Virus record (IMG/VR): IMGVR_UViG_3300021446_000049
Coordinates: 1 to 44,620 of that record
DNA: 44,620 nucleotides
Source: a virus
Taxonomy: Duplodnaviria > Caudoviricetes
Strand: one strand, 5' to 3'
Made by a program: the position numbers and the translations under genes. The notes under the pieces were generated by a model, which made no database searches, was not told the DNA's origin, and saw only the letters and a list, made by a program, of their open reading frames with translations. This document shows, one piece after another, positions 1 through 44,620 of this stretch. The stretch's first letter is position 1. Each line of letters opens with the position of its first letter.

Positions 1-510
1 GTTCATCTGTGCCATCGAGATATTGGGCATCGACAGCACCTTCTCGATCATCTCCTTGTGGTTGTCCGCAATGGCTTCTACCTCTTTGGCAGACTTGTTC
101 TTCTTCAGCTCGTTCTTCTGTTGGCGCAGCGTCTGGATGTCCTCGCCAATCTGTTGGGCCTTCGCCTCCGTCTCTGCGGCATTTCGAATGTCCTGGAGAC
201 GGTCGATGGCCTGTTCAATCTGGGCAAGTACCCCATCGGTGGCGGCCTTTCGAGTAGCCGCCCCTGTAGACGGATGCACGGTGGCGACCCTGTGGTGGTC
301 CTTGAAGCCAAGATCGTCCCGATGAATCACGGATTCCAAGGTCGCTTCTCCGTTCTTGTCTTGCTGTCCTTCGGGAATGGGTTCGTTTTTGACCCGAAGA
401 TACAGGCGAAGAGCTTCATCTTGGGTCCGTGATACGTCCAGAATCCGCTGAAAGAGAATGGACGGCTCCCCATTGGGGGCATATACAGTATCTACGGCAC
501 AGTCTGCCAT
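1..510 (-). CDS. Large cargo/ejection protein, N-terminal 170 aa only (runs off window edge)
   Basis: Not in ORF track. Manual translation from ATG at 510: MADCAVDTVYAPNGEPSILFQRILDVSRTQDEALRLYLRVKNEPIPEGQQDKNGEATLES..., open to position 1. Starts 3 nt after the RNAP stop. APNGxPSxL and DxNGE motifs resemble those of giant phage polyvalent/ejection proteins; position matches the large gene after the RNAP in crAss-like phages. Confidence 0.85.
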   Translation of the reverse strand, partial: MADCAVDTVYAPNGEPSILFQRILDVSRTQDEALRLYLRVKNEPIPEGQQDKNGEATLESVIHRDDLGFKDHHRVATVHPSTGAATRKAATDGVLAQIEQAIDRLQDIRNAAETEAKAQQIGEDIQTLRQQKNELKKNKSAKEVEAIADNHKEMIEKVLSMPNISMAQMN

Positions 511-513
511 ATG

Positions 514-3500
514 CTAACACTTAGTGATGATATGCTTACGGAGTGTTCGAAAGGTCTCTCGTTCTTGCTCGGTGAGAGTGCTCAGGAACTCCCCAACGCT
601 TTGCCCCAGTGACTCTTTGTCTCCCTCGATGTAGCGGCGGGTGGACTCGTAATTTCCATTTTGCATGTCTTTCACTGCATTTGCCAACGGATTGTCACTT
701 GTCTCTTCCCCACGCTCCTCAGTGGCCTCCTCTCTTGCGTCGTTGTTGCGCTCTTTCTTCACCTCATTTGCCTCTTCTTTCGGCACAGCTTCGACATCTT
801 TCCGCCGAACGTCGACCTTCCCCGTGGAGTGAGTGACGATCTCGTAGGTCTGGTCTTTGTCCTGTGAGTAGTACTCTTCGGTGCTTAGGCTTTCGTCGGT
901 AGACTTGCCCTGGTTGGTGTCTGTAGTGTCCTCTGCCTCGAAGAGGCTGGTCTGCTGCTCGATCGTCATCGTGGAGACAGTCAGCCCCCGTTCCAGAAGG
1001 CTATTTCTCTGCACGCCGATGTCCAGGGTTTCGGCAAACTTCCGCACGAAGGCTTTTACACGGTCAACGATCTTCTCATAAAGGTTGCGGTTTTTGCCGA
1101 CCGTCTGGTTGTTTGCCCACTGTTGGAACTCCGGGTTCGTGAAGAAGGCCACCAGCGTCTCGTGTGGATTCTCCCCCGCCTTGAAGAGATTGCGTTTCCG
1201 ATCATTGAACTGGTCGAGTTGGACATTTTCTCCACTGCGAAGCTCTTCCTGTGTCCGAAGATACTCATCAAAGTTCTCGAACTGATTGCGTAGCAAGGAC
1301 CGGACGTCGCTGTTAAGCTGCAAGAGAGCGCGTTCCTCCGGCGTTCGGTTGGAGGGGTCCTTCTCTATGGCCGTGGTGATGGCATCGGCAGTGAGGGCGT
1401 GCAGCACCTCGTGGAGTTCCACTGACGCAGCAAAGTCTGCCTCTGCATCGGGGTTTCCGATGTTCAGAGCGCTGTTGAGGACGATGGTGTTTGTATCCGG
1501 ATTATACTTCCCGTTGACCTCCCCCAGGTCCTTTACCTCGAAGTTTACATCCAGGTCTCCCTCCTGCTGAATCCGATTCATGAGCTGGGCCACAAGACGC
1601 AGGCTGCTTCGAACCTCCTTGTCCGAAGAGATCGAGTCCATCACCTCCGGTAGCGATGCCTCGCTTGAGGCCGGAAGGTGGTGCCTGTAAATGCCGTGGC
1701 TTTCGACGGTGGGGCTGGTGATCTTCGTGCCCCCTTCCGGAATGTTGAGGCCATTGCCGAAGTATTCTGAGGACGCCGTGATCTTCACCGCCGATGACAT
1801 TTCCGGGACCCCAATGCCTTCCGGGGGAGTGTCTCGGCGCTCAAAAGGATTGTACTCCACCATATCCGTGGGCCCACCCGTGGCCGACCCAAGGGTGCTG
1901 ATCTCCCCGTACCCGGTTCCTTGGCGAGTAAACAGCCGGAAGCGGCCTACGTCACTGTCGAAAAACGAGATGTACTCGACAAGCTGTGGCCCTCTGGACG
2001 TGTAGCGCGTTAGCTCCTCGGGCACCTCGTCATTTATAAACTCGATTTTCGGTCCCCGGACAGGCCCTTTCACCTTCTTGTCTATGATCTCATCGGTAAG
2101 CCGTGGGGCCTGTGAGGGATTGTTCTGGAGATACTGTTGCAGGAAGGACGCCCCTCCGGTGAAGGCGTCGAGATTCATGTTCTCGATGGCCTCCGTTACC
2201 CGTTCTTCGTTGAAGAACTGCGGAGGGATGAGGCTGTCGAAGGTCCTTGGGCTTCGCTTTTTGCCCTGGACGTACATGGTGTAGAGGACGAGGTCCTTGG
2301 CCATCTTCTGTTTCTCCTCGACCGGGGAGGAAAGAAGGCCAGCCAAGTCCTCAACGATTCGCATTTCTTCGGTCTCATCCAGCTTGATCGAGTTGTAGTA
2401 GAGTTCGTCGGGGGTGTGGGCATAGGTCTTCTGTAGTGCAGTCTCTCCTTCCTCGTATCCGTATTCCTTGGTCTGGTCTTTCAGGTTGATCTCGATGAAG
2501 CGAAGGAACGGATGATCGTTGGCCCACCCGTCTTTCCGGGCATTGGAAAGCCTTCGAGCAAGAGAGGGGCTGTCTTCGGTGGTGTACAGCAAGCGTTTAC
2601 GCAGATCTGAAAGACTCTCGTCCGTCAGTGCATCTTTTGCGCCGGCGTAGACCATTGACTGAAACTCCTTCCACACCTTAAACACCTGCTCTTCAGACAT
2701 CCGATCATCCTTCATCGTCTCCATCTGAGTGATGGCCTCCTGAAAGGGAGTGGAATCATACTGGAAAAGGTTTCCGAAGAGCTTATCGGCAAGCAGGTAG
2801 GAATTCTTGGCGTAGTCTCCGTGCTCCGTCGTCGGATTGAAAGAGTGGGCCTCGTTGGGCACCTGCAACTCTCCCCCGATAGCCATTGGACTGGACAGGG
2901 GAAGGTCAAAGGCATCTTTCAGGGCCTTCATGTGCCGCCGAGATTCCAACAGGTTTTTTCCAGGTCCCTTTCGGTTCCCGAAGTTGAACGCAGACTGGAC
3001 GGTATCCAGCGTCTTGTTCACCTCCAGAAGCCTGCGGAACGCCTCCAGATAATTGTCTTGGCGTCGGTTCCAGGCGTCGTCTTTGCTGGGATTTTGAAGG
3101 TCTTCCAGAAGCTGCTCTGGATCCGAAATCATAGGACGCCCTTGGCCTCTCTGTGCCTGCGCCTCTTCGATTACGTCGGAGAGAACGCCGAAGGAGGACC
3201 CGCTTTTCAGCGCAGACTTGCGGCGATCCACCTCTCCCAAAATGTTTTCGATGATCGGCTGCCGCATGAGCCGTGTTACATGCTTTAGGTCGGGGCCAAT
3301 GCCCTGCTTGTCCGACATCATGAGAAGGGGGAAGATAGCATTGGCCGTTTCCTGGTTGGCCCCCAGCGGCCCAAGAATTAGCTCCTTGGCGTTGTCTACC
3401 GCTGCATTCTGATACAGGGTGATGGCATCATGTGCGGACAAGTCCTCTGCTGAATGCCCAGACCGGATGCTGGTCGTCTTCCCCAGTTCGGAGAGTTCTC

Positions 3501-6500
3501 TGGTTCCCCCATCCCGGCCCTGTACCATGATAGACATGGCGTTTTCTTCTCCCCCTCCAGGAAGAGTCTGAGGATGCTGCTGAAGAATCTCATTGGTCTG
3601 TGCAGCAAGTGAAGAAATACCCACGAGGCCCTTTCCGTCGAGCTGCCGCCTGTAATCTCCTTGCTGCCGATCTGGGAGAATGAAGTCCTCCCTGTTGAAC
3701 CCCTCCACGAGAATGTCTTTTTCGGCCCCAAGGTCGTCTCTGTCCAGAGGCTGGAGCACATTCTTTGCGTGCTCCGGGCTTCGGGCAATGTCCATCATGA
3801 GGTCAAGATACTGGTCGTCCAGTGCCTTCCGGGTGTCGTAGTCAAACTCCCGGACAGACTGCCCAAAACCCGTCTCCGTGGCTTCGGGAATGTCTTTGTC
3901 CTTGTCGATCCTCGTTAGATTTCCGTCTTCGTCCAGCGTGTACTGCCGGAGCATCGTGTTCAGCTTGTCCACGTCGAAGTCCGATCCCATCTGGCTTACA
4001 ATCTCGTCGGGGACGAAGGCGAGGTTGTAGAACGACGGGTCCATGAAGCCTACGATCTCGACGGGAAGGCCGCTGTTTGGGCCCTGGTAGGGAATGCGAA
4101 AACCCAACGCCTTTAAGAGTGAAGAATCGATCTTCTTTTCATCAATCACACTTCGGCCATCTTCGGTGGTCTTGGTGAACTTCTCCATGGAGATGATATT
4201 GCCGTCGCTGTCGGAGAAATACCAAGGCACGACGATCTGTGCAGGCTCTGTGGCCGTTGGGTTTCCGTCTTCGTCGGTTTCGACCTTCATGTGGTTCAAG
4301 CCGGTGGAGGGGTCAAAGCTTTGCTTCATTACCAAGTCGTTCTCCGACATGTCTTCGAACTTCAGTCCCGCACTGGAGGCCTGGACGAAAGAACGCCCAT
4401 GGGCTTTTCTCCGGACAAGCCTATCGGTCACAATCGACATCAGCAGGCTTTCGATCTTGGTCCCGCTTCCGGTAAAGGAGAGGGGCTTTTCGAAATCTGA
4501 TGCCGTGGTGTCTTTGATCTCTTGGATTTCCAGCTCCGACCAGTTCCTCGCCTGAGCTTCCCGAAGGACCATCTCTTTGATCTTCTCCCCGTCCGGAAGT
4601 ACGTCTCTGGACTTTCCTTCCAGATCTGCGCCCAGTTCTTCGGCCAACCTGGACGCCTCCATTTCCATGATTGCCTTGTTCAGCTTCCGCTTTTGACTCA
4701 GCGCTTCCGCCTTGTCGATTTCGCTCCCGTCTTCCCGAACAATGGTGGGATCAGCCCCCGCAATGGCCAGCTTGTTCATCTGCGTAGAGACGCTGATCTG
4801 ATCCTTCTTTCGCGGGATGACGAACTGCACTCCGAATCCTGTGCGATTTAGAGACACCGAGGACCCCTCCAGGTCTTCAGCAAGTGAGCTTTGCTCTTCG
4901 CCCACTTCATTTGGATCCGGTTCCCGAATGGCGTCGTTCTCATCAAAAATGTCGACCGGATTTTTCTGCCCGACCTTCACGGCACTTCCGTAGGCTGCGC
5001 GGTCTACGCCTGCCCTCTCCATGGCCTTGCGGAGCTTGTCCAGCTCGCTTCCAGAAGTGAGGTTCGGCACCAGGGGAAAGCTGGAGGACTTGATCATCTG
5101 CTGGACATACTGCCCCGCATCCTCGTCCCATCGGTGCCCGCTGTAGAACGGCTTCATGGGGGCAAGGTCGAGCACTTTCATTTCTTCGGGCGTGAGCCGC
5201 CAATCGTAGTTTCCACGGTCCTGTTCTTTCTGGATTCGATCCAGGATGTCTTGCGCCTCTTCTGGATCTATGCGTCCATACTGGATGCCCACCCGAACAT
5301 GCTCGTCCAAGGTGGTGTACTCTTGGGCATCAGTAGACTCAACACCAGTGAATCCTTCGGCCTGCTGCCCATCGAAGATTTTGGCGTACTGCTCCCGCTC
5401 TTTGCTGTCGATGAGCCGGTCAGAAAGGGTGACGAAGTTATAGCTTGCTTCTTCGCCAAAGCTGTGGCTAATCGTCGGTCCCATGGCCTTCGCCAACCGC
5501 TTCTGGAAGTTGCCCAGGGTGGCCTCGATAGTGTCACTACGAGTGTCACCACTCTTTACAAACTGTGCAGGGTCCCCGTGGAAAAGGCGCATCATCTCTG
5601 TAAACCCCAGGACGTGGGAAAGCTGGTAGTCCAGGGCGGCGTATACCTTGGCGTGGTTGCCCGAATACTTGTTCGGCGTCTGCTTCCGCAGGTAGTGCTG
5701 ATTCATGAGGTCCCACACCTCATTTTGGGACCATTCCCTCGCCTTATCCAGCGTCTTCTGCTCGATCCAGTTCTTTAGGGCACCGAAGATCGCCTCCCTC
5801 GATGCATCATTCTGGTTTGGCGGGTTTAGCTTGTAGGTCCCGTCTGCCTGCTCTGTCCAGATGGTTTCTCTTTGCCCCTCGGAAAGCTGCTCCGGGTTCA
5901 GGGGAAAGAGGTAGAAGGTCGATGCATTTCTTGCGTATTCTTCCCCCATCGGATGCTCCTCGAAGGCTCGCTTCTTGGCCTGCTCGTAGGACAGGCCCTC
6001 TTTTTGGAGATAGTTGATCTGCTTTTGCAGATCGTTCTGGACCTTCGTCACCCGATTGATTTCCGACAATGCTGCCCGGTAAAGGGCCGACAGCTCCTTG
6101 TCTCCGATCTCCAGGTCAATGGCCCCAAGCTCACCTTCTTGAAGGGTCTCTGCCTCAATCTCCGCGCCCCACATCCCACCCTTGGTTCCGGCCTGCTGAT
6201 AGTTGCCCAGGTTCGGGACTTGAAGGGCAAAGCTCCGCGAACGGTCACTAAGCGTGAGACTGTTGATCAGGCGCTCGTCTCTGCCATTGTTTTGGAAGAT
6301 CGAGAGGGCAAGGATCTCCTGGTCCTTCGGAGAGAGGTTGTCTCTCGTGGCCGCCGCGTTTCTCTTTGACACCGTAAGGCCGTCTAGATAGAAGACGTCG
6401 AGAGACTCTCTCGTGGCTGTCTGGTCTCCACGGTTTCCGGCCAGTGCCTGTAGCACCGGAGAGTTCCGCTGGAATGGATCTCGAAGACGCTTTCGAGCGG

Positions 6501-8076
6501 TGTCTGGATCTTTGACCCGCTGGATCTCACGAGTAATGCGTTCATGGTCCTGGATCGCGTAGTACTTTTTGTTGACGACGTTGGTGAAGGACGGGGCCCA
6601 GATGTCACTGCGGTAGTCCACAGAGTTGTGAGCCATGTCCCGGAGCCTGCTGGTCGCCGTCTCATCATTGAGCGGAGTCACTTCCGGAAGAGTAGGATCG
6701 CCCTCCTCCTCGGAGTTCTTTAGAAGGGACTGAAAGACAGACTCGACAATGCCATTCTTATCGGCATTGGCAAAGTTGAATTCCCACTCCCGGCTTACCT
6801 TCCCATCCTGGAACGCCTCTAGTGCCGGGATGGGCATCGAGATTCCCAGCTTCTCAAGGATGCCGTGGACCCGGTGTAGATACGCGCTGGATTGGAAGTC
6901 CACGTCGCCCGTAAGGCCGCTGTGATACTCCTTCATCAGCGCCCGAACCTTTTCTTCGTCTACGCGGACGTTGTCTCTCTCGTCGTAGTAGGTGATGTCC
7001 GCTTGGCGGAGAGTGTCTTTCCATTCCTCCACGACGGCCTCTCCTCGCTGAATGCGGTCGGAGTCCCCGACGTAGGTCTGCCACCCGCCCTGCTTTTTTC
7101 TGCTGATGAGGCTGTACTTGAACTTCGCGTAGTGCTTCCCGAAGGCGTTCACGAAGTCCTGCTGGACGGAATCCGGGGTGTTATCCGCCTGAAAGGTCTC
7201 CGCAATCTTTCGAGCAAGCGGATTGTGAGTGCCCTTCTCTTCGAGAACGTCCATGTAGTGCTCGAAGGTACGTGGAAACTCGTCGGACAGTAGGTGCGCT
7301 GTCATATTCCACGCCTTCGAGAGGTTCACGAAGGACGGCATTCCGATGTAGTTGCGGCGCTCTTCGAGAAGGGGATTGCCGTGTTCATCGCTTTTCATGG
7401 TGCCGTTTTCATCCCGCTGAAACTGCACGTCCTTCATGTGGGACAGCACCATCTTCACGGTGGCCGACGCGGTGTCTTTGTTGTTCACCGTGAACCGGAA
7501 GTTGTCTTCCCATGCCTTCTGCTCGAAGTCCCCGCCGCGTTGGGGCCTGTAGGCCCCGTTTTCCGGCTTGATGCCCATATCCTTGAACTGCTGCTGGACA
7601 TCGCTCCAGAAGTCATCGAAGTTGTCAAGCGCTTTGCCTAGCTCAGACTCAATAAAGCCATAGGCTTTTGCTGTCCCTTCCGGAGCATCCTCTTTGCTAC
7701 TGCGGGCCCCGTCCCTCTTAGTCTCTAACTGCGAGCGGGTCTGGGCTTTCAGAGACTCCGGATCGACTTGGATATGCTGTACCTTGCTGTCGGGATCGTT
7801 CTTCGCCTCTTCTGCCTGATTGAAAAGCTCTAGGAGGGATTCATGCGCCAGATACCGAATGGTATCGGTCATCTGCTGCTGCGTGCGCGGGGTAAACCCG
7901 TCGATCAGGCTGGGGAGATAGTCACGAATGATCCGCTCAGGATCTCCGTGATTGGCGACAAAGCGCTTTAGCGCCTCTTCTGCACCTTCAGACTCTTCGA
8001 GGTACCGCTGATACTTTTGAAGGTCCTCGTCGGAGGCAAACTCAACCTTCAGGTCTCCCTGCTCACAGATCGGCAT
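514..8076 (-). CDS. Virion-packaged single-chain DNA-dependent RNA polymerase (crAss-like, phi14:2 gp66 type) with C-terminal zincin-like domain
   Basis: 2520 aa. Catalytic GSDFDVDKL (DFDVD at 3967-3981) preceded by GFRIPYQGPNS; also STDAQEYTT, MKPFYSG, KSSSFPL, SAVKVG, VSTQMNKL, NAAVDNAKE motifs typical of crAss-like vRNAPs. HEVLH at 1399-1413 followed by HETLVAFFTNPEFQ. Confidence 0.93.
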   Translation of the reverse strand: MPICEQGDLKVEFASDEDLQKYQRYLEESEGAEEALKRFVANHGDPERIIRDYLPSLIDGFTPRTQQQMTDTIRYLAHESLLELFNQAEEAKNDPDSKVQHIQVDPESLKAQTRSQLETKRDGARSSKEDAPEGTAKAYGFIESELGKALDNFDDFWSDVQQQFKDMGIKPENGAYRPQRGGDFEQKAWEDNFRFTVNNKDTASATVKMVLSHMKDVQFQRDENGTMKSDEHGNPLLEERRNYIGMPSFVNLSKAWNMTAHLLSDEFPRTFEHYMDVLEEKGTHNPLARKIAETFQADNTPDSVQQDFVNAFGKHYAKFKYSLISRKKQGGWQTYVGDSDRIQRGEAVVEEWKDTLRQADITYYDERDNVRVDEEKVRALMKEYHSGLTGDVDFQSSAYLHRVHGILEKLGISMPIPALEAFQDGKVSREWEFNFANADKNGIVESVFQSLLKNSEEEGDPTLPEVTPLNDETATSRLRDMAHNSVDYRSDIWAPSFTNVVNKKYYAIQDHERITREIQRVKDPDTARKRLRDPFQRNSPVLQALAGNRGDQTATRESLDVFYLDGLTVSKRNAAATRDNLSPKDQEILALSIFQNNGRDERLINSLTLSDRSRSFALQVPNLGNYQQAGTKGGMWGAEIEAETLQEGELGAIDLEIGDKELSALYRAALSEINRVTKVQNDLQKQINYLQKEGLSYEQAKKRAFEEHPMGEEYARNASTFYLFPLNPEQLSEGQRETIWTEQADGTYKLNPPNQNDASREAIFGALKNWIEQKTLDKAREWSQNEVWDLMNQHYLRKQTPNKYSGNHAKVYAALDYQLSHVLGFTEMMRLFHGDPAQFVKSGDTRSDTIEATLGNFQKRLAKAMGPTISHSFGEEASYNFVTLSDRLIDSKEREQYAKIFDGQQAEGFTGVESTDAQEYTTLDEHVRVGIQYGRIDPEEAQDILDRIQKEQDRGNYDWRLTPEEMKVLDLAPMKPFYSGHRWDEDAGQYVQQMIKSSSFPLVPNLTSGSELDKLRKAMERAGVDRAAYGSAVKVGQKNPVDIFDENDAIREPDPNEVGEEQSSLAEDLEGSSVSLNRTGFGVQFVIPRKKDQISVSTQMNKLAIAGADPTIVREDGSEIDKAEALSQKRKLNKAIMEMEASRLAEELGADLEGKSRDVLPDGEKIKEMVLREAQARNWSELEIQEIKDTTASDFEKPLSFTGSGTKIESLLMSIVTDRLVRRKAHGRSFVQASSAGLKFEDMSENDLVMKQSFDPSTGLNHMKVETDEDGNPTATEPAQIVVPWYFSDSDGNIISMEKFTKTTEDGRSVIDEKKIDSSLLKALGFRIPYQGPNSGLPVEIVGFMDPSFYNLAFVPDEIVSQMGSDFDVDKLNTMLRQYTLDEDGNLTRIDKDKDIPEATETGFGQSVREFDYDTRKALDDQYLDLMMDIARSPEHAKNVLQPLDRDDLGAEKDILVEGFNREDFILPDRQQGDYRRQLDGKGLVGISSLAAQTNEILQQHPQTLPGGGEENAMSIMVQGRDGGTRELSELGKTTSIRSGHSAEDLSAHDAITLYQNAAVDNAKELILGPLGANQETANAIFPLLMMSDKQGIGPDLKHVTRLMRQPIIENILGEVDRRKSALKSGSSFGVLSDVIEEAQAQRGQGRPMISDPEQLLEDLQNPSKDDAWNRRQDNYLEAFRRLLEVNKTLDTVQSAFNFGNRKGPGKNLLESRRHMKALKDAFDLPLSSPMAIGGELQVPNEAHSFNPTTEHGDYAKNSYLLADKLFGNLFQYDSTPFQEAITQMETMKDDRMSEEQVFKVWKEFQSMVYAGAKDALTDESLSDLRKRLLYTTEDSPSLARRLSNARKDGWANDHPFLRFIEINLKDQTKEYGYEEGETALQKTYAHTPDELYYNSIKLDETEEMRIVEDLAGLLSSPVEEKQKMAKDLVLYTMYVQGKKRSPRTFDSLIPPQFFNEERVTEAIENMNLDAFTGGASFLQQYLQNNPSQAPRLTDEIIDKKVKGPVRGPKIEFINDEVPEELTRYTSRGPQLVEYISFFDSDVGRFRLFTRQGTGYGEISTLGSATGGPTDMVEYNPFERRDTPPEGIGVPEMSSAVKITASSEYFGNGLNIPEGGTKITSPTVESHGIYRHHLPASSEASLPEVMDSISSDKEVRSSLRLVAQLMNRIQQEGDLDVNFEVKDLGEVNGKYNPDTNTIVLNSALNIGNPDAEADFAASVELHEVLHALTADAITTAIEKDPSNRTPEERALLQLNSDVRSLLRNQFENFDEYLRTQEELRSGENVQLDQFNDRKRNLFKAGENPHETLVAFFTNPEFQQWANNQTVGKNRNLYEKIVDRVKAFVRKFAETLDIGVQRNSLLERGLTVSTMTIEQQTSLFEAEDTTDTNQGKSTDESLSTEEYYSQDKDQTYEIVTHSTGKVDVRRKDVEAVPKEEANEVKKERNNDAREEATEERGEETSDNPLANAVKDMQNGNYESTRRYIEGDKESLGQSVGEFLSTLTEQERETFRTLRKHIITKC

Positions 8077-8120
8077 AGGTACGGGGGCGAGATTTGAAGA
8101 GAGGGCCCCCTAGGACAAGC

Positions 8121-11100
8121 CTAACGCTCACATCGAAGTGTGAAGCGGTCATCCTGTGCAGGGGCGCTTATCTCGTAGTTACTCTCCCCTATTATTGTTT
8201 CTCCAACCGATGCAAGAGCAGGTTCGCTTGCGGATTCGCTAGACCCAGACGCAGGACGTGTGCTAAAGATGTCGTCAACAACAGGGTCGTCGGTTTTCTC
8301 ATCGACCTTCCTCGTCAGCTCCTCGTCGGCCTGTGCCTCTACATCGGAACCCTCCGATGTCGTTTCCCCGCTTTCCTGTCGCAGCTTACTGACGGTTTGC
8401 TCGTCGTTGTAGCTGCTGGGGTAGTCGTACTTGTCTTTCAGGAAGGTGCGCAGGTCATTCCGAATGTCTTCGTCGGCCTCACTCATCTCTTCGAGGAGAT
8501 TGGCCTGCTCTCCCTTGGTGGTGCGGCTGGTAAACTGCTCCATCACAGCCTCGAACATCGGCCCTGAGAGGTCGGCCAAAGACGGCCCCTCTTCTGTTAT
8601 TGCAGGTTCGGAATCCGCGTCTTCCGCGTCTTCTTCTCCATCTTCCGCGTCTTGTTGCTCTTGCTGGTCTGCGTCTTCGGCTGTATCTTCGACATCTGCC
8701 TCTGCAATAACGGCAGATACATCTCTGTCAATGCCGTATTCTTCTTGGAGGCGCTCTTCCAGGGCATTTAAGAACGCAACATCCCCCTCAGAAAGCGTCT
8801 CAAGGGTGCTCGCTGTCTGAAGGAGGGTCTGGAAGGCACTGTCCAGGGCAGCACCGTCTCCATCATCGTAGACGTTTGGCATCACCGGAGACTGGGTTTC
8901 CTCTCGAACGTTGACCACCTCACTGTCGGAGGTTTCTTTGTCGCCCCTAGGTTGATCATCGCTTTGCCGCTCGGGGAAGGAGTCATTGTCGATGGGAATG
9001 GACTCTACACCCTCTGCGCCCAACGTGAGCGTCACAGTAGGCTGCTCAAAGTAGCGCCCCACCTCTTGACCTTCTCCTGTTTCTGTGGTCTCCTCATGGA
9101 CATCTGTGCGAAGATGCTGCGCAAGAAACTGGTTGTAACTGTCGTATTCGGTTCCAGCAACCTCAAAGCTCCCAAGGCCGGAGACGTCCTCTGACCTGTT
9201 TATCTCTTCGAGGTTGACGTTGAGCCACATGTTGTTCAGAAGGCGGCGAACCTCGTTCTCATTGCCCTGAATGCTTTCATAGCGGCTGTCCTCGTCCTCG
9301 ATGAGGTCGGGGTTGTTGGTGTACAGGCCGCCTTGCTGAGATCCGATGTAGACTCCGGTTCCGTCGTTGCTTGCAATGAGATATGTCCGGTCCCCCTTGA
9401 TGTCCTTTCGCTGGAAAAACCTGCGGGGATCGGCGATCGTGGTGAACGCGAGCTTCTGGATTTCCTCAATTTTCCCCTGCTTAATCATGCCCAGGAGGAA
9501 GTTTGCCGCCGGGACCCCTCCAATATCTACGTCTTGAAGTTTGGGCACTTCAACGGGAACGGCCACCTTATCCCCGTTGGCCGATGGAAGAATGATTCCC
9601 ACCGATCCTTCGAGAAACTGGCCTTCCTGGTTGAAGTCGTTTACCAGCTCCTCATCGGGCTTCTGCTGCCCTCTGATTCGAGGTTCCCCATTTCGAATGA
9701 CGTAGATTTGGAAGTCGGCGTTTTCCAGGTTTCGATCCTGGTCTACCAGAGCCGGAACTGCTTCCTCCAAAGGACGCATGTCTCGAATGAGGTTTCCATC
9801 TTCGTCTTTTTCAAGGACCGTTTCCCCGTCCTCAGTCTCCGTTTCCCGGTAGTGGACAGAGACGTGGCCGCCTCTCTTTCCAGATACCCGACCGGGGATT
9901 CCGTCTTGGGGGTTGTCCTGCTGCTTGGCCTGCCCGATAATCTTGGCCCGGAGTTGCAGGTTTTCCTCCTGCTGCCTCTGGATGTTGTCTTCGACGTTTT
10001 CTGTTTGAGCAACGGTGGTCTCCGGCCTGATGAAGTCCAGCTCGTGGACATAGCCCACCAGCTCCCCATCGTGGCGCACTTCGATCTCAATATCTCCGAT
10101 GTCCTCGACGCTGTCCAGATCAATGTCCTCTTCAATCCGGGGGTCGGTTACGTGAAAAGTCACGCGGCTTCCTTCGCCAAACTCTTCGGTCTCTACAAGC
10201 GGGTTCAGTCCCTCGCTGCGGTCATTGGACACCGGGGTTGTCCGATCCCCCTCTTCAGTCTCTTTCGACGCATACGCCAGTGCTGTGCCTGACTGGACGA
10301 GCTTCTTGCGGCTGTGCTCGTCCTGGGTGCCCTCCGCAGTCTCGTTCTTGGTTTCCTGGAAGTCCTCCTGTGGGGTTTGCGGGGGCTCGTCAATTTCAGT
10401 GGGACTTTCCGTGTCTGTAGCGTCCTTCAAGTCGTTTTCCTCGATGTCGTTTTTCTCCGATACAACGAGGTCCTCCACCTCCGTATAGTCAAAAGGTCTT
10501 CCTTTCACCTTGGCCCTCGCTGCCTTTTCTACGTTTTCTTTCTTGGTCTCCTTATCGAAGTCCTCGTTGGAGCGGATTTGAGCAAAGGTCTCCTCCAGTT
10601 CATTGCGAATCTGCTGTAGCTCCTGCTCAGACTTCGCGGCCTCTGCAAGCGGATTGAAGTCTTCGGATCCATCCTCTTCCGCCGAAGAATCCTCGTCAGT
10701 TGTTGCCTCTGTTGTAGCCTCTTCGATAGTGGTATCTTCATCCCTTTGTTCATCCAGCATGTCTTCGGCGGCATCGGCCAGCGGGTTTACCAATTCATTC
10801 GTAGACTCTTGATCGCCGGAGTTTTCATCTACAGATGAGGCGTCCTCGGCGGTAGCTTCCCGCTCCCGCTTTCGCTCTTTCCGCTCCTCCGTCTTCTTTT
10901 CTTCGGCGGCGCTTTGGGCCTCCTGGTTGACGATGGTAGACTCGTTGGGACTGAGGTCATTGGCTGCCTCTTGAGCATCTTCAGCGGTCTCTTCCTCTTC
11001 GACCTTTTGGCGGCCCTCCTGTGCGCGCTCCTGGATCTTCCGGGCCTGCTCTTTCTCCATGCGCTTCAGCATGTCGGCCCTTTTTTCCGGGTCTCGGTAT

Positions 11101-13706
11101 GCCTTATAGTCCTCGTACAGCCGCTCTTTTTGCCGTCGAAGGGTCTCTTTCCGCATCCTCGTGGTGCGGAAACTAGCACGATTTTCCGGGTCCATCTTGA
11201 TCACCGCATTCGGAATGGACTCCATCTGTGTCTCCGACTCCGCTTGCTGCTTGGCCTGATTCATCAGCTCCTTCGGGCCACGGAAGCGAGAGGACTGCGT
11301 GAGCGTCTTTAGTTCCTTCTCGACTCCACTGCGCATGAACTCATTGAACTGCTCTTCGGTAAACCGACCGTCTTCTCCGATCAGTCCTTCCTTTCGGCCT
11401 CGTTGCCGAAGGGCCTCCATGACGCTATCGATGTCGGCCTCACTGACTACCTGCTCCTCGTCTTTCGGAAGGGGCTCTTCGACTTCTCGATCACTGTCTT
11501 CGCCACGGCGCTTGTCGACGATGTTCTGGAGAGCCCCGGCAAGGGCTTCCTGTCGAAGCTGTACCAGAGACTCCATTTCGGATTTCATGTTCTCCTTGAC
11601 GGTCTCTGGATCCGTCTGATTAATGGTGGCCTCGTCCTCCCCCGGAAGCTTTTCAAAAGACTCGATCAGGTCCTGCTCTTCCTGTGAAAGTTCTTCAAGC
11701 GTCGGGTCAATGAGGCGGGCACTGCCGTAGAGACGCCACGCCTTTTCTGCCATTCGTCCCCCGGCTTCCTCCGGACTCTGGCGCATGTCGGACTCGATGT
11801 CTTCCTTCTTTTGGGACAGCTCGTCGACGAGATCAATGTAGTCGTCAATCGTGTCCTCGTAGTGAAAATCCGAGTCCTCGTCGGTCTCGAAATTGTGTTT
11901 CTCATCGGCCTCCTGGTTGTCCATGTCTTTCCAGTCTTGGGCGATTCTCTTCATCTGCCCTTCCACCCCCGCCTGGATGGACCCAAGAATGGTGGCCGAC
12001 ATGATCTTCCGCCGTCCCTCCAAAATCTTGGAGGTGTCGTTCTCATTGGCCCCCTCGTTGATCATCTTCCGGCCTTCCTTAAGCTCGTTGGCCCGCTCGA
12101 TGAAGTGCTCCTTCTTCCGATTGAAGTCGTAGATTTCCTGTTCGGTCTGAAGAGTTTTGGCCGACACACGATCCCCTGTAAGATCGGTGGAGACACCAGA
12201 CTTCTCTGCGACCCAGTTGGCAATGGCCCCGATCTTTCCCTGGGAACTGTCCTGGGCGTCGATCTCCCCGTTCTCAATGGCTTTCTGAATGGCCTCTGGG
12301 CGCTCGTGGATAGGAAGTCCTCGAACAGTCATGTCCTGCATCTTGCCCCCCATGGCCCCCATGGCCGCAGCGTAAGCCCCCTCCCCCGTGAAAACGTTGT
12401 CTATAAACCGCTGTCCGGCCTTCGAGAAGGACGTCTGGTCTGCCTTTCCTTCCGCCTGGGCAAAAACGTTGGTCGCTTCCTCCGCTGCCTCCTGTAGGGG
12501 CTCCTTCGCTTGCCGAACCATCCAGTCTTTAGCAGGAAGCGAATAGCCCATGCCCTCTACCCGCTCTATCGTCTCTTTGAGGCTCTCTCCTTGCTTCTTT
12601 GTTAGCCCCAACTTCGACATCCTCTTTATCACCTTCGGGCTTCGGAAAAGCGGTGTGAGCCCGGTGAAGTTTAGGGTGCCGACGAGGGCGGTGTTCAACC
12701 CGGCAATCCGTGCAGCCTTTTTCGAGGCTGCGGCCTTTGCAAGCCTTCGCGCTTCTTTGGGGGATTTGCCCTGCTCCAGGTGGGCCTGCTTTGCCTTCTC
12801 GAAGATCTTGGGGATCTGTCGCATGGCCTCTGATGATCCCTCTGCGTTGGCCAGGGCATACCCACTGGCAAGCTGTGAGGCAATCTGAGCGCCCTGAACG
12901 ACCTTTTGACTGCCGCCCATTGAAGAAGCGAGTGCCGCCAGCCCTTTGCCGACCGTAGCCCGCAGTCCTCCGGAAATCCCACCGAAGGCCACCACGGACT
13001 GCCCCACTTCTGAGAGACTAGTCACGTAGTCCGTAGGATCGTAGGGGTTGAAGATCGTATTGGGGCTGGAGTGTGTCTCCAGGGCATCGACACTATTGAG
13101 ACCCTCCCTCCACTCTTTCATAGACCTGGTAATTCGGTTCCCCACGTCCCCAGCATCGATGTCTGCTTGCTGGAATGCCTGATCTTCAGAGGACACTCCG
13201 GCCAGTCCCTGGGTCCAGGAAATAAACTCCTTCAACTGATCATCCCAGGAATCAACATCGGCAAGGTGGGCCACGTTCTCTACCAGCCGCATTCCCGCAA
13301 GCGGGAGGAACTTAGTTCCCTCCTTGGCCAGGGTTCCGGCAAAGGTTTGCGCATCATCTTTCAGCTTCTGCGCTTCTCTGGGAGAAGTGGTCTTTAGCTT
13401 GACCGGACGACCAATTTCATCTTCAAGCTCGGCGCTATCCCGTCCAGGAAAGACGGCTGAACTAGACAGCTTAACGTCGCTCGACAACTGAGAATTGTCG
13501 ATGGATGAGTTTTCGAGCAGACCCACACCCTCTTCGTTATCGTCGGCATCAACGTCTTCGGGTGCCCCATCAGTGATGACGGGCTCCGAAGACTTGTCCG
13601 ACGAAGGGTTCATTTCTTCATCCTTTTCCTCCAGAGACTCGTGTGTGTCTTGCTCTCTCTTTTCGGAAAAGGATGGGGTGTCGCTTGGAAGGTCTGAAAG
13701 GGCCAT
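8121..13706 (-). CDS. Large cargo/ejection protein (candidate inner-membrane channel former)
   Basis: 1861 aa, very acidic. N-terminal third has Gly/Ala-rich hydrophobic helices (VVAFGGISGGLRATVGKGLAALA; GAYAAAMGAMGG) and an EAAEEATN motif as in podophage ejection proteins; coiled coils; directly upstream of the vRNAP. Confidence 0.8.
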   Translation of the reverse strand: MALSDLPSDTPSFSEKREQDTHESLEEKDEEMNPSSDKSSEPVITDGAPEDVDADDNEEGVGLLENSSIDNSQLSSDVKLSSSAVFPGRDSAELEDEIGRPVKLKTTSPREAQKLKDDAQTFAGTLAKEGTKFLPLAGMRLVENVAHLADVDSWDDQLKEFISWTQGLAGVSSEDQAFQQADIDAGDVGNRITRSMKEWREGLNSVDALETHSSPNTIFNPYDPTDYVTSLSEVGQSVVAFGGISGGLRATVGKGLAALASSMGGSQKVVQGAQIASQLASGYALANAEGSSEAMRQIPKIFEKAKQAHLEQGKSPKEARRLAKAAASKKAARIAGLNTALVGTLNFTGLTPLFRSPKVIKRMSKLGLTKKQGESLKETIERVEGMGYSLPAKDWMVRQAKEPLQEAAEEATNVFAQAEGKADQTSFSKAGQRFIDNVFTGEGAYAAAMGAMGGKMQDMTVRGLPIHERPEAIQKAIENGEIDAQDSSQGKIGAIANWVAEKSGVSTDLTGDRVSAKTLQTEQEIYDFNRKKEHFIERANELKEGRKMINEGANENDTSKILEGRRKIMSATILGSIQAGVEGQMKRIAQDWKDMDNQEADEKHNFETDEDSDFHYEDTIDDYIDLVDELSQKKEDIESDMRQSPEEAGGRMAEKAWRLYGSARLIDPTLEELSQEEQDLIESFEKLPGEDEATINQTDPETVKENMKSEMESLVQLRQEALAGALQNIVDKRRGEDSDREVEEPLPKDEEQVVSEADIDSVMEALRQRGRKEGLIGEDGRFTEEQFNEFMRSGVEKELKTLTQSSRFRGPKELMNQAKQQAESETQMESIPNAVIKMDPENRASFRTTRMRKETLRRQKERLYEDYKAYRDPEKRADMLKRMEKEQARKIQERAQEGRQKVEEEETAEDAQEAANDLSPNESTIVNQEAQSAAEEKKTEERKERKREREATAEDASSVDENSGDQESTNELVNPLADAAEDMLDEQRDEDTTIEEATTEATTDEDSSAEEDGSEDFNPLAEAAKSEQELQQIRNELEETFAQIRSNEDFDKETKKENVEKAARAKVKGRPFDYTEVEDLVVSEKNDIEENDLKDATDTESPTEIDEPPQTPQEDFQETKNETAEGTQDEHSRKKLVQSGTALAYASKETEEGDRTTPVSNDRSEGLNPLVETEEFGEGSRVTFHVTDPRIEEDIDLDSVEDIGDIEIEVRHDGELVGYVHELDFIRPETTVAQTENVEDNIQRQQEENLQLRAKIIGQAKQQDNPQDGIPGRVSGKRGGHVSVHYRETETEDGETVLEKDEDGNLIRDMRPLEEAVPALVDQDRNLENADFQIYVIRNGEPRIRGQQKPDEELVNDFNQEGQFLEGSVGIILPSANGDKVAVPVEVPKLQDVDIGGVPAANFLLGMIKQGKIEEIQKLAFTTIADPRRFFQRKDIKGDRTYLIASNDGTGVYIGSQQGGLYTNNPDLIEDEDSRYESIQGNENEVRRLLNNMWLNVNLEEINRSEDVSGLGSFEVAGTEYDSYNQFLAQHLRTDVHEETTETGEGQEVGRYFEQPTVTLTLGAEGVESIPIDNDSFPERQSDDQPRGDKETSDSEVVNVREETQSPVMPNVYDDGDGAALDSAFQTLLQTASTLETLSEGDVAFLNALEERLQEEYGIDRDVSAVIAEADVEDTAEDADQQEQQDAEDGEEDAEDADSEPAITEEGPSLADLSGPMFEAVMEQFTSRTTKGEQANLLEEMSEADEDIRNDLRTFLKDKYDYPSSYNDEQTVSKLRQESGETTSEGSDVEAQADEELTRKVDEKTDDPVVDDIFSTRPASGSSESASEPALASVGETIIGESNYEISAPAQDDRFTLRCER

Positions 13707-15775
13707 TACTGATTGCTGTTAGGGCGAAACTTTTGTCCCCAGTCCAGGGCAATGCCCCGATTCTGAAACCGAATATTCTGGTCCATTACTTCTTGCTCTC
13801 GTTCGGATAGATCTTTTTGATCGGCGGCCAAGAACTCTCGAAGACCCCCCACCGTCATCGGAATGCCGTTGTTAGTGGCCGTTCGCGCAATTTGCTTGAG
13901 GTCCTTAATCTTTGCATCCCGGCTCTTGTTGCTCTTGGCGACCTCTTTGGCCGCTTTTCCGTAGCTGAGAGACTGGTTGTTGCTGCGCACCTCATATCGA
14001 GGTTCAAAGGTGCCGGTGGACCGATTTCCCTGTGCCCGTACACGCATTTGTACACCATTCCTCCTGTCTACCTCTTTCCAGTTGTTGTCCAACTGGACCC
14101 CTTCGAGCTTCTGGTTACTTCCAATGATTTGGGATACGTCTTCGCCTAAGATGTTCTCGTCCTTTATTTCGTTTCGGACTTGCTGAGTAGACTCAATGAA
14201 GTAGCTTTCTCCCTTGGCGATGTTTTCGACATATCCCTCGTTTGAACCCCGGTATCTCATTTTAATGTAATCCCCATTCTTAGAGATTGCTACCGGATCG
14301 GAGTTCAATACTACTTCTCTTTTTTCCTGAGCAGGGGTAATACCAGTCAAACCCCCGGTCAAAAAGCGCTGGTTTGGCTCTCCCTCTAGCCGGGGAATCT
14401 TGAGGCTCTCTGGGTTATTCAGCATTGTGTCCATCGCATTTCTCATTCGCCCCCGCTCCTGATCCTGGTTGATCCCGATGAACTGTTGATCAATGGTCAT
14501 CTGCTCGATCTGTTGCAGATCCTTTTCCATGTTCTGAAACTCCGTGTAGGCTCCTTCCCCAAACTCCTCGTTGACACGCTGTTTAAAGCTTTCGCTGTTT
14601 TCAGGATTGATGCCCCGTCCGGTCACTCCTCCTCCCATCACGTTTCTCGATTCTTCTCCCCCTTGGGCCTTTTTCTTCAAGTCCTGGTACCTCTGATAGT
14701 CGCTGCGCCCAAGAGCACCCTCCCCATCTGAGCGGCCTTCGAAGTACCGATTCTTGAGTTGTCGAACCATTCCTTTCATCATTGACCTGGTATCGGAGTC
14801 TGCTCCCCGAGACACATCAGAAAGAGAAACCTGTCGTCCTCCGAACTGCACGATTCCTTCCTTGCTACCGGGGCCACCACTACTCGAACTTCCGGAGTCA
14901 TCGTCCGGATTTCCCTTGATGTTGGTCTGAACTCCGCCCTGCTTTAGGCGGTTTACGGCTCCTCGAACGGAACTCCGAAGACGATTCTTTACTCGATTCT
15001 GGACTTCCTCTTCGGAGAGGTCCGGGCTTGTTCTTCGAATCCGCTCACGTTCGGCCTCCATCCAGTTGGCAAGTCCGGGATCTTGCGGGGCTTGAATGCG
15101 CTGTAGCTCCCCGTTCTCCGTCTTCTGGAATCCCAAAGTTCGAAGGGCCTCCTGTTCAATACGTCCTGGGCGGACCCCCTTGAAGGTGGTTTCGGTGATC
15201 GTGTCCCCTGGAGTCTCCTGGAGACTTTGAGCAATGGTTTGCTTGAAGTTCAGGTCGCTCAGGACCTCATTTGGATTCTTCGCCTCCCCAAACATCTGCT
15301 TCTGTGTCAGCCCTCCCTGGAGCCGCCCATCCTGAACGTTGATGTTGGCCTGTTCTTGAAGACGGGCTTCCAGGGCTCGTCGTTGCTGGGGAGTGTAGCC
15401 TTTGCCCTCTAGCTCCTCCCGTGATTTCTTTAGCTTCTTTTGGTTCTCCTTAAACCGCTGTACACGCTTAGAGAACTCCCGCTTCAAGCGCTTGACTTCG
15501 GCACTCTTGTCCACCAGATCGTTCTGCTGGGCGATCTCCGACAGCTTCTGTTTGAATGGCTGGGCCATCGCACGGAAAGCCTGCCGATTGTTGGGCAGTA
15601 CTTCCTGCTCGGCAATATTGGTGAGCGCCTGATCCATCGTGTCCTTCACGGCGTTTCTCCGCTTCTGGAACCGCTGTGCAGACTGGGCAATCTGCCGGAT
15701 TGGAAGCGGCTGCCGCTTGGGAACCAAGTTCTTTGCGGATCCCGGCGCTGGTTTGCTGAATGGACTTATTGCCAT
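13706..15775 (-). CDS. Cargo/ejection protein
   Basis: 689 aa, Q/K/R-rich helical, Cys-free; TAATG stop/start overlap with the next gene; lies between first cargo gene and giant proteins. Confidence 0.7.
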   Translation of the reverse strand: MAISPFSKPAPGSAKNLVPKRQPLPIRQIAQSAQRFQKRRNAVKDTMDQALTNIAEQEVLPNNRQAFRAMAQPFKQKLSEIAQQNDLVDKSAEVKRLKREFSKRVQRFKENQKKLKKSREELEGKGYTPQQRRALEARLQEQANINVQDGRLQGGLTQKQMFGEAKNPNEVLSDLNFKQTIAQSLQETPGDTITETTFKGVRPGRIEQEALRTLGFQKTENGELQRIQAPQDPGLANWMEAERERIRRTSPDLSEEEVQNRVKNRLRSSVRGAVNRLKQGGVQTNIKGNPDDDSGSSSSGGPGSKEGIVQFGGRQVSLSDVSRGADSDTRSMMKGMVRQLKNRYFEGRSDGEGALGRSDYQRYQDLKKKAQGGEESRNVMGGGVTGRGINPENSESFKQRVNEEFGEGAYTEFQNMEKDLQQIEQMTIDQQFIGINQDQERGRMRNAMDTMLNNPESLKIPRLEGEPNQRFLTGGLTGITPAQEKREVVLNSDPVAISKNGDYIKMRYRGSNEGYVENIAKGESYFIESTQQVRNEIKDENILGEDVSQIIGSNQKLEGVQLDNNWKEVDRRNGVQMRVRAQGNRSTGTFEPRYEVRSNNQSLSYGKAAKEVAKSNKSRDAKIKDLKQIARTATNNGIPMTVGGLREFLAADQKDLSEREQEVMDQNIRFQNRGIALDWGQKFRPNSNQ

Positions 15776-15785
15776 AGTGAGATGG

Positions 15786-17426
15786 TTACAGAGAGTTCAG
15801 GAAACGCTGAAGCTGCTGTTTCTGCGGCCCTTCCGGAAGCGTGGGGATGATGGCCTCAAGCTCTTTCTTTTTCGTGGCGTCGTCCATGCCTGCGAGAGAG
15901 GCCATAATTGCAGTGGTTGAGCGGCTCTGCATCTGATTATTGGCTTGCCTCCGGGCCATTGTCTGGGAGAACTGCCCAATGCCCTTCGACAGCATGTTGT
16001 CCTTGGCAGCGTCGGCCTTTAGCTGTAGCTGACGATTCCGGGCCCTCGCCTGCTGGTTCAGCTTGGTCCTCGTCTTGTCGTTTCTACTTTGGGCCTGAGA
16101 TACCGCCCGCGCCTTCTGGTTTTTCATTTTCTGCTCTTCCCGCCGTGCCTGGGCCAACGTCTTTCGCTTCTGCTTGAGAGACTTGGCGAAAGCGGATTGC
16201 CTGCCTGCCTCACTGACTCCGGGTGCAGTAATGACATCACGAAGCCCCTGATCGATGGCGTTGATCTGGTCGCTTACGTCTACATCGGTATCTATTCGAC
16301 GAAGGGTGTCCACATTTCGGTCGGACACCGTGGCAAGCTGAGGCTCGCCTACGTCACTGTTGCCGAAGGCTCCTCGTGCAGCGTTAACCGCCGCCGGAAG
16401 GAACTGCGCAGCCGTTGACGCGGCACTTGAAGCGTCAAACCCACCAGAACTTCCACCAGATCCCCCTGCCCCCTGGACGTTTCCGTTGGCGTTGACCCCT
16501 GCGAGATCGTTGGTCCCGATGTCTGCAATGGCCCCGTCTCCCGGTGCAGGGCTTGATGCTACAGGTTTCGGAGATGCCACCGGAACCTCGCTTGGCCCAC
16601 CAAGGCTTGCAAAGGGAAACTCCTCTACAGTCGGAGGCTGATTGAACATTCCTGATCCATCGCCTCCGCTTGGAGAAGGGTCTGGGGAAGGGCTCGGAGA
16701 AGCTGTACCTGGAGAGCCCTCATTTCTGGAAGCATTGGCTTCTGGAGTCAGTCCTTTTCCAGTGACCGGGTTGTAGTACGGAGAGAAATTTTTCCCTACC
16801 CCTGGTCCCGCTAGTGGAGAAGGATTTGGACCTGGATCGACGAAGCCACCTGTAGCCATCTTGTTGGACGTAGAACTGTTGGGATTGGAGCTGCGGCCCG
16901 TGGTTTTTTCTTGCTGTGCGGCGAGCTTCTTGATCTGTCTCTCCGATGCCCCCTTCTCCTTCATCCGTTCGTGAACGTCGGCGAAAGTCTTGTTGGTGCC
17001 AGGGACGTTGACACGATCGGAGAAAACGTAGGACTGAAGGTCAATCTGGTCGATGGTCTCCCCGCCTTCCGCTTCTGCGCCTCCGGGAAGGGGGATTCCT
17101 CCTTGCTCGTGGGACGGTCCTTTCAGCTTCCCTTCCGGAGTGGTCACGGGAAGAGCGCCGCCATGAGCAAAGTTTTGGCCGCCCTGAGAGGGAAGGTTGC
17201 GGGCATAGTCGAAGTTGGCGTTGACCTTCTTGGTCTCGTCTTTCGAAGAAAACGCTCCACCAACCACGCCGCCGAGAGCACTTCCAATGGCCGTCCCCGC
17301 AGGAACGGTAATCGGGGCAAAGGGACCACCCGCAACTCCCGCAGCCGCGCCTACTGCACCTCCAACCCCGCTTCCAATGCTGCTTCCTTTTTGACTACCG
17401 GGACCAAATGGATTTGAGAGAGCCAT
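15786..17426 (-). CDS. First cargo protein (crAss001 gp45-like)
   Basis: 546 aa. N-terminal glycine zipper (GSGVGGAVGAAAGVAGG...GSALGGVVGGAF), GPSHEQGGI-AEAEGGET-YVFSDR-KTFAD motif block, Pro/Ser/Gly linker, C-terminal coiled coil; immediately follows the muzzle gene. Confidence 0.8.
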   Translation of the reverse strand: MALSNPFGPGSQKGSSIGSGVGGAVGAAAGVAGGPFAPITVPAGTAIGSALGGVVGGAFSSKDETKKVNANFDYARNLPSQGGQNFAHGGALPVTTPEGKLKGPSHEQGGIPLPGGAEAEGGETIDQIDLQSYVFSDRVNVPGTNKTFADVHERMKEKGASERQIKKLAAQQEKTTGRSSNPNSSTSNKMATGGFVDPGPNPSPLAGPGVGKNFSPYYNPVTGKGLTPEANASRNEGSPGTASPSPSPDPSPSGGDGSGMFNQPPTVEEFPFASLGGPSEVPVASPKPVASSPAPGDGAIADIGTNDLAGVNANGNVQGAGGSGGSSGGFDASSAASTAAQFLPAAVNAARGAFGNSDVGEPQLATVSDRNVDTLRRIDTDVDVSDQINAIDQGLRDVITAPGVSEAGRQSAFAKSLKQKRKTLAQARREEQKMKNQKARAVSQAQSRNDKTRTKLNQQARARNRQLQLKADAAKDNMLSKGIGQFSQTMARRQANNQMQSRSTTAIMASLAGMDDATKKKELEAIIPTLPEGPQKQQLQRFLNSL

Positions 17427-17432
17427 TTATGA

Positions 17433-20400
17433 CTATCGCTTCGATGAACGGCGTACAAGCAATGCGTTTAGGATGTGGATTGTTCTACCAACTGTAGACT
17501 CGCCAAACGTCATCTCTATTGTGTGAACGTTATCGGTGAGCCTTTCCAGACTGCTGCGGGGAGACCCGCTTGACGAATGGTCCCGAAGGCCGTTGATCTT
17601 CCACACTCGATCGGTTTTTCTGGCATTGCCCTGGGGATTTCGTTGACCAATCTCACTGACGACCGGATGAACAGGAATGACGCCCGTATCCTGGTGATCG
17701 TTGAAGATCCTGACGGAGTCTATGGTCTCGTTTTCAATCTTTTGCCCGCTTGCGTCCAGCACTTCACAGTCGACCCAGAGAGAGACGACAATCTTGTTTT
17801 CCGGTTGAGGATCGGCGCTCACGAACTCCAGGCGGAAGGGCTTGACGTTCCCGTAGTACTCTCCATACTCTCCCTCTCCGATTTCGTAGATACTCTCTGA
17901 GTTGACGTTAAACCCACGGTCACGAGTGGCGAAGTATCGGTCCCCCTCGATGTCATGCGTGCTGACCCAAATTTCTCGAAGAGGGTTGTAGGAAAGCGTC
18001 CACTTGCCCTGGTTTTCCACAAAGAGCCTTTCTGTATCGGGGTGAATGCCAATCCGAAAGTCATCGTCGTCTTCGACATTTTCCTGGAACCACGTCCGAA
18101 GCCCCTTTCGGGAGACCTCTTGCATCTTCTTCGACATACGGTACACCTTCTGTGCATCGGCGTCAATCCAAAAGTATCCCCACGGCGTCTCCTTGGCGTG
18201 GAGGGAGTCTTGGAGACCACCGAACCCGGCCTCCAGGTTCTGCATTTCTTCGGGATCGACCTTGAAGATGTTGCCCGTACCCAGGTACACTTGCTCATCT
18301 TGTACCTGTAGGCGTTTCCGTCCCCGAGTGCGGAAAATGCTCTGTTCGGTGTGAATAAGAAGTCCCGAGTTCAGCGCCGCAATGTTGGTAATTCGGCCCC
18401 GGTTTTGGGGGAGGTCTGCGTTGTCTTCCGGACGGTAGCTTCTCCATGCACGCCGGGGGCCTCCGTCCTTCGTTCTTGCACTCCGGATAACGCGGCTGGG
18501 AAAGTTCGTGGGATAGAGATTTTGTTTTCGATATGCAAACGGCGTCTTCAGGCTCTGAAGCTGCCTGTATTCGTCGTTGTACTTGTAGAAGTTGTCAGAG
18601 TCGGTAAAGAACCGAAAGATCCAGCGCCCGCGTAGATACCCTCTCTTTCGGCGGACGTTATCATCACTGTACTGGTTCATGTTGTCCACCTCCTCGGGCA
18701 TGTCCCCAAAGTTGGGGGTCTCCACCCACTCTTGGGATGCAGGCCGAAAAACGTCAATCTCTCGCTCTCCCTCTTGCCTCCACAGGGGGTTGTCCCGGCA
18801 TTCGACCACTTCTTTCCAGTCGGTGCCCCAGGCGATGGGAAGGGCCTCAATGCCACCTGTGTCCCCGATGAGTTCTCGAAGGGCACGTTGAAGACCATTG
18901 ACCTCTTTGATGTCCGGGCCATCACCCCTCCCATCTGGGCCTGCGCCTCTTCCGAAAAGCTCGTTGCCCAAGGCCCCGAGCCACCGACCATCCTTTCGAA
19001 GATCTCCGTCGTCGTGGTTTCGCCCCCACCATGCGTAGTCACTCTCGTTGTCATCCTCGTCTGTAAACTGATCCTTGTCGGCCAGGCCTAGAAGTGTGTG
19101 GGCTTTGAATATATGCTCCCCAATGTAGATATCCCCGCCGTAGAACACGTCGCTCTCGGTCTTGCCCAGGTCCCCCGTGAAGCCGGTCCAAATGAGATTC
19201 TGGTTTTCAAAGGGTCGGTGGACCGTCTTCTTGAGCTGACAGACGTCTACCTGATAGTTGTGGTAGGTGTTGGTCTCCGGGGTTTCCAGTTCAAGCACCA
19301 TCTTTCGCTCCCCAAACACATTGTCGTAGTCGTACGAGAAGCCCAGATTTTTTAGTCGTACCTTCCTCTTATGACGATCTACATAGGCCGCAGCCTTCAC
19401 TGCTTTGATGGTGTCGGTGGCCACCGGAGCAACTTCGAGCTGACCTACATCTTCTTCGGTTGGGACCCAAAGACGGGCACTGAGCTTCACGTGCGTCACT
19501 CCGGCCACGTTTAGATCCCTCCTCAGAGCATCCATTGGGTGAAGCTGGAGTAGGCTTCTGTCTACGTTCCACTTCTTAAAATTCCCATCGAAGTTGGGCT
19601 CTCTGGGAAGCCCATGTGTATTCCAGACGGTGTCTTCAAAAATGTTGTGAGCGTGTTGGTGATGGCGATATCTCCCGTCGTCGAGAAAGCCAAAGATCCC
19701 CCGGTTTTGGGTAAGCATCAGGCGATCATCAGGCTGCTTCTCCGCGTAGTAAATGCGGTAGCCCTGGATCCGGTCTTTGTACTCCTCGGGGATGTCGGCA
19801 TTCTTGATTTTAAGACCCAGGACGTGAACCTCTTGGGCATCGTAAGGCCGACCTTCCATCGAATTTCCGGTCTTGGTATCCGGCATTCGGTGGTGCCGCA
19901 CCCTCTTTCCTCGAAGGTCCCCGATGACGGCCCCGCTGACATCCTTGACTTTCCACCGCTCGTCGTCGGGATAGGTCTCAACAGCGTTCTCCCAATACCC
20001 CATGTTGGATTCATCGGTCGGCGTTGAAGAGTGGTGAAAGTTGCGAATGGGGCCCTCGAAGTCATCTTTGTACTTAGCCAGGGGATGCTGGTCGGAGATC
20101 TCGTTGTATTCCGACGTGGAAGACGAAGCCCCGCCTCCTTCCCAATTCGTGATGCTGACGCTCCAGTTGTCATCTGGTAGTGAGTCCACATCCGGGGAAG
20201 TGCCGTTTGGATCCGAAGTCCCACTGAGTTCCCGTGCTCGAATCTGCGTGTCATTGTCCTCCAGGATGTAGGAAACCGTTCCTCCATCGGGATCGTCGTT
20301 GACGAACTTATTGTGGACCCTCGTGGCAATAGATGAAGCCGATTCTCCGGCGTCCACGGCGACCTTGACCTCAGCCCCGTTCACGTTGAAGTCCACGAAT

Positions 20401-23390
20401 AGATCAAACTGGTCATTGGCGCTGTCCCACCCTCCATCAATGGCCGCCGTGGTAAACAGATTATCATCTGAAGTACGGATGGTGTAGGCCCGCCCGTTAT
20501 ACGCCCTTCCGATGCTGTCGGCCTCAATGGTAATGCTTCCGTCCCCATTGTCGGTGGCCGAGAAGTGGTCGGTAAAGCTGCTGTTGTTTTGGAGAGCGGT
20601 GGTAATTTTGCTCGCAGAAGTGGAGGGGTCGTCTTCTCCGTTCAAGGTAGAGACAATCGTATCTACCTGATTGACGAACCCGCTGTCGCTTCTCTCCCAC
20701 TCTACGCGAGCATTGTAATCGGGGGCATCGTCGTTTGCATCTTTCCCTCCGGTCGTTCCACCTGCTCCGTAGTTATAGTTAAAGTCCGGAGGACCGCCGA
20801 CTTGAATGTTATAGTCGTTCCACTGGCTTCCAGTGGATTTTGCCTTCATGTAGATCTGGTATTTCCCTCCCCCACGGTCTTTAACGCTGTACTGAAAGTC
20901 CGATCCCGCCGTGGAATCGCCACCCAGCTCTGTTGCAATTCTGTTCGCAATCAACTGTGCAGAGTCCCCTTGCAGATAGTTGATCGTCACGGAACTCTGA
21001 ATAATCCCGGACGGATCTAAGAACTCAATGTCTACGGAGCCATCCTCACTGGCCCCAGAGGTAATAGTAAACTGATCCGCGTCTGCTTTCTCCTCTTGAG
21101 AGGGGATGGCGGGAGCGTCGATGGTTCCAATGGCGTTTCCATCTGAAGGCTCGGGGGCCGCCCCATCAAATTTTACGACGGCCTCCGCGTTGGACTCACT
21201 GCCTCCTCCCTCGAAGATGTGCTCGCTATAGGTGAGAGGATCGGGGCTTCCGTAGATGTCTGGACGATCGCCATTCAGGTCCGCCGTTCCTGACTGGTCG
21301 GTGGCATTGATCGTGGTGCCGTTCTGCGTGAACTGAAGGTCGGAGTAGTTTCCGTTGTTCTGACAGGCGTTCAAAATGGCGTCTGCTACTGCCTGTGCTG
21401 ATGCCCCATCGTCTACCGTGAAGTCAGTGGTTGGCCGCCTGGGAGACCACTTGACGGTGTACGACAGCACGTCGTTGGCCGTATCCCATCCCCCGTCGAT
21501 CGTGGCCTCCGAAAGGCTTTTTTGGAGATTCAGAGACCACGTGAAGTTGCCATTGTAGGTCTTTCCAATCTGATCTGCCTCAATTAGAAAAGTCCCATCT
21601 CCGTTGTCCGTGGCCGTGAAGTTGGAGGAGATCGTCGAGTTGTCGTTCAGCGCAGTGACGAACTTCGACGCCACCGTTGGCGGATCATCTTCTCCGTTTA
21701 GGGTGCTTACCGTGACCGTTACCGACTGATTTTTGTCGTCCCAGGTCAGAGTGATGTCCTCATCCGGGGCGTCCGCTGTATCGTCTTTCCCTCCCGTGGT
21801 GACGTTTCCGGTGTTGTCGTAGGTGAAGTTTCCGGCGTCGTTTTCGAGGTCCACGTAGTATCCGTTGTACTCGCTTCCCGTCTGATCGGCCACCAAACTA
21901 ATCTCCCAAACGCCACTTCCACCATCGCTGACACCCGCCGTCCAATCGGGCTGAAAGGTTGAATTGCCATTGAGCGCATTTTTGATTGCCGTAGCGATGG
22001 TCTCTGCGCTCTCTCCACTGGCTACACTAACGCTTACCCGAACAACCTCATTATCGGTGCCGTCGTACAGAACGGCGTCAAAGGTGTCGTCCGCAGAAGT
22101 ATCGGACTCAATGTTGACCACCGGATCTTGCGTAGCAACCTGCCCTTGGCTGTTGATGGAGTTCTGGATTTCCACCGTCCCGCTGGCCTTCCCGTCGGAA
22201 GGGTCTGGGGCCGCGTCATCAATCGTGATCGATGCCCTGGCCTTTTCGTCCGACGATCCTGTTGGGGGACGCCCAGGAATGTGGAAGGCCGGGGTTTCCG
22301 ACCCATCTTCCAGGACAAAGGTCGCGTAGAGCGCGTAGGCCTCTCCTCTCTTGTAGGTGCGGAAGGCGTGGGCGACATCCGGATCTTGGAAAAGACGCTC
22401 AGGAGGCTTGTTGGCGTCGGTTTGCTCGGATAGGGGTTTCGACACCACGTCGACCTCCCAGTTGTTGACAAAGGCCTGGATATCATGCTGCACGGGCTTC
22501 TCTAAGTCTCCCATGTAGAGCACGCCACTCTGCTCGGCCATTGTCCCCGCCTTCTTGTAGGTGTCCTGGTCGATGGCAATTTGCTCAATGGTGCCTGTCG
22601 TGGCCTCCTCTCCCCCGGTGTACGTATAGTTAAACGTGCCATCCTCCGGAATTCCGAAGTCGGAGAGAATCTTCACCTCTGTCTCCTTGACCACCGCGAT
22701 TCGGAGAAAGTCAAAGGATGTGTCCAGGTTGCTGAGTTCGAAGTTGATGCTCTGCCCGGTATTTTGGTCACTGTCGGCCCCGTATCCTGCGCGTCCAGTG
22801 GTATTGATGGGGCCGCTCGTCAGAAAATAGTTCGTCGAGGACTGGTCCTGGTCGACGTAGGCAAAGGCAAGCTGGTAGGTCCCACCTGTCAAGGATCCGC
22901 CATACTGACCGACATTCAGCAGATTGAATTCTGCCTTCGTGCTCGTTCGGGGAAAAAGTTGAAGCCCCTTGACCGACGAGGGAGGATTCTGGTCAATGTT
23001 CAAGAACCGTGGGGGATTGCTCCCATCAGTCCAGTACACGACTCGGTCCCCTGTGGCAATCTCTCTGTATTCGGCCTGGACGTGATCCGCAAAAGACAGG
23101 CTGCCCACAATCTGATCGTCGGTAAGCACGTCTGTCAGCGTTCCAGACGTGTCATCGAAAATGGAAATCTTGTTCGGGCTCCCCTGAAGAAAAAGAAGCA
23201 CCTTCCCCGTAGACAGGTTGAGGGTGCCTCGAACGCTGTATCCGGCAATGTCGAGAACTTTCTTCAACCCTTTCTCTCGACGAATCTCTCCGTCTTCAGA
23301 CTCGATAACGGCGTTTTGGGCATCCCGATAGCTATTGTCGGGCTGAAGCCTCTTGTCTGTGTCTCGCTGGAGACCGTTGGTAAAGGGCAT
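17433..23390 (-). CDS. Muzzle / tail stabilisation protein (P22 gp10-like, crAss Tstab) with about 700-aa internal insertion
   Basis: 1985 aa. N-term FTNGLQRD..YRDAQNA, VYWTDGSNPPRFLNID, YKRGEAYALY..PAFHIPGR, MGYWEN..ETYP, VRHHRMP, C-term YLGTGNIF..FGGLQ..TPWGYFWID..WTLSYNP..WVSTHD are typical of crAss-like stabilisation proteins. Confidence 0.88.
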   Translation of the reverse strand: MPFTNGLQRDTDKRLQPDNSYRDAQNAVIESEDGEIRREKGLKKVLDIAGYSVRGTLNLSTGKVLLFLQGSPNKISIFDDTSGTLTDVLTDDQIVGSLSFADHVQAEYREIATGDRVVYWTDGSNPPRFLNIDQNPPSSVKGLQLFPRTSTKAEFNLLNVGQYGGSLTGGTYQLAFAYVDQDQSSTNYFLTSGPINTTGRAGYGADSDQNTGQSINFELSNLDTSFDFLRIAVVKETEVKILSDFGIPEDGTFNYTYTGGEEATTGTIEQIAIDQDTYKKAGTMAEQSGVLYMGDLEKPVQHDIQAFVNNWEVDVVSKPLSEQTDANKPPERLFQDPDVAHAFRTYKRGEAYALYATFVLEDGSETPAFHIPGRPPTGSSDEKARASITIDDAAPDPSDGKASGTVEIQNSINSQGQVATQDPVVNIESDTSADDTFDAVLYDGTDNEVVRVSVSVASGESAETIATAIKNALNGNSTFQPDWTAGVSDGGSGVWEISLVADQTGSEYNGYYVDLENDAGNFTYDNTGNVTTGGKDDTADAPDEDITLTWDDKNQSVTVTVSTLNGEDDPPTVASKFVTALNDNSTISSNFTATDNGDGTFLIEADQIGKTYNGNFTWSLNLQKSLSEATIDGGWDTANDVLSYTVKWSPRRPTTDFTVDDGASAQAVADAILNACQNNGNYSDLQFTQNGTTINATDQSGTADLNGDRPDIYGSPDPLTYSEHIFEGGGSESNAEAVVKFDGAAPEPSDGNAIGTIDAPAIPSQEEKADADQFTITSGASEDGSVDIEFLDPSGIIQSSVTINYLQGDSAQLIANRIATELGGDSTAGSDFQYSVKDRGGGKYQIYMKAKSTGSQWNDYNIQVGGPPDFNYNYGAGGTTGGKDANDDAPDYNARVEWERSDSGFVNQVDTIVSTLNGEDDPSTSASKITTALQNNSSFTDHFSATDNGDGSITIEADSIGRAYNGRAYTIRTSDDNLFTTAAIDGGWDSANDQFDLFVDFNVNGAEVKVAVDAGESASSIATRVHNKFVNDDPDGGTVSYILEDNDTQIRARELSGTSDPNGTSPDVDSLPDDNWSVSITNWEGGGASSSTSEYNEISDQHPLAKYKDDFEGPIRNFHHSSTPTDESNMGYWENAVETYPDDERWKVKDVSGAVIGDLRGKRVRHHRMPDTKTGNSMEGRPYDAQEVHVLGLKIKNADIPEEYKDRIQGYRIYYAEKQPDDRLMLTQNRGIFGFLDDGRYRHHQHAHNIFEDTVWNTHGLPREPNFDGNFKKWNVDRSLLQLHPMDALRRDLNVAGVTHVKLSARLWVPTEEDVGQLEVAPVATDTIKAVKAAAYVDRHKRKVRLKNLGFSYDYDNVFGERKMVLELETPETNTYHNYQVDVCQLKKTVHRPFENQNLIWTGFTGDLGKTESDVFYGGDIYIGEHIFKAHTLLGLADKDQFTDEDDNESDYAWWGRNHDDGDLRKDGRWLGALGNELFGRGAGPDGRGDGPDIKEVNGLQRALRELIGDTGGIEALPIAWGTDWKEVVECRDNPLWRQEGEREIDVFRPASQEWVETPNFGDMPEEVDNMNQYSDDNVRRKRGYLRGRWIFRFFTDSDNFYKYNDEYRQLQSLKTPFAYRKQNLYPTNFPSRVIRSARTKDGGPRRAWRSYRPEDNADLPQNRGRITNIAALNSGLLIHTEQSIFRTRGRKRLQVQDEQVYLGTGNIFKVDPEEMQNLEAGFGGLQDSLHAKETPWGYFWIDADAQKVYRMSKKMQEVSRKGLRTWFQENVEDDDDFRIGIHPDTERLFVENQGKWTLSYNPLREIWVSTHDIEGDRYFATRDRGFNVNSESIYEIGEGEYGEYYGNVKPFRLEFVSADPQPENKIVVSLWVDCEVLDASGQKIENETIDSVRIFNDHQDTGVIPVHPVVSEIGQRNPQGNARKTDRVWKINGLRDHSSSGSPRSSLERLTDNVHTIEMTFGESTVGRTIHILNALLVRRSSKR
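20128..22245 (-). repeat. Two tandem ~350-aa repeat units inside the muzzle gene (boundaries approximate)
   Basis: Unit 1 ~21195-22245, unit 2 ~20128-21192; shared AAP(D/E)PSDG, TTGGKD..DAPD, VSTLNGEDDP, ATDNGDG, IEAD.IG..YNG, IDGGWD(T/S)AND, EGGG. Confidence 0.9.
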
Positions 23391-23900
23391 TTATAGGCTT
23401 TGGGGAATGTCGGGAAGTTCAGTGTCGAAGCTCTCCAAAGGCGCGGTGTCCTCAATTGGCTCTGGTTCCGGTTTCCACTTCATGGGATCGAGCATTGCTC
23501 GAATCTCTGCCATGTTTACCTTTGTCCCCGGACACGTCTTGTTCTCGTTGTACCGCCTGTGCCCGTGGACTTTCGAGCTGGGGATCCGGTACTTGTCATA
23601 ACACTCTCGAAAGAGGCGCAGAAGCGTGCCTTTCTGGGCGTCGGTGAAACTGGACTTGTTTCCATGCCCCTGAAAGCTGATGCCCAGGGACCGCGTGTTC
23701 ATCCCGTTGTCCCGGCAGTGAGCCCCGTGCAAGCCTTCCTCTCGTCCCTGCTCCAGAGTTCCGTCCTTGTGGACAAAATAGTGATAGCCCACCATGCGAA
23801 ATCCACGTTGGCGGTGCCAGTGGTCAATGTCTTCGATGTCGTAGCCGCTGCCTTCGTGGGCGACAGTATGGATGATCAAAAACTCCGGGTGGTTCTGCAT
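23391..23900 (-). CDS. N-acetylmuramoyl-L-alanine amidase (Amidase_2, T7 lysozyme-like endolysin)
   Basis: IIHT..IDHWHRQRGF..VGYHY..GAHC..N..SLGISFQG..VHGHR..KTCPG Zn-amidase motifs. Start reassigned to ATG at 23900 (MQNHPEF); the track start at 23993 overlaps the upstream gene. Confidence 0.95.
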   Translation of the reverse strand: MQNHPEFLIIHTVAHEGSGYDIEDIDHWHRQRGFRMVGYHYFVHKDGTLEQGREEGLHGAHCRDNGMNTRSLGISFQGHGNKSSFTDAQKGTLLRLFRECYDKYRIPSSKVHGHRRYNENKTCPGTKVNMAEIRAMLDPMKWKPEPEPIEDTAPLESFDTELPDIPQSL

Positions 23901-23916
23901 CAGGTGACAACCTTCA

Positions 23917-25377
23917 TTAGGTAATGAGCTTGAGCCTGTACGTAAGGCGAAGAAGTTCTCCGGGAGGCACGTCCACGGGGGCATCAAGCACATGACGAGC
24001 CGTCATGGTAGCATATCTAATATAGTCTTGTCTACTGTTTTCACTATTGTATCCAGTATACAGACCCGTTTCTGACACTGTAACCGTGGTTGATCCCCGG
24101 TTTTCAAGGATACGACAGACGTCAAAGTACACCTCGTCGTTGGCTTTATCAGTGACAATATTTTCGATCACCGTGCCGTAGTAGACAAGCTGGTTATCCC
24201 CAAATCCGTGGGGAATTTGAGTGTCGTTATCGTTGTTGTCCGTTAGCGCGTAGTTCGTGTTAGAGACCGCCTTTGTAGATGTACCAGGAATTGGGCCCAA
24301 AAACTGTCCGCGAATCCCATTTTTCTGGGCATCCGGATGTGTACCCCCGCCTGTAGCTGATAGCATCCACTGTCCTTCGGTCTCTCGGCTATTCCTGTCA
24401 GCGTTGTTAATGTCTCTTGCTACACGTCTTCCTTGCCTGTGCTGGCGATACAACTGCTGATGGAACTGAGCCATTACGCCGCCATTCCCGTCGTTCTGAA
24501 TGGTCATGGTGTAATCTACCGTGACCGATTTTCCGGAAGCAATCGTAAAACTTTGAACGTTATCACGAGCCATAAGCACATAGTTATCTCTTGAACTTGG
24601 CCCATGGCAAATCACGCCGATTTCTCCCACTTCAATGTCGTGATCCTGGTTGTTGGTAAAAGTGCGGGAGTACGTGATTTCACTCTTCGTTGTCTGCACG
24701 GCGGGTTCAGAGACGGTCGTGCCCGTATGACTAAGCTGTTCTAAAGGGTTTTGCAACCACCAATCTTCAACCTCTGCATCCTTGTTGGGAAGATTGGCTC
24801 CCAAGACGACATTGGGGTTTCGAAGTGTCTCCTCTGCTCGATTACAACCTCGGAAACGAAAAGGCATAAACCGAAGCTGCTCGTTCCAGTTACTGCCGTC
24901 TTCCGCCCACGTAACAGGACTTCCTTGAACAACACTTCCAGTTCTTCGGTCAAAAGTGTCCACTTCGTATAACTTTATATCATCCCTATCACCACCATTA
25001 TAATATATGCCTTTCATTTCATCCACGTTGGAGTCTAAAATAAAGACCCTAGTCCCATCATTTATATCATCTATATCAGCCCTACCATATAAATTTATGT
25101 GTACGGGGTCGGCGTCCCAGTTAATACTGTTAATCCTTTTATAGTCATTATCATGGTTAAGTTTTCTCCATTCAACTCTATTTCGATTTGAAGTAATGAT
25201 TCGACGCCCATCTCCGTCTCTTCGAATTTCCCCCATCATGCCATAGAGCATCCGGAGAAAGTTTCCCACCAGAGAATCGGCTTGGCGATTAATAATCGTC
25301 TTTCCCTCCATTGAGACTTCCATGTGGAGGTCCACGCCTGCTTCCTTCGTTATAATATCACTCTGAATCTCTTTCAT
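23917..25377 (-). CDS. Virion tail/fibre-associated structural protein with duplicated beta-sandwich module
   Basis: 486 aa; two copies of R(T/I)xxN..I(E/T)VxExG..ARxV...V..G...(V/L)xYx(M/L); lies within tail gene block, coupled by TAATG. Confidence 0.65.
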   Translation of the reverse strand: MKEIQSDIITKEAGVDLHMEVSMEGKTIINRQADSLVGNFLRMLYGMMGEIRRDGDGRRIITSNRNRVEWRKLNHDNDYKRINSINWDADPVHINLYGRADIDDINDGTRVFILDSNVDEMKGIYYNGGDRDDIKLYEVDTFDRRTGSVVQGSPVTWAEDGSNWNEQLRFMPFRFRGCNRAEETLRNPNVVLGANLPNKDAEVEDWWLQNPLEQLSHTGTTVSEPAVQTTKSEITYSRTFTNNQDHDIEVGEIGVICHGPSSRDNYVLMARDNVQSFTIASGKSVTVDYTMTIQNDGNGGVMAQFHQQLYRQHRQGRRVARDINNADRNSRETEGQWMLSATGGGTHPDAQKNGIRGQFLGPIPGTSTKAVSNTNYALTDNNDNDTQIPHGFGDNQLVYYGTVIENIVTDKANDEVYFDVCRILENRGSTTVTVSETGLYTGYNSENSRQDYIRYATMTARHVLDAPVDVPPGELLRLTYRLKLIT

Positions 25378-26114
25378 TACGATGTGCTGGTTGTAAAACT
25401 GGTGGTAAAGGAGGAAACCTCTCGGGTAAAGGTCTTCAGTTCTGTAGAAGCGAACTTCTTGGTACTGGGACTGGACGTGTTTCCATCAATCATCTGGGGA
25501 TCAATCGTCTTCTTGAAACTCCCATCTCCTACAAGGTAGTCTACAAGTTTTTGGGCCTTGGACTCGAACACCTTCAGTTTCGGAATCCCGACAAGGTTTC
25601 TCGTGAACTCAAGCTGGATTGTGTCTCCCGTCTTGAAATAGTAGATTCCCGATTGCTCATCGATGTTCGGGCAGTCGGAGGCCTGGGCATTGATCTTGAA
25701 GGCATACAGGCTCGACGGGTCCACCCCGAAGAAAAACTCGTGGTGTTTTTGCTCCTCAGAGGCGTCCTCGATGGTCTTCTCGAACGTGGGGGTGTCCTCG
25801 TTCTCTGGGTTTCCCACGTAGTCGATACTAATGTCCGCGTTTTCGTTGGTGCTAACGACCACGCGGGCAATTCCGCCTCTCTGAATCCGCTCAGACCCGT
25901 CATGACGGAACTGGTCTTCCTGTCCCATCACGTTGAAGATGTCCAGCACCAGCTCTTCGCAGGGCGTACCTTGCTCGTCTCCACAGTCGGTAAGCTGCAC
26001 CGACAACTGGGAGCGCAGTGTTAGTGGAGACTCACGGGCCACGTCCTCAACGTCGGGGTCTTCGACCCCTGATACCCGTGGATTTCCTCTGGAAAAGTCG
26101 GAAGACCCTGCCAT
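25377..26114 (-). CDS. Tail-associated structural protein, Ig/FN3-like domain
   Basis: 245 aa; VSTNENADISIDY..HHEFFFGVDPSSLYAFKINAQ resembles an FN3-type fold. Confidence 0.55.
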   Translation of the reverse strand: MAGSSDFSRGNPRVSGVEDPDVEDVARESPLTLRSQLSVQLTDCGDEQGTPCEELVLDIFNVMGQEDQFRHDGSERIQRGGIARVVVSTNENADISIDYVGNPENEDTPTFEKTIEDASEEQKHHEFFFGVDPSSLYAFKINAQASDCPNIDEQSGIYYFKTGDTIQLEFTRNLVGIPKLKVFESKAQKLVDYLVGDGSFKKTIDPQMIDGNTSSPSTKKFASTELKTFTREVSSFTTSFTTSTS

Positions 26115-26168
26115 AGAGGTGGTGGTTATTGGATGTGCTATCAGTTAGAATGACAGCACCTCTATGAC
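26110..26168 (-). promoter_or_regulatory. mRNA hairpin sequestering the start codon of 25377..26114
   Basis: mRNA arms GUCAUAGAGGUG (26168-26157) and CACCUCUAUGGC (26121-26110) form 12 bp with one G-U; AUG lies in the 3' arm. Confidence 0.6.
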
Positions 26169-26182
26169 GTTCCCTATCGAGG

Positions 26183-27241
26183 TTACTTGCTGTTTTCGTA
26201 TCGCGTGAGGTACCCGCGCCCAGAGGAGCGGTGGAAGCATACCCAGTTGTCGCCATCGATGACCACGGTATCCCACAGGGCAATGGCGTCGTCTCTGACG
26301 ACCTTCAACGCCGGAATCTTGCCCTTGTGAGCGGGAAGTGGGTCGTTGATGTAGTAGTGCTGGTTGAAGATCATCTCCCGTCCCTGGATGTCGCTGTTCC
26401 CCGGCACAAAGCCCAGCTCATCCTGAACATCCGTCTGTACTGCCTTCCCGTTGTTGGAGTGAGCAGGACAGTTGATACGTCCAGAGGGAAAACGCCGAAA
26501 AGACCGTGCGTGAATGGCCGGAACCTCGTCCCGCGAGTAGTGCCCATCGGAGGGCTCCTGATCCAACCAGATCATCCCCACGCCGGAGACTCGGTCTCTT
26601 TCTGCATCCAGGACCGTTCTCCAAACCAGGTGATCGTCGGAGCAGAAAACGTAGATTCGGTGGGCGATTTGAAGATAGTTGTTGCTTGAAGGATTGTCCG
26701 TACCTGTCTCCTGGAGACGGCTGAAAAATGCCTTTCCGGGCCTGGAGTCTTCTCTGTCTTCTTTTGGGTAGTCCTTGTACGAATACGCAGAGTTGTCTTG
26801 GTAATAGCTGTTTTGGAACTGGAAGTTGGTAGGGTTTTTCTTGCTATCCCATCCTGCTACTCCATTGGTTGGAGGATCAGCGATGACCATATAATGTGCG
26901 TATGGCCAAGAGCTAATCATAAAGCAAGCGGCCTGATCTCCATTGTTCAGAGCAGGATCGTTGACAAAGTATACTCCGTCTACCGTTCCACTTCTATATC
27001 CACCCTGATTGTCATTATTCTGGGTTGTGTCCCCCATCGATGCATCAGACTGAAAGTTTTCAATTCCAGCAGGTGTTGATCCGTCAGTTGTAATTCGACT
27101 AAAAGATGCGGACCCTACACTGACGATCTCATCGACTATCTTGACGATCTCTCCTACTCTCGACGTTCCGTCTTCAATGATCTGTCCCCCCAAGTCAGGA
27201 TCATTGGGATCAAAGTTGGTTGCAAGGTTGCTCAAAGCCAT
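26183..27241 (-). CDS. Putative virion structural (tail/fibre) protein
   Basis: 352 aa in tail block; C-terminal GKIPALKVV..DTVVIDGDNWVCF pattern resembles phage virion proteins; AT-richer central segment. Confidence 0.55.
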   Translation of the reverse strand: MALSNLATNFDPNDPDLGGQIIEDGTSRVGEIVKIVDEIVSVGSASFSRITTDGSTPAGIENFQSDASMGDTTQNNDNQGGYRSGTVDGVYFVNDPALNNGDQAACFMISSWPYAHYMVIADPPTNGVAGWDSKKNPTNFQFQNSYYQDNSAYSYKDYPKEDREDSRPGKAFFSRLQETGTDNPSSNNYLQIAHRIYVFCSDDHLVWRTVLDAERDRVSGVGMIWLDQEPSDGHYSRDEVPAIHARSFRRFPSGRINCPAHSNNGKAVQTDVQDELGFVPGNSDIQGREMIFNQHYYINDPLPAHKGKIPALKVVRDDAIALWDTVVIDGDNWVCFHRSSGRGYLTRYENSK

Positions 27242-27274
27242 GGTTTTGCTGGTTGGTTGTTAGTAAAGGAATGA

Positions 27275-30200
27275 TTACTTGATGGTGATATTGTCCCACC
27301 ACGTGTAGTGTCTAGCTGTTGCTCCTGGTTTTTCTCCAAGACCGATTTTGGCAACGTCTACGCCGTGTTTTAGTTGCCGGGTTCCACTTCTCGTGTCTCC
27401 GGTCTGAAGGTCTTCCATGTAGTAGTCATACTGCCCGTTGGCCCAATCGAAGGTAATCTCGTAGTAGATCCAGCGGTCGTACCCATTTGCCCCCCAAATC
27501 TGGTCGTTCATTCCGGTGCCATCCCACGCCTGCCACTGTGGGTTCTGAGTGCCCAGGGCCACCTCCAGGTTTCCGTTGGAGTTGATGAAGTGGAACGCGC
27601 TTCCATACTGGGAGCTATCTTCGTTCCAGTACCAGGACGCCTTCGAGGGCTGTTCCAGATAGGATTCCATCTGCCTCTCGATGGCAAGGCTGCTGGAGGG
27701 AAGCGTGTTTGTCGAGTTTGCCCCCGCTGCCTGCGCGCCCTCGTAGACTCGATCGGTCTTGAGTTCGAAGGGAGAGTAGTTGACTGTCCATTCGGAAAGG
27801 TCTCCTTCGAAGTCTTCGAAGAAGCTCGGCTTGATGACATCAGAGAAGGGGCCAACCTGACCGGCCACGTCAATCACACGCGCCTTGTAGGTGTGTCCTT
27901 TGGAGTCATCGTAGTTGTTGTCGGTGTAGTCGGTGGGAAGAAGCGGGTAGCTGATCTTTTCGATGAGGCTGTACGAGGATTCAGAGTCTCCCTTTCGGTG
28001 AACCTCCAGGACCTCGATGTCGATGTCTCTAGTCTTAACTCCAAACGTGGCTTCCCCCGCACCTCCGTCAAAGTCTTTTGGTTGACCAGTGGGAGCAGAC
28101 GGCGGCTTGTTTTCAAACAGGACTTCTTTTGGCTGCTCTGACGTCTCATATCGCTGGAGAACATTACCGTCGAATCCAATGATGACCAGTCCATCTTCGA
28201 TGGCCTCTGCGGTCTGGAAGTTCGCCCCTTCAAGCACTCCCTGATGGGTAAATCCAGAGACTCCCGTTCCGGTCTGCTTGTAGAGTTCTGAGTGAGCGAT
28301 CAGCCCGGAATCCGACGTGTCAAAGCCACGAGCACTGCCAAACTCGCTGAAGTTTCTCTCTGCCACCTTCGAGGCCGTGGACACGTCATAGGCCGTGGAC
28401 AGGTCGTACTCTGTGATTCGATTGTCCTGGCTATTTACGGTGTAAAACTTGGTCCCACTTTGAGCATAGGCTATATGCTCATGTTGGGACCAGTTCGGCT
28501 TGTCGTATTCAGAGCCTTTACTGGCGGTTGTAATGTCGTAAGATGTGCCCAGGGTGAGCTTTGTGATATTATCGTCCCCGTCCTGATACAGCCACATCAC
28601 GTCTCCCCCAGGCTCCATGACCATCCCTACGGGATAAGAGTCATAAGTGTCGTACTCCCCGACCTTTGTTGCAGAAGACACGTCGTAGTCACTACCGATT
28701 TCGAACTGAAAAATCTTTCCCTTCTCCCAGTCGCTAACGTAGATGTAGCCATTTTGGTAAATGACATCGTTGATGCCACTGAAATGGCTGGACAGATCTT
28801 TCTCGGCGGTCTTCTCGTAGGTCCCTGCCTCATACTTTCCGCCGATGGTGAGGGTCGGAATTGTAACCTCCATGCTAGTCTGGGCCCCGCTTGCATCTCG
28901 GATCCCGACCGTATATGTATTTCCCTCCTGAACGGAAAACGTGTTGCTACTTTGCCACGTGCCTCCATCTAAGTTGTACTCCAGCCCCCCGTTGTTGCTC
29001 TGGGCGTCGACAATCAACTCGTACCCACTGGAGCTGCTATTCTGGGCCGTGATTTTTCGGAGGTTCACGTCGTTTCCCGATCCCGTTCTGACTCCGCGTG
29101 ATTTTGATCGCCCCAGCGACTCTCCTCCGTTGGAGTTGGCAGATTTGAGAGTATAGTAGTAGCTGGTGAAATCCTCTAGCGTGGTGTCTACCCAGGACCC
29201 AGACTTTGACGTTACAGACAGGCTCTTGACGTTGCTATAGGACCCGTCTGGCCCTTCCGTTGTCCGGTAAAACTCGACAGTATCTACGCTTTCGAGCGTA
29301 GAAATCATGTACTCAATCTTTGCTTCCTGGGCGGCAGACAACCCTCCTTCTGCTGTTGGTTTTGGAGGGGTTACGTAAGAGACAATTGAAATATCAACGA
29401 GGTGCGGGTCCCGCTGCATCTGGTTTCCCAGAAGCTGAATAGAATTGAAGTCTGCCCCTGGGTTAATGATTTGAAACCCATCCTCGATCACTTCTATGAG
29501 AGGTTGCACAACGTCTAAGTCCCTTCCAGTGTCGACCAAGTGTGGCTCTCGTTGCATGGTCTTCCCCAGAAGCTGCTCGACGGCCATCTGCTCCCGCATT
29601 GCGGAAACGAAGATGTAGATGATGGGGAAGTCCCACAGAGCGCTTGCCCTCCATAGGAAATGTTCTTCGGACTGCCGCTCATCTTCACTCTGGTTGCTCA
29701 GGGCCCACCAGAAAAACTTAAAGATGTGGTGGGCACCCCTGTCGTAGTAGTTCCCGTCCATGAAGCCGAGGCTTTCGCTGTTGGCCCCGATGACTCCATA
29801 GCGCTTTTCGTCCCCAATCATCGGGTCCGACATGTTTTGAGAGTCCTCCCGGTCTCCGTTTAGCCATTTTTCTTTTTGGTAGTCTGAGGAGCCTTCTTTC
29901 TGAAACAAGAATTGCAGCAGGCCCTCGGTGATCTGATCGAAATCGTAGTCGTCCATGTTCTCGCTGTCGTACTGGCTCCCGTTGTGGTGGCTATCGAAGC
30001 CAATCCGGTTTTCGTATCTGTCCGGAGCTGACAGCCGGAAGTATTCATTGCGATCGAAGCTAAGGACCATTCCCTCCCCGGCATTGTCCCGGACTACTCG
30101 GGTATCGATGAGAAGGGTCGTCCTCATCTTCTCGATGGTGTCGCTGTTGGCGGGATCGAAGTGGACCCCATCCAGGGCCAATGTCTGATCGTCTCCCATC

Positions 30201-33091
30201 ATAAACCCTGCCTGCTGGCCTTCAACAGAAACCTCGCGGACCTCCACTGTACAGAGGCTATTGGTGTTGTGAGAAGTGCCCGCCAATCCTGCTGCTATTC
30301 GATCGGGGAGAAAATCTGCTACCCGTCCAGCTTCCGTGTAGTTGGTTCCATCTGTGGAATATCGGTAGATGATGTCTCCTCCTGTTCGCTCCATCTGGAG
30401 CCACACAGGATTTTCGCTGGTCGATTGCGGAGAAAGATTTTGGCCTCGAATGTCGGCTCCTTCATGAGTATTATTCCCGTCGTAGCTTTTCCGAATATCG
30501 CCAAACAGGCCATCATCCGGGTCATCAGGAGTAATGTTCAAGAAAGATAGCGGGGCCCGCTCGTAGACGTCTGTCGTCATGTAGGGTCCAAACTTCGCCC
30601 ACTTATGGGTATTCTCCTGAAGAATGACCTTGCACGTGATCTTGCAGTCCCCGACGATGGGCCTGAAGAGAAATTCCCCGTGGGTGGTGTTGTCCCAGAT
30701 GTCGTCTCCACCACACTCGAAGGTATAGGACTGTCCGCCGTTATGAGTGATTGATCCTTCGTTGGAGGTCCCCGCGAAGGTGGCTTTTTGCCACCCTTCC
30801 GGAAGGTGATTGTGAATGTAGTTGATCGTCACTCCACTTTGGTCGGACACGCGGTTGTTGTCCAGTTCGCCGGGAAGCATCAAAAACTGAACGTCGGGGA
30901 TCTCCGCGTAGAAGTCGTCGGCAAACGCCTGACGTCCTGCGGGACTGCCGTCCCTTCCAGGACTGTCCGGATCATCAAACCAGATGAGGTAGGTCTGGTC
31001 GACCGTGGGATCAAAACTGGGGTCGGAGAAAAGGACCTTTCCCTCTTTTCTGGACTTGTCCCAGTCGTAGAGCACCATCGGACAGGTGGTCCCATCCGGT
31101 TTCCGGATGCGAATATCGTCCCCGTTGTCCTTGACGTACTGCCAAAAAAGGGCTCCGGCCAGCGTGGACAGGTCATAGCCCAAAAATCCCGGATATACGC
31201 TCACCGTATTGGCCGAGATGCTTACTTCCACGCTTTGGTCCTGGGGCACCGGCTCCGGGGTGACGCTGATTTCATCGGAGTAGTCCGATTCATTGGGCGT
31301 GGAGCCATCGGTATTTGGCCCTTCATCGTAGCTGGTGGCCACGTAAAAGTATTCGGTATCCAACTCCGTCCCATCATCTGTCCACGTTTCCTCGTCGCTT
31401 TGGCTGGGAATCTGCTTAACAAGGGTATAGGGGCCGCCGCTGCTTTGGGACCTGTAAATGTTGTACCCCTGAAGGTCCGTGGTATCGGGGATCGTGACCG
31501 TGATCTCAACATCGTTTTCCCCAAAGAACTTTTGTCCTCCGCTGATCGAAGGCGTTGCTGGGGGCGTGCGATCGGGGTAGGGGGTGGCCTCTGTTCTCGT
31601 GGACTGAGAGGACTCATTCGGCACCTCGTCGAAGGACGTGACCTTGTAGTAGTAGGTCTGGTCAAACTCTACGTCGTTGTCCGTCCAAGAGGCCGATCCC
31701 GAAGTGGTGTTGATCTGGTGAACTTGGCTGTAGGTGCTAACCGTCCCATCGTTCTTCTTATGGGCACGATAGATGTTGTAGCCCTGTAGATCGTCGGTAT
31801 CGGAAAGTGTGATCGATAGGTCGACCTCCTCTTTGTCTTCGGTCACAGAGGCGCTTACCGAAGGCACCGCCGGCGCACTCTTATCTGCGGGAATTACACT
31901 CTCGGTATTGGAGGCTACGGATTCATTTCCGGCCTCATCAATAGCCGTGGCGTAGTAGTGATACTGCGTGCCGTTGGTGAGTCCCGTATCCGTGTAACTG
32001 GTTTCTGTGAGCGTTGCAACCTTTGTCCAGCCGCTTCCTCCATCTTTCGATCGGTACAAGTTGTACTCTTGGACGTCTCCAGATGAGGAAGCGTCCCACG
32101 CAATGTCCGCCTCCGTGTTGCCGCTGGTCGTGGTCAGGTTGGTGGGTGGATTCGGAGCTGCGTCATCGGTAAACGTGACTGCCAGCTCGTCGGAGACTCC
32201 GGACTCGTTTCCACGAGCATCCATGGCCGTGATCCGGTAGTAGTAGGTCTCATCGTGAACGACGCTGGTATCCTTCCAGTAGGGATTTTCCCACTCCTCA
32301 TCGGTGGATCCGGGGTCCAGTCCTCCATCCACGTCATCGGCGTAGAGGGTCCCAGGGCCCGGACTGAACCCCTGAGTTTTCGATCGGTAGACTCGGTAGC
32401 CAGTCACCCATGTCTCGTCGTCGCTGGACTTGTCCCAGTCAATTCGAAGGCTTTCTCCTTCGTCTACGTCGGACGGCGTAAGATTCGAGGGAGGCGTGGG
32501 CCCGTTCTGATCTTCGACATTCGAGATGGTGACAGTCTTTGAAACCGTGCATCCCCACTCATCTCGAACCTTGATGGTGTAGTCTCCTTCATCAAGCCCC
32601 TCCCACGTGAAGGTCCGCCCATCCTTTTCTATCCAGTCCCCACCGTTGACCTTTATCTCCACCGGAGCATCACTCATGGTGGAGACGGTCATTTCAATGA
32701 AGCCGTCCTCCAGGTCGTAGAACTCGTCCTCGTAGACAAACTGATCGATGGTGAGATCACAGGCGATCACCTCGATGACCCCGTGGACGATGCATCCGGT
32801 ATTGTCGTTCTCTACGAACACGTCGTAGGTCCCCGGCTGGACCCCAACAAATTCTTTCGTGTCCGTCCATGTGCCTAGACCAATCCGGTAGTTAAAGTCC
32901 GGATTTTCTTCCCCGTCATCGACGGCCTCGACAGTGATAGTCTGCGTAGGCCGGTCCAGCTTGATTTCATCGATGTAGAGTTGGGCACATCCGGCCTCCC
33001 ATTCTTCCGCAGATGTCCCCTGTGCCGGGTTTCCCCGACGATATTGGTTCTCCTGCCGAACCAGAATGACCTTGTCAACGTGCTTCGGCAT
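27275..33091 (-). CDS. Multidomain fibre/adhesin (SprB-like repeats, FN3 repeats, DUF2341-like, lectin/LamG-like, beta-propeller)
   Basis: 1938 aa. SprB-like units (GTYDVFVENDNTGC; GDYTIKVRDEWGC; TYTVGIRDASG), FN3 units (GYRVYRS..YYYRITAMDARGNES, repeated), GDDIRI..DGT DUF2341-like stretch, GGDDIWD..WAKFG..PVWLQMERTG lectin-like domain, LSTAYDVSTAS propeller blades. Confidence 0.82.
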   Translation of the reverse strand: MPKHVDKVILVRQENQYRRGNPAQGTSAEEWEAGCAQLYIDEIKLDRPTQTITVEAVDDGEENPDFNYRIGLGTWTDTKEFVGVQPGTYDVFVENDNTGCIVHGVIEVIACDLTIDQFVYEDEFYDLEDGFIEMTVSTMSDAPVEIKVNGGDWIEKDGRTFTWEGLDEGDYTIKVRDEWGCTVSKTVTISNVEDQNGPTPPSNLTPSDVDEGESLRIDWDKSSDDETWVTGYRVYRSKTQGFSPGPGTLYADDVDGGLDPGSTDEEWENPYWKDTSVVHDETYYYRITAMDARGNESGVSDELAVTFTDDAAPNPPTNLTTTSGNTEADIAWDASSSGDVQEYNLYRSKDGGSGWTKVATLTETSYTDTGLTNGTQYHYYATAIDEAGNESVASNTESVIPADKSAPAVPSVSASVTEDKEEVDLSITLSDTDDLQGYNIYRAHKKNDGTVSTYSQVHQINTTSGSASWTDNDVEFDQTYYYKVTSFDEVPNESSQSTRTEATPYPDRTPPATPSISGGQKFFGENDVEITVTIPDTTDLQGYNIYRSQSSGGPYTLVKQIPSQSDEETWTDDGTELDTEYFYVATSYDEGPNTDGSTPNESDYSDEISVTPEPVPQDQSVEVSISANTVSVYPGFLGYDLSTLAGALFWQYVKDNGDDIRIRKPDGTTCPMVLYDWDKSRKEGKVLFSDPSFDPTVDQTYLIWFDDPDSPGRDGSPAGRQAFADDFYAEIPDVQFLMLPGELDNNRVSDQSGVTINYIHNHLPEGWQKATFAGTSNEGSITHNGGQSYTFECGGDDIWDNTTHGEFLFRPIVGDCKITCKVILQENTHKWAKFGPYMTTDVYERAPLSFLNITPDDPDDGLFGDIRKSYDGNNTHEGADIRGQNLSPQSTSENPVWLQMERTGGDIIYRYSTDGTNYTEAGRVADFLPDRIAAGLAGTSHNTNSLCTVEVREVSVEGQQAGFMMGDDQTLALDGVHFDPANSDTIEKMRTTLLIDTRVVRDNAGEGMVLSFDRNEYFRLSAPDRYENRIGFDSHHNGSQYDSENMDDYDFDQITEGLLQFLFQKEGSSDYQKEKWLNGDREDSQNMSDPMIGDEKRYGVIGANSESLGFMDGNYYDRGAHHIFKFFWWALSNQSEDERQSEEHFLWRASALWDFPIIYIFVSAMREQMAVEQLLGKTMQREPHLVDTGRDLDVVQPLIEVIEDGFQIINPGADFNSIQLLGNQMQRDPHLVDISIVSYVTPPKPTAEGGLSAAQEAKIEYMISTLESVDTVEFYRTTEGPDGSYSNVKSLSVTSKSGSWVDTTLEDFTSYYYTLKSANSNGGESLGRSKSRGVRTGSGNDVNLRKITAQNSSSSGYELIVDAQSNNGGLEYNLDGGTWQSSNTFSVQEGNTYTVGIRDASGAQTSMEVTIPTLTIGGKYEAGTYEKTAEKDLSSHFSGINDVIYQNGYIYVSDWEKGKIFQFEIGSDYDVSSATKVGEYDTYDSYPVGMVMEPGGDVMWLYQDGDDNITKLTLGTSYDITTASKGSEYDKPNWSQHEHIAYAQSGTKFYTVNSQDNRITEYDLSTAYDVSTASKVAERNFSEFGSARGFDTSDSGLIAHSELYKQTGTGVSGFTHQGVLEGANFQTAEAIEDGLVIIGFDGNVLQRYETSEQPKEVLFENKPPSAPTGQPKDFDGGAGEATFGVKTRDIDIEVLEVHRKGDSESSYSLIEKISYPLLPTDYTDNNYDDSKGHTYKARVIDVAGQVGPFSDVIKPSFFEDFEGDLSEWTVNYSPFELKTDRVYEGAQAAGANSTNTLPSSSLAIERQMESYLEQPSKASWYWNEDSSQYGSAFHFINSNGNLEVALGTQNPQWQAWDGTGMNDQIWGANGYDRWIYYEITFDWANGQYDYYMEDLQTGDTRSGTRQLKHGVDVAKIGLGEKPGATARHYTWWDNITIK

Positions 33092-33627
33092 TACTCAAGC
33101 GATCCTTCGACCAGAAGGTACGCCGTTGTGAGAAGGGTAGCGACGTTTCCGTTGGCGAGGTCGTTACCATCGGTGTTTTCGAGAAGGACGAAGGTCTTGA
33201 CCAGTTGTCCTTCCGAAAGCGAGAGATCGACGATGTAGGCATACTGGACGGGAGACAGGCTGTGGCTTTCTCCCTGCGTATCATCGGGGGAAAGAAGCGT
33301 CTTGTCGTCGGCTTTTCGAATGGTCAAGTTGAATCCGCTGAAGTCACGGCCCTCCTCCAAGTCTACTCGAATGGAAAAGTCTTCGCCCTGGTACACCCGG
33401 AAAACCAGCGGGTGCTCGTCGTAGTAGGCCACCGCTTCAAGAAGATCTTCCGTCCATTGAAGCTGGGTATCCGAAGAGCTTTCGTCCAGCTTCTTGAAGG
33501 CATTCTGGATGTCTGCCTGGAGATTGCTATCGGCCTCCTGGACGTTTTCGCTCACCAGAAGCGTGAGGACCTCATGGGGGTTTTCGAATAGGTCCAGTTT
33601 ATTGTAGACAGAGTTGACGATGTTCAT
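33091..33627 (-). CDS. Putative tail fibre adaptor / hypothetical structural protein
   Basis: 178 aa, TAATG-coupled to the fibre gene; VYQGEDFSIRVDL..DFSGFNLTIRK resembles fibre-attachment N-domains. Confidence 0.5.
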   Translation of the reverse strand: MNIVNSVYNKLDLFENPHEVLTLLVSENVQEADSNLQADIQNAFKKLDESSSDTQLQWTEDLLEAVAYYDEHPLVFRVYQGEDFSIRVDLEEGRDFSGFNLTIRKADDKTLLSPDDTQGESHSLSPVQYAYIVDLSLSEGQLVKTFVLLENTDGNDLANGNVATLLTTAYLLVEGSLE

Positions 33628-33630
33628 TGG

Positions 33631-33864
33631 CTACTCTTCTGCTAATTCGAGAGGATTGTTTTTGGAAAGCTCCCAACTAGACTTGATGAATGAGGTCACG
33701 TCCTCGGCGTCGAGGAGCGTCCACTTGTCCTTGGTATAGATGTCCCCTTCGTCGTTTTTGACGAACAGCTTGATGAGGTAGTCCGACTCTGTGCTTTCTA
33801 CCGGACAACACTCCAAGACCTTTTTCTCGTCATCTGCGATAAGGCAAAAGCAGTCCGAACTCAT
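33631..33864 (-). CDS. Hypothetical protein (77 aa)
   Basis: Start reassigned to ATG 33864 overlapping the upstream TAA (TAATG): MSSDCFCLIADDEKKVLECCP... Confidence 0.6.
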   Translation of the reverse strand: MSSDCFCLIADDEKKVLECCPVESTESDYLIKLFVKNDEGDIYTKDKWTLLDAEDVTSFIKSSWELSKNNPLELAEE

Positions 33865-34655
33865 TAGGTCACGTGATCTTGACCGTAGACACCACCTCCT
33901 TTTCTTGTCCCCGTCGAGCCTTTCCATCGGTTGTTGACAAACCGCACCCAACTTCGCATGAAGTGGTCATATTCATCAGGATCAGGCATTTTGGACTTCC
34001 GGCGTGCCTTCGCCGCATAGTCTTTCCACTGCTGACGGGCTGCCTTAAAGCCAAACTGCGGGTGGTTGTACCCCCGAAGAATTAGCTTCATCACGATCCT
34101 CCAGAAGAGCGCTTCTTTGACTCTTGCATCGTCGGGGACCAGTGGATAGCCCTTCTCATCGGTGGCAAAGCCTTTGTACGCCACGATCACCAGTCCCCTC
34201 TCAAAAGAGGTGTGGATGGTTCCAGGATTCAGTTCATAGGATTCACTGGCCGTCTGGTAGGCCCGGTCAGTTTCCTTTTCCCCAATGCCATCATGCAGGG
34301 GGCTTGCCCCATCCTGCGTAAGCTGTGTGTTGCCTTCTCGGGGGACCCGGTACTTTGGGGCATCCTGGGCTTCCTTCTCGTTGTAGACGAGCGTAGAGCC
34401 GCTGTAGTGGAAGTCAACGTTTTGAAGGAGGAAGAGCCCTTCAAGAAGCGCCATGTCAGAAGGAAGGGCCAGCTTGTGGCTCTCAACGGCGTGAACTTCC
34501 TGCCGCTTCTCGGTGGGCATTGTCCCACCCATGAGATCGAGTCCATGGCCAATCCACTCGATGGCGTCGACCTCCCAGTTGGTATCGTCGATCTGTAGGT
34601 CCCTGTACACCCGGCTGATGGTCTCCTGGGCACTGACGGTATTGTAGATGGACAT
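33864..34655 (-). CDS. Tail tubular / ring protein (P22 gp4-like, crAss Ttub)
   Basis: VSAQETISRVYRD..AIEWIG..LPSD..IHTSFERG...AYKGFATDEKGYPLVPDD..EALFW..W..Y...A...MP typical of crAss-like Ttub. Confidence 0.85.
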   Translation of the reverse strand: MSIYNTVSAQETISRVYRDLQIDDTNWEVDAIEWIGHGLDLMGGTMPTEKRQEVHAVESHKLALPSDMALLEGLFLLQNVDFHYSGSTLVYNEKEAQDAPKYRVPREGNTQLTQDGASPLHDGIGEKETDRAYQTASESYELNPGTIHTSFERGLVIVAYKGFATDEKGYPLVPDDARVKEALFWRIVMKLILRGYNHPQFGFKAARQQWKDYAAKARRKSKMPDPDEYDHFMRSWVRFVNNRWKGSTGTRKGGGVYGQDHVT

Positions 34656-34787
34656 CTAAGAGATGTGAACGTGCGTGAATAGCCAGATGATGATTTCAAC
34701 AAGCTTCCAGATCCCTAACGGGGCAAGGATGAGAAAGGCCACAAAAAGATACTGGAGACCCTCCATAAGTCCTCTGGTCGGCATCAT
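34656..34787 (-). CDS. Small membrane protein (43 aa)
   Basis: Not in track. MMPTRGLMEGLQYLFVAFLILAPLGIWKLVEIIIWLFTHVHIS*; fills the gap between flanking genes, stop abuts next ATG. Confidence 0.7.
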   Translation of the reverse strand: MMPTRGLMEGLQYLFVAFLILAPLGIWKLVEIIIWLFTHVHIS

Positions 34788-34791
34788 CGCG

Positions 34792-35286
34792 TTAGTCGTT
34801 GCTTATTAGCTTGAAGTCGAGATGGGCAAGGTCTTCCTCCCGCAGCCGCTTTTTCAGCTTGGTCTTATTGCCCTTGTCTCCCCGTGTGGCCCGAAAGGCG
34901 TAGGCGCTCTTGTTCGGCACTCGGCACCGAGACTTCTGCCAATAAAAGCGGGCATACCAGTCGTCGGTGTGGTAAATGAAGTACTTAATGCCCTCTGGAT
35001 TGTCCTTCGAGTACAGATCCTCCTCGTCGTAGCCTTCCTCATTCAGAAGGCGTTCTTTGTTTTCCATGGTCGCCTTCCAATCCACGGCGGGATTGGAGTA
35101 GTCCCGCTCTATTCGGACAATGGATAGAGTGGCGAGTCCGAATCCCAGAGGGAGCGCTTCTCCCTGTAGAACTCGGTTCATCGCCTCCATATTGTACTTC
35201 TCACAAATGTCCCGAAAGAGGTCGTAGGGAATTTCCCCTCCGTCCTCCTTGTAGGCCTCGTGCATATTCGGTACCGTATGTGACAT
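34792..35286 (-). CDS. crAss-like IHF/HU-related protein
   Basis: F..I...YN......VLQG....L.FGL..LSI....VDWKAT...FIYH...Y..FYWQK....NK..Y.F.ATR pattern; conserved position before Ttub. Confidence 0.75.
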   Translation of the reverse strand: MSHTVPNMHEAYKEDGGEIPYDLFRDICEKYNMEAMNRVLQGEALPLGFGLATLSIVRIERDYSNPAVDWKATMENKERLLNEEGYDEEDLYSKDNPEGIKYFIYHTDDWYARFYWQKSRCRVPNKSAYAFRATRGDKGNKTKLKKRLREEDLAHLDFKLISND

Positions 35287-35301
35287 AGTCTCTCCGTCTA
35301 T

Positions 35302-36066
35302 TTATTGAGCGGCCTCGTTGTCTGCTGGCTCGCTATTGACGGGGAGATGGTCATTTTCGGTATCGAATGGGGCTTTCTGTAGAACCTGTCCTTCGCCCTT
35401 CAAGATGGACTGCGTGATGCGCTGAACAAGGTCCTCCGGCGTGGCCGGATACTCTTCGTCCGGGTTATAGGGACGATCTTCTCGAAACTGGTAAACGACG
35501 ATGGGATTGCTGAATACCCCCTTCACCCGAACGGTGGTAATGCCGTCGTCTAGGTCCTCTGTGGAGGTGTCGGTGAAGTCTTTACTGCCGTCCTCCAGGT
35601 CATTGATGAGCTGGGCCACCTCGTCGGATGTGATGTACAAGTGGTCATCCTGGACGAAGGAACGAGGGACATCGGCAGTATACTTGTTGTACTGCTGATA
35701 GCGTGCTGTGGCCGGCTGAGTGACGCTGTACGCTTCTTGGAGGTCCGGGGAGGTGACACTGGTCAAGGGGCGGCGCTTCCGCAAATGAATGCGCTGAGGA
35801 AGCGTCCTGTTGGACCTCAAAATCGCGTGGGGCCGCTCTCTATATTTGCCCACGTCCTGATGGACGACAGACATCGAGAGAAGCCCCAGGGACTGCTCGT
35901 ACTCCTTGGACCGCTTGTAGAAACCGGTGTCCCGGCGAATAAGAAGCTCCCGGTAGTACCGCACGGCGAAGGCCACCTGACGAGGGCTGATGGGATTGTC
36001 CGTCGTAGAGGCCCCACCGGAGAGGGTGTTTCTGATGTTGTGCGTGATCTCGTTAAGAGACGCCAT
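35302..36066 (-). CDS. Ring / tail structural protein (crAss conserved)
   Basis: MASLNEITHNI..ISPRQVAF...YYR..LIR..Q.LG..Y..YNKYT...DDHLYI..V.VKGVFSNP..EEYP...LVQRI. Confidence 0.78.
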   Translation of the reverse strand: MASLNEITHNIRNTLSGGASTTDNPISPRQVAFAVRYYRELLIRRDTGFYKRSKEYEQSLGLLSMSVVHQDVGKYRERPHAILRSNRTLPQRIHLRKRRPLTSVTSPDLQEAYSVTQPATARYQQYNKYTADVPRSFVQDDHLYITSDEVAQLINDLEDGSKDFTDTSTEDLDDGITTVRVKGVFSNPIVVYQFREDRPYNPDEEYPATPEDLVQRITQSILKGEGQVLQKAPFDTENDHLPVNSEPADNEAAQ

Positions 36067-36685
36067 GCAGGATCAGGGAGTAGGGCTTCGAGCCCGAAGG
36101 ATTATCAATAGGTATGGCCCTGCACGTATTATCGCGCCTACTGTTTCCCTTACAAAGAGCCTTGAAAGTAAACTCTGTCTCGTTCCCCTTGAGTACCTCG
36201 TTGTGGCTCTCTTTGATCTTTTGAAGCTCTCTTGGGCGGACGTCCTCGTAGGAGCATTTTCCAATCATATCCCTCAAATTGCGCCCCTTCCAGTCCAAGT
36301 ATTCTTTTGAAGCCGCAACCAAATGGCCTTTCGAATCATGCAGGCTACGCTTTCCGGAAAGTTTAGGGTCTTGTGGATTGGTCAGAATCCAGCTATGACT
36401 CTTTAACTCAAGGGGAAAGGGGCGGACGCCCTCTCCCAGTATGCTTTCTGCTGTTTCTAAGGTTTGGTCGAAGCTGGACCGGAGCATTGAGCTTTTCGTC
36501 TTCAAGCCAACGATTTTTCCTCTTCGATTATCGACAATCTCAAACAGCGGGCAGTAGTCCATGAGTACTGCAAGGTGGGTGGTGGTGAAAGACTCGTGAC
36601 AAACCGCTTTTAACGTAACGGTCCCGTTTTTAGGTTGAAAGCCTGTAGTGTGAAGAAAGATTGGCTTTGGTGATCCTTTAGTCAC
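36053..36685 (-). CDS. PAS-domain protein
   Basis: C-terminal ~105 aa (LHDSKGHLVAASKEYLDWKGRNLRDMIGKCSYEDVRPRELQKIKESHNEVLKGNETEFTF...RAIPIDNPSG..YSLIL) follow the PAS fold consensus; GTG start; AT-richer than flanks. Confidence 0.72.
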   Translation of the reverse strand: MTKGSPKPIFLHTTGFQPKNGTVTLKAVCHESFTTTHLAVLMDYCPLFEIVDNRRGKIVGLKTKSSMLRSSFDQTLETAESILGEGVRPFPLELKSHSWILTNPQDPKLSGKRSLHDSKGHLVAASKEYLDWKGRNLRDMIGKCSYEDVRPRELQKIKESHNEVLKGNETEFTFKALCKGNSRRDNTCRAIPIDNPSGSKPYSLILHGVS

Positions 36686-36718
36686 ACCGACAGGCGGTTC
36701 CCCAATCCAAAAGAGACG

Positions 36719-38026
36719 CTACCACCACGTTTTCTCCTTGTGCCAGCGGCGTTTACCACTGGGCGAAAACACATCGAGCTGCGCGGTCTTCGGCACCCCG
36801 GTAAACCCGTTGTCGAACTCGTACTTGTTCTGCGGCCCTACTGACCGGAGGAAGTTGACCTCACAGCCAACGCTATCGACCGTGTGAAGGATTTTGTACT
36901 TCTTCTTGTGGTGGATGTCGCCCAAGAACATCACGCGGAAGTCGGCTTCTGACCACCGTTCTTCGGCTTCGGTGGCCATATTCAAGGGTAAACGTTCAAC
37001 CCTTTTCTGACTCTTGGTCTCGTTGCCATGGCTGTACCCAAGAAGGACATCTCCTTCCAGGCGGTACTTTCTCTTTAGACGCCTGTGGTCTACGGACACG
37101 TCGTCGGCATTTCTGTAGACGTGACGAAGGACTTCCCCCAAGTAGAAGGTTTTGTCGGGCGCATGATTTCCCGGCACCATGATGACCTCCAGCTCATTGA
37201 GGATCTGCCGGGCAGCGTCAATGCAGCGCCGAACCATATCTAGCCCCGCCGAAAATGCTATGTGCCAGTCGATATTGACCTTCTGCGGGGTCCCGTTCTT
37301 TGTCATCATAAGGTCCCCGTTGGTGTTGAAAAGGTCGTGGCCCAGCGGGAAGTGGGCCTTCGTGACATTGTTCTCTTCGAGGATGTGGAGGAACTCGATG
37401 AAGGACTCCTCGAAGTTCCGAATGTTGTCCTGCATGGTCGCGTCACTGGCCTCTGCGGTTTCGGTGGCCAAGGCCAGCTTGTCAATGTGGGCGTCATAGA
37501 GGTTGATGATGCCCAAATTGCCCCGGTCTCGGACGTTTACGTTGGCCGCTCCCGTCACCGTAGGCGGCGTGTAGTTTTCGAAGTGATCCTCCAGAAGATC
37601 CAGAAGCGACTGCCTACTTTTCCCCTCCTTCTCGTTGTACTTCTGAACGATCGAGAAGCGGTGCTCTCCCGACATCGTTTGCCAGTACTTCACGCTGTCT
37701 ACCTCTTTTTCGGTAAGCCCGAGACTCTCTAAGTGCTCCTGGTAGGCGTCTTCAGCGGTCGGCGGAATATCGTCGTCCCTGGTGCTACTGGTGGACTTCG
37801 ATTCGTTTTCCGTAGACTCCTCTTCGGTTTCCGTGTGTTCATCGGCGGCGTGGTTTCCACCATATCGGTACTGCTCCTCTCGCCTGAGAATCTTCTTGGC
37901 CGTCTTCTTTGCCTCTCGTGCTTCGCCGAGGCGAATGCCCAGCCTGTCTGCTACTTTCTCGTCACCGCATTTTAGGTAGCTCTGTTTGTCAAGTAGAAAC
38001 TCGATAGGGTCGACATTGGAGGCCAT
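36719..38026 (-). CDS. Calcineurin-like metallophosphoesterase with N-terminal HTH-like region
   Basis: YDAHID, LGHDLFN, VPGNHA, YSHGN, LGDIHH motifs; N-terminal YLKCGDEKVADRLGI HTH-like segment. Confidence 0.85.
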   Translation of the reverse strand: MASNVDPIEFLLDKQSYLKCGDEKVADRLGIRLGEAREAKKTAKKILRREEQYRYGGNHAADEHTETEEESTENESKSTSSTRDDDIPPTAEDAYQEHLESLGLTEKEVDSVKYWQTMSGEHRFSIVQKYNEKEGKSRQSLLDLLEDHFENYTPPTVTGAANVNVRDRGNLGIINLYDAHIDKLALATETAEASDATMQDNIRNFEESFIEFLHILEENNVTKAHFPLGHDLFNTNGDLMMTKNGTPQKVNIDWHIAFSAGLDMVRRCIDAARQILNELEVIMVPGNHAPDKTFYLGEVLRHVYRNADDVSVDHRRLKRKYRLEGDVLLGYSHGNETKSQKRVERLPLNMATEAEERWSEADFRVMFLGDIHHKKKYKILHTVDSVGCEVNFLRSVGPQNKYEFDNGFTGVPKTAQLDVFSPSGKRRWHKEKTWW

Positions 38027-38043
38027 TGCTGGTTGGCTGTTGG

Positions 38044-38700
38044 TTAAAGGGAAAAAAGAGGCCTCAACAGCGTGACCTGATGCTTCATCACGAAGGGATT
38101 CACCTGATAGACGACACTGAACTTCCCCGGAAATCGGACGCCGGCCCCCACGTACCCATCGAGGTGGACAGCATTTGCGGCCACGCTTCCGGCCCCCAAG
38201 ACTTCCAGTCGAGGACGCTGTATGCGCGTGGTATTTCGAGAAATCCGGCTGGTCACTGTTCTATCAATGGTCCACTTCTGGACGCTCAGATCAACAGTCT
38301 GTTGAAGTAGCTCGCCCCGCACCACGGAGGTTATGCTTCCGTTGATGCGGGGCTGAGTGATGGTCCTGTTGTACGAAAGTACGGGCTCTGTCTTCGACAC
38401 ATAGACGGTGTCATGCTCCACAGAATCCCTTTTCATTGGCGCACCCGCCAACGTGGTCGGGCACGTAAAGACTGTATCCGTCGTGGCTTCCTGGAGGGTG
38501 TCGGAGGGTTGGACACCGGACAGAAACCACTGTATGTCCGTCAGGCTTTTGGTGGTATCGGTGCTGACAGACCGCGTAGAGTCTACCGTCGTCTGGACTT
38601 CACCTGTAAACGGGGAGGTGAAGAAGAGCGCGGCGGAAAGAATGACGATCAGGAGCGCTTGTGCTCCTGCAATTCGCAAAAGCCATTTCGAGTTAATCAT
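38044..38700 (-). CDS. Membrane-anchored protein, spanin candidate
   Basis: N-terminal TM helix, T/D/V-rich extended region (DTVF, HDTVYV), C-terminal amphipathic beta strands ending ..RPLFSL. Confidence 0.55.
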   Translation of the reverse strand: MINSKWLLRIAGAQALLIVILSAALFFTSPFTGEVQTTVDSTRSVSTDTTKSLTDIQWFLSGVQPSDTLQEATTDTVFTCPTTLAGAPMKRDSVEHDTVYVSKTEPVLSYNRTITQPRINGSITSVVRGELLQQTVDLSVQKWTIDRTVTSRISRNTTRIQRPRLEVLGAGSVAANAVHLDGYVGAGVRFPGKFSVVYQVNPFVMKHQVTLLRPLFSL

Positions 38701-39202
38701 TGTAGACGTATTTGGTCACAAAGGTCGTGGTCTCGACGGCCTGTATCCAGTGTCGGTTTCCACGAGACACCAGATACCAGCCCTCGACGTTGGACTTGTG
38801 AATCATGTCGATCTTCTGCTCGACCTTCTCTGGCGGCACCAGAATGTCTCCATCGTAGGTTCCTTTCGACCAGTTGATCAGCTTCCCCGTGACCGGATAG
38901 ATGAACTGATCGAAGGTCGGATGGGAGTGTTCTTGAATGGCCGCTCCCTGCTCCATCTCGCAGTGAGCCAAAAATAGACTATCGTCGGGGTGGGCGTCGA
39001 ACTTGCTCCACACCACTCTTCCGATGGTCAGCCTCTCGACCTGTGTGAGGAAATCTTCCGGAAAGTCATCGGTAAGGTCGATAGAACGTTCAGGACCTTC
39101 TTCGTCCCTAATCTTTTGCTTCAACCCTTCCATCGTCTCTTCGACTTCAGATTCAAGGGTTTTCGTATCCTCGCTGAACGACTGGAAAAATAGGCCAAGC
39201 AT
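38693..39202 (-). CDS. Cupin-domain protein
   Basis: Motif 1 GAAIQEHSHPTFDQFIYPVTGKL and motif 2 VSRGNRHWIQAVE. Confidence 0.8.
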   Translation of the reverse strand: MLGLFFQSFSEDTKTLESEVEETMEGLKQKIRDEEGPERSIDLTDDFPEDFLTQVERLTIGRVVWSKFDAHPDDSLFLAHCEMEQGAAIQEHSHPTFDQFIYPVTGKLINWSKGTYDGDILVPPEKVEQKIDMIHKSNVEGWYLVSRGNRHWIQAVETTTFVTKYVYND

Positions 39203-39204
39203 GG

Positions 39205-39510
39205 TTAGTTGGAAATCTCGTCTTGAAGATCTTCGATTTCCCCCTGCACCTTGTCCAGCGTGCGGTTTACGTCCTTGATGTCGTTCCTCATGGGCGTGAA
39301 CATTTCCATCTTGGACTCGACCATCTGCATCAGTCCCAGCATCTTCTGGAGATGGTCATAGTGGCGCTGCTCCAACTTCCGGTTTTTCTTCCACAAGAGG
39401 TAGGCGATGGCCCCAAGGACGAAGATCAGAGCACCGTAAGCCGCCCCGGAATAGGGATCAACTTTGAGCGCCTTTTCCGCTAACTTGGTGCTCTGAAGCA
39501 AGAGGAACAC
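39205..39510 (-). CDS. Single-TM membrane protein with coiled coil, holin candidate
   Basis: AAYGALIFVLGAIAYLLWKKNRK TM then coiled coil; GTG at 39510 preferred because the track TTG at 39546 lies in the terminator U-tract. Confidence 0.55.
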   Translation of the reverse strand: MFLLLQSTKLAEKALKVDPYSGAAYGALIFVLGAIAYLLWKKNRKLEQRHYDHLQKMLGLMQMVESKMEMFTPMRNDIKDVNRTLDKVQGEIEDLQDEISN

Positions 39511-39544
39511 ACGCAGACCTGTCGGCAGAAGAGTAGTGAACAAC

Positions 39545-39595
39545 AAAAACCCCCCGCCCCCCTGGGTGTGACCAGGACCCAGGGGGAACCGGAGG
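39545..39595 (-). terminator. Rho-independent terminator after auxiliary capsid gene
   Basis: mRNA stem CCCCCUGGGU/ACCCAGGGGG with extended G-C pairing, followed by UUUUUG. Confidence 0.8.
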
Positions 39596-39603
39596 AACAG
39601 GAC

Positions 39604-40518
39604 TTAGAAGCTGACGCCCTGGTTCTCGAAGAAGGAGTTCAGGTGCGTGAAGTCGTTGGGCGTTTCGAAGGCCAACTTAATGTCCTGGAACTTGTTGGCC
39701 GGATTGATGGCCTCATCGTAGTTGGTCTCCACCCGAAGGGTGATGAGGTTGTAGTCTCCATCCGGGTCCGCGAAGACCTTCGGATCCGGTTGGCGACCGA
39801 GAATGCCGTCATCCACCTGTGTCCGCCCGAGGATCCCGAAGACATTCTCTTCCATCTCCACGACCTGCTCTCCAGTACCGCTTCCGGGGGTGGGATCGGT
39901 ATCCCGCGTGACCGTCGCCTCAAGGTCCCCAAGGATGGCGACGTGGAAGATGTCACCGGCGTTATCGGCTTCGAGAACGAGATTGTCACTGCCGTTCACG
40001 GAGGCAGTAACGTCGACGTCGCCCTCACCGTTGACGCCATCCTCCAGCTCGTTGATCCGATCGCGGAGCTTGGAGGAAATGTCGTTCTTCGTCATCGAGG
40101 AGTCGGCCTGGAAGGTGATGCTCTGCCGATCATACGGATAGGTGTTCTGCTCCACCGAGGAGATCTTGATGCCGACGACCGTCTCTTCGGAAACCGTCTC
40201 CGGGGCCACAATCGTCTTTTGCAGCGAGGGGGCCTGGTAGGAAAGAGAACTGACTTCCGTTTCTCCGGCGACAAAGGGATTGGTTCGGCGGGGAGCCTCT
40301 CCCTCTTCGGTTCCAAGAACCGCGATAATACGGCCCTGGTCCTCAAACTTCGCGTTGTTGGTGTCGTTGAGATTGATCGAGTTGCCAGCGGAAGTGGCCG
40401 GGAAGAAGGCAAGCACGCCCTCGGGAACGTCGGAAGGGGTGTCAAAATCGCCGTTTCCACTTGCACCACCGATTTCTCCGGCTGCGTCGTTGTGCGTAAG
40501 GACTGTGTTCAAAGCCAT
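39604..40518 (-). CDS. Auxiliary capsid / head decoration protein (crAss001 gp36-like)
   Basis: 304 aa after two ring genes; PTPGSGTGEQVVEMEE..G..GR motif; followed by a strong terminator as expected for an abundant protein. Confidence 0.7.
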   Translation of the reverse strand: MALNTVLTHNDAAGEIGGASGNGDFDTPSDVPEGVLAFFPATSAGNSINLNDTNNAKFEDQGRIIAVLGTEEGEAPRRTNPFVAGETEVSSLSYQAPSLQKTIVAPETVSEETVVGIKISSVEQNTYPYDRQSITFQADSSMTKNDISSKLRDRINELEDGVNGEGDVDVTASVNGSDNLVLEADNAGDIFHVAILGDLEATVTRDTDPTPGSGTGEQVVEMEENVFGILGRTQVDDGILGRQPDPKVFADPDGDYNLITLRVETNYDEAINPANKFQDIKLAFETPNDFTHLNSFFENQGVSF

Positions 40519-40539
40519 GGTGACTGTTGGTAAAGGGAG

Positions 40540-41295
40540 TTATTCATCTGATGGTGAACGCTGCGGCCTCTTCTGGAGGAAGAGGCGTACAGCGCGGTTC
40601 ACAAGCTCTCGATGTAGATCATCGGGAAGCTCGCTTGTCTGCCCAGTCCCCTCGATAGTGATCGTCTTAGGCGACCGGATATAGTTGATGATAATGCGGT
40701 CCACTATGAACTCGCTTGTGGTATAGACATTTATCCGATCATTGTTTAGATCGGAAAGTGGCCTATGATGCACAGGTTCGTGGAATGGATCGGTTGCCAT
40801 TGAATACAACCGTTGTCCCTGCGTCATCTTCAGCGGGACCGTCTTCTCATCGTAGCTTTGGCTGGGGGCTGCTATGCGCTTATCGTAGTCAGTCCCGTCG
40901 TAGGTCGCCGTGGTGATGTCCCATGTAAAGTCTTCTCTGCGCCCGTTCTTGAAGTCCGTAGAGACATGGAGGACGCCCCTCGCGCTCACCAGATGTAGGT
41001 AATCGGAAGGCAGAAAGGTCTCGTCGGACTCAATCCCCTTTACGGCGGCCTCGACGCCCCCGTAAATGGTCTCCGTCTCACAGTCTTGCCTGTAGAATAC
41101 GCGAAGGTCGTCGATCAAATCCTGGGACTGCTCGAACCCTTGCACAGACGTTCGCTTTCCCGCAAACTTGTCCTTGACGAAGTTCTCCTGGGCGCGATTC
41201 AGGAAGTACAGAATGTCTTTGGTCTCCACCTGTGGCACGCGATCCTTCTGGTGGATCTCCGTCTGGAAGGCTCGAATAAGCTCATGAACGTCCAT
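40540..41295 (-). CDS. Ring protein (crAss conserved structural)
   Basis: ILYFLNRAQENFVK..GFEQSQ..IDDLR..LPSDYLHLV..DPFHEP..INYIRSP..SELPDDLHRELV..AV. Confidence 0.82.
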   Translation of the reverse strand: MDVHELIRAFQTEIHQKDRVPQVETKDILYFLNRAQENFVKDKFAGKRTSVQGFEQSQDLIDDLRVFYRQDCETETIYGGVEAAVKGIESDETFLPSDYLHLVSARGVLHVSTDFKNGRREDFTWDITTATYDGTDYDKRIAAPSQSYDEKTVPLKMTQGQRLYSMATDPFHEPVHHRPLSDLNNDRINVYTTSEFIVDRIIINYIRSPKTITIEGTGQTSELPDDLHRELVNRAVRLFLQKRPQRSPSDE

Positions 41296-42239
41296 TACTC
41301 GTCACCCTTTTGGTTTTTGTCTGAGGACGCTTGAGGGAGGTCCCTTTTCAGGAGCATCACGGTCATGTCGATGATCCGCTGATGCGTCTCTTCGGGAAGG
41401 TCCAGGGTCTGAGGCTGTTGGTCCACAGTCTTGTTGAGCGTGGCACTGGGATCGGTGGGCACGTCTACCCCAATGCTTGAGGCAGAGAGGTGACTGTTGT
41501 ACCCCGAAAGAAGAATGCTGTCCGGAGAAGAGCTTCCGACCACCAGTCCAGTCTCGTTGTAGACCTTCTGTCCCTTCTCGTCTATGAACTTCTGGACGCT
41601 CTTTGCGGCGGTGCTATCCCAGACCAGGGTGTAGGCAGTGCCGTCAATCAGAATGTCGGAGTCGTTGGATCCAGTGCCGCTTCCCACCTCGATCTCCACC
41701 GCCATCTCCGAAGACACAGGCTGGAAGGTTTTCAGGTACGTCAGCATGAAGCCTTCCGGGTCCTGCATCATGTCCGCTGCACGGATCACCCAGAGGTAAC
41801 CGTCCTTTTCCGTGACCGGAGGACGACGAAAGTGGGGCTTGTTGTAGGTCGTCTGCGCGTGTTCGAGAAAGGCGTCCGTCGTCATCTTCCGGCAGTTGGC
41901 CGTGTATCCATCCCCCATCAGGCGTCCAGCGATAAAGTACTCGTAGTCGGGGACCAGCGAGAGGTCCATCTTGTGGCCTCTCTCTACGTCCGTTAGGGAA
42001 CTGATGTCTATTTGATCGAAGTGGTGGACACCGATCAGCGTCCGAAGGTTGTCGTGGGCCTCCTCTGCCTGCGCATTTGAACGCTCTTCCCGAATGATCG
42101 GCCTGTTCTTGTTGACGAACTGCCGGATGGCGCGGTTGATGTAGTAGTCCAGCTCCTCCGCAAGGAAGTTGTCCAGCGTCTGCGCGGCCACAGACTGAAA
42201 CTGTGTCCGGACCCCTCTATGGAGTTCACGTACCGTCAT
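41295..42239 (-). CDS. Ring protein paralogue with ~90-aa inserted domain
   Basis: MTVRELH..FLAEELDYYINRAI..DNLRTLI..YNKPHFRRP..LTYLK [insert] LDLPEETHQRIIDMTV. Confidence 0.82.
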   Translation of the reverse strand: MTVRELHRGVRTQFQSVAAQTLDNFLAEELDYYINRAIRQFVNKNRPIIREERSNAQAEEAHDNLRTLIGVHHFDQIDISSLTDVERGHKMDLSLVPDYEYFIAGRLMGDGYTANCRKMTTDAFLEHAQTTYNKPHFRRPPVTEKDGYLWVIRAADMMQDPEGFMLTYLKTFQPVSSEMAVEIEVGSGTGSNDSDILIDGTAYTLVWDSTAAKSVQKFIDEKGQKVYNETGLVVGSSSPDSILLSGYNSHLSASSIGVDVPTDPSATLNKTVDQQPQTLDLPEETHQRIIDMTVMLLKRDLPQASSDKNQKGDE

Positions 42240-42259
42240 AGCCTCTCAAAGACATTTCT

Positions 42260-42287
42260 GTTATAGCGCGTGCGCGGGCGCATGAAA
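42260..42287 (-). promoter_or_regulatory. Possible promoter (-10 TATAAC after GC-rich spacer)
   Basis: Minus strand tttcat-gcgcccgcgcacgcgc-TATAAC about 20 nt upstream of the ATG at 42239; -35 is poor. Confidence 0.3.
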
Positions 42288-42291
42288 GTCC

Positions 42292-42516
42292 TTACTCTCC
42301 GCTGTTCGCGCTGTCAATGGCGAGCACCACCGCAGAGACGAGCACCGCAAACGAGATGGCCGCAATGAAGAGGGACTCTACGGTGCCATCCACACCCTTG
42401 CTGGCGAAGAAGGACAGGACCGCCGCCCAGCAAAGCACGCCGCCGAGGTTGATCCACCCGTTAGGCGTAACCTGACCGAAGTTGAGACGACTGAGAATGT
42501 TGCTTGAGGTTGCCAT
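42292..42516 (-). CDS. Small two-TM membrane protein
   Basis: 74 aa; hydrophobic WINLGGVLCWAAVLSFFA and LFIAAISFAVLVSAVVLAI; typical C/A-rich leader. Confidence 0.72.
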   Translation of the reverse strand: MATSSNILSRLNFGQVTPNGWINLGGVLCWAAVLSFFASKGVDGTVESLFIAAISFAVLVSAVVLAIDSANSGE

Positions 42517-42548
42517 GGTTGATGTCGTTGGTGTTGGGAAAAAGGGGT

Positions 42549-42580
42549 TTTCAGGTAAAAGACGAGCTTTCAGGTAAAAG
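42549..42580. repeat. Perfect 13-bp direct repeat TTTCAGGTAAAAG x2
   Basis: Copies at 42549-42561 and 42568-42580 in an intergenic gap. Confidence 0.85.
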
Positions 42581-42595
42581 CGGTGCTTGTTGAAC

Positions 42596-43408
42596 TTACC
42601 GCTTTGCCTCTTCCAGCTTGGCCCGGAGGGTGTTCACGTCAGAGCTGTTGCGCTTATTCTTGAACCACGCAACCGCCTCCTCCATTGTGGCCCCGATCAC
42701 TTCGTCCATGTACATGATTTGGTTGCCGACCTTGCGGAGAATCTCGTGCTCAAGCATTTGGAGGATTTCGGCCTGATGCTCCAGATTCTCGTCCTGAGCG
42801 GTCTTGATGAACTTCTTGGGATCGTTGCTGAGGACGGTATCAAGCTGATTTTCCTTCTGGGCGTCGGTCATCTTCTCCGGGCGCTGCTGGGTAAGAACGC
42901 GGATCATGAGGTCCATCTTGTCCTCGTCTTCCTTCATCTTCGCAAACTCGGTGTAGGCCTGCGTCCGAAGCTGCACCTTCTGATTTTCCTTCTTTTCCAC
43001 ACGTTCGGGGTCGTGGATCCAAAAGTCCTTGTTGGGGTCGGACTCGGCTTCCTCTTTGCTGTCGGCCACCAGAGGGTGCTTCTGCGCCCACTGAAAGGTA
43101 ATCCAGTCGTTGAGATTGATCGGCTCCCCGTTGTTCTCGCCGACTTCCAGGCGAAGGCCACCGGAGGGAATCTTGTGGCTTTTTTCGGCCCAGAACTGTT
43201 GGACTTTCTCTCCAAACTCGCGGTGATCCGGGGACACGCCGATGATGTGGGGTAGATACTCCTTCTCTTCGGCGAAAGTGAGGCCGGAGAGGGGCCGCTG
43301 ATTGTCGAGCACCGAAGAGAGCTTTTTGGTCGCTTCCGAGAGGATCGCAGGCGGAAGGTGCGAGTTTCGATTCTCAACCCGCATGATACTAATCTCGTGA
43401 GACGGCAT
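42596..43408 (-). CDS. Conserved crAss-like protein encoded directly downstream of the major capsid gene
   Basis: PLSGLTFAEEKEYLPHIIGVSP..FW..PINLNDWI...WA..HPLVA..F.I.DP..DPKKF pattern and synteny. Confidence 0.8.
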   Translation of the reverse strand: MPSHEISIMRVENRNSHLPPAILSEATKKLSSVLDNQRPLSGLTFAEEKEYLPHIIGVSPDHREFGEKVQQFWAEKSHKIPSGGLRLEVGENNGEPINLNDWITFQWAQKHPLVADSKEEAESDPNKDFWIHDPERVEKKENQKVQLRTQAYTEFAKMKEDEDKMDLMIRVLTQQRPEKMTDAQKENQLDTVLSNDPKKFIKTAQDENLEHQAEILQMLEHEILRKVGNQIMYMDEVIGATMEEAVAWFKNKRNSSDVNTLRAKLEEAKR

Positions 43409-43440
43409 AATAGTAAGTGCTTTTGTGAGCTTGACAGTAA

Positions 43441-43483
43441 CATATAAAGAGACCCGGCGGGAGATGATCCCACCGGGCCTCTT
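43441..43483 (-). terminator. Rho-independent terminator after major capsid gene
   Basis: mRNA AGAGGCCCGGUGGGA-ucauc-UCCCGCCGGGUCUCU followed by UUAUAUGUU. Confidence 0.8.
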
Positions 43484-43541
43484 AGTCTGCCCTTCAACGA
43501 TTAGAAGGAAGTGAATTCAAGCGCTAGTCCGCCGCTAACGC

Positions 43542-44618
43542 TTACGCACGGATGCACTGGAGGTCCAGAGATGTGTCAAACCGTTTCAGGCAGACTCCAC
43601 CCTGCTTGAGGAAGTGGACGGACGCCCCATCAATATCCGATGCGCGACTGGTGCTCTTGTCGAAGCCACGGGGAACCGTGGAACCGGGCACTGCCCACCG
43701 CTTCATTTCACGACCTTCCTTGTTGATCATCTGGACGTTGGCCTCGCCCTTGTACGAGGAGGTGTCCAGGAAGACCATGCGGTAGGATTCGAGGCTGTAG
43801 CCCGTTTCCGGATGCTGCCTACGGGCATTGGCTACAGGCCCGTGATCGAAGAGGGGGTTGGTGACCACCTGAATCATGTGACCATCCACGTGACGGTAGC
43901 TGGTGAAGTACCCGGTGAGTTCGAGTTCGGTACCCTCTCCGGTAACGAACTTGCCATTGTCGAGCAGGGTGTAGCCCAGGTTCCCAAGCTCGTTCTTCAT
44001 GGCACGATCGAACTCACGGCGACCACCTGTTCCTGTATACAGCGTGACCTGCTTCTGATCGGCATCCGTCATGCCGTAGAAGAGGTCCCCGATCGTGTTG
44101 TGGATCTTATCCGCCGTGAGCCGGCTGTAGGTATCCTTGTTCACGATCTGCTGGAGCACGCCGGGAGCAACGTTGACCGGCTGGCCGTTTTCGTCCTTCA
44201 GCGGCGTAATGCCGTCCTCGTTGTAGGACTGCTCGGCGTACCAGAGAAGCATCTCCTTCTCTTTTTGCCACTGAAGCATCTTCTGCCACTCCTCGTAGTC
44301 CATCCACATGTTCGACGTGCCGCCACCCTGCGAGGGAAGCTGCACCTCCATGACCGTGTTCTTTGCCTCTCCCGAAAGCTGATACGACTTCCGGATCGTG
44401 GTCAGCTTGTGCTTGATCTTGTGGGGAGCCGACCAGTTCGAGGCATTTCCACGGCTGAAGTCCTTGCCGACCGGCGCAAAGAGCTGGCCCCACTCCGCGC
44501 CCGCCTGGAGGTCCTCCGAGGGCACGATCGTCGAGGGGTCCGGGTCCACGAGCTGAAGGGTGTAGTCGTAGTTTGAGCCATTGGGCACCGGCTCCCGCAT
44601 GATGCGGGCCTGCACGCC
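43542..44618 (-). CDS. Major capsid protein, crAss-like (5' end outside window)
   Basis: YTLQLVDPDP..FAPV..DFSRGN..LTTIRKSY..WMDYEEW..GVLQQI..TGTGGRREFD..GYFTSYRHVDGH..NPLFDHG..HPETG..ESYRMVFLD..G; frame is open to the window edge. Confidence 0.92.
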   Translation of the reverse strand, partial: GVQARIMREPVPNGSNYDYTLQLVDPDPSTIVPSEDLQAGAEWGQLFAPVGKDFSRGNASNWSAPHKIKHKLTTIRKSYQLSGEAKNTVMEVQLPSQGGGTSNMWMDYEEWQKMLQWQKEKEMLLWYAEQSYNEDGITPLKDENGQPVNVAPGVLQQIVNKDTYSRLTADKIHNTIGDLFYGMTDADQKQVTLYTGTGGRREFDRAMKNELGNLGYTLLDNGKFVTGEGTELELTGYFTSYRHVDGHMIQVVTNPLFDHGPVANARRQHPETGYSLESYRMVFLDTSSYKGEANVQMINKEGREMKRWAVPGSTVPRGFDKSTSRASDIDGASVHFLKQGGVCLKRFDTSLDLQCIRA

Positions 44619-44620
44619 GC

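Follow-up and report, generated by a model that had tools for sequence, protein, structure and literature searches.

A Crassvirales-like cargo block with cysteines at facing termini

The window, the whole 44,620-nt stretch of viral DNA analysed here (IMG/VR record IMGVR_UViG_3300021446_000049), is Crassvirales-like by gene content. In particular, it encodes a crassvirus major capsid protein (Pfam Crass_capsid, E 1.8e-72) and has the tail families CrAss_Ring_1, Ring_2, Ring_3_4, and crAss_MUZ (muzzle); no terminase, portal, or primase gene was identified in the 44.6-kb fragment. A cargo block lies 3′ of the muzzle gene and holds a giant virion RNA polymerase that has a DFDxD motif and is related to phi14:2 gp66 (Table 1).

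Table 1. Genes of the cargo block and codons of the terminal cysteines
Feature	Position	Strand	Remarks
Muzzle protein gene	17433..23390	-	Pfam crAss_MUZ, E 1.1e-37; landmark upstream of the cargo block
546-aa cargo-1-position protein	15786..17426	-	No Cys; outside the Cys chain; named only by position after the muzzle gene
689-aa cargo-2-position protein	13706..15775	-	No Cys; outside the Cys chain; named by position only
Chain protein A, first giant cargo protein, 1861 aa	8121..13706	-	Sole Cys is residue 1859; block position of phi14:2 gp67 / crAss001 gp47
A Cys1859 codon	8130..8132	-	C-end of junction A/B
Chain protein B, virion RNA polymerase, 2520 aa	514..8076	-	Cys4 and Cys2520 only
B Cys4 codon	8065..8067	-	N-end of junction A/B
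B Cys2520 codon (last residue)	517..519	-	C-end of junction B/C
Chain protein C, first 170 aa	1..510	-	Gene runs off the window; block position of phi14:2 gp65 / crAss001 gp49
C Cys4 codon	499..501	-	N-end of junction B/C

Minus-strand translation of the cargo block yields four Cys in 5,786 residues, every one at facing termini. This is exactly the pattern of the original prediction: A Cys1859, B Cys4 and Cys2520, and C Cys4 (the only Cys among the 170 residues of C visible within the window), with none in the 546- and 689-residue proteins. By a post hoc estimate, the chance that all four Cys would occupy four 5-residue end slots comes to ~1e-10; the real test of the pattern is its conservation in relatives, which holds in the homologous sequences compared. 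The cargo-2-position genes of relatives contain a single Cys in 30,079 residues (42 complete genes), and no terminal Cys.

In an alignment of 1,834 columns, protein A shares 26% identity with its counterpart in locus L089, which likewise has its sole Cys third from the end; protein A also matches polymerase-fused segments in 11 other loci. Protein B has the DFDVD motif at residue 1366 and a zincin-type HExxH motif at residue 2222, and matches phi14:2 gp66 (PDB 6vr4, E 3.6e-20) and phrog_16227. Its Cys2520 terminates a conserved C-terminal module of ~35 residues and is invariant in the alignments named A2 and A4. C Cys4 is invariant in the alignments named A3 and A5, and the 1,184-residue homologue of C in locus L090 (34% over 166 residues) has Cys3 as its sole Cys. 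Residues 1–70 of C form an N-terminal module, predicted to be a small helical domain (AlphaFold2 pLDDT 91–96, residues 11–70). A fold search with the C fragment against PDB and BFVD gave no match at E ≤ 0.001, and the module found nothing in ESM Atlas or Pfam. Word-based homologue searches with the C fragment and protein A returned only the queries themselves, and a single-protein scan of viral contigs gave no result.

Terminal cysteines track gene breaks across relatives

The cultured relatives phi14:2 (gp67-gp66-gp65) and crAss001 (gp47-gp50-gp49) have an orthologous polymerase and block, with the same terminal Cys pattern as the window. Specifically, the only Cys of the phi14:2 proteins are gp67 Cys1797, gp66 Cys3 and Cys2179, and gp65 Cys3, and the terminal Cys of crAss001 are gp47 C2339, gp50 C5 and C2404, and gp49 C5. 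crAss001 follows the rule despite having gp47 on the opposite strand, and the rule also holds across inverted genes in IAS.

We surveyed 175 loci, dereplicated to 117 clusters at 65% core identity, with chain membership assigned by homology, independently of Cys. This tabulation across Crassvirales, proposed with the original prediction, finds the terminal Cys conserved and paired across breaks, at 112 of 113 C-ends and 108 of 113 N-ends at junctions in the 117 clusters. Among free ends, a terminal Cys is present at none of 76 block C-ends and at 2 of 69 first N-ends. The chain proteins contain 168 internal Cys in 595,297 residues, a rate at which a 12-residue end would contain a Cys by chance with a frequency of 0.003. 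Internal Cys are 13-fold more frequent in gut lineages (15.2 vs 1.2 per 10,000).

In the 76 clusters with both polymerase ends visible, the three-gene A/B/C architecture has Cys at both ends of the polymerase (27/28), the A/BC architecture at its N-end only (22/22), and the AB/C architecture at its C-end only (15/15). The fully fused ABC architecture has no Cys in any of its 11 clusters (0 in 55,144 residues), the loss upon gene fusion that had been predicted; fusion of the cargo to one polyprotein in some phages was reported previously (bioRxiv 10.1101/2020.03.07.982082). With trees built from the polymerase core only, independent contrasts between Cys and gene break are concordant in 9/9 and 6/6 cases with FastTree (p 0.004, 0.03) and in 8/8 and 5/5 cases with IQ-TREE (p 0.008, 0.06). 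The rule extends to breaks within the polymerase core, which share one site in seven clusters and lie at a different site in L097, where a Cys pair and added terminal modules are present, and a fused form, L151, contains an internal relic module without Cys. Exceptions are L039, which has one in-frame break with Cys on neither side, and L069 and L115, in which the Cys lies in a terminal-like motif followed by a long extension.

The same counts make it very improbable that the Cys pair within one chain, cyclising B, or like-with-like between copies, as A-A or C-C rings. Such pairing could use the Cys at both ends of B in the three-gene forms, but in 37 two-gene clusters the Cys of the polymerase protein is always and only at the neighbour-facing end, and true free ends are without Cys. 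A bond between the terminal Cys and a host protein, for example a disulfide-linked gliding/T9SS track in Bacteroidota, or a lipid anchor carried by these Cys, appears more doubtful still: disulfide attachment to a moving track does occur in Bacteroidota, according to the portion of the literature source considered here (PMC12635249), but the fully fused relatives are entirely without Cys, and the Cys count amounts to two for every gene break.

Position and surroundings of the junction cysteines

The N-side Cys lies at positions 3–8 and the C-side Cys 0–11 residues from the stop, and the pair persists across junction gaps of ~480 nt. These positions bear on whether a DNA or RNA signal at the junction, such as translational coupling or readthrough, could account for the Cys codons as a side effect. 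At the B/C junction of the window, stop and start share a frame with one codon between them, and TGT is the commoner codon, as a signal might produce; but the 112 junctions divide 32/38/42 among the three frames, TGT and TGC each occur, as does every stop codon, the distance from Cys to stop varies, and the rule spans the long gaps and the inverted genes of crAss001 and IAS. Junction frames, codons, and stops thus largely refute such an origin, which we regard as vanishingly unlikely.

Joining of the ends by protein trans-splicing, chemical ligation, or a thioester, to give a true polyprotein, is scarcely more credible, although the fused relatives show that one chain can be functional. None of 108 N-side Cys is at position 2, so that removal of Met leaves no free N-terminal Cys; the C-side Cys is trailed by up to 11 residues; and the Pfam search of the proteins of the window reported no intein (Hint) family.

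The original prediction allowed for a shared metal in place of a disulfide. Zn or Fe bound by the facing Cys, possibly by four Cys from two adjacent chains, would be compatible with anaerobic hosts as well as with a reducing cytoplasm, and several cargo copies are packed per head in crAss001 (PMC10172136). However, a second Cys is near 0 of 112 junctions, and the His near only 23 of 112 occupies no conserved position, so that the three to four conserved Cys/His ligands of an interface Zn site are lacking; a two-chain site would be possible. The corresponding pair in phage A4 (see below) was, moreover, modelled as a disulfide (PMC12002296). We therefore disfavour the metal and consider it improbable.

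Partner ends do not covary detectably across junction positions (r 0.026 vs a null s.d. of 0.024), and a top-pair covariation test between junction ends gave p values of 0.19–0.32. In three-gene genomes, the correlation between cognate ends (rho 0.23, 0.19) was no higher than that between non-cognate ends (0.28). A by-eye impression of cognate module pairs is not supported by the null cross-position result. Searches for phage thioredoxin or glutaredoxin found none over the cut-off in 31 genomes (10 fused, 21 split) in each search, and hence no phage catalyst, with a sensitivity that is low for divergent copies, as indicated by the annotated thioredoxin-like genes of p-crAssphage; one sub-cut-off thioredoxin match is in a fused genome.

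Comparison with other ejection systems

Disulfide-linked consecutive ejection proteins have a precedent in A4 (Anabaena phage A-4L, Saffermanviridae). Cryo-EM of the virion shows a disulfide between gp27 Cys1715 and gp26 Cys5, presented as a stabilising detail of the pre-ejectosome by authors who also propose a chain reaction on ejection (PMC12002296). As in the window, the A4 proteins are encoded by consecutive giant ejection genes and have their sole Cys at facing ends: gp27 (1717 residues) has only Cys1715, third from the C-terminus, and gp26 only Cys5. This pair is conserved in Pf-WMP3 and PP. In the crass block, too, the upstream protein bears one Cys at its C-end and the downstream protein one at its N-end. 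A4 gp26–gp29 gave no BLASTP match at E < 0.01 to any crass-locus protein, so that the precedent is an analogy; remote homology is possible. In contrast to A4, which has a single link between two proteins and a chain without a polymerase, the crass block would have at least two links, with the polymerase in the middle, and its rule tracks fusion and fission across an order.

The N4-like phages (Schitoviridae) resemble the window in having a giant ejected polymerase (vRNAP gp50; DEV gp71) and a Cys-purged ejection operon, the proteins of which have been pictured as beads on a string (PMC11445570, PMC13434306). The N4-like polymerase is one chain, of T7-type fold and essentially Cys-free, and in this resembles the fused and not the split crass forms; the window has four conserved terminal Cys, and only its fused relatives are Cys-free.

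Our literature search found no description of terminal-Cys linkage of cargo proteins in Crassvirales. Specifically, the text of the gp66 preprint contains no occurrence of "cysteine", "Cys", or "disulfide" (bioRxiv 10.1101/2020.03.07.982082). In the portion of the crAss001 structure paper considered here, disulfides are confined to tail hubs, rings, and gp57; inter-subunit disulfides thus exist in these virions, outside the three chain proteins, and gp47, gp50, and gp49 are unresolved (PMC10172136).

A probable disulfide-linked chain for injection

The retention of the Cys pair at breaks and its absence in fusions make it likely that the proteins are tied end to end by disulfides for injection into the host. 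On this comparative evidence, we think it probable that A, polymerase B, and C are covalently joined in the virion into one continuous chain, in which inter-protein disulfides keep the cargo ordered through ejection. The likely links are between the last Cys of A and Cys4 of B, and between the last Cys of B and Cys4 of C. In this scheme, short terminal modules would dock the ends during assembly in the reducing cytoplasm, and the Cys pair would oxidise after lysis or in the periplasm. During ejection, the disulfide would keep the three chain proteins in sequence along a single thread, a bond needed because partial unfolding at tail passage would lose non-covalent contacts; the crAss001 cargo must partially unfold at constrictions of <50 Å (PMC10172136). 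The disulfide of the split forms would thereby do the job of the peptide bond in the fused relatives. Remaining Cys would have been purged, avoiding wrong pairings, and reduction would follow for any ends delivered to the cytoplasm, such release being incidental.

The original prediction is partly supported. Its pairing logic passes the comparative tests proposed with it, with Cys conserved, present on both sides of breaks, and lost in fusions; its shared metal is disfavoured. Release by reduction cannot be an essential function, since there is no Cys to reduce in any of the 11 fully fused relatives.

The same head-to-tail disulfides might instead serve the stability of the packed cargo, or its 1:1:1 packaging in the head, with no tow-line. 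This matches the description of the sole solved case, the A4 pre-ejectosome (PMC12002296), and fits all of the sequence evidence equally well. Docking alone, however, could yield co-packaging, and the near-universal pair, present even at polymerase-core breaks, suggests a need that survives unfolding. We consider a role restricted to stability or packaging unlikely, and favour the disulfide-linked chain for injection.

A broader form of the favoured reading is more tentative, and we place it just short of an even chance. A portable coupler, comprising a C-terminal Cys and a short N-terminal Cys module, may make any gene break, even in the polymerase core, a covalent joint; the resulting thread of ~5,000–6,000 residues would pass the tail in fixed order and would be evolutionarily interchangeable with a polyprotein.

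Implications for crassvirus cargo delivery

The manner and order in which ~5 MDa of crassvirus protein is delivered through a tail of <50 Å have been described as an open question (PMC10172136, PMC13434306). The terminal-Cys rule reads out the chain order A-B-C directly, inverted genes included, explains the interchange of fused and split forms, and equates the split crass block with the single N4-like chain. It also pinpoints four residues per phage in phi14:2 and crAss001, and suggests that the gp66 crystals lacked partners to which the protein may be bonded in the virion.

Cysteines of the cargo block in the window

The window has matches to Crassvirales Pfam models for the capsid protein, the muzzle and three ring families, and chain protein B, the virion RNA polymerase, matches phi14:2 gp66 (PDB 6vr4, E 3.6e-20). 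Translation of the minus strand places every cysteine exactly where the original prediction had located it. In particular, the five cargo-block proteins, with giant chain protein C represented by its visible 170 aa, contain 4 cysteines in 5,786 residues. The stop codon of B shares a reading frame with the start codon of C, and readthrough would yield a B-C fusion; there is no frame bias over 112 junctions (gene breaks between adjacent chain proteins).

B also carries a zincin-type HExxH motif. Excerpts of the gp66 preprint locate a zincin in phi14:2 gp65 (counterpart of C), and the p-crAssphage record places one in protein A, indicating that the putative zincin domain shifts along the chain between phages. 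The 546-aa protein contains two [FYM]-x-x-G-G motifs (residues 86 and 190), and the protein at the same position in four named relatives contains 2-6 copies of similar, spaced motifs; these are possibly processing or repeat signals. The GC content of the window is 54.5%, and its cargo proteins are acidic (D+E as high as 22.6%), which is unusual among crass-like phages; a salt-adapted host would fit.

Coordinates and properties of features in the window and in compared loci (labels beginning with L)
Feature	Location	Strand	Remark
546-aa protein	window 15786-17426	minus	downstream of muzzle gene; no Cys
689-aa protein		minus	after 546-aa protein; no Cys
Chain protein A, 1861 aa		minus	sole Cys is Cys1859
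Chain protein B, RNA polymerase, 2520 aa		minus	Cys4 and Cys2520 only
Chain protein C, visible 170 aa		minus	Cys4 only
B stop / C start	window 514-511 / 510-508	minus	one spare codon between
HExxH motif	window about 1413-1399	minus	B residue 2222, C-terminal part
Muzzle, 1985 aa	window 17433-23390		exceeds 1,224-position Pfam model
Fibre-like protein, 1938 aa	window 27275-33091		fn3 and tail fibre J matches
Split polymerase	L097 3521-11674 and 11771 onward		cut ~75 residues past catalytic motif
Ferritin-like gene (named by resemblance)	L065 11188-11670; also L054, L053		between polymerase halves, one clade
Ferritin-like gene (named by resemblance)	L069 14998-15500		downstream of polymerase gene
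In-frame stop and restart	L039 7921-7931		inside protein A; Cys on neither side
Extension after terminal-like Cys motif	L069 RNAP residues 2343-2502; L115 16897-18843		by eye, similar to residues ~100-140 of the window's 546-aa protein

Terminal cysteines match gene breaks one to one across Crassvirales

The same placement is present in cultured phages. In phi14:2, the only cysteines are Cys1797 (final residue) of gp67, Cys3 and Cys2179 of gp66, and Cys3 of gp65. In crAss001, gp47, encoded on the opposite strand, has only Cys2339 of 2341 residues, gp50 has Cys5, Cys1334 and Cys2404, and gp49 has Cys5 only. In Fpv3, a fused 4,287-aa protein has only Cys4286, and the next protein has Cys3 and one internal cysteine. 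Among the best 120 of 285 polymerase homologues (the window's own protein included), 69 have a cysteine within 10 residues of the N-terminus, 73 within 10 residues of the C-terminus and 31 at both ends; 5 are cysteine-free, and internal cysteines number 95 in 424,691 residues.

Gene context came from 160 environmental loci (the 80 best of 189 matches and the 80 best of 140) together with 14 records of named crass-like phages. A gene was assigned to the chain when a homologous segment is fused with the polymerase in another locus, irrespective of cysteines. Clustering of 175 loci at 65% core identity yielded 117 clusters, in which a cysteine within 12 residues of an end was scored as terminal. 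Paired conservation of the terminal cysteines in relatives was the test originally suggested. Among ends that face another chain gene, 112 of 113 at the C-terminus and 108 of 113 at the N-terminus have such a cysteine, against none of 76 block-closing C-ends and 2 of 69 N-ends following a non-chain gene; 41 further ends, 16 with a cysteine, were unassigned and excluded. Internal cysteines number 168 in 595,297 residues. The rule is real, order-wide and phylogenetically replicated.

A nucleic-acid signal at the junctions was rejected: the 112 junctions use all three frames (32/38/42), both cysteine codons and all three stops, and the rule persists across gaps and gene inversion. Ligation of the ends was likewise rejected, the N-side cysteine lying at positions 3-8 and never at 2. 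The alternative raised at the outset, that facing cysteines share a metal, is unsupported: a second cysteine occurs at 0 of 112 junctions and a histidine at 23.

Gut crassviruses (L003-L008, L169-L174) keep the terminal pairs and have about 13-fold more internal chain-protein cysteines than environmental ones (15.2 per 10,000 residues in twelve named gut phages versus 1.2 in the rest). In several gut phages (L004, L005, L006) the first of the small cargo proteins also has a cysteine close to its C-terminus.

Cysteines are absent where genes are fused and present where they are split

Both polymerase ends are visible in 76 clusters (N-terminal window of 45 residues to absorb start calls). Where A, B and C are separate, the polymerase has cysteines at both ends in 27 of 28 clusters, the miss being IAS (L007); where B and C are fused, at the N-end only (22/22); and where A and B are fused, at the C-end only (15/15). 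All 11 fully fused forms are cysteine-less (0 in 55,144 residues), bearing out the predicted loss upon fusion. The architectures are dispersed over the polymerase tree, the fully fused state requiring 7 changes; the tree is unrooted, so that gain and loss are indistinguishable. After removal of L007 and L069, the independent contrasts agree in 9/9 and 6/6 cases with FastTree (p 0.004 and 0.03) and in 8/8 and 5/5 with a quick IQ-TREE (p 0.008 and 0.06). Pairing within one chain is inapplicable to the 37 two-gene clusters, and a host protein is an unlikely partner for the terminal cysteine, since fused forms do without cysteines.

In 7 clusters the polymerase itself is cut, at window-equivalent residues 1100-1150, and in L097 it is cut elsewhere; both new sites carry a cysteine pair and added terminal modules. 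In the three gaps read, the polymerase halves are separated by a 140-161-aa gene, which we take to be ferritin-like.

In three of the five junction N-end misses (L005, L032, L171), a start of the form Met-x-Cys follows 14-32 residues past the first ATG, and that of IAS lies in a stretch with Ns. The remaining one, together with the sole C-end miss, is the in-frame break in L039, where L038 and L066 are intact; it may be a sequence error, a nonsense allele or readthrough. The two "free" N-ends with a cysteine (L114, L115) each follow an unassigned gene; the one in L114 is truncated and has a cysteine at its own end. The non-representative loci L134 and L135 have the cysteine ~15 residues from the end. 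L069 and L115 have it in a terminal-like motif followed by a long extension resembling small cargo proteins; the L069 end was scored as a block end, although C follows further downstream.

Terminal modules

N-terminal modules of four families are each found at either junction position, and fused L151 has an internal copy without the cysteine. Searching 1.84 billion proteins with a profile built on the C-type module of the window gave 385 matches; among the top 150, 146 carry a cysteine in the first 12 residues, a residue the profile itself includes. AlphaFold2 confidently predicts a small helical domain (residues 11-70) for the C fragment alone, and a fold search with it returned no match at E<=0.001. 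Internal, cysteine-less copies of an N-terminal module family occur in P0253 (718-929), P0262 and the third gene of L055 (113-164), once immediately upstream of an ART-PolyVal domain, hinting that the family may originate among polyvalent-protein domains. Tests for partner specificity were negative: partner ends showed no covariation across positions (r 0.026; null sd 0.024) or among top pairs (p 0.19-0.32), and in 26 three-gene genomes the correlation between cognate ends does not exceed that between non-cognate ends.

Discussion

The sequences show where the facing cysteines lie, that they are conserved and that they match gene breaks; very probably these cysteines form disulfides linking the proteins in chain order. 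The ends would dock at assembly, and the pair would be oxidised after lysis or in the periplasm. Somewhat less securely, but still probably, the disulfides would serve as a tow-line during ejection, keeping the cargo covalently continuous while it is extruded, as a peptide bond would in fused forms. Excerpts of PMC10172136 describe other inter-subunit disulfides in crAss001 virions and partial unfolding of cargo needed to pass constrictions <50 A; excerpts of PMC11445570 ascribe cysteine purging of N4-like ejection proteins to periplasmic passage. The disulfides would be expected to be reduced in the cytoplasm; the proposed release by reduction cannot be a requirement, because it could not separate the parts of a fused form. 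For fused forms, excerpts of the gp66 preprint suggest proteolysis. No phage thioredoxin or glutaredoxin scored over the cut-off among 31 genomes searched.

Our search of the open-access full-text literature found no description of a terminal-cysteine chain in Crassvirales. Excerpts of the gp66 preprint and of review PMC10136315 contain no match for cysteine or disulfide, and excerpts of PMC13434306 call the relation of the three cargo proteins open. This kind of link is already known once, as a structural detail of the cyanopodophage A4: cryo-EM of the virion, according to excerpts of PMC12002296, resolves a disulfide between Cys1715 of ejection protein gp27 and Cys5 of gp26. These are the sole cysteines of two consecutive genes, and the pair is retained in Pf-WMP3 and PP. 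BLAST detected no similarity between A4 and crass proteins. Whereas the head-to-tail disulfide is seen in A4, the same kind of cysteine placement in the crass chain is known here from sequences. The crass pattern would be a novel form of such a link, which has one earlier example, in a podophage that is unrelated, and it is directly testable in two cultured phages.
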